Origin: Chromera velia
Lineage: Eukaryota
Direction of reading: 5' to 3'
Assembly: GCA_018398765.1 (NCBI GenBank)
Contig: JAHBMJ010000134.1
Span: forward strand, 1-55,649
DNA length: 55,649 nucleotides
Part shown: piece by piece, positions 1 to 55,649 of the stretch
How positions within the stretch are numbered: the first letter of the stretch is position 1
Layout: each line of letters begins with the position of its first letter
Made by a program: the position numbers and the translations under genes
The notes under the pieces: model-generated
The model's input: only the letters and a program-made list of their open reading frames with translations
What the model was told of the DNA's origin: nothing
Database searches by the model: none

Positions 1-39
1 TATTGTTTGTTGTTTCGTATTGGCGTCGGTCTGATCTCT

Positions 40-260
40 GTCTGTGTCAAGGTCTTTGTGTCTTTGTCCTTTAGGTTGTGATTGTCTGTTTCTATGGGTA
101 TATGTGTCTGTGAATGCGTGTGTGTCTGTGTGTGTGTGCGGGGGTGGGGTGGGGTGGGGTGGGTGTGGGGGTGGGTGTGTGTGGGAGTGGGGGTGGGCGT
201 GTGTGCGAGTGGGGGTGGGGGTGTGTGCGTGTGGGTATGTGTGTGTGTGTGTGTGCGTGT

Positions 261-296
<36 letters not shown>

Positions 297-315
297 ATGT
301 GTGTGTGTGTCTCTC

Positions 316-346
<31 letters not shown>

Positions 347-560
347 ATGACACTGTGCGTATTTGTGTGTTTGACTGTTTGTCTGTTTGTCTCTCTGTTC
401 GTGTGTCTGTTTGTCTCTCTGTTCGTGTGTCTGTTTGTATGTCTGTGTGCGTCTGTATGTGTGTGTGTGTGTTTGTGTTTATATGTTTGTGTGTGTTTGT
501 CTCTGTGTCTGTGTGTCTGTTTGTGTGTTTCTAAAGCGGCAGGATGTGTGTGTGTATATC
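40..560. repeat. (TG)n-dominated microsatellite / low-complexity tract
   Basis: Long TG dinucleotide runs with TGTC/TGGGG variants; overlapping ORFs translate to CV/HT repeats. Confidence 0.95.
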
Positions 561-2979
561 TGAAACCATAGTGAAACGTGATTATCAACAGTTTGAAAAA
601 TATGAAAAAAAAACTTTTTCAAAAGTTGTATTCATTTTAGTGTAGTTTGTTTAGGTATTGCACAAACGCAAAACATGAAAAACAACTAATAATTGTTTAA
701 TTGTTTTTCAAGTGTCTCCGCAAAAGCCATTTACCTACCATTTGACAAAAACCCCGATCATCATTTTATATAGTAAGAAGGCCTAACGCGGAAGGAATCA
801 ATTAATCAACCAGTCAATTTTAAAATCAGTCCCTTTAAAAGATATACAATTCAACGTTTTCTCTTAAACTCAACTATAAATCGACTATTTAACATTGGGC
901 ACAGTTTTTTTAAAAACTATTAAAAACTGCATACAATTATAAGTCTGCCATTATCTCGGAGTAATATCTTCTATTCAGCAGTTAGCGGGGAGAAAGTCAT
1001 TCTTTCATCCTAAGACTAGTTAGACTTTCTTAAATATACATGTTTTTTGTTAGTTGTTGGCTCAAAAGTACTCGAAAGCCTCAAAAAGGGGGTACACCGC
1101 ATATGCAAACTACAATTAAATCCACATAAGAGTACACCACATATGTAAACTGATGATTGAGGGTTTTTTCATGTGTGCCGCGTCCCCATATATGAGAGGC
1201 GGATCTAACCTACTTTATCGATTTGTTCTATCCTACGACTACCAGCGACGAAAATAGGCGTGACTTCGATCATCCTGATACAGCTGATTAATCGCGGCCT
1301 CACAACAGGTTGGACATATGTAAACTACAATTAAAACTGCATCTGCATATGGCACCACATCGTCCTTCACTCTACTTCATTCATCTTAAAACTTAACACT
1401 AGTTAAGGCTTTACTCATTAATCCTAACACTATTTAAGTATGTTTAAGACTTCGTTTTTCTTTTTTTATTTGTTGTTGGCTCGAAAGCCTCAAAGGGTAC
1501 ACCGCACAACCCAATGTGTAAGGGGAAGGCGACACGTGAGAAGGCCTGTGAGCAAGCCCACAGGACCAACTCCCCTAAAAAAATTGTTGTGACAAAAGTG
1601 GGTCCATTCGGACCCATATCAGCTGTCACACTGATAAGAACAGATACTACACTTGATCATAGCCAAAAGGCCGAGAAGGTATGGAGATTGAGCGGCAGAG
1701 CTAGGGGGGGGGGCCGAAATTCGGTTTTTCGTAGGAAAAAAAAAACATGCACCAGACAAAGTGACCGCGCGCGGAGACGTCGAGACATCGTCGAGACAGC
1801 ATGCCTTCTTTTCTCGTTTCCTCACCATTTCCCCCGTTCAAATGTTCGACTTCTCTTGTTCATTTATGTCTTTCTTCGCTCCAGGTGCCAACTGAGACAG
1901 ATACTTGGGGTACGTGAGGCTCTCCTGAAACAAGTCTGCTTTTGTTCTCGGATTGAGCGGCACGCACTGTTTTTCGAGCCGGGCTGCACTGGGTGACTCT
2001 TTCGATCTCTGCCTTCTGAGACGTCCGACAATCCGAACAAGGCTCTCAGCAGGATTTGCCCTTTTCTGCATGTTCAAGACAATGTCATCAACAGCTTCTC
2101 TGATCAGCATTCATTGAAAACACAGAAGGTTTACAGTCAGTAAGGACATTTGAAGAAGTCCTCTTCCTCTCTCTCACCAGGTCACCCGTCTCCCGCCTTC
2201 TTTGTCGCGCACGGGTTCTCCAGTAATGCGGAGGTTACACTGCAATTGCTTCAAGCACGTGGCTTCATGGGACTTCCAGACACCTTTCATTTGTTCTCAC
2301 CTGAAAAGGGTGGAGAGAAGGACTGGAGGCAACCTCAAGTCTTTCCCATCTCATGCAGGAACCTCAGCCTCCACCACCACCGTGATCGAATGACGCCCTT
2401 CTGGTATTGAGCGCCTCCTTCACCCTTTTGCCTCCAGAATCTGTCGGTCTAGTCGTTTCCACCTGTTTCTTTTCCCCTTTATTTCTGTCCCTCTCTGGCC
2501 TTGAAAGTTTCTTCCGCCCTCAATCTCTCCTGATCTCTTTCTCTTCTGCCCGTTGCTCTGCTTCACACTTCCTTTCTTTCCTGTACGCCCTCCGCAAGTT
2601 CTTCTTTGCAAGCTCTGTTGCCTTCTTTGTCTTTCGCTCGTCGAACCTCTTCATAGCAGATGCTCCTGTATCTCGGCTTCCACGCTCTCCTTTTCCTGTA
2701 CAGCTCCTAACTCGTGAAATGAAATCCTCCTCTTTGCCAGCTCTTCCCTTCCCTTCCTTGCCCCTCTCACATCTCTCCCCCCCATTCTTTTGCTTCTCAA
2801 AGAACGGGGGCGCAACAAAGAACGGAGAAGAGGAAGCTTGCGTCGTAAAGGAAGGGGACAGCAAACAAAAACGAAGAGCCGAATGGGTGAATGCACGGAC
2901 TCGAGGCAACACGAGGAAAGAGAGAAATGAAGGAACGAATGAACAAAAGCGGGAAGGAGGAACGAAATGGCGGAGAGAG

Positions 2980-3210
2980 GAAAGGGAGGAAGCTAAGGAG
3001 GAAGCAAGGGAGGAACAGGAAAGGAGCGAACTTCAAGGAAGGAAGGAAGGAAAGAAGGAAGAAGGGAAGGAAGGAAGGAAGGAAAGAAGGAAAGAAAGAA
3101 AGAAAGAAAGAAAGAACGAAAGAACGAAAGAAAGACAGAAAGACAGAACGAAAGAACGAACGAACGAAAGAACGAACGAATGAACGAACGAACGAAAGAA
3201 AGAAAGAAAG
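2980..3210. repeat. Purine-rich (GAAG/GAAA/GAAC)n microsatellite
   Basis: Tandem tetranucleotide repeats read directly from the sequence. Confidence 0.9.
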
Positions 3211-4411
3211 GCGTCCCCTCCATATCGCCTTTGCCCCTTCTCGTTTCCCTCCCCATCGGGTGTTCGTTCGTCTCTTCGGAGTGCGTCGTCACGCTTCGGG
3301 AAAGGGGGCGGTGGGGAGGTCAGAACGCGACCCATCGGCGACGCCACACCAAATTCTCTCTCCCTGTCGGTCTGACGGAACCCCCGGGGCGTTCTGCTCT
3401 GGTCCGGAGGGCGGGTGTGTGGAGACGTTCTCGAGTCAGCCGGGCAGCCCCTGCATGCATGTCCGAGTGTTACAAGAGAACAACAACGTATGACAACGAG
3501 TTTTTTTTTATTCTATTCATTCATCATCTCCAGAGAGGGAGGCTCACTTTTTGAAACATTCGTGCGACTGTCTGTCGTTCTCCGACCTTGTGAGTCTCTC
3601 TCGATCAACAGTCTGCACTGATTGAGTGAGGAAGCGAAAAGAAAGAAAGAAAGAAAGAAAGAACGAACGAACGAAAGAAAGAAAGAAGAGATTCACGCAA
3701 GATCGTCATGCAGACGCGAGTCACTCAAACGACATGTCTCCTCGCTCCCTCTACCTCCACATCGCATGACTTCGACATGAAAGCTTCTTGTGTCCCTGCT
3801 GCGGGCGGTGTTTCCTTTCTTTTTGGTCTTCTGCGTCCCTGCTGTCCTGTCTCTCTCATCCTTCTCTTGCTTGTTTTCCTCGACCCCCCCCCTTTTTCAA
3901 TTTGTACGTGTTCATCCATCCATGCATGCATGCATCCTGCCCTCTTTCCTCCTCCCTCCGTGTCCGGAAGGAAGGCAACAGGAATCGGCCCTCCCGCCGC
4001 CCTTCGTGAAAAGAAAAGAACCTGCCTGCCACCCGTGGATGGATTTGGTGAGGAGGTCAGTGGGTCCAGCGGTCTGCCTTCCAGAGGCAGAAAAAAAAAG
4101 CAATTCTCTCCAGTCTGCAGAATCGATTCCTCTCCAGTAGCTGAAGCTTGCAGAGGGACAGAAGGCAAAACAAGAAATGCGCTTTCTTTCTTTTTCAGCG
4201 CCATTCCATGTGGAGAGAGGAACAGAAGGGTCTTTTCTTTCTCTTAAGGAAACAGGCGATGATGACGCACATTCTTCCTGTGTCTCCGTATGAGTCTCCC
4301 ACCACAACATGGAATGGGGGACTTCTATGGGGAAAAGTAGAATGATTGGAGCTGGTCTGACGCCTACCTGACTACAAAGATCAAAGAAACCTCAATCAAC
4401 ACGCACGCGCG

Positions 4412-4478
<67 letters not shown>

Positions 4479-6245
4479 GCATTTGTGGACACATCCGGCA
4501 ACTCTGCTTTCCTCCTCCCTTTTTCCTTTCTGCATGCACGTGACCATCGAAACTGGGTCGACCGTCTCTCTTGCCGTTTCGTTGCATGCAGGCGGCAGAG
4601 AAGCTGACGGCGCTGCTGGCTGGTAGGATGGATGGATGGATGGATGTGCCTTTTGTTTGTGTTCTGGTTACTGGCTCTGTGGATTTCCTCGCGTCTCTGT
4701 CTCTGATCTCTGTGGGGAGGGGGCCTCTCCGGCTGGAGACGAGACGAGCTCTTTCTTTCTTTTCCTTCTTTCTTTCTTTCTTTCTTTCTTTCTTTTGTTT
4801 CTTTTCACCGACGTGGAGGCCGAGCCCTCTGGTGCTCAGAAGAGAGGTCAGTGTTTCTGCGTTCTTTTTTTTTTAGTGAAAACGAAAGAAACAAGGACGG
4901 CTGGAAGGAAACCCTTTCAAAAAAGAGCACAAAAGAGGAGCACGAAGAAGGCGGAGAAGGGACGGGAAGTAAGCAAGAAAGAGAGAGGACGAAAGAAGAA
5001 GAACGACAAAGAAAGAAGTCCAATGATGATCACAAAAATTAATGACAAGCATATGTCTGAGGAGACTCCCACACAAGGGGGTGTCCTTGAAGTCATCAAG
5101 GAACCTGATGGACTTTCTTTTCTTTCTTGATTGTTCTCTCTCTTCTTCTCTGTTGGTGTTTGCTTTCTCTTTCGTTCATTGGTCTTGGAGTTTTGGCCCT
5201 TGAAAGAAAAAACGGAGACAGACAGAGACGGCATGAGGGAGGAAGGGGAGGGAGTGCATTTGTTTGTTTGTTCGTTTGTTTGAGGGGGGATCAGGGGGGG
5301 TCTGGTGGTCCTTCCCCCCCATGCACTCACTCACTCCTATACCCACCCGTGCGTGGAGGGAGGAATTCAGCGTCCGTCATTCCAAGAATTAATTGCAGAA
5401 ACGTCTCTCTCTGCATGATCGTTGGTGAACGAACGCTTTAACGGGCTTAATTGCTTGCAGGTACTGACGTCAGGCTGGCTGCCGATCGATCCATGCAGGC
5501 GTCTCCTGACTGATTGCAGTGCGGATGGCGTCTCCGTCTGCTGCTGCGGGGTTTTCTTCTCTAGCTGTCTTCTCTGCATCCTTGGGTGCGGCTGCGGTTG
5601 AGGAGGGGCATGCAGGCGGGGAGGGGGGAGGAGGAAGTGCGGGCGGAGGGGGGGGTGACCGAGGGAGACTTCGTGCCCCGAGTGTGTATGGAGGGGTGCG
5701 GCTCGGAGGGGCTGCCTTGGTTTCGGGTCGTCATTTGGTGTCGTCCACCAGGAAGGAATCGCGGCGCCTCTTCGTTCGTTCAGTTTATTTGTCGATTGGC
5801 CCCTCGTCCGAATGAATGAATGAATGCATGCATGCATGAATGCATGAATGAAGGAAGGAAGGAAGGAAGGCTCCTCCGTTGCGTGCTCGTGCCGCGTCGT
5901 TTGTTTCGCCTCCTGCTAGTTTGGGTGTGGTGGCTCTCCCTCTGCCCGGGGAAGTGTTCCTGTTCCTCTGGGTGGCCGGAAGGAAGTAGCCTGCCTCTTC
6001 AGCTAGTAGACAGGAGGGGAGCCTGCCTGCCTGGCTGCATGGATGGATGGATGGGAGAGTCTGCCTGTTCGTGAGTGAAAAAGATTCATGCAGGCGGAGG
6101 TAAAAGAAATAGGTGAAGTCGGGGAGCTCTCTCTGTTGCGATGTCTGCGTGGGACTCCCTTCAAGATCCTTCGAGGAGCCAGGCACCTTCCAGTACAGCT
6201 TTAAAGCCAGGTATGCGTGCATATTAGAAATGTTGTCAAGTACAT

Positions 6246-6708
6246 CCCTGCAGGTAGCCAGGATTTTGCGGGATTTTAGCCCAGGATTTTAGCGGATTTT
6301 ACGGGATTTTGGCCAGGATTTTAGCGGATTTTGCCCAGGATTCTGCCGGACTCTTAACGTTAAAAATATAATCCCTACACCTAGGATTTTAGAATCTAAA
6401 ATCCTGGAAGAAAGCTAAAATCCTAGCCTCTTCCTAGGATTTTACGGGATTATACGGGATTTTACGAGATTTTACGGGAAAGATATAATCCCATAAAATC
6501 CTGGCATTCATTTCTAAAATCCTAGGATCCACGATTTTAGTCTTTATAATCCTTAGAGCCAGGCTTTTAGATTCTAAAATCCTGGAGAAATAGTCCGGCA
6601 GAATCCTGGGCAAAATCCGCTAAAATCCTGGCCAAAATCCTGTAAAATCCGCTAAAATCCTGGGCTCAGTGGGCTAAAATCCCGTAAAATCCTAGCTACC
6701 TGCAGGGA
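6246..6708. mobile_element. Non-autonomous DNA transposon (MITE) with ~110-bp terminal inverted repeats
   Basis: 6246-6352 is the reverse complement of 6592-6708 apart from a few substitutions and a 9-bp indel. Termini are CCCTGCAGGTAG...CTACCTGCAGGG, with AT on both sides (possible 2-bp TSD). Many GGATTTT/AAAATCC motifs; no ORF. Confidence 0.85.
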
Positions 6709-6838
6709 TGTGAAAGAAAACAATGAAAGATGAAAAGGTCTGTCTCTTTTCCTCGTAATCTCAGACTGGCTACCAGTCCGTCCGAAAGTGTCTGTTCACG
6801 ATCCTGTGAAGAGGGACAAGGACAAGAAACAATTAGCC

Positions 6839-7096
6839 TGTTACGGACCTTTAGACCTAGACTCGATTTGGTCCTTAGAATAATACAGAGAATTAATAGC
6901 ATTAAATACACACTGTAATATAAAGGCATGCACGTCTGTATCTCAGCCTTTGCAATACAGATTGATTGAGCCTGTTAGAAGGACCGAGTCTTTCCTGATC
7001 GATAGAGAAGGCTCTTGCGTGTCTGACAGATTCCCTGTATGTAGAACTTATGTGTGTGAGTTGATTCCTAAGTTCTAGACAGTTTAAGGTAGAACA
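6839..7096 (+). repeat. 5' LTR
   Basis: TGTTACGG...GTAGAACA; 11 differences from the 3' copy by manual alignment. Followed by the PBS-like TGGTCAGCAGAGC (7098-7110), which resembles an initiator-Met PBS with one extra C. Confidence 0.95.
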
Positions 7097-7358
7097 TTGG
7101 TCAGCAGAGCTTCTGGTTACGACCGGGGAAGACAAAGTTCCCACAAGGAGCGGGTTGGGGTACAGGCTGTCAGAGGCGGGGGAGAGTTCTCCACTATCGA
7201 TCCCCTCTGTGCATCCTTGAGCAGAATCTCTAGACTTCAGTTCTGTTCCGTCTGTTGGCTCTCTGTTCTCGCCCACCCACAGTATCCGAGATTCCTCCAG
7301 CGAATCAGACTCAGTCCTATTCGATCTAGATTCTGAGCCACAACAGCAGCAAGCAGAC

Positions 7359-8314
7359 ATGAGGGATACAGTCAGATTTGACAAGCTTGAACAGATTGGG
7401 AAGGTCAAGCGAGTGACTACGGTCTTTATCCCAGGAAAAACAAACGGACAGGTCTGGTATACCACCTTTAATGCAAAGGCAGATGCGGGAAACCTAAATG
7501 TGAACGAGAAAAAACTGTTGCTGGTAGGTCACTTTGAAGATCCTGACCTTATCCTGTGGTGGAATGAAAACTCTGCTTCCACCACGGCTTCAGAGGAGGT
7601 TGACACCTTGTTCCTGGAAGCGCATGGCAGCACCGGTGTAACACAGGCGCACGCCGTCTACGGTATGGCTGACATGTGGCTGAACCTCGGAGATGACTAT
7701 GACGTATTCGTTGAATGATTCGTCAACGTCTACATCCAGACAAATCCAAACAGAAGAAGGAATGACAGAATCAGTTCCTTTATCAACGCGCTTTATCCCG
7801 AGCTCAGAGAAGAGCTGGAGATAGAACAGATCTACACCGATTGGGACCAATTAAAGAGGAGAGTCGGGTACCTCCATGCCAAGCAACAGAAGAAAGCAAG
7901 GGCTCGAATTGCGGGGGTGCAACAGAGAGACGAGAGAGATGAACTAGCCGAGTTACGGAAACGGCTCGATCAGTAAGCTGCTCAGATCACAGCTCTGAGA
8001 GGTCGCAGCCGTGGCCGTGGGGGATTTACCGACCGGGGGCGCGGTCGCGGTAGGGGTGGCTTCGGCTATTACCCCGTCTACCTGTCTCCCATGCATGGAC
8101 TCCGAGGCCATACATTTGGCACGTACGGTCGAGGTGGCTTCAATGGCTACTTCAGAGGCATGGAGGCATGAGAGGAAGAGGAGGCCACTACCAACAGTAT
8201 GGAGGCAACAACGGTTTCAACAATGGTCCCCCCCGTTGCTACACTTGCAACCAGCCTGGCCACAAGGCCTCAAATTGTCCTGGGCAGGGAAACGACCCGG
8301 GTGGATTGGCGTAG
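7359..8314 (+). pseudogene. gag: gag (disrupted) with RGG-rich segment and CCHC zinc knuckle
   Basis: Frame continues past TGA 7716-7718 and TAA 7974-7976; frameshift near 8160; CYTCNQPGHKASNC (CX2CX4HX4C) at 8237-8278; gag stop TAG 8312-8314. Confidence 0.85.
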
Positions 8315-8332
8315 AGGTTCCCCAGTCCACCC
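8287..8332 (+). promoter_or_regulatory. Programmed -1 ribosomal frameshift signal at the gag/pol junction
   Basis: Slippery heptamer G GGA AAC (8287-8293) in the gag frame, 5-nt spacer, then stem GGGTGGATTGG (8299-8309) pairing with CCAGTCCACCC (8322-8332); the -1 frame (ORF 8011-8556) is open. Confidence 0.75.
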
Positions 8333-8576
8333 AGCAGTTTGCGAAGCCTCGTCCTCTCCCGATTCCCCCGTGTGTGCGTGTAAAAAAGAAACATGTAGAC
8401 TGTGAGCGAGAGGATGACAATGAGAAAGGAAGAGTCCCGAAGTCGCAGGTTTCTCAGTCGCCTGTGTCCTTCCCTTCTCCGGCAGAGCATGCAGACAGAC
8501 AGACCGACTTTGAACAAGCAAATTCAGAGAAAATGGAGGCAGAGATGGCGCAGTAAAGGTCGGTCCCAGGCTTTTC

Positions 8577-11500
8577 GTGACAATGTTGCTGTTTGGTAAG
8601 CCTGTGTCTGTCCTTATTGACACAGGAGCGGAAACTTCGTTCATTGATGTGAATATGACCTTGCATGCTGATGCAAATGTCGACAAGCCCACGGTGGGTC
8701 TATCTACAGTGGGACAGATGGGCGTGTCGGTGGTGGGGGAGATTACGGCCAAGTTTTCTCACCTTTCCCTACCTAAAAAAGTATTCCCACACCGCCTGAC
8801 CATCACAGAAGACTCGGGGTATGAAGCAGTCTTGGGGCAAGACTTTTTGAAGCTGTTGGACCCAGTAGTACAGTACCACTACTGTGAAGACCGTCTGAAC
8901 ATTGCGGACCTCCCCTCCTTCAAAGTCTGGTTCGAGGATGGGAGGAAACCGATGCGTGTCTCCGCCTTCACGCGCATGAAAGTCCCTAAAAGAGCGAGGG
9001 CTCTTGTGTGTATGCAGGTTGAGGGGATGGAAGGGGAGGAGACGGTCATTTTGAGAAGGAATTACCCGAGGAGGTTTCCGGAACTTGCCATCCCGGACCA
9101 AGTAGTAGACGTCAAAGCTAGAGTCGCCACAGTAGAAGTCATGAACATCGCCACCAACCTCATTCGCCTAGGACCGAATTCACTCCTGACTTTTACAGAG
9201 CCGTTCTCTCATGTGTCATCCGTTGCAGCAGTCATCACCAACGCTCCTGCCTCTGCCTATACACAGCAACCGCCGATTCCCAAGAAAGAAGACTCGCCTG
9301 TCTCTCCCCCTCCCTCGCAGAAGCTTCCGCCCGTGGATCTCTCTCACCTGTCATGCGAGTTGAGGGAGAGATACGAGGGGGTCCTTCAAGAATATTCCGA
9401 TCTCTGGTCTTGCTCTCGTTTCGACATTGGAGAGCTGAGAGTGGATGGAAAGCCTTTCGAGGTGACCATTCCTACTGGAGATTCCCCTCCCATTCGCTGG
9501 AACCAAGACAGAATCCCGTACCACCAGAGAGAGCATATGAAAAAGGAGTTGCAAGAGGTGGAAGAAGGGGGAGTGATTCATCCCTCCACTTCTCGATGGG
9601 CCGCCCCAGTCGTTCTAATCAAGAAACCAGATGGGACGACCCATTTCTGTCTAGATTTCCGCAAACTAAATCAAGCCACCAAGAGAGATCTTTTTCCCCT
9701 CCCCCAAATTCAAGAGACACTCGACCGCCTTGCAGGAGTCAAGGTGTTTTCAGCACTTGATTACACCTCTGGCTTCCAGCAACTCCACATGTACCCCGAC
9801 CACGCAGAGAAAACCGCCTTCGTCACTCTGTTTGGACTTTACGAATTCACCAAGATGCCCTTTAGGTTGGTGAATGCCCCTTCTATTTTCTAGAGAGCCA
9901 TGAATTTGGTTCTTGCAGGTCTGTTCAGAGACCTCGCTCTCGTTTATGTCGACGACATCATCGTCTTCAGCCGATCTCATGATGAGCACATCCAGGACTT
10001 GAGGGAGGTTTTGAATTTGGTGAGGAAAACAAATTTGAAGCTCAAACTCGAGAAGGCACAGATTGCCATGACAGAGGTAGAGTATTTGGGACATACGGTA
10101 TCAGAAAAGGGGGTGAGACCGAGCAGAAAGAACATCCGGAAAATTCTGCAGTGGGAGCCACCGCAGGACAGGAAGGAGCTCTGCTCTTTTCTGTATCTGT
10201 GCTCCTACTACCGTCATTTTATTGCAGGTTTTGCTCGTCTCTCCTTCCCTCTCTTTCAGATGTTGCTTCCTGCAGATGAGCAAGGCAGACCGGTCCCGTT
10301 TGTTTGGAATGGAGAAAACGAGGAAATTTTTGGGGAGTTGAAAGAGAGGCTGACGACCCCTCCGATTCTCGGCTTCCCAGACATGAGCCTGCCATTCAGG
10401 GTGAAACCTAGGGTGAAACCGAACCTAGAACCGGATGCATGTGAAGTGTCTGTGGGAGGCGTGCTCACGCAGATGCAGAAGGGAAGGGAAGTGATAATTA
10501 CGTACGTCAGTAGGGGGTTGAGTGTGGCAGAAAAAAATTATAGCCCCACCAAGAGGGAGGCCTTGGGGGCTGTCTACTGCTGCAAGCAGTGGAGGCATTA
10601 CCTATTTGGGGGGGCAGTGTATGTGATCACGGATCACAAACCGAATTTAGCGATGTCCGACCACAAAGTAGCGAACAAAAGGGTACACAACTGGGCGTTG
10701 GAGTTGCAAGAGTACAGGTTGACGTTCGTTCACAAGGTGAGAAAGGAACATGTGGACGCAGACGCCGTTTCATGACAGCCACAGCCTCCCCCGTCTCTTC
10801 CTGTCTCCGTAGATAGCGGGGTCCCTTTATGCCATCACTGCAATCAGCCTGCTGACGGTAGCAAGGAGATTCGATCTAGCATGGCTGCCGCCCTGGCAGG
10901 TATGCAGGCAGGTGTGTCCCCTTTACAGGTTGAGAAGGGCTTTCTAGACCATGTGAAGGAGGAGTTGCCGAGAGACCCCTTGTTGAAAGATCATTTCAAA
11001 TACTTTGCAGAGGGGGTATTGCCTTGGGAGGCAAAGAAGGCGAAGCAAATTCTGTTGGAGGAAAGTGCATTTGAAGAGAGAAGAGGTTTATTATACAGGT
11101 ACGAAGGAAGGGGGACGGAAAGGAAAGAACAGTTGGTGGTGCCTGAGGCGTGCAGAAAGACGGTTTAAATTTTGTGATGAATCACGATCACCAGTTGGGG
11201 GGGTACCCAGGGGCAAATCGGCTGACAGAGAAGACTCTCCTACATTTTTGGTGGCCAGGTTTGAGAGCAGACGCGAGGGAGTGGGTCGCTTCCTGCCGAG
11301 AATGCAGGGAGAGGCTCAAACCAAAAGCAAAAAGAGCACCCCAGACTGTGCCTGTGCCTCCCCGTCCTTGGCACACGCTCGGCATTGATGTGTCAGGGCA
11401 CTTTCCCACGAGCAGGAGGGGAAACAGATTTGTGCTCGTTGTGACAGACCATTTTGGAAAGGACGGGAAAGGATGTGGAGACGTTTGCCCGCCCTAAGCT

Positions 11501-12623
11501 GCCCGCTCATCTCGTAGCACAAATTTTGGTTGATGAGATTTTCTGCAGGCATGGTCCCTTTGAGGTTCTCCTCTCAGATAGGGGAACGAATTTCCTGGTA
11601 GAAATCGTGAGTGAGGTGTCGAAGATTTTGAGAGTGAGGAGGAAGGTAACAGCAGGGTACCACCCTCAATGCACGGGACTGACAGAAAGATACAATCAGA
11701 CGTGGGAGCAAGGGGTTAGAAAGCAGTTGAGAGCAGAGAACGAGCTTGATTGGGATCTGTATTTGCAGCCCTTCAATTTCTCATACCGGATGACCGCGCA
11801 TTCCGAGACTGGATTGACCCCATTCCAGTTGACCCATGGGTACTATGAGCCGACCCATATACTGCGAGTAGAGCCCGTCTCGTCAGAGACCCGTTCCCCT
11901 CCGGTAGCTTACAACGACTACTATAGCGTGATCCGTCAGAACAGGTTGGAGTTGATTGAGATGGCACAAGCCAGGATGGAGAAATCGAGGTAAGAGAGAG
12001 AGTGGAAGAACCCGCCCCCTTAGAAGAGCAAATTCAGAGTAGGGGATCAGGTGTTGGTGTGAAAGCCTGTCAATCTGCTCACAGGTAGAGTGGATGGAGG
12101 AAAGTTTATAAAAAAGTTGGAAGGGATTTATCTGGTTGTTTCCCTTCCGGATGGATGGCCCCACAACGCCGTTGTCAGGCAGTTGGGGGGAGGAAAGAGC
12201 ATGACGATCTCCACAGACAGATTGGAGTTATGGAAGATGGCAAAGGAAGTGAGAGAGGAGATGAAGGGGAGAAAGAGGGAGGAGAGAGAAATAGAGGAAG
12301 GGAGAGAGAAAAGCAAGAGAGCGGCGTCAGAGTCCGTATCGGATGTGATTAACAAGCTTAGCCTTAGAGAAGAGTGGCCGAGAGACAAGAAACCAGAGAG
12401 AGGGGAAGCGCTTCCCGAGTCGATGCAGGAAGAGAAGAGAGGAAAGAGAGTGAAGGCAGTTGAGGTGAAGTCGAGCAGAGAGAAGGATAGAAAGACGCAT
12501 TACAGAGTTGTCTACAATGATGGTTTGTTTTTGTGGCTGCCAGAGGATGAAGTGGGAGAGCCTAAGTTGGTGAATGAATTTGAAAGGAGTAAAGAAAGGA
12601 TTTTGCGTAGACGTAAAGACTAA
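8577..12623 (+). pseudogene. pol: pol polyprotein (protease, RT, RNase H, integrase, chromodomain-like tail), disrupted
   Basis: LIDTGAETSFI (protease); WAAPVVLIKKPDG and YVDDIIVFS (RT); DAC...KREALG...ITDHK (RNase H); zinc-binding-like region ending CREC and SDRGTNF/YHPQCTGLTER (integrase); FRVGDQVLV (GPY/F). Stops at 9891, 10773, 11991, 12021, 12060; frameshifts near 11165 and 11460. Confidence 0.95.
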
Positions 12624-12828
12624 CTGTCCGATCCTTTGTCCATGCATTTGAACGTTTTCTTTCCTTTTTCCATGCCCTTCCCGCCCGATCTTTTCACGTA
12701 TGTCGGCAGCGATCTGTAGCTCGTTGCTTGGTTTCTTTGGCTGCTGGGAGCGCCGGTGCAGACCAGAGTCATTGAGAAAAGTGAAGCAATAAATTGTGCG
12801 GGACGCACAATCTTGTGCGGGGTGTGGT

Positions 12829-13086
12829 TGTTACGGACCTTTGGACCTAGGCTCGATTTGGTCCTTAGAGTAATACAGAGAATTAATAGCATTAAATACA
12901 CACTGTAATACAAAGGCATGCACGTCTATATCTCAGCCTTTACAATACAAATTGATTGAGCCTGTTAGAAGGACCAAGTCTTTCCTGATCGATAGAGAAG
13001 GCTCTTGCGTGTCTGACAGATTCCCTGTATGTAGAACTTGTGTGTATGAGTTGATTCCTAAGTTCTAGAGAGTTTAAGGTAGAACA
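12829..13086 (+). repeat. 3' LTR
   Basis: Direct repeat of 6839-7096, preceded by G-rich GCGGGGTGTGGT (atypical PPT) and followed by TSD TAGCC. Confidence 0.95.
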
Positions 13087-15850
13087 TAGCCAATCAGTGG
13101 GGACAGTCTTTGTAGAAATGTTTTACTCCAGTGCTCCATAATTTATGAATGCCTCAGTTGACCCTATCACTCTCTAGATCGCTCTTAACCCGAGTTATGG
13201 GACAAATTTAAGAATTGGAAGTTGGAACGGCCAAGTAGGAATTTAGCTAGCAATTTAGACTCCAAATTTCTCACTTAATTTAGAACTATAATAAATTAGT
13301 AGTAATAATTTGGAAATCACTAGGAAATTAGAAACTTAATGTAAAATCCTCCCCTTTTTAGAATTAGAAACTTAATTCACTTTTTTGTCGCTTCATCTTG
13401 CGCAACGTCTTTCAGTCTGGCAGCTAGCAAACGTTCTCAAGCCCTACCTTTCTGCAGTTTTGCAGTTCTAACAGATAGCAAATCGAAACCGCATCACTTC
13501 AAAGAAGAAAGACAAAAGAGTGAAAAGGATTACCACGCGGAGGCAACGTGAAGCAACCGAGAGCTCATTCAATCGTTTCCTTGCGATTTTTGATATGCCC
13601 TTACTGCAATAATTCGCAGTCTCTTGTCTTCTCTCAAAGTTTCATTTCCCTTTCCCTGTGAAGGACATTCGCCCTCACTGTATTCTTGCCAAACATAAGA
13701 CGCAGCAGGAGGACTCCAGGGCTTGCCTTCCCATTATCTCCGACAGGGTCACGAAGGACTTCCCATGGCGTTGAGGAGACGTGATCGGTCAACAATGGAG
13801 TCTTTTCGCTCCTCCATCTGCTCAGTCTGCCTCCAAAAACGTGCAAGAGGAGATGTAGAACGATTCCTGAGCCCTCTGTGAAGAGCAGGAACGTGCTGGT
13901 CCCATCGCAAAGAAGGATGACGGAGAGTCCTGCGGCTGGGTCACCAGCTTCAGAATCCTTTCTTCTCTTTCTTGTCTCCTCCATCTTCAGTCTAAATCGT
14001 GGCTTGTTTGGACTTCTGCCGTTCGAGACACAAAGTCTGAGTAATTACATTCGTTTCTTGAAGGATTTCTTCTGTGTTTCTGCCTACATGGGCGTCCCTG
14101 GTATCTCTTCTTTCGAGTCGCAGTTACCGTCTCCTTCCTCTTGTGCCTCTTTCTTTTCCCGTCTCCGGCTTGCAGTGGCTTGGGGATGGACAGGAGGTGT
14201 ATCTAAACCACGAAGAGAACAACGCGTTCATCGTGCAATGAAATAGCCGAAGACGGCCAAGAACGAGAAAGACAAGGAGTGCCGTCACTGCCCACCTGTT
14301 CGAATTCGTGAGGATGACCAACAGACCTGATCGCTCTTTGAAGTGAACTCCTTCCTCGACTATCGCTTTTCTTTGAAAAGAGCAAGCAGACTACGCCTAC
14401 CCGTTCTATGAGAGACACTTCAGGGACCTTACCGTGCACTCCTCACACCCGTCTCCTTTCTGAACTCCGTTCGGTTCTTCAAATGACTGAGAAGAGAGAG
14501 AAGAGAACTTCGAGACGTCTCGTTGGAGTTCGATCGCTTAGACATCCTGCACAGCATCGCGACGACTTCACCTCCCCTGCCGCTGCGCTCTTCTTCAAGG
14601 TCATTAACTGGAGGAACTTCAAGAAAACCTTCGCGGTCATCTCCGACAAAGCTTGGACCGTGTGACTGTGAAGGATCGAATGAAGAGAAAAACGATTGAA
14701 GGGCATGCGATCAAACAGAAGCCTCACTCATTCTGTTCCTCTTAAAGTTTGGTCGGTTTCTTTTCTTTCTTGGTCCATTCACATGCAGTTGTGCTCACTC
14801 GCTCTCTGCATACACCTCGATTGATCATCCGTCCGTCCATCCGTCCTTCCGTACGTGCACATGCAACAGCCCGGAGGATTTAGAGAGAGACGCGTCAGTT
14901 CCCCTTTCTTTCTTCTTTTTGGTCTTATCATGCTCTTGTGGACACCAATGAAACGGCGTGAATGTTTAAGGGTGAGTATGGTATCGTTGACCACATGTTT
15001 CCTATACATGTTGGTTCTTTGAGTTGTATGTCTCCGGTCTGCCTGACTCTTCATGCAAGGGTCGTGGTATGACTGATGTACATACGCCATGCCGGCAGGT
15101 GGCTTGCTGCGTAGTGATGAGGGTGGGGTCAAAGTGCCACTCCGAGAGCCTTGTGCCTTATGCGGTCAGCAATGTGGATCCGCACTGCCGTTATGAAGAC
15201 CCCTGACCACGGATGTTTCGGTAAGCCCCCTCAACTTTCGTTGCTGTCGAGGCTGAGAGAGCGTGAAAGACCTGCCACCATACGGTGGATCGGCAAGTGG
15301 TCATACGGTGGACCGTTCTTTCTTCTTTTCTTCCTTTGGGGTTCTGGTGTTGTCTCACTTTTGCCTAGACTTTTGCATGCATTCTTGACAATTTCTTGTT
15401 CCGGCTTGCCATGCAAAGCTTTGAGAACGAAGGCATGCTGCATGCTTGGTGCTTCCTCTGCATGGTTATTGATTTGCCTATGGATTTGATTGAATACCAT
15501 CACAGAATACGTGCATGCATTGGATTAGATTCTGGAGTACATGGATTGAATTAAATTGAATTTCTGTTCCAGGTTTGTCCCGAGGTTCACTGCCGGGGGA
15601 TGGCTACGTCACGGCTTGCATTCCTGTGACTGTATATACATCTGGGCTAGTATCTGGATATACAGTCCTAGATACAGTCACATTCGAACCTAGCATTATA
15701 ACGCTGTCACGTCGCTGTGGCTGTTTAAATAACTTTCAATTTACATTCCACGCCTCGCAAGTATGAGCTAGAGTTTGAGACTTTGATAACTTTGAGTAAC
15801 TTAGATGAGTGATTTAAAGTAATCTAGAAAGCAATTTAGAGTAATTTCTA

Positions 15851-16064
15851 GGCTCGGTCCCATACGTAAAAAAATAAAAAAGTTAATTGCCTAAAGTCAC
15901 TTTTACTTTTTATTTATTTATTTTTTTTTTTGAAGCAAGCACTTCAAGTTCGTTTCTCAAAGCCCAGCTGACCTAGCAGCTGACACACAAAAATAAAAAA
16001 ATAAAAAAACTAATTCACATTTAGGCCTAAATTTATTGATTTATTTTTTTATGTATGGGAAGCC
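15851..16064. mobile_element. Small AT-rich MITE
   Basis: Imperfect TIRs GGCT(CGG)TCCCATACGTAAAAAAATAAA and TTTATTTTTTTATGTATGGGAAGCC, flanked by TA on both sides. Confidence 0.6.
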
Positions 16065-16737
16065 TAGAGTAATTTCGCTGATAGTAATTCAAAGTATACT
16101 TTAAAGCAATTTAGAGAAATTTAAAGTAATTCAGATTACAGTATATAGTAATTAATAACTTGAAAACTAGTTATATAGTCTTATGAATATAATTTAACTT
16201 TGAAGGCGCCAGAGAGCTAGCCGGAGAGTCAGCGACAAAGCTTTAAGTGACAAACGTATAGTAGTAGTGTCAGGCTGCCTTCAGCTGCCTCTGCAGGGTT
16301 ATGTGCAGCGGGGGGAGCTGGAAAAGACCTGCTCCAAGCTAAACTGCTCAGCTTACTCTGGCAGAAAAGTTTATGATAAGATCCATCTGCTCACAAGAGG
16401 TACAGACTATCAGAGAGGGAGAGACAAAAACTTGACGAAATCATCAGCAGAATAGAGGAGCACGCACCCATTGAGAAACGGGTAGAAATTGCACAATGGG
16501 TGGCTGCCTCAGCTGTATAGTAAGAGACTGGGGGAAAGTGAAAAGAAAGTCCGAGAGATGATCGTTCTTAATCGTATCATCGACGATTCATTGTTCCACT
16601 GGCAGCCTCTGTCAGGTATGAGGGCTACCGGTACTACTAGAGGAATACTAGAGGAGTGTATAGCCATATTGGCATGAGTTTATGTTATCATGTATGAATG
16701 GATCAATACGCTAAGTTAACAAACCAACATTGCATGT

Positions 16738-17689
16738 CATGCCCTATATAGTATATTTAAGAGTTACTTTTTAAAAAAAATAACTAGATTTTTTCAGACA
16801 CCTGAAGTTACTGTACTAGAAGTAACTTTAAAAGTAACTTCAATATTTTTCGGAAGTTACGGTAGTAAAAGTAGACATAGGGTTTTTACATGCATATAAA
16901 AACGATCGAAGACCTAAAAGATCTTTATGATGTACATCATAATATTGACACAAGTTTAAATTTAAAAGTGATTAAACTTTATCTTTGAGATTTTTAGCGT
17001 TACCAAGTGCTTCTCAGCAGCTTCTGTTGCCGTCTTATACATCTTTAATGACTATTAATGACCCATTACATGAAATCGATCCAAAATTAGGGGTTTTCCT
17101 ATCCTATAGCGGAGGCAAAGCGCCCTCCTGCACTCGTTCTTCTATGTCATTCTCTTCTTACGACTACTTGTCTTGTGATAAACCCATCGCAAGATTAACT
17201 AAACAAAGCTAGAAATAAAATATAAATAAAAAACTAAATACTAAGTTCTTAGAAGGCAGAGCCATCAAAGTCTTTTCTTTTCTAAATTCAAATTTGTTTC
17301 AGGAATGGTTGTCTTCCCGTCTCTATGCAATCGACTTTAATCAGGGGCATATGATCCGTCACACATGCGTCTACCCCGTAAAATCCCCCGTAAAGCTAGA
17401 CATATGAACGTACTACTGAATCATGCTAGGCCCAGAAGCCTAAAATCTTACCATAACTAGAAAACAATAGAAGAACTCTAATTAAGGACCATTTAAGGTA
17501 AAAACATGTGCATACACTTACGATTTAATACGGGATTATGTCTTTTAGGCCGAGATTCTACGGTAACTAGAAAGAAGTAGAAGAACTCTAAGGGGCTTAA
17601 GTTACTTGTACAGAGTTACTCAAAAGTCAGTAACTAAAGATTTTGACTGACAGACTGTTGTTACTCTTAAACGGACTATGTATGGCATG
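16738..17689. mobile_element. Degenerate TIR element, possibly an internally deleted DNA transposon
   Basis: CATGCCCTATATAGTATATTTAAGAGT is an imperfect inverse of ACTCTTAAACGGACTATGTATGGCATG; repeated AGTAAC/GTTACT motifs near both ends. Confidence 0.4.
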
Positions 17690-18538
17690 CTCCGTGGTTG
17701 CTAACTGGTTGGCCAGAGCCTAAGTGGTGGTTCACCGGCTTTAACCGCCTCAATTCACGGCTGTCTTGTATAGCTAGAGGAAAGCTCTACCTAGAGTTGT
17801 ACTCCAATTCATTCAAGGCTTAAATTTACCAAGGAACTCTCATTCATTCAAGTTTATTAACGTTGAACACTCATACAGTGATGATTATATATATTAGAAG
17901 TGAACATATACCTGTTCTAGAGTCTGTTACACTGTCAGATAGACTAGACGGGTGGAAAGCTAGGCACCGGCGGAAAGTTCACTAAAAACCTATAGGTGAA
18001 AGCAGTCAGAAAACTATTTATAGAATTAAAAAACACACGTTTAAGCGTAGCCAATCAAATGCGGGCACTTCCATGAAAAAATATTTTGAAGCAACATTTA
18101 ACCTAGCATTAAACATTGATGTTCAGATCAACAGTCTAGTCAAGAATCCGTGTCGTGCTGCTTGAAATGAACACCTAACTAGGCGGCGTGCTAGGCGGTG
18201 TTAGATGCGAGGGCGGTCATGCAAACTTCAAAGCGACGTGGAAGAAGATGCAGTGACAGCAAAAAACAGTCTGACATTTGCATGCTGAATGGCACAACCC
18301 TCAGATGAAAGCAAAAGTGCTGTGAGTAAAGACACAAGTACCCTGTTTCAAACATTGCTAGGAATGTCAATCGATCACAAGAAGAGAAACGGGGATGAAA
18401 AGCAGAAACTGAGTTCCGCGCCCCAAGAGAAGTCCAGCTTTGTACTGATGAGCACTCAATTCATTGTTTGCGGGGGTGAATCTCCCTCCCCTTTGCTCCC
18501 ACGTGCTCGCTCGGCGCGCTGGTCTGCTGATCTTCCGT

Positions 18539-21500
18539 CTACTTTCTGTCCCCACGCTCCATGCGGTATCTGTGCACTGCCTTCATCTCCGCCTTCAGGA
18601 GCTCTGCTACATTCTCGCCCCTCACACCTTCCCACGTTGCCTGCCTACTCCTGTGAAGGCGGTGCCGTGCAGACTCGATGGTCGGGTGTCGGGCCTGCAC
18701 GCATGTATCAGGGGACGCATACGTCGCAACATTCACGAGAAGACCCGTGCACGCACACATTCTGCGTGCGCAAGCACACTTAGCGAAAAAAGAAGAGCGA
18801 AGGGGGAAGGGCGGGGTGGCAGGCAGGAAGAAGCAAAACAGAAGAGAGGGAGGAACGGCCCGGTAAAAAGGCCGTTTCCGGACACACGGCAGCAAAGGCA
18901 GAAACAAATTAGAAACGAGAATGGGAAAGATGAGGAGAGGAAAGGTGACAAATTGAAGCACACGTGGGTGCTAGTGTGAAGATAGAACAAACCTAAACAC
19001 CCTTCCAGAGACTCAAAACCAAACGTGGGTGCTAGTGTGAAGACAGAACAAACCCAAACACCCTCCCAGAGAATCAACAGACGGCAAACAGGCACACGTG
19101 GGTGCTCGGGTGAAGACAGAGTAAACCCAAACACCCTTCCAGAGAATCAAAAGCAAACGTGGGTGCTAGTGTGAAGACAGAACAAACCTAAACACCCTTC
19201 CAGATAATCAACAGACGGGCAAAAAGCAAACGTGGGTGCTAGTGTGAAGACAGAACAAACCCAAACACCCTCCCAGAGAATCAACAGACGGGTAAAAAGC
19301 AAACGTGGGTGCTAGTGTGAAGACAGAACAAACCCAAACACCCTCCCAGAGAATCAACAGACGGGCAAAAAGCAAACGTGGGTGCTAGTGTGAAGACAGA
19401 ACAAACCCAAACACCCTTCCAGCGAATCAACAGACGGGCAAAAAGCAAACGTGGGTGCTGGTGTGAAGACAGAACAAACCCAAACACCCTTCCAGAGAAT
19501 CAAAAGCAAACGTGGGTGCTAGTGCGAAGGCAGAACAAACCCAAACACCCTCCCAGATAATCAACAGACGGCAAAAAGCAAACGTGGGTGCTAGTGTGAA
19601 GACAGAACAAACCCAAACACCCTTCCAGAGAATCAACAGACGGGGAAAAGTGAACGTGGATGCTCGTGTGAAGACAGAACAAACCCAAACACCCTCCCAG
19701 AGAATCAACAGACGGCAAAAAGCAAACGTGGGTGCTGGTGTGAAGACAGAACAAACCCAAACACCCTTCCAGAGAATCAACAGACGGCAAAAAGCAAACG
19801 TGGGTGCTAGTGTGAAGACAGAACAAACCCAAACACCCTTCCAGATAATCAACAGACGGGCAAAAAGCAAACGTGGGTGCTAGTGTGAAGACAGAACAAA
19901 CCCAAACACCCTTCCAGAGGATCCACAGACGGGCAAAAGGGGGAGTGAGACAGACCACAGATAGATAGATAAATTGATTGATGAATGAATACGTGTGGCC
20001 TCAGGATAAGGCAAAGGCAAATCTGCACACGTCCCGTCCTCACTCCCATGCACCCCCCCGCGTGCCCCCTGTACTAACCTCACGGACCTGACTGCCCTTC
20101 CTTTCTCAACGTACATACCCCTACTCTAGACTCTGCCTCGTCCGCTTCTCCTGACCGACCTCTGGTGGCATGAATCCAAGACTTTGTTCTGCGACTTTTG
20201 GAAACTTCGCTGGGTGTGCAGTGCCGAGCACCAGCGTCTGAAGAGGGACCAGGGCCCCGGAAGCGGGCCCCCCCTCCCGCTCTCCGTGCATGCCGGAGCC
20301 CAGGGCCAGACGGATGGTCGCACACACCGCAACCGCAGCGTGGGGGTCCAGGAGAAGAGGTTTTTCTGCAGAAAGGAATGCACGCAAAGCTCTCTCTGCC
20401 TAATTCCGTATCTGCATGAATGGAATGAAACCAAAAGGCGAGCCAGCCGGGGAATCAAGAAGGCAAACAGATTCAGTAGGTCAGCAGATGCTGTGCCTCG
20501 GCAATGCTCACCAAGTGCGAAAAAAAGAAAGGCCCGTAAGGCAAAACTGCGCCCACCCCCGATGTTCCAGTCAGCCCTTCAAAACAACTCCTTTGTCTCT
20601 GCAAGACTGAAAACCGAATTGAATCGATTCACCCCCGCGCCCCCCTCACTTCCGCTCACCTTCATTTTCTTTTGTCCACTTGTAGACCCGCAGAATCATG
20701 TCAGACACTTCCGAGTCCTCAACCGCCTCTGCCGCAAAGTCTGATCTCACAACGCTCAGACAGGCATCCCCAAGATGGACCTGCTCGGTCGGTCAAGTGA
20801 CCGAAGGAAATAGAACCAATTCGAATGAAACAAACGAAAAAAGATAACAGATTTGCTCGAAACAAAACGAATGTCCAGAGAATGAGGGACACACAAAATC
20901 TACCGTATCCTTCGTCGTGTCTCAACTCACTAGTCCGCCCTCCTTCCAATTGACCATTCGGTCTCCAAATCCTTAATTCCAACTACTGAAGTACCTGTTG
21001 AAATCCTCCTGTTTGTGGGGGGCTTTTGCATTTCTGGGCCCCATGTTCTTGCTCAGCTGCCTCGAGGGCGTCTTCTTCTTCCTTCTCCTTCGTCTCCCTA
21101 ATAGTCGCCTCCTCTTTCTTCTCTGAGACGCTGTTGAAGACTTTGGTCCACTCACTGATCTTCTCTCCGTTCCTCCCTGTCGCCAGATAGAGGTACCTCC
21201 AGAAATTGTAGGGGACCTGAGGGCGTCAATCAACCCAGAAGGGCAGTCACTCACTCAGGCAGGCTGCCACGCACTCGAGTCGCCAGTAAATCAAAAAGGC
21301 CAGCAGGAAGCCAGAGAGGCAAACAGGAAACAGCCTAGCTCAACGAATGGAAGGGGAAATTGTGTACACTTTCAATCGACCCCCAGGCTCCCCTGTTGGA
21401 AGGAAAAGCAACTGAGATGCAGCTGCGTGGCGAGCGCGCTAAGATCACCGCAATATGGAGGGAAAGAAAGCGTCGATCATGTGACATTTTCATCACATGT

Positions 21501-23445
21501 TGGAAGGAGACAGATATGTGATGAAGGGGATGACTGTGATCTCATCACATCTCATCTCAGGTCACTTTAATTGTGTGCAAACCAAAGAGGACCGTTCGCG
21601 GGTTTCCATCCATACGCCTACTTTCACGAGTCCGTTCATTCCCATCCCCAAGCGGCTTCATCTTCATGTCACAACGGGATGGGGATCCATTCCACCCGAC
21701 CTTCACTGAATGCCAAAACGACTGAAATGACCCCCTGACTGAGTGCCTTACTGACCACAATGTCTATAGCACTTGAGAGCGTCTCCAGGATCTGAGCTTT
21801 GAAGAAAGTACCACGGTGAACAACCTGCACGCACGCACCCACGCACTCACTCAGTAAGTAAGCAGGACGATGCGATGCCGTCTCAGAACATCCACCAGTG
21901 CATCCCTCCCTTCGTTTATTAATACACTCCAAGAGACGGGCGGCAACAGGACCTTCCTTTGCAATGCAAGCAACATGAAGCGACTGGATGAATCCAAGTA
22001 CAAGCAATCAACATGCTTTTAAAAAAGAGTCAAACAGACAGAGAGACAGTCCATCCGTCCATCGACTGTCGGCATTTCCAACCCAGCAGGTGCCCTTCGA
22101 CAACTCTTGATACGCATCATGGCGTCTGAGTGCCCGAAAGGCATTGACAAGGAGGGAAAGTACAAACAGCAGAGAGAGCTACCCCTTCCCTGTGTCATCC
22201 CTCCCTGATCTTCTGTTGTCTATCTTGCTCTTGACTCCCGCGGTAAGTCTGCGCTTTATCATTGCTCAATTTTGTATCCTGTTGCTGAGAATCTGAAAAT
22301 GTTGTTTTCAATCTTCATGAATTCGGTCTCTCTTTGTTTTTATTTTCGGTCCCCCTCCCCCCCCCTCTCTCACTGGTGCGCACGCAACTCATGTACGCAC
22401 CCGGCACACGGAGTTGTTGGTGTTGTTCGCGCAGAGAATTCTGTGGACGTCCAGTCCCATCTTCTTCGCGATTGATCCTGCGAATAAGACAAAGTGAAAT
22501 AGGAGAACACGGGAAACATCGAAGAGCATTCTCTCTCAACTAATTCCTGGAGACACAGAACTGCAATAATGCGAGGAAACGGGGGACAAACCACACCGAA
22601 GAAAGAAAGATCCGTGGGGAGATACAGGTCCCGGAATGGTCGTATGCATGGAGGCGATCGATCGATGATGCAGAAAAGAACAAACAAGAAGGGATTAATA
22701 ATTACGCCCTTGGTGGGGGGGGGCATCTTTTGTGTTTGTGAAAAGGACAACAAAGGGAAAGCACCTGACAAGGGACTCCACCCCTCTTCACAGTTCCACT
22801 CCCCTTTGACTTGCCGCTGACTCTTGTCAGAAGAACGTAAACAGCTCACTGTCTACACACACACACAGCGCCTGAAGATTGCATGACCCAGTCAAAGTCG
22901 AGACTCACCTGTCCCTACATCGTCAAGTGCGGATAAACTCCTAGAATTGGTCGACATTCTTTCGCTCATTTTATCAAAAAGAGAAGAACCTCTACGAACC
23001 TGCGAGGGCGTTTCCAAAGCCCCCCGTGGGAACTGCAAACAGAGCGCCTGCTGCCTTCCCCCCTCCGGACTCCCTCAGCTCTGCGGCTCTGAAGAAGGAG
23101 AAGAAGTAGTGCACGACTTGGACCTGCAAAAATACAAGAACAGAAGCGAAACAAGTCCTCGAAGGCGTTGATTGTGCACAGCCGCAAAAGGGAGAAGATC
23201 GAATGGGGCAGACACCCACACAGTGACAACTGTCGGCAACACATAAAGCATTCCGAAGGCCACGAAGAGTGACACCCGCCTTTCAAAGACTTTCGAATTC
23301 TGATGGTTCTAGATACGTGTTACACCCCTCAGATTTCCGACCGCATCGCTGCCGGACATATCAAAGAAGCACAGAGACGACACCCCCCCGACCCCCCGCG
23401 CACTCCATTGAATGCAACGACAGACAGACAGAAAGACAGACAGAC

Positions 23446-23522
<77 letters not shown>

Positions 23523-25362
23523 GGCAGGCAGGCAGGCAGGCAGACAGACACACAGACAGACCGACAGACAGACACACAGACAGACAGGCAGACAGACACA
23601 CAGACAGACCGACAGACAGACAGACAGACAGACAGACCAGGACGCGTCCCCAATTGACAGAGTTGACGCTCCCCAGAGGAACCTCAGAGGCAAATTGTGA
23701 GTCTCCGAACAGATCCGCCACCGTCTCGTCGAGGCTGTCTCCCCCCAGGGGACACGCAGAAACTCCCACAGCGTGCACGTTTCCTCCCACTGAAGGTGAC
23801 GTCACACAAAGAAAAAACATTAGACAGTGGGAGTCTCAGGCAGTCGACAGAAACGAAAGGATCCAACGACGGAGACAGAAAGACAATTTCAATCGACAAT
23901 GAAACAGAGGTACGTATGAATGAAAGGGCACGTGCAGATCTAGAGGAAGCACCGACCAACCCAGAGTGGTCATCTGTCGCTCCTGCTGTTCCGAAATCAG
24001 GCCCTTGGGGTAGAGGCACCAGCAGTCGAGGGCTTGCTTCCCCTCACACGCAAATGCGGCGGCTGGCCCAGTGTCCCCTGCAGAGACACCAACAGCAAAT
24101 CAGCACTCATCCCGTGAGCCAACCATTCCATTTTCCTCACCAATCAATCGATGAAACCGGTCGACAGAGGAGACTTGCGAAAGAGAAGGGAGGCAGGAAG
24201 CAGGGAATGAAAAACGGAAGGGGGCGAGACAGGAAGAAAAGCACCAAAGGAGGAAGGCGGCAAGAAAAAGGTAGATAGAGAGAACCCAAGAATGGAGCAC
24301 GAAAGCGTGTTTTGTCAGCACTGCTGCTCATCACCACACTGAGGTCCCGCAGAGGCACGCAACCTCCCTCCGCCCTTCCACCCACCCACTGTTCCACCCA
24401 CCGGTTGTTGCAACCATGACGTGTCTTCTCTCTCCCCCACCCCGTCTTCTCAGAAAGAAGTCCATCACGTTGCAGAGGAATCCCATAGCCAGCTGCGAAG
24501 AGGAACGCGCACCCACGCAAGAAGGAAGAGAGGGACAATAGTGGAGGCACGTATGGGCATATGCCTCCGAGTGGGGACTTTCCTGTTACGACCCTCCATG
24601 CGGCAACGATGCCTTTTCATCTCTTGCGGCTCCAAGATTTCTTTTCAACAGCAAGGAACGGAGAAAGCTTTTCTGTTCTCTTCTCTTCTGTTCTCCTCCC
24701 TATTTCAAACGAGTCGATCGAAACCTGCAGAGCTAGGCGAACTTTGGAAAAGAGAGAGTTGGAATCAAAACACGGGAGCAAATCGGTAGGAGACAGAGAG
24801 AATCCGTGGCGACAGAGAAATACACACCCGCTTGTCCGTTCTATGCAAGCGAATTCTCGAATCCTTCCGCCCATCAGGTCCATGTCTCCTCGCCTAGATG
24901 GCTCGACTGACTGACGTCCTTGAATGCCAGCGTGGGACCGTGGAACAACTCCACGAGGAAAATGCTCCTCTTTCCCGCCCCCTCTCTTCCTTCTGCTTGC
25001 CTCATTCTCTGGAGATCTGCCTCATCGTCAAACAAGGCCTCGAGGGGAATCTTTCTAAGTTTCAGGGGAACCACATCATCGCCATCCTCCTCTGCTTGAG
25101 GAAAGTGTCTGTAGCTTTCATCAATCACTTCCCTCAGCTCTTCCCTTGACATCTCACGGCTGTCCACGAAGAGAGAGACGATCTCTAGGGCCAGAGAGGT
25201 GAAGGATAGAGACTTCCATTTAGCCAGCGTCTCCTCGGACACTTTTGGGATGGTCTCTGGAACGAAGTAGCCTCCATCAGATGCGAAGCCCTGAAGAATC
25301 GCCTCCTCGAAGGAAGAGTAAAAGCCCTCTCCGGGGCTACTATTTGTACTTGTGTACCTCAT
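18539..25362 (-). CDS. thrC: Threonine synthase (PLP-dependent), 11 exons, 593 aa predicted
   Basis: Exons 25362-24916, 24492-24402, 24077-23961, 23789-23638, 23123-23000, 22477-22401, 21824-21756, 21216-20995, 20780-20660, 20365-20160, 18694-18539; all GT-AG with consistent phases (1782 nt). Motifs: [62 protein letters not shown]. Confidence 0.93.
18955..19937. repeat. Intronic minisatellite, 14 units of 61/72/73 bp
   Basis: The CGTGG(G/A)TGCT motif starts at 18963, 19024, 19097, 19158, 19231, 19304, 19377, 19450, 19511, 19583, 19655, 19727, 19799 and 19872; lies in the last intron of threonine synthase. Confidence 0.95.
23420..23637. repeat. (CAGA)n microsatellite in a threonine synthase intron
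   Basis: Tandem CAGA/CAGG repeats starting at the splice donor of exon 4. Confidence 0.9.
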
Positions 25363-26389
25363 CGGAAAGTGGGAGACACACTGTGGGGCTTTCGCCTTCC
25401 CGTCTCTGCAAGTCAGGCGGAGACGGCGTCAGCTGCTGGCCAAGACTTTCAGAACAGTGGAGTCAAATTGAAACTCATGCAGCGCAGAAGAGGTTGTCTG
25501 CAGTCAGCAATTTCAATCTGACTACGCATTGCGAAGTCCACAAGGGTGATTGACAATACTTGACGTTCGGATCATTTTTGATCCTCCAAAGATTTTTGGT
25601 GTGCTTCATTACTGATCCGTCTCTCCAAAAATTGCAGCTATAGCTCGGCAGAGCTCGGCTCCATGCAATCGGCGGCGGCCAGGTGCGGGCCTGGCTAACG
25701 GGTGGGCGGGCCGGCCTACCAACGGTAACCAACCGCGGCAGGTTCCGTTGGCCAAGAACAAATATCTTAAAATTTATTTCCTCAAAAAAAAATTAATTGC
25801 CCTCCATCGTTCATTTCTGATCACTGTTTTTAGGTGCACATGAAAATCAGTGAAAATTCAGAAAAATTTGAAAAATTGAGTGAAAATTAATTGGTTTCAA
25901 ATAAAATTATTCACTTTAAAAATGCCTAAAATAACACAACAAAATACATTATTTGATTTAACAATCTTGAAAAATGTTTTAATACACCCAATAACTTTCT
26001 TTTAATTTATTTTTTCTATTTTTTATTTATTTTTACTACTAGTTTTCTACACGTGCGTTAGTTCTTTGTGTGTTGTCTTGAAAACTGTTTTAAAGAGTGT
26101 AGTTAGCCTTTATAAGCTTTCAACAGCTCTTCTCGCCCCGTTCAAGCTGTGATGCACGCCGTTCAAGCTCTTAAGATACGATAACGTATACAAACATATC
26201 GATTAAAACATGTTCAAGGGATTATGTTCGCGTTAGTTCGAGCTGCGCGTATACCCTATTCGTACACTTAAACAGACTCGACAATCTATCTTCAAATTGG
26301 ATCTCTTCATTGCAAGTCAATCGGTTAGAAGGCACATCATCTGAACTTTCTGACCATCTTCGACTGCCAGTGACAGCGCGCCGTATGGA

Positions 26390-28396
26390 TTATTGCCGAA
26401 TAGTTTGAAGAATCATTTTGACAGCAGCCTCGACACTGTCCCGAGGCCCTTGAACGAGAACCTGTCTTTTCCCCTTAGAGGAGGGGTCTCCTAATATCTG
26501 AATCTCAGCCTTCGACCTCTGACGAATGCTCTCAATTGTCGACCCACCCTTTCCTATCAGCTTGCCAACAGCCTCGGAAGGAACGGTAACCACGGTTGGA
26601 CTGTCGAAAGAGGAGGCCCCTCCATTCTCCTGCTGCTTCTTCGATTGACTCGTCCCCCCCGCCCCTGACGCTGCGTCCCCTTCCCGTGACGTCACAGGAC
26701 CTCTGACAGTCTGTGCGGTTGACGGCGAACTTGGAGAGTTGCCTGACGCACGCGGCTGCGTTTTCCCTGTAGAAACGTCTGCCGTCTTCTTCATCTTGCT
26801 GGAGACAGCGGGCGAAGGGGGAGACAGACGAGACGAGGATACCTGCAAGGCATGCAACGAACTCATCTCAGCGGCCCTTGCTTCTCTCAATGCCCCCCCC
26901 CGCACTGATGCGGAGGCTGCTGCTGCTGCTGCTGAAGGGGCGGGGCTTGCTCGTTTTCTAGGTCTTCTGCTCATGAGGTCGATCTGTGTTTCCACAATTG
27001 CAAGCACGGCCTCTGCGTCTTCCAGAGGGTCGTGGATCCCTTTCTGAAATTGGGGAAATCGGCCTCTGACTGCCGGTGAGTCTTCTACGAGACTGCGCAA
27101 CGACCGCGGTTTTCCAGTCTCGGGATGGGGTAGGACGAGGGCGGTGTCGATCACGTGTGACTCTACTAAGGGCCCCCAGAGACGGAGGCCAGCCAGATCG
27201 TGCCACACAGAGTGACCAATCAACACAGTGCGCTCTGCAAAGCAAACCTCCTCAGACAAACGTCTCTGCACTTCTCTCACCTCTACCAGGCCTCCAACCT
27301 CCTTCTTCAACCTTTCACTGTCGAGACCGTGGATCTCGGTCTTCCACTGGTGCAGCCCATCAGGACCTGTCTCAAGCCACTCTCCGTTGGGGTCGGGCAC
27401 TACGAGCATCCCGCGGATCAGCTCTTTCTTTTCCCGTCGTCCATCTGCATACACATCCAGTGCTACCGCACTCACCAACACCACCCGCTTCTCACGGGTC
27501 TGCCTGTGCTCAATCATCTCGCAGTCAAAGGCCAGAAGCCGCAAAACAGGACGTCCCCCCCTTTTTTCTCTGTCCAGACTCTGGTCACGTGACCCTCTCG
27601 CCTCTCCTTCTCGACCTGCCCCTACCTCCTCCTCCCAGGGGTCCATCCAGTCAGAACCCCCTCCTCCCTGGGAAGAAGAGTCACCCCCCGCCTCTCGAGG
27701 AGGGGCAAGTGCCTTTCCGAAACGGGTGGCAAATTCCGGGTGGTGTGCTGTCCGAGCACACAGGGCACTTGCGAAGAAAGCAAAGTCGACGCTCGAGGCT
27801 GCTGCGGCTGCGGCCTCGACGCGACGGCTGTCTGTCGGCATGTACCTGCTGTCTTTTCCCACGACAAACACACCAGGAGGACTCCCCCCTTCCAAACCTG
27901 CAGCTGGGTCGAGGGTACTTTCTCTGGCAGAACAAGAGTGCTCTGGTCGGTCTACAGGATCTCTGCTCGTCTGGGCTCTCTCTTGGGCAGAGGGCTCCCT
28001 CAAAAGTTTAGGGAGACGGAGAGAGAAGTTTTTCTCCCTGTCTTTCAGCCAGCCCTCGCGTCCCCGATTGAGGACAAAGACAAGCTTCAAGATGGTTAGG
28101 TCCCGTGGATAAGAGAGTCTGACTGTTTTCTCAGCCGAAAAGGGCGTGTCGGCGCATCCATCCTTCACCTGCGTGTGGGGGTAGGTCTGAATCCGAGCGG
28201 GGGGGGCTTCCCAGTTCGTCTGGTTTTCTTGCTGTATCACCCCCCAGTGGAGAATTGGGCTTTCATGTCCAAAGCCCTCCACTGCATGGATGCCAATGAC
28301 TACATTCTTGGAGTCAAAGCGAACTGCAGCCTGCACGACTTTCCCGTCACAGTCCCATCGGATGTGGTTGTGACCAACCAGAAGAGGAGACGGCAT
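26390..28396 (-). CDS. Fusion protein: CBM45-like starch-binding domain + DEDDh 3'-5' exonuclease + KH domain (668 aa, intronless)
   Basis: N-terminal ILHWGV..WEAPP..DTPF..LVFVL..WLKD..NFSL; central AFDCEM, LIGHSVWHDL, VIDT, HDPLEDA; C-terminal VPSEAVGKLIGKGGSTI with a GxxG loop. Confidence 0.85.
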   Translation of the reverse strand: MPSPLLVGHNHIRWDCDGKVVQAAVRFDSKNVVIGIHAVEGFGHESPILHWGVIQQENQTNWEAPPARIQTYPHTQVKDGCADTPFSAEKTVRLSYPRDLTILKLVFVLNRGREGWLKDREKNFSLRLPKLLREPSAQERAQTSRDPVDRPEHSCSARESTLDPAAGLEGGSPPGVFVVGKDSRYMPTDSRRVEAAAAAASSVDFAFFASALCARTAHHPEFATRFGKALAPPREAGGDSSSQGGGGSDWMDPWEEEVGAGREGEARGSRDQSLDREKRGGRPVLRLLAFDCEMIEHRQTREKRVVLVSAVALDVYADGRREKKELIRGMLVVPDPNGEWLETGPDGLHQWKTEIHGLDSERLKKEVGGLVEVREVQRRLSEEVCFAERTVLIGHSVWHDLAGLRLWGPLVESHVIDTALVLPHPETGKPRSLRSLVEDSPAVRGRFPQFQKGIHDPLEDAEAVLAIVETQIDLMSRRPRKRASPAPSAAAAAASASVRGGALREARAAEMSSLHALQVSSSRLSPPSPAVSSKMKKTADVSTGKTQPRASGNSPSSPSTAQTVRGPVTSREGDAASGAGGTSQSKKQQENGGASSFDSPTVVTVPSEAVGKLIGKGGSTIESIRQRSKAEIQILGDPSSKGKRQVLVQGPRDSVEAAVKMILQTIRQ

Positions 28397-30462
28397 CTTT
28401 AAATTTGTGTGAAAAATTAAGCCGGGAGATCATCAATCAGTTCCTCTAAGCTCCTCTGAGCAGCAACGTGGACTGTGACTTTTCGGACGTCTCGGTCAGA
28501 GATCTCTCAAATTCTCAGTGACTGAGGCTCATCTATGATGAGCCCCATTTTTAAGGAGAATCATTTTGGAGTCTGCATCATCAACGAGAATGAAGAGAGC
28601 GCGAGTGGCTCGGCAGTTTAGCTCGGCGGTGCTCGATCGCGCGGCGCGTGCAGGCCGAGCCATGCAGGAAGATCCATGCATGCATGCAGCTGCATGAGTT
28701 AAATCGTGTCGGTCTGCAATCGGTCTGCATGACAATGATTTGACTCTGACAGATCATTGGCGTTGAAGATCGTCTTTTGTGTGGACATTCGATTTTCCGA
28801 CAGTCTGTGCTCTAATCACCTTCACATGGAGGACAACTCATCACCATTTTTTGGCTACTTGCGTTTTTCAGCATTCCCGGGCACCGAGATTTTTTGAATG
28901 AATTCGGCGTCTCCTGTAAGTTTGTGACTGTGCTAATTTGTTGAGCGTTCTGCTATTTGTTTCATGCGGTAGCCTCAAGACTGATTGACAATCAGCTGGG
29001 TCAGAAGGGCTCCACGTACCCGCATGCAGTCGTCCACAGGGGCTGCGGGCAGTCGAGGCTTGGTGGAGGATGAGGTGAGATGAGGAGACGGCATGCGTCT
29101 ACTTTTGAGCGTCAATAGAAAAATCTTCCGAAGTACGTACGTCCCGTCGACACGTCTTCACGCTGTATCTGCAGGTGGACTCTATCAGTCGTATTCACTG
29201 GGAGACTGTGAGACAATTTTTGTACGAAGTCGGGGTTGGAGACTTGGAGCAGGAGACGCTGAGATGGTGCGTCAGTCTGTTAGATTAGTCAGAGGATGCC
29301 TAACTCCAGTTGGAGCGCTAAGCTCCCGGTCTGGTGTTCTACGGGCTTGTTTCCTGTTCCCCTTCCACTTTTGCGCCCTTTTGGAAGGCAGTTCTCCGTC
29401 ATGTCTTTTCTGGCTGTCTTTTTCTGTGTTTCTGTTTCCGTCTCTATTTGTTTGTCAGCATTTCTGGAGTTCGTACAGTCCGCCTATCTGAAAGTGGTGA
29501 TTCTCGGAATCATCCGAGATATTATCGGGGGAGCAGACGAAGGATCGCACAGCGTATCTCTGCCTCTTCTTTCCTTCGGTCATCGGTTTTGATTTTCCCC
29601 GCGTAATCTTTCGAACCGGTTGTGAGGAAACAAAAAGTCATACAGTCGTCCGTCCGACTGTCCCCCCCTCTTTCTCACTCTCTCCCGACCTCCCTGTTCC
29701 CCCCCCCCTCGATTTCTCACCAACTACTTTTTTTTTTTCTCTGTCAATCCTTCCACGTACCTACGCATCTGTCTGTCTGTCTCTCTACTTGCCTGCCTGC
29801 CTGCCTGCCTGTTCGTGAAGAAAAGAAGGGAAAGAAACCGTATAGCTTGTCTGCCTATCTGCCTGCCTGTCTATCTGCCTCCCTTCCTGTAGAAAGAACC
29901 ATATTGGTTGTCTGTCTGTTCGCCTCTCGGTAGGTCTTCCAAAGAATATCTCTTAGTTTCTCTCCTCCCGCACCTCTCTCATGCGCCTTCCTCGGTATGG
30001 ATGCTTGCAGTGTGAGACAGATTTTGGAAATGGAGCTTGACGCTCCCCTCAGAAATTACCGTCAGATTAGCGGGATCAGTACACAATCCTCTTTTTTTTT
30101 GCGATCCGGCCCTCAGAGACTCCTCTCAAGCCTCGATCGATATCTTTTCACCTGGCCCTTTGCTCAATCTATCCACGCATGCTTTTCCTCCTCTATTTTC
30201 GAAGAGGCCTGCCTCCCTCACCTGCCTGCCCTCTCCGTCTCCTTTTCCTGAACGTCACCCCCCTCACTCCCCTCCACGTGCTCACATCCCACACAGTGCC
30301 AGAGGCTCAGAGGTGGAGGGATCAGGCTCCATTTCTCTTCCGTTCTTCCCGTGCATTTACCGTCTCTCTGCCTCCCCCCACCTGTGAACCGTCTTCATCC
30401 GGCCGGTCTCCTTTGATTTGGTAACACAGGTCGTTGTTTTCCCTGACCTCTCTCCCGTGCAG

Positions 30463-31855
30463 GAGACCTCGCGCGCGCCGTGCGCAGAACGAGCGAGAGG
30501 GGTGCAGCATCTGCTCTCGCTCTGCGCCGGTCGAACTTGCCCGACGACTTGCACACAGCCTGCTCGAGTCTTCTGCAGGTGCTGCACACGCTGGTGGAAC
30601 AGCAGCCCCCCCCAGAAGCCGAGCGGCAGGCAGAGGATCCGACAGGGAGGGGACTCGGCCCGGGGGGAGAGGAGGAAGGCTTTGAAGTGGCTGACCTCTT
30701 TGCCGCGCTGAAGCTTCAAGAGGAGTGGGAAGCCGAACTACAGAGCGAGGAGGTGGCAAGGAGATTGCAGAGAGAGGACGACGTGAGAGCAGGAACGGAG
30801 GCTGCTAGAAACGTGCAGAGAGAGGAGGAGGAGGCAAAAGCATCGGAAGAGACTGCAAGACGTCTGCAGAGAGAGGAGGACGCTACAGAAGGGGAAGAGA
30901 CCGCGAGGCGTCTCCAAAGAGAAGAAGAAGAAGCTCGGTCTTCGAGCTCAACCACCCCTACACCATCGGAAGAGACTGCAAGACGTCTGCAGAGAGAGGA
31001 GGACGCTACAGAAGGGGAAGAGACCGCGAGGCGTCTCCAAAGAGAAGAAGAAGAAGCTCGGTCTTCGAGCTCAACCACCCCTACACCATCCGCAGCAGCC
31101 TACGATGGTCAGCATTCAGAACTCACTCCCGAAGAGATGGAGTCTGCGCAGAGGCTGTTGTCGCCTGAGCAGAACGCAAGTCTGAGGAAGATCCGCAATG
31201 GGGGCGCCAGGCCCGTTCTGGGCGTTCACAGTGCCGAAGATGTCAGAGTTTTGGTTGCCCACACTGTTCTCTGGACACTCCAGAGACGGGTGTTCGGGGG
31301 CTTCGTTCGTGACTGGGTGATTGGCCAACGCAGTGCGTCCACTGATATCGACGTGCTTCTGCATGACGAGGACGACCCGGTAGAGATGGCCAATAGACTG
31401 ACGGACGCAGTAGAGGCTGCAGGGGTGCGTTCGAATGATGTCATTGTGCGCCAACCGTTGCAGAGGGGTATCGCTCACAAGCTGGAGATCGTTTGGGCAG
31501 GTGAAACGATAGAGGTTGACCTGGTCAGACCCTCTGACCGTCCTCGGAGTCTCCTCCCTTTGTGGACAGCGACGCGAATAACTTGGTCGTGGACCGATTT
31601 GGCGTGCAGCTATTGGAGAGGGTGCGTGTGTGCGGAAGGCCGCTGCCTGACGTGTTGACCAGCGCTCTCCATGCACACCAGAGAAGTTTCATCTTTTTTT
31701 ACCAACTGAACGGAGAGATGGCACGCGGGAGGCTGCGAAAATTTTGGGAAAAGGGGTGGGTCTGTCTGAACGACATTCCGTCCCGCGAGGTTCCCTCGCA
31801 TTCTGACCTCTACAGGCCTGAAGCGAGGTTCTCTCGAGAGAAGTGGTACACCTAG
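30463..31855 (+). CDS. Repeat-containing class II nucleotidyltransferase-like protein; last exon, one frameshift near 31545
   Basis: VFGGFVRDW (31290-31316), DIDV (31344-31355) and EVDL; homology to ORF 50637-51470 continues in the -1 frame (ORF 31562-31855: DSDANNL...FIFFY...RLRKFWEKGWVCLN). Upstream exons are probable (ATG candidate 29024) but unresolved. Confidence 0.75.
30841..31086 (+). repeat. In-frame 123-bp (41-aa) tandem duplication
   Basis: 30841-30963 is repeated at 30964-31086; each copy encodes two EETARRLQREE motifs. Confidence 0.95.
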
Positions 31856-32616
31856 CTGACCTCGCTTTCGTGCGAGCTACGGACAATACTAGTTGGATCT
31901 CTGGGTGGCATTTTTTTTTTGTTTCCGTGGCTTTTTGCAGTAGCCTTTCAAGGCATGTACATTGTCGTTGTAGTTCGTACTTCTGGTATTGAAGCGAAAG
32001 ATAAAGTAGCTTTCTGCTTTTGCTTGCACAGTCTTTCAGCGAGTTCCAAGAGCGATCTCGCGAGAGGGGCGTGCATATTGCTTCAGTCGCTGCCCCAACA
32101 CCAACCCCAATTGTTTACAGTCGGATTCAAGTTCTCCTTTGCTTTGAATATTTTAGTAAGGCATTGATTGATTGATTGATTTGAATGATTTCAATATTTA
32201 TCGTTTTTTTATGTACATATACTATTAGACAACATGACGTGCAACCATTGTTAATTGGCTAAATAACTGAATAAGATAATTAAATGATGTTGTGATGTGA
32301 GTTATTATGAGTTATCACATAGTATGGAACAATATGGCGCGCGTTATAGGAGAAATGCTGAAGAATTTATGCAGTAAAGCATGAAATAACCCAGGAAATA
32401 ACATATTTCATAAACTCATTCCACAGAGAAATCGCGGATACAGTGCAAGACTGCAAGTGTTTTAACTATACTTCTATGTAGTGTTTGAATTGTGAGTCAA
32501 TTTGTAATACAGTCTAGAATGCAGCATACATATATGGCGTTGAGGCGGGAAACCAATCTTTCGCACATAAATCGTGCGCGCGGAATTAAATACTAATTCT
32601 AATAATTTTTATGTTA

Positions 32617-33092
32617 TGCTTTGTCCCTCCTGTCCGGCCACCTTATGGCATCCAGACAGAAGGTAAAGCGAGGACAAGAACCTTAGGAAGATCTAGAGAA
32701 GGAACGTGTGCAACATTAACTTAAGCAACACTTTACAGGAGGTTTGGCTCTGTATATATCAGTTTAAGCGCTAGTGCGATCTAGTATTCCAATCAGCTGC
32801 GTTCATTCTATCATGCACAGTTTCTACTCATTCCTCTCTCTCAGACTCTTAGGAGCTCTCTTGATCTATGGCAAACAGACATCAGACTTAAACGATGCTA
32901 TCCGTTGCTCGAGTAACATGTTGCATGCTTGAATACGAAGGTCAGACTCGATCGATTTCAACAATTTTGATCGACGCGCGCGACACGTACGAAACAAAGC
33001 GCGGCGGCGGAGCTTGGCGTCGGCACGCGGGCTCATTCAGATATAGCGCATACGAGGGTCCAGAGGGCGGCGCCACAGGGTAGGACTCCACA
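32617..33092 (-). repeat. 3' LTR of the non-autonomous element
   Basis: Direct repeat of 35475-35950. Confidence 0.92.
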
Positions 33093-35474
33093 GATCCTCC
33101 CCGGCTACAGACAAGAAAATCGCGTCCCCGCGATCAGCCAGACACATTCGAGCATACGCAGAAAAAGAAAAAAGGCGAGCAAAAGAACACGATTAACCAG
33201 ACATAATGCAAACCTATACAACCAATAGAACACTTCAAAGCATGTAGTTGAAGGAATGAAATTTCGAGCGTCCTCGCACCATGACAGATACAAGGAAGAG
33301 CAAATCAAGACAACAGACATCAACGAACGAACGGCCGTGAACAGCAGCCGGTCAGACTTATCGGAGGGAGACGCTTGGCGGTACACCGTCTAGCTCTACG
33401 CAGATGCTCGCGTAGAGACGGCTAGCTCCACCAAGGCCCCCATCAACTCCCGTGCTGCGAGGGAGAGAGGTGATACCCAGAGAACCCAGAGGGCCTCCAA
33501 AACACCGGTATCCCCCTGTAAAGAGAAGATGCAGAACGGACACAGAGACATGCATGGGCTGTCCCCTCACTTTTTCTTCTTTTCTCGTTGAACTAGATAT
33601 CTCTTTAAAGATTTCTTCTCCTTTTGCTCCTCCTCTACTCATTTTCTCTCCGCCTCTTCCAGTCTCTTTTTTTTTAATTAAGAAGGAAGCCAGGGATAAC
33701 CCAAAACGTTTCAAAGCAGCAGAAGGAAGTGAGAAGGAGACAGTGAATGAAAGCGCCCCCTCATGTGCTCGTGCTCTCAGCCACATGAGGGGTTTGACTC
33801 CCAAGCCACATGCAAAGAAGAGAAGCCGAGAGAGAAGAAAGGTCACTCTTCCAAAAGAAGCTCCAGAAGTTCCAAATGCGTGGCACATGTGGCGTTCGGC
33901 TTGTTATTCTCGCAGTCCACCTCTTTGACGCTCAGCTTTGCAATGAGCTCACCCTCCCCCCAAGTTCAGTACAGGGGCGCAAGGGTGGTCACAGGTAGTC
34001 GCGGGCATGCGCGGGCATGCGCGGGCATAAGCATATGGCGGCGACAATCAGGCAGTCCTCTGCCCGCGTCTCATATGCAGCTGACGTAGGGGTAGGCGAT
34101 CGACTTCGAGTTCTCGTTGATAGAAGGGCTCGGCCGTCTCGTCGAGCATAAACACATTTTACGCGTGTTAGCGGCTGCATAAAGGGAGGGAGGGAAGGGA
34201 CCGGACACATTGCAGACTGCCCTGCTGGTTTCTTTCTATCTCGTCTCTTCTTTCTGTCTTGTTTCATCCCTTTGCTGCTCCTTTCGACACATGAACTCTC
34301 AACTTCAGACAAAAGATGCTCCAGTCACACTCAGTCGCTAGTACTTCGCATGCTCTCGGCCAGCCTCGATTCGATTCGCCCCCCCCACCCCGAAACAACC
34401 CCCCTCTCCCCCTCTTTCCCCCCTTTTCCCTCCCTTTCCCCCCTTCCCCATTGTCCCCCCTTCCCCCCATGACCCGCTTTGCCCTTCCTGATCCCTGTTA
34501 AAAATTTTGCCGGCGCCGGTGAGAGATGAGGCGGCAGCTACCGTGTGCCCTACTCTGTCTCTCAGTAGGTCTGCCGTGACCCTTCTGCCTCTCTTGCCGT
34601 CAAGGGCAGGCTCGATATCATTTTGTACCCCTTCCTTACTTCCCCCTCCTTCCTACTCCAGGCTCGCCACATCGGGGTCCCAGAGCAGAAGGCCTTCCCT
34701 GGCTGGCACACCGGCCGTGACTGCGTTGTTCCGTGTGGTACGCCGCCACCTGTCCCTTCTGTCTGTTTAACATGCATGTAGAGTCTCACGCACCCGATCG
34801 AACCGCCACTCATTGAATGATCTACGCGATAGCCAGACAGCCAGAAACGACAAGCTCACTCTTAGAAGAAAACGGCAGCATTGCAGACACATGGAGAGGC
34901 AAAGGGTGTCTTCTTGTGTTTGGACGCTGTCGGAGGACCAGTCCAGACAGACCTAGACACGCTGGAGGTGTTTGCAGGCCACAAAGGTGGTCGGCCTCTC
35001 GCAGACAAGCAAACAACCAACAGCAAAGACAAATGAAGATGATCAACCGACACCTATCTGGAAGACGGAGACAGTTACAGAATTAAAAGGCATAAGAAAA
35101 GCACTCTACTGGCCGTTAAACTTTGAATTGCGATCTGCTTATAGGCGGCGGTCTCAATGAAGTCAAGCTCTTCGAAAGTCCGAGCAACACCAAGCAACGT
35201 CTCCACCATCGGCTTTGGCGACCTCCAACGTCTTCGGGCTTTCCACCCAAGGACAAAGGCAAAGTCCAGGATCAGACTCAAAAGAGATCTCCGAAAGAGG
35301 ATTCCAGGCAGCTTGGGACGCAAGGGGACGCTGAATTCCCCTACTCGCGGTCTTTACCTGACCGTGCCCGTATCGTTGCAATCGGCTTTCAACTGTTGCG
35401 CAAAAGGAAGATCTGATCTCCATCACAGAAGGAAAACGAGAGTCGACACTCATCGAGCTGAGCCGTCACCATAA

Positions 35475-35950
35475 TGCTTTGTCCCTCCTGTCCGGCCACC
35501 TTATGGCGTCCAGACAGAAGGTAAAGCGAGGACAAGAACCTTAGGAAGATCTAGAGAAGGAACGTGTGCAACATTAACTCAAGCAACACTTTACAGGAGG
35601 TTTGGCTCTGTATATATCAGTTTAAGCGCTAGCGCGATCTAGTATTCCAATCAGCTGCGTTCATTCTATCATGCACAGTTTCTACTCATTCCTCTCTCTC
35701 AGACTCTTAGGAGCTCTCTTGATCTATGACAAACAGACATCAGACTTAAACGATGCTATCCGTTGCTCGAGTAACATGTTGCATGCTTGAATACGAAGGT
35801 CAGACTCGATCGATTTCAACAATTTTGATCGACGCGCGCGACACGTACGAAACAAAGCGCGGCGGCGGAGCTTGGCGTCGGCACGCGGGCTCATTCAGAT
35901 ATAGCGCATACGAGGGTCCAGAGGGCGGCGCCACAGGGTAGGACTCCACA
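35475..35950 (-). repeat. 5' LTR of the non-autonomous element
   Basis: Direct repeat of 32617-33092. Confidence 0.92.
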
Positions 35951-37292
35951 GTTACAAATTATGTAAGACTTTAACCTGGGGAAATTAACCATAGATTTGA
36001 AAGTAGATCTGCATGAAGGTGCTAGCAGTAGTTCATAATATGGATCGTCTCAATTATAATATTTAGGCTAAATTGCGAGTTGAATCCTTTCTACTAAGTG
36101 TCTAGAATCCCTTTGATTCAATCAAGCTTGGAATGCAAGTTTAATCTAACTTCATTCAAGTCGAGGCGTTCAAAATTCAAACGCCACACCAGTTTACAAG
36201 AATCATTTTGGCAATCAATCCGATTTATTCAATTATATTCAATGAAATGATCCAGGCGAAAACACAATCTTATATACACACATGCTGTGACATGCACGCC
36301 TGTGACGAAACTGAGTCTGACGACAGCCAGGATAGATTTTTTTTTTGAAACGAAGAAGTGGACAGCGACAAAAAATGATGGATAGGGGTGGACTGAGCAG
36401 CCATCCAACTGTTCATCCTTCAAATATGCATGCATGCATGCATGAATGAATGAATGGTTTTCCTGTGCTCATTGCGCGAGCCGCGCTCCCAGCGGCCCGC
36501 AGACATGCAAACCAACGTCGATCACCCACCTAAAAGAGCAAAAGGTGACTGCAAGACCTGAGCTATTTGCATCAAGTTCGTTCACCGTCTCTTCGTTAAA
36601 CAGGCGAGGGTGCGGGATGATACTCTGCTTGTCCTCCTCTTACACTCGATTTCTGATTTTGATGATGAGAGGAGCTGAGTAGGCGGAGAGAACGCAATCC
36701 CGGTAGGCTGCCCCACCCCGGTGCAAAAATGTGTCTGGAGGAGAAGACGGACGCAAAAAAGGAGGAAGGCAGGTGCAGCCAAACGATGAAGACAACGAAA
36801 GAACAGAAGAAAGATTACACAAAGTACACGACACTGAACAGTGACTGACAGGGAGGGTCTCATTGAGTTCATGCAACATTGGACGGAGCATGCAGCCATT
36901 CAGTCAAAGACGAAATTAAGTGGATTGTTTATTTACACCGTTCCTCATCTTCCCTTCACCTGTAAAAATCCATCAGGCACCAGGAGAAGACGCGAACAAA
37001 CGAAAAAGTCTAACTATGATTGAGAGCAAGCAGCTTCACCCGTCTCTGCCCGGGAAAGCTGTATCTCTCTCCTCCGAGCCTCTTCTCCATCTTTCCCCCT
37101 CCGCTCTCCCCTCCCCTCCTTTCCTGTCCTGAGTGCGGACAGAGGAAAAATAGAGAGAACAAGGGAACAGCCGAGCAGAGAGAAGAGAGGACGACCAGGT
37201 GATGGCAGCAGAGCCCGCCACTATCCCTGCCTGCCATCACACACTCCGACTCTTTTCCCGGCTCTCCCCCCTCCCCTCCTTCCTCCCCCCCC

Positions 37293-38910
37293 TCACTTCC
37301 CCATCTTGTGGCCCCTCCCCCCCTCGTTGTGGCGGGGCGTGGAGAAGATCGTGGAGATGCCCTCATGTGTCAGAAGCCACTCGTACCAGACGTAGTGCTT
37401 GTCGTCGCAGCGCCAGATGCTGAAGCTGCACGGGGAGAGTGGAAGGGACAGAGACGCACGGGGATACGTTCAAATTTCAGGAAGGGAGACAACCCGAAAA
37501 AAGGAGGGATGCACTGTTTTTCAGTCTGTAGAAAAAAAAGGAAAAGACGGGCAGGCAGGAGGAAGCTGGCACGACAGCAATGATGCCTGTGTTCGTCTTT
37601 CTTCATTCACTGTCCTCTTTTCACTCTTCTCCACCCCTCTCCCCACTTTTCCGCCCCCACACTTCATTCCCGCTTTTTGTGGCCGAAAAGCAGTTAAGCA
37701 TGCACCAAGCCAACCTACTGACGTAATTTTGTCGCCCTTCTGGACAAAGATCGGCTCCATGATGGGAAAGAAAATAGGCCACCAGGAAGCCATATCCTGG
37801 GTGTACGTCTCCTTCACAATCGAGATCGCAATAGGGCCGTACAGATCCGCGTAGAAGTACCCAGCCATGCCGTGGACCACAGCATCGATGGTCATGGTGA
37901 AGTCGACTTTGGTGTGTCTGCGGTTGTGCGCGTTCGAAGGGTCGATTTTCTTGTTGGGGTAATGATCAAAGGTGAACAGAGGCTGCGCACCCTGTACGGC
38001 GGGGAAGTAAGCGGAGTGGATATAGACGACGAGGGGAGTCTCGAGGAACTTTTCTCCCAGCTTCTGCAATCATGAATGACACAGGAAAAGAGGGAGAAAA
38101 CAGTAGGAGCAGACAGAAAAAAGAAAAAGTAATAGAGACGGTGTCAAGCAACCCCGACACGAACCCTTTTGCTTTCCTCATCGGGACGGTGCCCGACTGC
38201 GGGAAAGAGGCAAACACGACGACAGACGACAAAAAAGAGTGGAGAGGTCAACAAGACGCTCAATGCCGGGAGAAGAGAGGTCGAGCTAGAGCTGCACTCT
38301 ATCTGAGACTCCCCTTCTAAAATGCATGACCCTGACATCACTCGCGTGTTCCTTCCCTTCCTCCGTTGCCCCCTCCTTCCATGCTCTCTCCAGCTGCCTG
38401 GCACTGTCTGACCGACAAACCTTGGCGTCTGTCCAGAGCTTCGTGGAGGACACGGGACGGGCGTAGGACACGGAGCGGTGAGGGATCGAGACACCCCCTT
38501 CCTTCAGGAGTCTCTGCGCACCGTCGAGACACTCAGGGGAGAGTTCGTTGTCCCCGAACGAACCCAGGAGCTCTGACACCATGATGTCGGCCTGCTTCTC
38601 CAGATTCACGTTCTGTCTCATGTCGGAGCTGACAATCTCGAGCTTGCTCCAGAAAGGACACTCTGCCTCGAGTTTCTTCTTGTCCGTCAGGGTGATCACG
38701 GCATTCGGGTTCTTCTCGAGGGCCACGAGCTTGATGTTCTGCACGCACGTAGATTGGTGAGTGAAGACTTGAATCAGTACAGGCCCGTTGAGCTCGGCCA
38801 GATGAAAATTGGTAGGCATGGCTCTCTCTCTCTCTCTCTTACTTACACACACACATACACACAACGACATGCACACACGCACACATGCACGCACACATGC
38901 ACGCACACAA

Positions 38911-38989
<79 letters not shown>

Positions 38990-40186
38990 GAGAGAGAGAG
39001 AGAGAGACGCCTGCAGTAAAAGAAGAAACAGGAGGAAAGGCACACACAAAAAAAGAACGTACCACCAGAAAACCTCGAGAGTGAAATACCAAAGAGCTAC
39101 ACTGAATGAATGCTGCAGGGGATCGGAACGGTTGCATGCCAGTGGGAGCAGCAAAGCATGATCCCGTGTTCACAATACGTACAGCTGGGCACACATTCAT
39201 ACGGATAGGATCTAAGGACATTTATTCAAATCAATCGCATTCAGACCGACCTTTGTGCTCATCTCGACTTCTTTGAGGGCCAGGATACAGGCAGTCACCA
39301 GAGGCCCCCTTCCCGCTCCCACAACGATCAAGACCAGAGGCCCTTCCTCTCCCGTCCTCTCCAACACCTTCGCTTTCAGAGTCAACTTGACGGCCACTTT
39401 GTACCGCTCATACTTGACGTAGTCCATCTCGAAGACGGAGTACACGCCAGACTCGAGGTTGTCCTGCAAGGAGGAAAGGAACAGAAAACAAAAAGAATGT
39501 ACGGAAAACGCGAGGAAAATTGACATCAACCGACAAGCTCGAACGCCCGCACACGCGCATGCACTTTTTCTCTCTCACGCACACAGACTACATCGTTTCT
39601 TCTTTTGCTTTTTCTCTTTTTTCATTCTCTTCTTTTTTTTCTTTTTTCTTGTGGCGCGCTCTCAGTGGAAGGGTACCAGAGCTCCGGGCCTTGAGCGTAC
39701 CCTGCTTGCCCAGTGCAGAGACAGATAGACAGACAGACAAAGACACAGAAAGAGAGAAACAGACAGACTATATGTTTCTTCTTCTCCCTTCTTTTCTTCA
39801 TGGACACAATAGACAAAAGAAAGAAAGCAACAAAGACAAAGGAACATCACGACAACTCAGACAAAGTGGGCAGGGGGCCCGAAAGGTGAGAGTTAAGCGC
39901 CCCTTGCCTCTCCACCTCCCGACAGACTTTCACGTGATCACTGGTTTCACACGCTACTCCTCTGCTGCTTCCACTCAAGACAAGAAAGAGAAGAAAAGAA
40001 AACAAGGCAAGAAAAACCAACAAAAATTAAAAATGACAACAAAACGAAAAAAGAAAACTGCACGTGGGGACCGGCACCGTCATGTTCTTTAGACAGAGGT
40101 GGGGGGGTGGGGGGGCGTCCCTGACACAGACAGACAGACAGACAGACAAAGAAAGACACAGAAAGAGAGAAACAAACAGGCAAGCA

Positions 40187-40227
<41 letters not shown>

Positions 40228-41592
40228 GCACACGCGTGCGCGCGCACACACATGCAGAGAGAGCGCGGGCGCGGAGAGGGGCGAAAGGGAAAGGAGGAGG
40301 ACATGCATACAGACGTGACAGGCAGGTTCTCGCAGGAAAACCGAACACAGCTTCTTGCAATGGTGGTGTGCGAAGGAAAGAACAACCGGACGGCCATTTC
40401 AGATCGGTGTGAGTGTTCAAAGAAGGCCGAGGAGTCTGGAAGAAAAACCCACCGCCAGAGGTTGGAGGGGGGGCTGCAGGCAGTTCTGGTCCCTGTGCCC
40501 AGCCCTCTCGACCAAGTCGAGTTTCTTGATCTCGTTCCACAGCTTCTGGATACAATATCTGTACCTCTCAAAGTTCCGGACGTCTTTGTCTTGTGCTACG
40601 TCAATTTGCAAAAGCAATATTGCTTTTTGCCGCAAGAAGCGGTGCACAACCTGGGTGTGACGGTCCGGAAGTTGGGGGCACCCGTGGGAGTTTTCAAAGA
40701 AACAATCAGATGGAATGATCACTGCGGTGACTTGCTCTGACCACCACCGATCAATATAGGGGAATGCAGGAAGCTCTTTGGTCATCACCAACGCAACGGA
40801 CAAATTCTGCAGGTCACCGCACTTGTCTTTCATGCTGTTGTAAACATTCCACCCGTCACACGTGTCCTCACTGGTGCGCCCCTGCTCGAGAACGCGGCGC
40901 CGTTCTGTCTCGTTGTCTTCGTCAGAAAGGTTCGAAAAAGAGGCCAATGCAGCCGCAGCACCGTTCGCGGGGGCCGGCACATCTTCCATGGGGTGCCTCG
41001 ATTCGGCTGCTGATGCTGCTGTTGGTGCTGGGGAGGGGGGGGGGCTTGCCGCTGGGACTTGCGGATCAAGGCCGCCGTCAAAGTGTTGGGGGTCCATGGT
41101 GAAGGGGATGCGGAGCCAGACTCTGCACTGCTGGGCGGACTGGGTGCTCAGCACCCCGTGAAGGGCATCTGCGTAGCGTTTACAGTCAACGCTGTCGGGG
41201 GTCGGCAGAATGCATGTATACATTCCCCAAAACGCTGCCAAGTCTATCTCCTCTCGGAGGGCGTCAGCGCTGTAATTCTTGAACTCTTCGGACACCCTGT
41301 CGGAGTCTGTTGAAATCCAGGAGGACACAACACCGACACCGGAACCCGCCCTATCCTTTAGGTCCACATAATTAGTAGAGGCTGCCAAGTCATATTCGCT
41401 TGGCAGGTCCTTCCCATCCTGCTCCAGGCAGGGAGGGAGCTTTGTCAAGGGAAAGGCCACAAAGTCCAACTGTTCCTCATCGATGTGTTTTTGCAGGTCC
41501 TCGGGCTCATTGAACCTGTCGATCTGTCTTCCGAGAAAGCAGATGTCGAGCTCTTGCTTGTTATCATCTGCATCAAATTTTTGGATCGGCAT
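37293..41592 (-). CDS. PRMT5: Protein arginine N-methyltransferase 5, 5 exons, 714 aa predicted
   Basis: Exons 41592-40453, 39463-39251, 38738-38421, 38063-37723, 37425-37293 (2145 nt, phases consistent). Motifs: LQPPLQPLADNLES, VVGAGRGPLV, EKNPNA, SELLGSFGDNELSPECLDG, SWWPIFFP, VWYEW, HNEGGR. Confidence 0.95.
38820..39007. repeat. (CT)n/(CA)n/(GA)n microsatellite in a PRMT5 intron
   Basis: Dinucleotide runs read directly. Confidence 0.9.
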
Positions 41593-42577
41593 TGCTTGTG
41601 CAATCCGCAAACAACTACGAAAAACCTCAAACCAGCAGAAGGTCCATAGGAGGAGACGCGAATGACGGTGGGCAGTTGATGAGTCGACAGGCAAATTCAG
41701 AGACTTTTCACATGAAGGTGGTCAGCGATTAAGGGAAAGAACTTCAGATCTCAAAGTCCCTTGAACACGGTCCATACCCTTGTCTTTGCAGAGTTGAAAA
41801 TACTTGAAAGACGTTGAACAGATTTTCCCAGTGCTGCTGAAAATTTCGGAGGCCTGATGAGGCCTTAAAGGTGAGTGAGAGACCTTGGCGAGGTTTTTCT
41901 TCCTTCGTTCTGTCGAAACTGCTCCGATCGTTGGCATTTTGAAGAGACGCGGTGAGGGACCACTGAGGGTCCGGCCCGGTCCGCGGCAAATTCATGCAGA
42001 GGCCCCAGTCAGGACTAGTCAGGACGTCAGCTATAGGACCATATGGCCTCGCTAAGTCTGCGCACCGCGCGGCCGCGCGGCCCTCGGCGCCCTCGAGCGC
42101 CCCGCGCCGCCCGCGCGGCATGCTTAATTCGGGGCCATTATAGGATACACTGGGCCAGAGCGAGAAAGCATGACTGGAGGCGGAGAGGGAGATTTGGTTC
42201 TGGCCTTGGAAGTCGAAGACTGCCTGGCGCTGCACCCTCCTCTTAGAAACAAATCTTCTTAGAGCTAGAGGAGGTTGACAATGTGCTGACTAAATTGATC
42301 CATTCTTCTTCTCGGTCATTGATGCAGCGTACAGCTACATGCTTGGTAGAAGTTCTTCTCCTCCTAGCATGAGTCGGTTTTCCACCTTGGCCTCTTTTTC
42401 CTCATTAACTAGTACTGTATGCCAGAGGTTTTTTATCCAGGACCACTCTAGGGAGTGGGCCAATCGACTGTATGCATGATCAGATACGTAGCGTGCAGCG
42501 GGTAATACCGAGCAGTTGCGTGATACATGTGTATGGGGTGGAGGTACTACCCAGATGGGCAGATGCTCCCATACCTC

Positions 42578-42649
42578 CCCTTAATACCTAGTACCTAATA
42601 CCTAATAGGTATTAGGTATTAACACCTAATAGGTATTAGGTATTAAGGG
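42578..42649. repeat. 72-bp quasi-palindrome built from TACCTAA/TTAGGTA heptamers
   Basis: Begins CCCTTAATACCTA and ends TAGGTATTAAGGG, with internal inverted heptamer copies. Confidence 0.8.
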
Positions 42650-43190
42650 CCATGCAATTTCGGGCCCTGGCGGCGCCGCGGCCCTGGCAGCCCTATATAG
42701 AGGCGCCGTATTAATTCATGCATGGCTCGGCCGGCGCCGGGCGCCGAGTTATGGCGCCGAGCCAGGCTCTGCGCATGCAGCACGTACTGCGCTTCGATCA
42801 ACGGCGGAGACGGCGTGGAGAGACGGAATCGGAATAGCTACCGGATTGCTTTGTGAAACAATTCATGCTTTCCAGGATATCAGAAAAGTGCCTGCCAGCA
42901 GAAAAAAGTCAGCCGTCGAGCCTCTAATTGCTCCGAGGCAGCAGTCCAGATCAGCCAAGATTGATCGTTTCCGGGATGACGAAAGCAGACACCAGTCCAT
43001 CAGTTCATGACGTGACACCCTCCCGTTTCTCACTCTCGAAATCCGGTGGACGGTTCCAGTCAGATGTGCAGATCGGACGCGTCTATACGTGGTGATCTTT
43101 CTATACTGTTGACCCGTCCTGTTGCCGACATTTTTGAGCTGTGCTGTTTCCATTTTTTCCCGTATCCATACTGGTGCCTGATCTGTGAGA

Positions 43191-45579
43191 ATGGACTCCG
43201 AAAAGATGGAAGAGGAGGTGCTCACCTATCTGAGAAGGCAGACCTCTTCTCAGACGCAGCTTGACTGTGCCTTGAGAAAGCTTCAAGAATTGCAAATCTT
43301 CACGTCTGCAGACCTTGCTTGTCACTCCACAATTGTCTCGAACATTTTGCGCTGCTCGGTAGATGATGCCTTCGCTGGCTCTGCGCCAAATGGCTGCTAT
43401 GCAGCTCCAGAAGTGCACGCCGAGTCAGTCACCCACATTCCCACGGCCTTGAGCTCTGGAGGCCAGCAGGAGGGAGTGGCGACTCGTTTTTGTTCTCCTC
43501 TGCCCTCCAGAGGTCAGGCCGAAGGAGAGAACACCCGCGTTCCCACCCCTACTGACTCAGGTCACGGCAACCGTCTCCCCACACATCAGCCAAGAAGCCA
43601 TGTAGAAGCTGCCGCTGCTCTTGTTACTTCGGCAGGCCAGTTCGCTGAAGTGCTCTCCTCTCTCCCGCCCCACGCCGCTGCCGGGGCGCTGCTGGTCCAT
43701 TCCGGACCCGGGTTCTGTGACGTTCTTCTGCCTCTTGAGAGACGCGATAGGAGCATCCGTCCCCTCGTTCACGTTTTTGGAGGGAGGGTGGAGACGGTCG
43801 TTCAGAAGGGGAAGGGGACAGTGCCTGAGTCTGCTGCCACCACTGCATCCCGGGAGTTGGTGGAAGAACTCGGGTGGGACAGACACCTCCCTTCTCACGC
43901 TTCCCACAGTGAATTTGTGACAAGCATCCTCGGACTGCCGTCTGCCAAGAGCCTCCGCAAGCCTTTCGAGACTGCATTCCAGAAACTTCCTCGACTGATG
44001 GTCATTTTTCAGGAAGACGGGCGGTACGTGCTCTTCGTCCTGAACATCTCCCAGGTGAGTGCATCTCTCCAACAATCCATCATCAGCGCTCCCGCAACGC
44101 ACAGGCGCTCGATCGAGGTGGAGGCCCTCGCGTGGGTGCCTGTGGCTTCTCTCCTTGAAGCAGAGAGAGGACGTCGCACCAACCTCGTGGTAGAGAGCAG
44201 ACCGAGCTGGAGTCTCTCGACGCCCTCTGTCTTTGAGATGTCTGCCTTTCTCCAGAAACTGTTGCAGAACACTGCAGTGACAGCAGCCCTCGAAAGCCAT
44301 ACCGGCAGAGTCCATCGTCCCCCTTCAAGTGCGACTGCTGCATCGGTGAGTCCCTTTTTAATTTTCTCCTGCTCCTTTTTCATTCCGCCCTTCTTTGTGA
44401 CTTCCCTCCCGCTCCTTTTCCTCTTCGTCCTCCTCTTTTCTGCTGTCACTGTCATTTCTCTGAAATCTGCTTCTGCTTCCCTGTCAAGCACGAAGCCGAC
44501 CATGTATGCACCCAGTGAAATTCCTTCCACCCTTCTTCTCGACCAACGTCCCCTGCAGAGCCACGTGGCCGCTATGGGGGCAGGAGCAGAACCCCAACAG
44601 AGAGGCCATCCCCGAGTTCCTCCCCTCTCTCTGCCCTCCAACACAAACGTTACGCGGGGAGCAGAGCCTGCAGACAGCGCACTGACCTCAAGGACGCTGA
44701 CCGCTCAGGACACCGAGAGAATGCTCACTCAGCTGCCTCTCCGCATTCCCACTGCAGGAGCACCCACCCAAGAGGTGGAGGAGCCTGAGGGGAAAATGTT
44801 CATCGCCGCCGTCGTTGTCAGGTGCGCCCTCCCCTCCAGAGGCGCGAGTGCCTCCTCGTCTGCTGACTCCTCGAGTGTGCATCGCTCCTTCTCACCCCCC
44901 GAGGTCGAGGTCCTCGTCCGCGTGGCACCCCCTCCCGATGCCTCCCATGACGGCAGCGGGCTTCCCGACCGCGTGACTCCTGTGCTGAGTGTGATGCACA
45001 GCGTGTTAGACACCGAGAGCCGCCCCTGCGACGACGTCCTTCAGGCAGCCGCGGTGGGCCATGTGGATGACGTCCTGCAACAGCACGGGGTGGGGGTGGG
45101 GTCTGAGGATGTGGTGACTGCCAGCTTTCCTGTGAAGGATCGCCGGCAGGGCCTGTTTGCTGTCGTGCAAGTGTACCCCTTCTCTCCGGGAAGTGCTGGC
45201 CCTGGTCTGCAGGACAACTCGGGGCTTGTGTGGGTGCCCCTGGAGGCCCTCTGCGCAGTCGCACACGACGAAATCAAGGGCTTGCGCCTTCCCACTTCAC
45301 AGCTACACCCCTCTGTGAGACGGCAGCAGAGCGGTGAGGGAGGGGGGCGGGTCGTGTGCCGTCCTGACTTTCTTGCCCGCAAAGTGTTCGGAATGGGAGC
45401 GGTGGGTTCACGTGTGGTGGAGTTTGCGTATTTCGGGCTGGAGAGTTTCTTCGCCCAGCAGGCCGAAGCAGAGCTCCGTCGCCTCGAAGCCCTGCGAGGT
45501 GACTCCCTGATTCGTGAGCTTGTGGGAGACCCCCGACAGCTCTGGCTAAAGCTCCAGGCTCCCCCCCCTCCCCCCCCCC
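43191..45579 (+). CDS. Nudix hydrolase domain-containing segment
   Basis: FGGRVE(insert)PESAATTASRELVEELG at about 43776-43874 matches the Nudix box; downstream EVEALAWVPVASLL is a typical Nudix strand. Confidence 0.8.
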
Positions 45580-48500
45580 NNNNNNNNNNNNNNNNNNNNN
45601 NNNNNNNNNNNNNNNNNNNNNNNNNNNNNNNNNNNNNNNNNNNNNNNNNNNNNNNNNNNNNNNNNNNNNNNNNNNNNNNNNNNNNNNNNNNNNNNNNNNN
45701 NNNNNNNNNNNNNNNNNNNNNNNNNNNNNNNNNNNNNNNNNNNNNNNNNNNNNNNNNNNNNNNNNNNNNNNNNNNNNNNNNNNNNNNNNNNNNNNNNNNN
45801 NNNNNNNNNNNNNNNNNNNNNNNNNNNNNNNNNNNNNNNNNNNNNNNNNNNNNNNNNNNNNNNNNNNNNNNNNNNNNNNNNNNNNNNNNNNNNNNNNNNN
45901 NNNCCCCCCTGCAGTTGCTCCCATGACCTCTGCATCGGACCCTGACTGGTCAGAGTTCCAGAGACACAAGAACAAACTCCCAAATCCAGCTGCCGTAGTT
46001 GGGGGGTGGAAAGTGCGAGTGGCTAGTCAGGAAAAAAAGGTACAAGGAGGCGGAGAGGAAGGCACAGGGCGACAGTTCTGCCAAGCAGCTGGAGGTCTAC
46101 CACGGGACTCCAGACACTTGGCGTGCCCAGAACATTGCCTATAGTGGGTTCAACACCGGCATCGCCCTGCATGGACGCAGCATGGGTGACGGCGTGTACA
46201 CAGCCCTCAGTCCCGCAGTTCCGTCTCAGTTTCAGAAGGGGAAGGGGTCGATTCTCGCATGTCGTGCCTTGTGGAAGCAGGGGGACGCAAAGAATGGGGA
46301 GGTTCGAGTATTCAGACAGGGGGAGAGAGTTCTTCCGAGATTCATCTTTGACTTCGCTGCACTGGACGCACAGGGGCGGCAGGTACGCGCGTGCCCCCTT
46401 CTTCCTTCCTGCCCTTTTTTTGTTTTGTTTTGTTTGACGTTTCACGTCTTGCACTTTTGTCGGGTTGCATGCCTGTCTGCCTAGCTGTTTCACTGTCTGC
46501 TGATATCCATCTGTTTGTTATCTATCTGTTTGTTCCAGTGTGTGTTGATCGTTGGTTCCTTCTTTCAAATGTTGTCTAAGCGTCTGCCTGTCTATGTGCT
46601 TGCTTAGTTGTCTTCTTGGTTTTGCCCTCCCCTTCATCTGCCTGTCTCCTGTTATTGCTGTCTGGTTGTTCGGTTGGTCGCTTTTGCGTGGTCCACTCTC
46701 AAGGAGTGTCTCCTCACTGTCTACCAGATCGACGCGAATCCATGAGACAGGAAGGACTGGTTGCTCCTTCGATGGTACTTCCTGGCTGTTGTTGTCGTCA
46801 ATGCCCTAGCTCTCTTTGTTGTCTCAAGCCTATTTCTGAAGACAGGGGCAAATATCTCCGTTCGAGACAACCCATGGAACGAATCTTTGCTCCCTTCTCC
46901 TTCCTTCAATTTTCGTTGCGTGCAGGTCCGCTCGAGTGCTGGCGAGACGGAGGAGGAGAAGCGGAAGATGATGGAGGAGATGGTGCGCAGGCATGAGCGC
47001 CTGAAGCAGCTTGCCGCAGCCGCAGAGAGGGACGGCAAGCAGAAGCTCCTCAGTTACTGTCAGAAAAACGTGCAGACCGCACGACAGTGTCTGAACGACC
47101 TGAAGAGGGAGACCGATGGATGCCGAGACGATCTGGCAGCCTCCCGACGCAGGCTGTGCCTCCGGGCAGCTCAAGAGATCTATGAGCTTGCAGCGATGCT
47201 GCCAATTTATTCAATGAAGAGGCAGATCGTTGACATTCTCAAGCAGAGCACCGTAGTGGTTCTCTCCGCACCGACAGGCAGTGGCAAAAGCACCACTGTG
47301 CCGCAGTGGATGCTAGACCATGTCCTCCCTCTCCCATGCAGGCGAGCTCCTGAGTCTGAGTCTCAAGTCTCCGCCCTCACACCAGGCAGCCAATCAGATC
47401 CCTCTGATCCCCCTCCGCCCCTCTCCCTTCCCTCCATGCCCCACCGCAAGCTCGCAGTGCTACAGCCGAGGCGCGTGAATGCCAAGTCTCTGGCCCAGAG
47501 AGTAGCGCAGCAGCGTAACGCGAAAGTCGGTCTGGGGTCCCAGATTGGGTACCGTCTCGGTTTTGGAGACGCGATGTCCACTGCCGGGCAGACCGAGCTA
47601 GAGTACATGACACATGGCGTCTTCATCCGCATCGCACGAGATCCCGTCACCTTCTTCCGCAACTACTGGGGGGTGATTGTGGACGAGGCCCACGATGAGA
47701 GCACAGACCTCGAGGAAGCTCTTGCTCTTGTCCGCAGGCTTTTGTGGTTTGCGCGAGACTCCTCGTTTGCAGCAGAGGCCACCAGGCAGCCTCCCGAAGA
47801 GGCTGCTGTTGGAAGAGAGGAGGGGGGGTTGGGGGAAGGGGACTCTGCAGTGGCAGAGAGGGAGAGAGAGAGGGATCGTCGGAGAATGGAGGAGTGGGAG
47901 AGGCAGTTGGAAATTGCGAAAAAGAATTTCAAAGTAGTGGTCATGAGCGCAACTATTAGCTCCCAGGGGATGCATCGGCTCCGAGATTTCCTTCTCCAGG
48001 GTCTCCCGTCTTCCGAACTCCGCAATGACCCCCAATTTTCTCAGATTGTTCAGTGTGGAGAGACAGGTCCCAATCCTGTCTCCCACTGTTTCCCCGTGCT
48101 TGATGAATACAGGGACGAGTGCGATCCCGGCCTCGGGCCGAACGACCACGTGAATTTCCAGACAGCCGCGGGGCTTGCAGACATGGGTATGGAGATCGCG
48201 ATTGAAATGCTGCAGAAGCCGAGCGAGAAGGGGCACATTCTCGTCTTCCTGCCGTCCGAATCCCTTGTTCGTCGCTCTGTTCTGACGGCGAGACGGGGGC
48301 TCAACTACAAGCCTCCTCCTGGTCAAGGGGGAGGTTTTCTCTTCCGATTCGGTCGCCTTGCGCGTGCCGTCAGGCGATTGGTAAAGCGGGGGGGGGAGGA
48401 GAATGATGAGGAGGGTGGTGAGGAGGACTCGTCTTTTGCAGTCGACCTAGGCTCAAGGGGGTTCGAGGGGAAGCTTGAGGGGGCTGGGGGGAACAGTGTG

Positions 48501-51470
48501 GGGGTGTACCCATTCTACTCTTCTCTGGGTCTGACCCACCAAATGTCCGTGCTTGAAAAGGCGAAGAGCAGCAATGTGCGGCTGGTGATCTGCACGACAA
48601 ATGTTGCAGAGACAGGGGTAACGATTCCGAACGTGAGGTATGTGATAGACACAGGATTGGAGAGGGTGGTCAGGTGGAACCCCAAAATGGGTATGAAGGA
48701 AATGGTGACGGCGATGGCGTCGAGGTCCTCCCTTGAGCAGCGCAGGGGCCGTGCAGGCCGCACGGGGACGGGTATTTGTGTGCGGCTGTACAGCAAGGAG
48801 ACCGAGGGGCAGTTGAATATGCAAGCAGAGCCCCGCATCGCCTCCGATGAGCTGCTGAAGCTAGTGCTTCGCATGCAGGGCCTCCCTGACAGGGATAGGT
48901 TTGTGCTGTTGAATGGGGGGGCGCGTCATCAAGAGAACGTGCGTGATGCGAAAGCATGGCTGGGTGCGGTGGGTGCTCTCGACGAGAGTGGAGCGCTGAC
49001 TGACAAGGGCCGTGCTCTGCTCGGTCTCGGCCTCGACGTTCGCACTGGTCTCTTCGTGCTCGCATGCAACGAGGATGGCTGCCGTGTGCTTGCGTCAGGT
49101 CTGAAGATGGCTGCGATGCTCTCCCTTAGCGGGGTTGAGAGCCTGCTTCCTTCTGCTCCGTCTGCACGGTCAGCCGGTCAGTTTGCGATACAGCAGCAGG
49201 AGGGAGACGGAGACGGAGGTAGCGTGAGGGTGGGAAGGGACGATGACTGTTTTGACATTGACCCCTCAGGTGACCACCTGACTCTTTTGAATATTTTTGA
49301 GGCGGGGAAGAAAGCCATGGACAGGGGGGGAAAGCAGGGGCTGCGATCGTTTTGCGAGAACAACAACGTGGGGTTTGAGAATCTGGACGAGGCCATGCGG
49401 GTGCACAAACACCTGCTGACAAGCATTGCGGAGTCTGCCCATCTGAAGCGCTGCCTTGACATTAGCGACCAGCTGCAGGGCGACGACCGCCGTCAGGCGC
49501 TGCTTCAAGCCCTGTGCACAGCATTCGAGTGTAACCTTCTGCTGCTGAGAAATCCCGGTGACCCAAGAAAGGGGGGGTTCACTCCCTTTATGGACGAGGA
49601 GAGGCGGGCAGAGATTTTAGAAGATCTCCACAGATTCAGAGAGGCTTTCGCAGTGAATGCGCTTTCCCCCTTCCCGTCTGACGAGGGGGGGGACGAGACG
49701 TTAGGCACGGGTTGTTCAGATGGTGAGTCCGACAGACCTAGTGTTGAGGCATTGGCCTTGCGTAGGGCAGGGGTTGCACAGGCAGCGACTGCGGGGCGAG
49801 GGCTGCGAGGAGGGGAGAGGGAGGCAGATGACAGAGAGGTGAAGGATGTGACCTTCGTTCTCGGTTCCAAGTCTGTCATGCCCCTAGTTTCCCGGCACGA
49901 CACCCTCTTCCTCCTCCCGGGCCCCCCACAGAGCCAGGAGGTGGCCCTGTGCCACACCCGACTCATCACCGATTCCCGAACAGCCACCCCTGTCGTCCAC
50001 ATCGTCTCGTATGTGAGTCCTGAAATAGTCAGTCAGGGCAGTCCGCAGCTTGGACAGCAACTTGAGGATCTCCTTGCAACCGCCCCCCGAGTGAGAGAAG
50101 AGTTCCCACAGGGGGGGCGGGCGGGAGAGTTTTTCGAAAAGAGACAACTGTTCCGCTTCAAAGCAAACAGGGGGGGGCTCTTGAGGGATTTCCGCTCCCG
50201 GTTTCCCGAGGCAGAGGTGAGTCTTCTCGAGGAGAGTGACGGTCGAGGTCGTGTTATTCTCAGTGGGCCCGAGAATATGATGGCCTCTTATCAGGCTTTT
50301 CTCTCTCTCGGTGCTGATGGGGGCACTGATGGTTCTGCTGACGAGAGCGGCTCCTCTGTGACGGCTTTCGAGTTGAAGATCAAGAAGCTCCTCGACGCTG
50401 CCGATGCAGCGGCATTGATACGCCGAGCGGACTTTCAGAAGAAGATGCGATCAGTAGCAGAGGGGGTGTTGCTTGAGGCCGAGCGCTTAGGTGTTCGCAA
50501 CTTTGTTGATGCTCGTTTCAAGGAGACGAGCGGCAACCCGAGGGCGTCAGAGGCAGCCGCAGCGAGCTGAGCCCAGAGTCAGGCCTCCTTTGAGGACCCC
50601 TCTATTCTGATTGAGGTCGCTGCCCACGCCCTCCCCTTGCTAGGCGCTTTGCTCGGCAGAGCCCATGTAGGCCTGGAGCGGGCGTGTGGTTTGAACAAAC
50701 CCTTGCGCCCCCTCCACCTTGCCTACTCTTTGAAGCAGAGCAAGGTGGCACAGGCGGCAGAGACGAACAAGAACCTGGCGATGATGACCTCCTCGTCCTT
50801 CCCCCTTTCTGCCTCTGGGGTGAGAACCCAAGAGGATGCTATCGTGGCAGTCGCACACGTCATCATCCACAAACTCAAGCGAAGCATTTACGGTGGATTT
50901 GCGCGTGACTGGGTGGTTGGGGGAGGGGCGCAGAATGGTCGCCCTGTGAATGACATCGACGTCATTCTCGACGATCGCGACGACTCCCAAGCGCAGGCGC
51001 AGGTCACCGCGCTCACCCAGCACCTTGCCCCTCTTCAATTTGTTCTGACCAGCAACACCCCTGCCTCTGGCGGCGCGGTGGCGAACAAGGTCAGGCTCAC
51101 ACATCGCCCTACAGGGTTCGGTGTCGAGGTAGAATTCACCCACCCTGCACGCAGGAGGCAGATCAGCACCTCTCCCGGTGTGGAGCACTCAGCGAGTAAC
51201 TTGATGATCTCTACCAAGGGGCTGGACACATTCGTCAAGAAAGGTCCGAATGGTCGCCCTCTGCTGGATACGGCGACGTCCGCACGGCATGCGAAGGACA
51301 AGATGTTTGTGTTCTACTACAAGCCTGAAGGGAGGATGCCCCAAGAGCGGCTGCGGAGGATTTTTCAGAAGGGCTGGAAGTGCCTGAACCAGCTGCCTCC
51401 CCAGTTAGTGCCCAATCCCTCCCAGCACCAGCCCCAGGCACAGTACAACGTGAATTGGTGGGAGTATTGA
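43191..51470 (+). CDS. Large multidomain gene: Nudix + ADP-ribosyltransferase + DEAH helicase + nucleotidyltransferase; disrupted as assembled
   Basis: Exon 43191-44345; intron to about 44558; exon through the N gap to 46382; phase-0 GT-AG intron 46383-46925; exon 46926-51470. Needs a +1 shift at the A7 run 46032-46038 and readthrough of TGA 50568-50570. Continuity across the gap is assumed. Confidence 0.7.
45580..45903. other. Assembly gap (324 N) within a poly-C tract
   Basis: Run of N. Confidence 1.
45923..46382 (+). CDS. PARP-like ADP-ribosyltransferase catalytic domain
   Basis: YHGT (H at 46101), NIAYSGF, GRSMGDGVY (Y at 46197), ILACRAL, GEVRVF (E at 46299), RVLPRFIFDF. Confidence 0.85.
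46926..50570 (+). CDS. DEAH/RHA-family ATP-dependent RNA helicase segment
   Basis: APTGSGKST, QPRR, DEAH (47682-47693), MSAT, LVFLP, TNVAETGVTIP..VIDTG, QRRGRAGRT; HA2-like GALD...LTDKG and GDHLTLL. Confidence 0.95.
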   Translation, partial: VRSSAGETEEEKRKMMEEMVRRHERLKQLAAAAERDGKQKLLSYCQKNVQTARQCLNDLKRETDGCRDDLAASRRRLCLRAAQEIYELAAMLPIYSMKRQIVDILKQSTVVVLSAPTGSGKSTTVPQWMLDHVLPLPCRRAPESESQVSALTPGSQSDPSDPPPPLSLPSMPHRKLAVLQPRRVNAKSLAQRVAQQRNAKVGLGSQIGYRLGFGDAMSTAGQTELEYMTHGVFIRIARDPVTFFRNYWGVIVDEAHDESTDLEEALALVRRLLWFARDSSFAAEATRQPPEEAAVGREEGGLGEGDSAVAERERERDRRRMEEWERQLEIAKKNFKVVVMSATISSQGMHRLRDFLLQGLPSSELRNDPQFSQIVQCGETGPNPVSHCFPVLDEYRDECDPGLGPNDHVNFQTAAGLADMGMEIAIEMLQKPSEKGHILVFLPSESLVRRSVLTARRGLNYKPPPGQGGGFLFRFGRLARAVRRLVKRGGEENDEEGGEEDSSFAVDLGSRGFEGKLEGAGGNSVGVYPFYSSLGLTHQMSVLEKAKSSNVRLVICTTNVAETGVTIPNVRYVIDTGLERVVRWNPKMGMKEMVTAMASRSSLEQRRGRAGRTGTGICVRLYSKETEGQLNMQAEPRIASDELLKLVLRMQGLPDRDRFVLLNGGARHQENVRDAKAWLGAVGALDESGALTDKGRALLGLGLDVRTGLFVLACNEDGCRVLASGLKMAAMLSLSGVESLLPSAPSARSAGQFAIQQQEGDGDGGSVRVGRDDDCFDIDPSGDHLTLLNIFEAGKKAMDRGGKQGLRSFCENNNVGFENLDEAMRVHKHLLTSIAESAHLKRCLDISDQLQGDDRRQALLQALCTAFECNLLLLRNPGDPRKGGFTPFMDEERRAEILEDLHRFREAFAVNALSPFPSDEGGDETLGTGCSDGESDRPSVEALALRRAGVAQAATAGRGLRGGEREADDREVKDVTFVLGSKSVMPLVSRHDTLFLLPGPPQSQEVALCHTRLITDSRTATPVVHIVSYVSPEIVSQGSPQLGQQLEDLLATAPRVREEFPQGGRAGEFFEKRQLFRFKANRGGLLRDFRSRFPEAEVSLLEESDGRGRVILSGPENMMASYQAFLSLGADGGTDGSADESGSSVTAFELKIKKLLDAADAAALIRRADFQKKMRSVAEGVLLEAERLGVRNFVDARFKETSGNPRASEAAAAS
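50571..51470 (+). CDS. Class II nucleotidyltransferase-like domain (CCA/poly(A) polymerase head motif)
   Basis: IYGGFARDW (50886-50912), NDIDVIL, EVEF, SNLMI, RLRRIFQKGWKCLN; same frame as the helicase, immediately after the TGA. Confidence 0.8.
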   Translation, partial: AQSQASFEDPSILIEVAAHALPLLGALLGRAHVGLERACGLNKPLRPLHLAYSLKQSKVAQAAETNKNLAMMTSSSFPLSASGVRTQEDAIVAVAHVIIHKLKRSIYGGFARDWVVGGGAQNGRPVNDIDVILDDRDDSQAQAQVTALTQHLAPLQFVLTSNTPASGGAVANKVRLTHRPTGFGVEVEFTHPARRRQISTSPGVEHSASNLMISTKGLDTFVKKGPNGRPLLDTATSARHAKDKMFVFYYKPEGRMPQERLRRIFQKGWKCLNQLPPQLVPNPSQHQPQAQYNVNWWEY

Positions 51471-52350
51471 ATTTCTCTTCTCTTGCAGCTAGGGCAAAAG
51501 GTCCTTTGTTGTTTGTTCAGAAAGAGGCAAATACAGACAGAGAGGAAGAGGAAGAACTTTGAAGGCTTGGCAGCAATCGAGGGGGAAACGGGGGTAGGAG
51601 GAAGGTACAGGAGGTTCAAGTTTTACTGTAGGATTTGTGAAAGGGAAAGTGCGCACCCAGATCACCTCCTGGCAGGTCCATGGGAGGTCTCGTTGACGGA
51701 AAGACGGATGCCCAAGAGGGGGGAAGAAATGTGGGGTTCAGGCCGTTCAGCATAGTTGTGAAGAGTGCAACGTGGATGAGTGGCTGTCCGTCCTCAAAGA
51801 AATGCATTTTCGGGCGTTTGTGTGTGTGTGTGTGTGTGTTTTTGTGGTGGGCCCCTGAAAATTCTCACGCAGTTCAGTCAGCGGAGAGAAATGCATTTCT
51901 GTCACCAAAATGAAACCGCAGTTTTGAGAGATCTCAGACGGTGCAATGGCGCCTCCGAATGTTCGTCTGAGATGCACACGGGAGCAGCTCCATGAGAGCA
52001 GAAAGTTCAGAAAAAGATCCATCTCTGTGTGTCTGTAGAAAGCTTCATCGTGATCGACCGACCTTTTTCTTCTCTTATGTTCTGTTGGGTACCCATCACT
52101 GTCAAAGAGCGAGCAACACCATTTGCGCGGAGGGAGGACGGTTAGCTGGTAGGTGTGTGAGGCAGGCTCTTCATCTTCTCGATCTGTCTACGAGATTTCT
52201 CGTCCGTTTGACTGTCCATCAGCGGATTCTTCCGTCGTTTTGAGTAGAGAAGCCATTCAGAAGATGAAGTAGTGGAAAAATTCGAATTGGACCATCTGTC
52301 AGTCTGTATGGTGCTGCATCTTCTCTCTCCCTCTCTCTCTTCCTCCCTTG

Positions 52351-52395
<45 letters not shown>

Positions 52396-54571
52396 TGTGT
52401 ATTTTGGGACGATGCCGTGTGCTTCAAGTTGCGATCTATCGCATTTTGTTGTCATTTTCTACTCTCCCGGCAGCACCGTCATGGAATGAAGCTAGCAATC
52501 ATGTGACAGACTCGCTTTTGGTTGTCTCTGGGGGGGAATCTGCTGATGCTTCCTGGGAGCTTTGATATGTTTCAGGCGGCGTGTCTGGTAGGTGTGGCTA
52601 GAAAACTGGCTGTCGTCGAATGTCTGCAAAGAGGAAGAGACTCTTCAGCATGACCGACAAGCACTCAGGGCTTCACCCCAGGCTTACAGCTCTACACAGC
52701 TCGATTTCCTGTTTCAAAAAGGAGGGCACTGAAGAAGATTTGTGTTCAGTCTTCTTGCAATTGTCCCGCCGGCGGCAGCCGAATTTATCGTTCAGATTAA
52801 AGAAAAGAACTCACGACTTCTTTAATGTTCAAGATTTATTAAAATGATCTGCAATTGGCTCTAAATTTGCAATTAATTTAATTAAACTAAGATGCGACAC
52901 ACACATCTAGATGAATATAATAATTTATCAGTCAAAATATAATGAATTTAAACTGGTGTAATTGAGATATCAGATGCTAATTAATTTTTGTTTTTTAAAA
53001 AAATTTAAGTTCTCTATCTCTAAGTGATTAAGTCCTTCAATAATTAAGCTAATGAATTGTTATCGAAGATGTAAAATTGGTTTAGCATTATGGCTAAGCA
53101 AAAAATGATATATCGTGACATATTGAGTGATTTATCGGTACCCTAGGACACTGTCGCCGTTTTGTCTTTTAGAGGTCGCCCCCGCAAACAGCAGGGAAAC
53201 CCAAGCTAACTGACCAAAATCAGCTAAATTTTGATTGCGGCCTAGCTACACAGCAGAGCACAATGGAGCACGTTTCTTACGACCGCAAAGGCAAATTAAT
53301 ATACAAAAAAACTTTTTTTCAAAGAGAAAATAACCTTTAAAAAAAAATGTTTGCGGGGGGGAGTAAACATGAGTTGGTCAGTATTGGTCAGTGAGCTAGT
53401 GTAAGGTAGTAACTTCTAGCTATTTCTAATAAGTAATAGTAGGCTCGGTACACGGCCACAGTTGCTAATAAGCCGTATTTGGTGGGTGACGGTGATGGGC
53501 TAGGGCCCCAGGCTTTCTAGATTGGCCCTTGTAAGCACTGCGGCTGCACCACGGTTCTTTATAGGCCCCTCCGCAGCGGTGCCCCCCTTGGTTTGGGATA
53601 TGGCCCCATATACCAAAAAAACGGTTTCTTTTGCGCCAAAAAATTTTTTTTAAGGTGTCCCAATGATGAATTTGATAAATTACTGATTAATTTGGTTCAA
53701 GTGACCTCAGAAAAGGTAAGGATCGGAACAGTTACGCCGCGGTTCCCACCTTTTCTTCCAAGTTTTACAACCGCGGCGCACCGCAGTACGCCTTTCGGGC
53801 ACTCCACGGCGCTCGGTACCGCGGCGTTTGACCATAAACGCCGCGGTGTCTACTATACTTAACCCTAGACTTAACAGCAAGCCTTTTTTTTTAGCCACAC
53901 GCGCCTGCATGCGTTTTTTTAGACATACGCGCGGAGGGCGCGGGGGCCCCGGAAAGCCATCGCCAAAAATGGTCCCGCAAGCGAAAAATTAACCAAACGC
54001 TATACGGGTGACTCCCCTGGGGTGAGTGCTTTGCGCGCGCCGCGCCATATGACTCGCGCCCGCGAAAAAGGTAAGTGCCTTGGAATTGAAATTATCCGGC
54101 TGGGGACATTTGACGGGCCATAAATGTTTGACAGGCCAGGGATTTTTGGCGAGCCTGCCAGCCAAGCTCACTAACCAGCCTGCGCCACGCTATTTTGACA
54201 AGCCATGTACACGCTATTTTAACGGGACTAACGGCCGGTATGCTGGGATGTGCTATGTATCCACAAACCCTCAAGAAATTTTTTGACAGGCCATTACACC
54301 CTCGGACGGAGAGCAGCCCCGTGGTCTCCGTCTCCACCGTGGAGACCACCGATAACCACTGACAGCCTCACGGTTCTTGTTCTCTTCATATACACAATCC
54401 ATTTTGAAATGCGTTTTTCCCATCAACATGATTCTTTTAGAGCGTTGAAAGTGTTGGAAGTCGTCATCATTCGTGATGAGGCTCTGGTCTCTCATTTTTC
54501 TGTTTTGGACGTTGGTGGTGGTTTGTGATAGTAGTTGGCTGTCTCGCCTACAGAGCCTACGCTACTCTCGC

Positions 54572-55511
54572 ATGCCGAAGACAGCCAAGGGAGGTGCATA
54601 TTGGGAGGATTAAATCGATGCTCTCGCAAAGGGTGAGCACCCTGGGAAGTCCTATCCCAAGAGCAAACCGTGGAAAAGCAAGTATGAGAAGGTCAAGGAC
54701 TGTCCTGTACGGACTAACTAGTTATTGAGATGTGTATGTAGGCGCGACCATGACTGGTCCAACCAACTGCAGTCCTCCCGACAGCATCGGCAGCCTCAGG
54801 TAGTGCCCGCAAGCAAGAGCCAACCAACTATCTTACAAGGTCTGTGATGGCCTGCTTTATTTTTTGACTCTACTGGTGGTCTCCATGTTACTCTCCGTGA
54901 ACAGCCCTCACGCGTCTACCTGTCTACACTGTCGATTTCACCCTGCTTTGTTCTTTGTAGCCTTCAAAGGAGGTCTACGGCAAGCCAGTGATGATCAAGG
55001 AGCTTCCTCCGTCATCCTCCGTGCACCAGGTTGGTTGTTTGTAGTGCTCTCCGTACGGTGGTCTCCGCTTAGCTTCCTCCCTCCATTTTCCTCCTTCCTC
55101 CCCGTCGGGCCGCTTGCTTTTACATTGGGCTGCACTTTGCTTGCCGTCACTCTCGGACTCTCTCTCATACATATTCACTTTCCCTCTCTCACCCTCTGTT
55201 TTGCTTTGCTGTCTTGCAGTTCCTGTTTTGGAAACACAGGAGAGTGACAGGAGCACTGCTGCTGAACCCTCTGCGGACGCTGCTCCTGAAGTACAGGAGT
55301 CTCCCAACGTGGATCCCCCTACAGAGTCTCTTCGTAGCCGCTCTGATGTCCCTGTCGTTAGTGTTACTGTAGCAGCAGCTGCCGTGCCTGCTGCAGTGCC
55401 CTCGTCTAAAAGAAGTTGAACAGATGTTCTGTGACCTAGCAGAACGTTTGCGGAGAGCGAGGGCGCTGTACAAAAAGCAGAAAGACCGACAGAGGCAACT
55501 TGAAGGGGGGG
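54572..55511 (+). pseudogene. Possible decayed intron-containing gene of unknown function (may be transposon-borne)
   Basis: Coding-like segments (MPKTAKGGAYWED*IDAL...; VPVLETQESD...KRS*TDVL*) bounded by plausible GT/AG sites and interrupted by TAA/TAG/TGA. Confidence 0.3.
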
Positions 55512-55649
55512 TGAGTACACGTCGGGGGGAAGGGGAGGGGGGGGAGGATGCAGAGATGAATAGAGAGGGCCTGGCTCCCCTCAGCGTAGAGATGGATTGA
55601 GAGGCTTCCCCCGACGCAGAAAGGGGGGGGGGGGGGGGGGGGGGGGGGG

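What the first reader, a model, noticed from the sequence alone, without database searches (positions are those of the whole stretch)
26390..28396. Starch-binding module fused to an RNA exonuclease and a KH domain
Seen: one uninterrupted 668-aa ORF with a CBM45-like pattern (LHWGV, W..PP, TPF, FVL, WLK, NF), a complete DEDDh catalytic set (DCE, HD, H...D) and a GxxG KH domain. Established: CBM45 occurs in alpha-glucan water dikinases and plastid alpha-amylases; REX-type DEDDh enzymes trim RNA 3' ends. Inference: a ribonuclease tethered to, or regulated by, storage-polysaccharide granules would link carbon storage to RNA turnover. The lack of introns in an intron-rich neighbourhood hints at a retrogene/chimeric origin.
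Basis: partly seen in the sequence, partly recalled or inferred. Interest (0 to 1): 0.75.

Follow-up and report, generated by a model that had tools for sequence, protein, structure and literature searches.

The report
Starch-binding module on RNA-trimming enzyme
One gene of a single-celled eukaryote joins a starch-binding-type module to an RNA-trimming-type enzyme with an RNA-binding tail, which would likely tie RNA turnover to stored carbohydrate, but we found this fusion in no other sequence and RNA-like contigs of what is likely a second isolate carry a stop codon that would disable it.

Summary
The 668-aa ORF (26390-28396, minus strand) has three parts.
- CBM45-type module: Pfam PF23166, 46.7 bits against a cut-off of 27, with all five signature aromatics.
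- DEDDh exonuclease: D291, E293, D400, H455, D460; SDN1/PAN2/ISG20-like by profile and fold.
- KH domain with GxxG.

The exonuclease-KH part is not a one-off. It matches a scattered protist family (pelagophyte, diplonemid, marine metagenomes) that I found in no paper, and residues ~196-668 look like a whole member. Only the CBM45 is added: 0 of 50 exonuclease relatives carry it. It is only 23-33% identical to its nearest relatives, so it is probably old and was conserved.

RNA-like contigs (one study) cover 1934 of 2007 nt with no splice joint. None bridges a 5-nt gap in the linker. They carry 15 substitutions, including a stop at codon 446, before catalytic H455/D460, in 3 of 3 covering runs. 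The gene therefore looks dispensable or decaying in at least one lineage. The retrogene argument is weak.

Best reading: a real, lineage-specific, probably starch-tethered 3'-5' RNA exonuclease, with function untested. New variant of a known kind; moderate interest.

The parts
26390..28396 (-). Single-exon ORF, 668 aa (P0001): CBM45 - linker - DEDDh exonuclease - linker - KH
   Evidence: no splice joint in RNA-like contigs covering 1934 of 2007 nt
28007..28396 (-). CBM45-type starch-binding module (aa 1-130) with W51, W62, F86, W116, F124
   Evidence: Pfam PF23166 46.7 bits; ESM Atlas features 0.96, structure TM 0.74-0.81; aromatics
27794..28006 (-). Linker (aa 131-201) holding an internal Met186 and a poly-Ala run. 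Inferred fusion junction, and the place where RNA contigs break (27802-27806)
27701..27793 (-). N-terminal motif of the exonuclease-KH family (aa 202-232), marking the likely start of the ancestral protein
   Evidence: HMM from 13 relatives, P0001 excluded; 0 of 1000 linker shuffles reach the score
26957..27547 (-). DEDDh 3'-5' exonuclease domain (aa 284-480): D291, E293, D400, H455, D460
27059..27061 (-). Codon 446: Arg in the window, a stop codon in RNA-like contigs of 3 of 3 covering runs
26393..26599 (-). Type I KH domain (aa 600-668) with GxxG loop
   Evidence: Pfam KH_1 E 3.1e-17; fold matches hnRNP K KH3 and PCBP
28397..28501 (-). Likely 5' untranslated region, continuous with the ATG in one contig
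   Evidence: X4 contig 28329-28501
26219..26389 (-). Likely 3' untranslated region
   Evidence: X1 and X2 contigs 26219-26400 and 26263-26635

Best explanation
This is a single-exon gene in which a CBM45-type module sits in front of a whole-length protist DEDDh-exonuclease-plus-KH protein; the product likely docks weakly on cytosolic starch granules and likely trims 3' ends of single-stranded RNA held by the KH domain. Shown: the domain order, the catalytic and glucan-binding residues, family-like sequence over aa ~196-668, and absence of the CBM in the relatives found. Inferred: KH captures RNA and the two-metal DEDDh site removes nucleotides 3' to 5', as in SDN1/REX/PAN2. The low-affinity CBM45 would reversibly park the enzyme on granules when starch is plentiful and release it when starch is consumed (a basic cluster at aa 477-482 could be a nuclear signal). 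The gene seems dispensable, since contigs from what is probably another isolate carry a nonsense allele.
For: CBM45 match above cut-off with all five aromatics, although identity to the nearest repeats is only 23-33%. This fits long selection for glucan binding. A profile of 13 relatives built without P0001 aligns aa 196-495 (140.6 bits) and 601-665. With a query lacking KH (aa 1-490), 12 of the 14 best exonuclease hits carry a Pfam KH; overall 16 of 50 carry KH and 0 of 50 carry PF23166. Catalytic residues are invariant in 14 of 14 relatives. Two contigs run from inside the CBM past Met186 (aa 104-194 and 109-197), and no joint is seen in the ORF. There is no hydrophobic N-terminal leader (maximum hydropathy 1.05 in aa 1-40), which fits a cytosolic or nuclear location. 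Chromerids keep starch in the cytosol (bioRxiv 10.64898/2026.09.25.754361, passages), if the host is one. A potato CBM45 is a low-affinity binder (Kd 0.4-0.7 mM for beta-cyclodextrin; PMC6243121, passages).
Against: The fusion is a singleton: one cluster member, no other hit near its length, and none among 1.84 billion representatives. A stop at codon 446 appears in 3 of 3 covering runs. Selection signal is weak: 7 synonymous and 8 non-synonymous differences against 25% synonymous expected, p = 0.053. The window allele departs from family consensus at H349, Q350 and I393, where the contig allele is closer to consensus. No contig bridges 27802-27806. In the tree P0001 is a long branch between the exonuclease-KH clade and REX1-like proteins, not nested in the clade. 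Host identity and starch storage are inferred, not tested. No binding or activity data exist.
Confidence: 0.5

Rival explanations
1. Decaying gene: the fusion once worked or was tolerated, but is now under relaxed selection and has no current role in linking starch to RNA.
For: Nonsense allele before H455/D460 in 3 of 3 covering runs, and 8 of 15 differences are non-synonymous. The window allele has non-consensus H349, Q350 and I393. Divergence is 15 in 1934 nt against 1 in 790 nt in the transcribed threonine synthase exons (Fisher p = 0.051). The fusion is a singleton.
Against: In the window all catalytic residues, the GxxG and the five aromatics are intact in a 2-kb open frame. No indels are listed in the contigs. 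Synonymous changes are still about twice the neutral share (47% against 25%). The contigs come from one study and could be a single clone with a private null allele.
Confidence: 0.27
2. The CBM is not part of the working nuclease: translation from Met186 or a separate transcript yields the ordinary exonuclease-KH protein, and the CBM frame is an upstream neighbour that happens to be in frame.
For: Met186 lies just before the family's N-terminal motif (aa 202-232). Contigs break at 27802-27806. A stop-free 65-codon linker has about 9% chance by base composition alone.
Against: The CBM frame has no stop of its own. Two contigs run from inside the CBM past Met186 to aa 194-197. The break lies in a trinucleotide Ala repeat at low depth. 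No joint is seen.
Confidence: 0.1
3. The fusion is functional but not a carbon sensor: the CBM45 serves only as an anchor to a granule surface or another glucan, or the nuclease acts on single-stranded DNA or granule-trapped nucleic acid rather than regulating mRNA.
For: KH domains in the best structural matches bind ssDNA as well as RNA, and RNase T matches are DNA complexes. Named relatives come from a pelagophyte and a diplonemid, groups that by recall store beta-glucans rather than starch, so the core works without starch.
Against: The closest solved relatives by profile are RNA enzymes (SDN1, PAN2, ISG20L2). The CBM keeps the starch-binding aromatic set.
Confidence: 0.13

Closest known systems
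CBM45 of alpha-glucan water dikinase GWD1 and plastid alpha-amylase AMY3 (Pfam PF23166)
   Same: Profile above cut-off, predicted fold (TM 0.74-0.81), five aromatics, N-terminal position on a flexible linker.
   Different: Single copy rather than tandem. Attached to a nuclease rather than a glucan enzyme. Only 23-33% identical to the nearest repeats, which are from bacterial-type GWDs.
Arabidopsis SDN1 and the REX1/REX4/PAN2/ISG20 group of DEDDh 3'-5' exoribonucleases
   Same: DEDDh residues, DCEM and GH...D motifs, fold. SDN1 (5z9x) is the best solved nuclease match by profile. SDN1 also pairs the nuclease with a C-terminal RNA-binding domain (an RRM; recalled).
   Different: KH instead of RRM, no Pfam RNase_T hit, an own N-terminal motif, and a CBM45 in front.
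Unnamed protist exonuclease-KH family found here (e.g. KAJ1454143.1 Pelagophyceae sp. CCMP2097; Lacrimia lanifica EP01063 P020858)
   Same: N-terminal motif, exonuclease (about 25-36% identity) and C-terminal KH in the same order.
   Different: Relatives are mostly 330-460 aa with no CBM; some carry other N-terminal additions (DUF1810, a weak WWE). P0001 has longer linkers and branches at the base of, not inside, the clade.
Toxoplasma CDPK2 (CBM20 plus kinase)
   Same: A starch-binding module on a protein that is not a glycoside enzyme (PMC9691885, passages).
   Different: Different CBM family. CDPK2 regulates amylopectin metabolism itself; here the partner acts on nucleic acid.

Membership tests
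CBM45 (PF23166) | Profile match above curated cut-off | tested here: met
   46.7 bits against 27
CBM45 (PF23166) | Five aromatics W,W,F,W,F | tested here: met
   W51, W62, F86, W116, F124 aligned with 8 CBM repeats; consensus from PMC7569903
CBM45 (PF23166) | Ig-like beta-sandwich fold | tested here: met
   Atlas model TM 0.74 and 0.81 to PF23166 clusters, predicted against predicted; my single-sequence model was unusable
CBM45 (PF23166) | Binds starch or cyclodextrin | not testable with these tools
   needs pull-down or calorimetry
DEDDh exonuclease (REX/SDN/PAN2 group) | Exo I D-x-E, Exo II D, Exo III H...D | tested here: met
   D291, E293, D400, H455, D460, invariant in 14 of 14 relatives; H455 and D460 lost in the nonsense allele
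DEDDh exonuclease (REX/SDN/PAN2 group) | DnaQ-like fold and profile | tested here: met
   SDN1 E 4.9e-21 by profile; ISG20L2, Pan2, ISG20 by Foldseek
DEDDh exonuclease (REX/SDN/PAN2 group) | Pfam RNase_T (PF00929) match | tested here: not met
   no hit at E up to 1; most KH-bearing relatives also miss it
DEDDh exonuclease (REX/SDN/PAN2 group) | 3'-5' activity on RNA | not testable with these tools
   needs an assay
KH type I | Profile and GxxG loop | tested here: met
   62.5 bits against 21.5; G615-K-G-G618
Protist exonuclease-KH family | N-terminal motif + exonuclease + C-terminal KH in order | tested here: met
Protist exonuclease-KH family | Nested in the clade in a tree of exonuclease domains | tested here: inconclusive
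   long branch between the KH clade (97/89) and REX1-like proteins (99/92); 46 of 52 rows, midpoint root only
Retrogene | Intronless copy with an intron-bearing parent, poly(A) remnant and target-site repeats | tested here: inconclusive
   no parent found (no genome held). One A-rich tract 350 nt downstream is one of 9 such tracts in the window. No clear flanking direct repeats.

The most novel reading that the evidence does not exclude
A starch-granule-tethered RNA exonuclease works as a carbon-reserve switch: granules hold the enzyme through CBM45, and starch breakdown frees it to trim or degrade KH-selected RNAs. This would be a direct one-protein link between storage polysaccharide and RNA turnover, built on a so far undescribed protist exonuclease-KH family.
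Probability: 0.22. Interest if true: 0.8.

Novelty: new variant of a known kind. Interest (0 to 1): 0.5.

Why it matters
Starch-binding modules are known on glucan enzymes and on a few regulators of glucan metabolism (CDPK2, laforin). My searches found none on a nuclease. If the protein binds granules and cuts RNA, it gives a direct, testable route from carbon reserves to RNA decay in organisms that store starch in the cytosol, with a natural null allele as a ready control. The exonuclease-KH family itself is scattered over distant protist groups and did not turn up in the literature search, so it is worth naming even if the CBM fusion is a dead end.

Tried and rejected
- No whole genome is held, so paralogues, a CBM donor and the host's starch pathway could not be searched directly.
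- Single-sequence AlphaFold of the full protein was unusable (mean pLDDT 39).
- ESM Atlas on the full protein gave no feature hit and only KH-level structural matches with TM under 0.35.
- The word-indexed protein search with the family alignment returned few members.
- Locus scans with P0001 in metagenomes and P0004 in viral contigs found nothing. These reach close relatives only, so a viral source is not excluded.
- No run is on record as RNA. X5 and X6 laid nothing. Neither is evidence either way. Contig depth was not used to rank expression. The uncovered stretches 26658-26685 and 28289-28328 are not evidence.
- RNA editing as the cause of the stop is disfavoured because the 15 differences are of mixed types; it needs DNA of the same strain.
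- A near-identical paralogue as source of the contigs is disfavoured (one-member cluster; neighbouring genes also differ) but not excluded.
- Recent retro-chimera rejected as the leading reading (see membership test).
- Earlier-findings look-ups gave nothing on this genome or sequence and only unrelated fusions.
- Supplements of the bioRxiv chromerid starch paper were not seen; its tables might list this gene.

Full report
Observation. The ORF lies on the minus strand at 26390-28396 and gives 668 residues without a stop. Pfam finds PF23166, the Ig-like N-terminal domain of alpha-glucan water dikinase 1, at aa 21-127 (46.7 bits, cut-off 27) and KH_1 at aa 602-664 (62.5 bits, cut-off 21.5). That PF23166 corresponds to CBM45 follows from PMC13553574 (passages), which names the N-terminal GWD1 domains CBM45. 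The ESM Atlas agrees by features (0.96) and by predicted structure (TM 0.81 to a plant alpha-amylase). The five aromatics listed for CBM45 in PMC7569903 (passages) have counterparts at W51, W62, F86, W116 and F124.

Exonuclease domain. The middle domain has no Pfam hit. It matches SDN1 by sequence (E 1.2e-4) and, through a family profile, SDN1 (4.9e-21), PAN2 and ISG20 proteins. A model of aa 283-668 (mean pLDDT 74) matches ISG20L2, Pan2 and ISG20 and hnRNP K-type KH domains. All DEDDh residues are present and invariant in 14 of 14 aligned relatives.

What it is. A search of 1.84 billion representatives with aa 1-490, which lacks the KH, gave 54 hits besides the query. Four match the CBM only. 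Two of these are full-length proteins named alpha-glucan water dikinase, one of them in a cluster with deltaproteobacterial members. Fifty match the exonuclease only. All 54 were scanned in Pfam: 16 of the 50 carry a KH, including 12 of the best 14, and 0 of 50 carry PF23166. Named members come from a pelagophyte and a diplonemid; the rest are unnamed. An HMM from 13 relatives, built without P0001, aligns aa 196-495 and 601-665 and finds the family's N-terminal motif at aa 202-232 (0 of 1000 shuffles reach the score). So aa ~196-668 is a whole exonuclease-KH protein, and the CBM45 plus a ~65-residue linker is the addition. Some relatives have other N-terminal additions: DUF1810 in P0002 and P0044, a weak WWE in P0012.

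Tree and uniqueness. The tree is less clean. With 46 of 52 rows (6 dropped because they lack a recognisable first motif), P0001 is a long branch between the KH-bearing clade and REX1-like proteins, and the root is not known. The fusion itself is a singleton. Those searches have length and sensitivity limits, and no sister-species genome could be searched. The CBM is only 23-33% identical to its eight nearest repeats, and bacterial genome hits are 25-34%. No recent donor is visible, so the retained aromatics suggest long conservation rather than a fresh copy.

Transcription. No run is on record as RNA. Four runs of one study hold the stretch, and their contigs are spliced at GT-AG introns of both neighbours, so they behave as RNA. 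Listed pieces cover 1934 of 2007 nt of the ORF, plus both untranslated ends, with no joint or indel (78 shorter pieces were not shown). Two contigs run from inside the CBM to aa 194-197, past the internal Met186. None crosses 27802-27806, in an Ala-codon repeat, so one continuous mRNA is likely but not shown.

The nonsense allele. The contigs differ from the window at 15 ORF positions: 7 synonymous and 8 not (p = 0.053 against 25% expected). One difference makes codon 446 a stop in 3 of 3 runs that cover it (depths 2.8-5.8, one study). This would remove H455, D460 and the KH. At three other sites (349, 350, 393) the contig allele is nearer family consensus than the window allele. The transcribed threonine synthase exons differ at 1 of 790 nt (Fisher p = 0.051). 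The simplest reading is a second isolate with a null allele, and weak present-day selection. DNA of that isolate is needed to exclude editing or a paralogue.

Origin. The retrogene hint is weak. Longer stop-free frames exist in the window. A relative is single-exon on 28-35 kb contigs with no CBM in its flanks, though in a gene-dense genome where neighbouring genes also look intronless. An A-rich tract 350 nt downstream is one of 9 in the window. I infer a chromerid-like alveolate from about 50% GC, long repeat-rich introns, presence in UniRef and EukProt and 14 copies of TGCATGCA (its link to ApiAP2 factors is recalled). This was not tested.

Mechanism. Shown: architecture and key residues. 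Inferred from family knowledge: KH binds single-stranded RNA, and the DEDDh site trims its 3' end, as SDN1 does for small RNAs (PMC8957957, passages). A potato CBM45 binds alpha-glucan weakly (PMC6243121, passages). Chromerids keep starch in the cytosol (bioRxiv 10.64898/2026.09.25.754361, passages), and the protein has no hydrophobic leader. The likeliest working model is reversible parking of the nuclease on granules, possibly keeping it from the nucleus (basic cluster at aa 477-482) until starch falls. I give this 0.5 as a description of a real tethered nuclease and about 0.2 for true carbon-state regulation. Rivals are decay (0.27), an anchor without regulation or a DNA substrate (0.13), and an unfused product from Met186 (0.10).

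Novelty. Searches for CBM45 with starch-binding or nuclease, for starch-binding with RNA terms, for DEDDh with KH, and for Chromera starch papers listed no paper whose title or abstract start describes this fusion or the exonuclease-KH family. I saw listings only, except for the passages cited. The chromerid preprint has no occurrence of CBM45 or exonuclease in its main text; its supplements were not seen. A CBM on a regulator has precedent in Toxoplasma CDPK2 (PMC9691885, passages). Verdict: a real, apparently unreported domain combination of known parts, seen once, with a null allele in other contigs. New variant of a known kind, interest 0.5.

Noticed in passing
P0002-P0025, P0031, P0044, P0100; L001-L004: An apparently undescribed family of DEDDh exonucleases with a conserved N-terminal motif and a C-terminal KH, scattered over distant protists (pelagophyte, diplonemid, marine metagenomes); some carry DUF1810 or WWE-like N-terminal additions.
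   Followed up: partly
window 24000-25544 (-): Downstream neighbour is a spliced threonine synthase (Pfam Thr_synth_N; introns 24077-24400 and 24493-24915).
   Followed up: partly
window 28808-30500 (+): Divergently transcribed spliced gene (introns about 29073-29172 and 29266-30009), head-to-head with the fusion gene; a weak poly(A) polymerase head hit at 31137-31655 may belong to it.
   Followed up: no
window 28380-28396 and 29078-29094: A 17-nt sequence covering the ORF's start codon recurs (16 of 17 identical) 698 nt away, in the first intron of the divergent gene; may be chance.
   Followed up: no
window 25641-25660 and 28600-28700: Both intergenic promoter regions share GCTCGGC repeats, and the upstream one has tandem TGCATGCA palindromes (14 copies in the window), recalled as an ApiAP2-type motif.
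   Followed up: partly
window 8514-10775 (+): Ty3/gypsy-like retroelement remnant: aspartyl protease, reverse transcriptase and RNase H split over two frames.
   Followed up: no
window 38286-41721 (-), 43191-45926 (+), 46968-50570 (+): PRMT5 exons, a 911-aa ORF with no Pfam hit, and a 1200-aa single-exon DEAD/DEAH helicase ORF.
   Followed up: no
L011-L019; P0018, P0032: The nearest relatives of the CBM are CBM45 repeats, mostly tandem, in uncultured Nitrospirota, Desulfobulbaceae and Scalinduaceae genomes; P0018 and P0032 are full-length GWD-like proteins.
   Followed up: partly

What the first reader, a model, noticed from the sequence alone, without database searches (positions are those of the whole stretch)
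43191..51470. One gene combining Nudix, PARP-like ART, DEAH RNA helicase and nucleotidyltransferase: candidate undescribed RNA-sensing defence/signalling system
Seen: four enzymatic modules on one strand, with ART joined to the helicase by a clean phase-0 intron (46383-46925) and the NTase in frame with the helicase. Established: PARP-like ARTs transfer ADP-ribose from NAD+; Nudix enzymes cleave ADP-ribose, caps and dinucleotides; DEAH helicases bind and unwind RNA; class II NTases add nucleotides to RNA ends. Inference: a sensor (helicase), two writers (ART, NTase) and an eraser (Nudix) in one polypeptide is the logic of antiviral/conflict systems. I do not recognise this four-part architecture, although helicase-ART fusions alone may be known.
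Basis: partly seen in the sequence, partly recalled or inferred. Interest (0 to 1): 0.9.

Follow-up and report, generated by a model that had tools for sequence, protein, structure and literature searches.

The report
Four-enzyme protist helicase-PARP gene family
This stretch is one copy of an unstudied protist gene family that joins a Nudix hydrolase, a PARP-like enzyme, an RNA helicase and a nucleotide-adding enzyme in one protein, likely to tag foreign or damaged RNA; as assembled, this copy carries a frameshift and a premature stop.

Summary
The four modules are real, in the stated order, and belong to one gene family. The 324-N gap sits in a poly-proline linker. Single proteins with Nudix-ART-DEAH helicase-NTase, often with a macrodomain, are recorded for oomycetes, a chrysophyte, a haptophyte, Carpediemonas and metagenomes; one relative has a spliced, cDNA-like contig with a 2,058-codon frame. 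All 25 NTase relatives of 1,500 aa or more also carry an ART and a helicase, in two different arrangements. The NTase is a CCA-enzyme-like head (AlphaFold pLDDT 92), closest to giant-virus and Gad2-like phage enzymes. The family ART keeps His and Tyr but not the catalytic Glu, so it is predicted to be a mono-ART. Ten literature searches found no description. Best reading (inferred, about 50%): an RNA-engaged tagging and defence enzyme. Boldest reading: an NTase that acts on ADP-ribose. No activity, expression or defence role was shown.

The parts
43191..44345 (+). Predicted exon 1 (ATG; 385 codons): variable N-terminus, then the Nudix domain (about 43650-44300) with an RExxEE Nudix box and an insertion inside the box
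   Evidence: Pfam NUDIX E 0.005, below cut-off; family Nudix profile hhalign probability 98.5%, E 2e-15; 14 of 15 conserved columns kept
44346..44558 (+). Probable intron 1 (GTGAGT...CCCCTGCAG, 213 nt, phase 0, pyrimidine-rich; in frame and stop-free, so the ORF also reads through it)
   Evidence: sequence; inferred, no transcript
44559..45579 (+). Predicted exon 2: about 280-300 aa lineage-specific insert (possibly a decayed second Nudix-like repeat, unproven), then the family linker ending in poly-Pro
   Evidence: linker match; second-Nudix test weak: 3.1 bits, 0 of 300 shuffles as high, but hhalign probability 1.7%
45580..45903 (.). Assembly gap, 324 N, flanked by poly-C on both sides inside the poly-Pro linker
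45905..46038 (+). N-terminal part of the ART, in a different frame from its core; frame change at the 7-A run 46032-46038
46039..46382 (+). PARP-like ART core: H-G-T (His codon 46101-46103), G-x-G-V-Y, last strand E-V-R-V-F
   Evidence: 121 bits to the family profile; 23 of 25 conserved columns kept; tankyrase-2 best PDB sequence hit, E 0.48
46383..46925 (+). Intron 2, 543 nt, GT...AG, phase 0
   Evidence: inferred, no transcript
46926..50567 (+). Coiled coil, DEAH/RHA helicase (RecA1, RecA2, HA2, OB) and two degenerate KH-like domains
   Evidence: Pfam DEAD and Helicase_C; Prp43 E 2e-43; family clade SH-aLRT 100; KH by family profile alignment and weak KH hits in relatives
50568..50570 (+). 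In-frame TGA in a variable loop of the second KH-like domain
50571..51470 (+). End of KH2 and the C-terminal class-II-like nucleotidyltransferase head (YGGFARD, NDIDV); recorded separately as a 228-aa protein
   Evidence: AlphaFold pLDDT 92, pTM 0.89; CCA-adding enzyme Z 9.7; Gad2-type clusters 0.95; P0155
30447..31855 (+). Second, stand-alone gene of the same NTase family about 19 kb upstream: acidic ETARRLQREE repeats, then an NTase broken by a frame change near 31545
   Evidence: 59 and 64 bits to the family profile in two frames; 37-46% identical to the first NTase; sister to it at SH-aLRT 94

Best explanation
The locus is a diverged, as-assembled interrupted copy of a conserved protist gene family whose intact members are single 1,600-2,200-aa proteins (macrodomain optional, Nudix, PARP-like ART, DEAH helicase, KH, NTase) that likely act as RNA-engaged tagging enzymes in defence against viruses or mobile elements. 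Proposed cycle, each step inferred: the DEAH motor and KH domains load on an exposed RNA end; the Glu-less ART transfers one ADP-ribose from NAD+ to a phosphorylated RNA end or a nearby protein; the template-free NTase head adds nucleotides to the RNA 3' end or to the ADP-ribose; Nudix and macro domains trim or erase the mark and limit self-damage. Shown: the architecture, its conservation, the folds and the motif residues. Not shown: any activity, the substrate, expression of this copy, or a defence role. For this copy I put about 45% on a recently disabled allele or pseudogene, 30% on assembly errors in an intact gene, and 25% on a real stop that has uncoupled the NTase.
For: Family: the helicase search gave 8 relatives at 175-314 bits above a generic background of 165 bits or less. 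The NTase search gave 101 relatives; 25 of the 25 with 1,500 aa or more carry ART plus helicase, and 15 carry Nudix-ART-helicase-NTase in this order. Named carriers: Phytophthora nicotianae, Aphanomyces stellatus, Ochromonas danica, Chrysochromulina tobinii, Carpediemonas membranifera. L003 equals L022 at 100% minus one GT-AG intron between ART and helicase and has one 2,058-codon frame from Nudix to NTase. The window's helicase falls inside the family clade (28 rows, SH-aLRT 100). ART His and both Tyr are invariant in 26 of 26 members; the catalytic-Glu site is E in 0 of 26. Precedents: mono-ARTs PARP10/11/15 ADP-ribosylate phosphorylated RNA ends, reversed by macrodomains and NUDT16 (PMC6582358, abstract and passages). 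Signs of conflict: the NTase recurs in other fusions (helicase-ART-WWE, kinase-PARP, PARG-WWE, NTase-PARP); two NTase genes sit close together here and in L007 and L018 (2 of 28 loci scanned); nearest folds are giant-virus and phage proteins, and Atlas clusters are Gad2-type.
Against: No functional data of any kind. This copy has two breaks in about 2,400 codons and sits on the longest end branch of its clade (1.12). Its NTase keeps the fewest conserved columns of 27 sequences (20 of 26) and departs at near-invariant sites (third Asp to Glu, 2 of 92 others). Its ART has Phe where 26 of 26 have the second Tyr. The P. nicotianae protein forms one 90%-identity cluster of 12 records, which does not look like a hypervariable effector. 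No PADLOC model covers the ART or NTase. The ART and NTase domain counts use profiles built from family members, so they are partly circular; independent Pfam PARP support passes the cut-off in only P0224 and P0247 and is weak in the rest.
Confidence: 0.5

Rival explanations
1. The NTase acts on ADP-ribose rather than on RNA: it adenylylates (or otherwise nucleotidylates) the ADP-ribose made by the ART, giving a capped modification or a diffusible signal, with the helicase as the RNA-dependent trigger and Nudix/macro as the off-switch.
For: The NTase's steady partner is ADP-ribose chemistry, not only the helicase: 39 of 63 relatives with more than 200 extra residues carry ART, WWE, macro or Nudix. 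Helicase-free fusions exist: kinase-PARP-NTase P0200, PARG-WWE-NTase P0211, NTase-PARP P0247. The NTase lacks the neck, body and tail that CCA enzymes use to hold tRNA (225-aa model; 152-166 residues align to 372-517-aa CCA enzymes). OAS1 adds 2-5A to ADP-ribose and terminates PAR chains (PMC7756014, passage).
Against: OAS is a different NTase class. The closest solved folds are RNA-end enzymes (CCA, FAM46). Some relatives are fused to RNA-binding CSD or RRM domains instead (P0163, P0181). Many short hits may be fragments, so 'WWE-NTase' need not be a stand-alone gene.
Confidence: 0.25
2. A housekeeping RNA quality-control or repair enzyme: it heals or marks broken RNA ends (ADP-ribose cap, Nudix trimming, re-adding nucleotides) in stress, with no specific role in defence.
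For: Conserved domain order from stramenopiles to a metamonad; high conservation among P. nicotianae records; CCA-like fold; TRPT1-type ARTs act on RNA ends (PMC6582358).
Against: Patchy occurrence (only 101 clusters among 1.84 billion representatives), broken and duplicated copies in this window, and repeated re-fusion in different orders are unlike a housekeeping gene.
Confidence: 0.2
3. In this organism the gene has split: a Nudix-ART-helicase protein of about 2,100 aa ends at the TGA, and the NTase is either decaying or made separately from an internal ATG (50781), as the public gene model has it.
For: The TGA has no good intron bypass. P0155 is a separate record. The NTase is the most eroded part. 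A stand-alone NTase paralogue exists 19 kb away.
Against: The frame stays open for 299 codons after the stop with coding-like GC3 of 0.71. The stop cuts the second KH-like domain, and family-like sequence continues straight after it. There is no room for a promoter. The separate frameshift in the ART would still disable the upstream part.
Confidence: 0.25
4. Unrelated neighbouring genes that only look fused across a gap and an intron.
For: Gap, frameshift, intron and stop separate all four modules in the assembly.
Against: The same four modules occur in the same order and spacing in single proteins of many species, and one family profile aligns to all window pieces in order.
Confidence: 0.02

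Closest known systems
Unannotated database records of the same family (P. nicotianae F444_09781 / ETO74434.1, 'Nudix hydrolase domain-containing protein'; C. tobinii KOO35825.1, 'ATP-dependent helicase'; A. stellatus Aste57867_1962)
   Same: Same Nudix-ART-coiled coil-DEAH-KH-NTase order, same helicase clade
   Different: Recorded as single proteins; the oomycete ones add an N-terminal macrodomain. Their names and precomputed Pfam lists miss the ART and the NTase. The window copy has an extra insert and two breaks.
Vertebrate RNA-linked mono-ARTs (PARP10, PARP11, PARP14, PARP15; PARP13/ZAP)
   Same: Glu-less PARP domain combined with RNA-binding and ADP-ribose reader/eraser domains; PARP14 has writer and eraser in one chain (search listing); RNA-end ADP-ribosylation (PMC6582358)
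   Different: No fused DEAH helicase, Nudix or NTase in those proteins (recalled); no orthology shown
Class II CCA-adding enzymes / bacterial poly(A) polymerase head (Pfam PF01743)
   Same: Head fold, GG-x-RD and DxD motifs; Z 9.7, rmsd 3.7, 166 aligned; weak PolyA_pol hits in 10 of 55 aligned members
   Different: No neck, body or tail; a distinct C-terminal F-V-F-Y...R-L-x-K-Y...G-W-x-C segment; 13-20% identity
Gad2 (phage anti-Gabija protein, PF26128) and giant-virus NTases
   Same: Atlas feature score 0.95 to clusters where 12-41% of members carry Gad2; Foldseek E 6e-8, TM 0.5-0.6 to Mimiviridae proteins. Gad2 is a predicted NTase (bioRxiv 2023.05.01.538930, passages)
   Different: Those are viral; no sequence-level hit in phage genomes, viral contigs or prokaryote genomes
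OAS / RNase L and cGAS-like sensors
   Same: Logic of an RNA-triggered NTase; OAS1 also modifies ADP-ribose (PMC7756014)
   Different: Different NTase class; CD-NTases score only Z 6.1-6.7 on about 100 residues
DEAH11/12-like helicase-KH-RBR proteins, spliceosomal DEAH helicases, HrpA/HrpB
   Same: DEAH/RHA core, HA2 and OB; KH after the helicase in DEAH11/12-like proteins
   Different: Separate branches in the helicase tree; no RBR domain found; NCBIfam HrpA/HrpB scores far below cut-off

Membership tests
DEAH/RHA helicases | Motif I (GSGKST), II (DEAH), III (SAT), VI (QRxGRAGR), followed by HA2 and OB | tested here: met
   All four motifs read directly from the translation; Prp43 alignment extends through HA2
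Spliceosomal DEAH helicases or HrpA/HrpB orthologues | Groups with them in a tree; passes family cut-offs | tested here: not met
   Inside a separate 28-row clade, SH-aLRT 100, quick tree of 58 rows; HrpB 191 bits against a cut-off of 546
DEAH11/12-like helicase-RBR ligases | C-terminal RING-IBR-RING and shared helicase clade | tested here: not met
   No IBR or RING Pfam hit in the window pieces or type A members scanned; only 2 DEAH12-like rows were in the tree, on a separate branch
PARP-like (ARTD) ADP-ribosyltransferases | NAD+-binding His and Tyr in H-G-T and G-x-G-x-Y motifs | tested here: met
   Window has both; 26 of 26 family members have both. Pfam PARP above cut-off in P0224; the window piece alone has no Pfam hit
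Poly-ADP-ribose polymerases (H-Y-E) | Conserved catalytic Glu | tested here: inconclusive
   Glu in the window copy by alignment, but in 0 of 26 relatives; no structure of the ART was predicted
Nudix hydrolases | Nudix box G-x5-E-x7-REUXEE-x-G | tested here: met
   GG...RELVEELG with a 9-residue insertion; relatives pass the Pfam cut-off
Class II NTase head | GG-x-RD, DxD and third carboxylate on a CCA-type head fold | tested here: met
   Model pLDDT 92; Z 9.7 to a CCA enzyme; DxD kept, third Asp is Glu in the window
CCA-adding enzymes proper | Neck, body and tail domains for templating and tRNA binding | tested here: not met
   The protein ends about 225 residues after the head begins; only 143-166 residues align to 372-517-aa enzymes
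Gad2 | Phage-encoded PF26128 protein inhibiting Gabija | tested here: inconclusive
   Atlas similarity only; no Pfam Gad2 hit in 55 members (the Pfam copy used may predate that model); host is a eukaryote
CD-NTase / cGAS / OAS signal synthases | Class I pol-beta fold with a C-terminal helical lobe; makes cyclic or 2'-5' oligonucleotides | tested here: inconclusive
   Listed at Z 6.1-6.7 only; product not testable here
The four-enzyme family described here | All four domains in family order and helicase in the family clade | tested here: met
The four-enzyme family described here | One uninterrupted reading frame after splicing | tested here: not met
   Frame change at 46032-46038 and TGA at 50568-50570 in the assembly; reads over these sites were not available
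Antiviral or conflict effector | Activated by foreign RNA; protects against infection | not testable with these tools
   no functional data

The most novel reading that the evidence does not exclude
Protists have an undescribed innate-immune pathway built on a virus-related, head-only nucleotidyltransferase that acts on ADP-ribose. A DEAH helicase senses foreign RNA, a mono-ART writes ADP-ribose, the NTase converts it into a new nucleotide-extended mark or second messenger read by WWE and macro domains, and Nudix destroys it. The ART-NTase pair has been re-assembled several times with different sensors (two helicase clades, a kinase, PARG-WWE).
Probability: 0.22. Interest if true: 0.92.

Novelty: new variant of a known kind. 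Interest (0 to 1): 0.7.

Why it matters
Little is known about how protists detect viral RNA. This family puts a likely RNA motor, an ADP-ribose writer, one or two erasers and an unannotated NTase on one chain in species from at least three eukaryotic supergroups. Database names and precomputed Pfam lists miss the ART and the NTase. The steady pairing of this NTase with ADP-ribose domains gives a direct, cheap biochemical question: what does it add nucleotides to? The answer could be a new RNA mark or a new signal molecule. The window's own copy is a poor test subject because it is diverged and interrupted; intact relatives are better.

Tried and rejected
No whole genome is held for this window, so other paralogues could not be counted. 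RNA evidence for this copy: no RNA holder listed; contigs of 4 of the 5 same-species runs gave only 18-36-base chance pieces on 45910-51780, which says nothing about expression or about the two breaks. A word-index search with the NTase among longer proteins found nothing; the full HMMER scan then found 102. A single-sequence fold failed (pLDDT 33); the 55-row alignment worked. Introns to bypass the TGA or the frame change: none with a convincing donor and acceptor that spares conserved sequence. Second Nudix in exon 2: weak, left open; the Atlas could not be asked. SAM-like N-terminal domain: suggested by eye in some relatives, but the window scored no better than shuffles (184 of 300 as high); rejected. 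Viral or prokaryotic members: none confirmed among 24 and 59 pattern matches or in phage records; these are motif-limited searches, not proof of absence. The inverted NTase piece at the start of L022 is a 100% copy of that contig's own end and was dropped from the count of neighbouring NTase genes; loci L029-L048 (short weak matches) were left out. The NTase tree (56 rows, quick) is poorly resolved and does not sort by architecture, so no order of fusion events is claimed. The careful helicase tree did not finish; the quick tree is quoted. Two PARP surveys have zero occurrences of helicase, Nudix, nucleotidyl or oomycete (PMC2964712, PMC4245714; term counts only). PMC9503650 passages do not describe this combination. 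A 2016 review on RNA repair systems was not held. No supplements were read; domain-architecture tables in comparative-genomics supplements could list this family. No complex prediction was run.

Full report
WHAT IS IN THE WINDOW. The region is a nuclear gene of a eukaryote: it has GT-AG introns, and the neighbours are a spliced PRMT5 gene, a threonine synthase piece and an LTR retrotransposon. No call named the organism. From the ATG at 43191 one frame runs to a 324-N gap at 45580-45903 and contains a Nudix domain (Pfam E 0.005; hhalign 98.5% to the family profile). After the gap come a PARP-like ART, a 543-nt phase-0 intron (46383-46925), a 1,214-codon helicase frame, a TGA at 50568-50570, and 299 further codons in the same frame holding the NTase. 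The stop, and a frame change inside the ART at the 7-A run 46032-46038, were missed.

THE GAP AND THE BREAKS. In relatives the linker before the ART reads, roughly, W-x-L-x-L-x-x-P-P-x-x-P then I-x-x-L-x-x-x-D-P-x-Y. The window's pre-gap edge ends in that poly-Pro and the post-gap edge starts in it; the two match profile positions 42-79 and 87-120 (7 bits each, weak), so the gap most likely stands for a few bases in a poly-C run. The post-gap ART strands are in another frame from the H-G-T core, and the switch falls at the A run. Homopolymers are typical sites both of assembly error and of real slippage (general knowledge). No splice pair explains either break well. The protein collection holds the NTase as a separate 228-aa record. 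No reads over these sites were available. By eye, the exons of the neighbouring PRMT5 gene show no such break (not a formal test), while the second NTase gene in the window is also frameshifted. That leans slightly to real decay in this family.

THE FAMILY. Searching with the helicase gave eight relatives well above the generic DEAH background (175-314 bits against 165 or less). P0005 of Phytophthora nicotianae (2,019 aa) reads macro-Nudix-PARP-DEAH-KH and ends in the same NTase. An HMMER scan of 1.84 billion representatives with the window's NTase gave 102 hits, one being the window's own. Of the other 101, 25 are 1,500 aa or longer and all 25 carry an ART and a DEAH helicase (profiles built here from family seeds). 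Eighteen are 'type A' (ART before the helicase; 15 with Nudix, 7 with macro). Seven are 'type B' (helicase, ART, WWE, NTase; Pfam WWE in 7 of 7 and PARP at E below 0.001 in 5 of 7). Named type A carriers are Phytophthora, Aphanomyces, Ochromonas, Chrysochromulina and Carpediemonas; named type B carriers are Paulinella and Pedospumella. P0267 (type A, 'gene8903') and P0202 (type B, Pedospumella 'gene8904') have consecutive numbers in the same naming style, which suggests neighbours but was not checked. A profile of 22 type A proteins aligns to the window pieces in order, and runs through the TGA as one 850-bit hit. In a 58-row helicase tree the window's helicase lies inside the type A clade (SH-aLRT 100), apart from type B, DEAH12-like, Prp/DHX and Hrp rows, on the clade's longest end branch. 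Metagenome loci show spliceosomal introns and eukaryotic neighbours. L003 matches L022 at 100% but lacks one GT-AG intron between ART and helicase and has a single 2,058-codon frame from Nudix to NTase: a cDNA-like record of the whole architecture in a relative. No viral or prokaryotic member was confirmed.

THE DOMAINS. Helicase motifs I, II, III and VI are intact. The family ART has His and two Tyr in 26 of 26 members and no conserved residue at the catalytic-Glu site, which predicts a mono-ART; the window copy is unusual in having Glu there and Phe for the second Tyr. The NTase folds confidently with its alignment (pLDDT 92, pTM 0.89). Its best solved matches are CCA-adding enzymes (Z 9.7, rmsd 3.7, 166 aligned) and FAM46, and its best overall matches are uncharacterised giant-virus proteins (E 6e-8) and Gad2-type clusters. 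It is a head without the neck, body and tail. The window copy keeps 134 of 150 conserved columns overall despite its long branch, so it was under purifying selection for most of its history; its NTase is the most eroded of 27 (20 of 26).

HOW IT MOST LIKELY WORKS. Inferred: the helicase and KH domains engage an RNA; the ART puts one ADP-ribose on an RNA end or protein, as PARP10, 11 and 15 do on phosphorylated RNA ends (PMC6582358, abstract and passages); the NTase adds nucleotides; Nudix and macro domains reverse or trim the mark, as NUDT16 and macrodomains do in that paper. The NTase's partners point at ADP-ribose: 39 of 63 relatives with long extensions carry ART, WWE, macro or Nudix, and helicase-free fusions with kinase-PARP, PARG-WWE and PARP exist. 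OAS1 adding 2-5A to ADP-ribose is a precedent from another NTase class (PMC7756014, passage). A defence role is inferred from patchy occurrence, shuffling, local duplicates, broken copies and virus-like relatives. Against it: no functional evidence, and strong conservation among P. nicotianae records.

NOVELTY. The sequences are in public databases under generic names, so the proteins are not new records. Ten full-text searches returned no paper on this architecture; I saw listings only, except for the passages and term counts cited. Subscription papers and supplements were not seen. Earlier notes of this scan report a rotifer helicase-KH-NTase-PARP gene and a Naegleria zinc finger-NTase gene. 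I did not test them; they are leads that would widen the same module, not support. I rate it a new variant of a known kind (RNA-linked PARP-type multidomain proteins), with an unprecedented ART-plus-NTase coupling. Interest 0.7: the family is a strong, testable lead, and the copy in this window is its least reliable representative.

Noticed in passing
window 30447-31855 (+): Second gene of the same NTase family, without helicase, preceded by repeated ETARRLQREE segments that resemble ubiquitin-binding MIU/UIM helices (resemblance recalled, untested); frame change near 31545; upstream exons not worked out.
   Followed up: partly
window 8514-about 12000 (+): LTR retrotransposon pol (aspartyl protease, RT, RNase H) with an in-frame stop at 9891-9893 inside the RT.
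   Followed up: no
window 26390-28429 (-): 679-codon frame joining a glucan-water-dikinase-type Ig-like N-terminal domain (Pfam Ig_N_CWD1, E 4.5e-12) to a KH domain (E 3e-17): a starch-binding plus RNA-binding fusion, head to head with the second NTase gene.
   Followed up: no
window about 37290-41600 (-): Spliced PRMT5 gene, divergently oriented to the finding; exons look unbroken by eye.
   Followed up: partly
window 24874-25428 (-): Threonine synthase N-terminal exon (Pfam E 1e-23).
   Followed up: no
window 42590-42650: Short repeated and inverted AT-rich units (tacctaat / attaggta) upstream of the finding, flanked by GC-rich palindromic stretches; similar GC-rich stretches lie upstream of the second NTase gene near 28630-28700. 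Seen by eye only.
   Followed up: no
P0122, P0006, P0147; loci L015-L019: Haptophyte-like members carry an insert in the HA2 region, and stand-alone NTase genes carry repeats, that look like diverged WWE domains by eye (Pfam WWE only E 0.0017 in P0180).
   Followed up: partly
L007 1830-3384; L018 2-4596: Two different NTase-family genes side by side: tail to tail in L007, in tandem in L018.
   Followed up: partly
P0176, P0202, P0209, P0185, P0222, P0204, P0194: A second, separately derived helicase-ART-WWE-WWE-NTase family (Paulinella, Pedospumella and unnamed sources) with about 700-1,200 unannotated residues between helicase and ART.
   Followed up: partly
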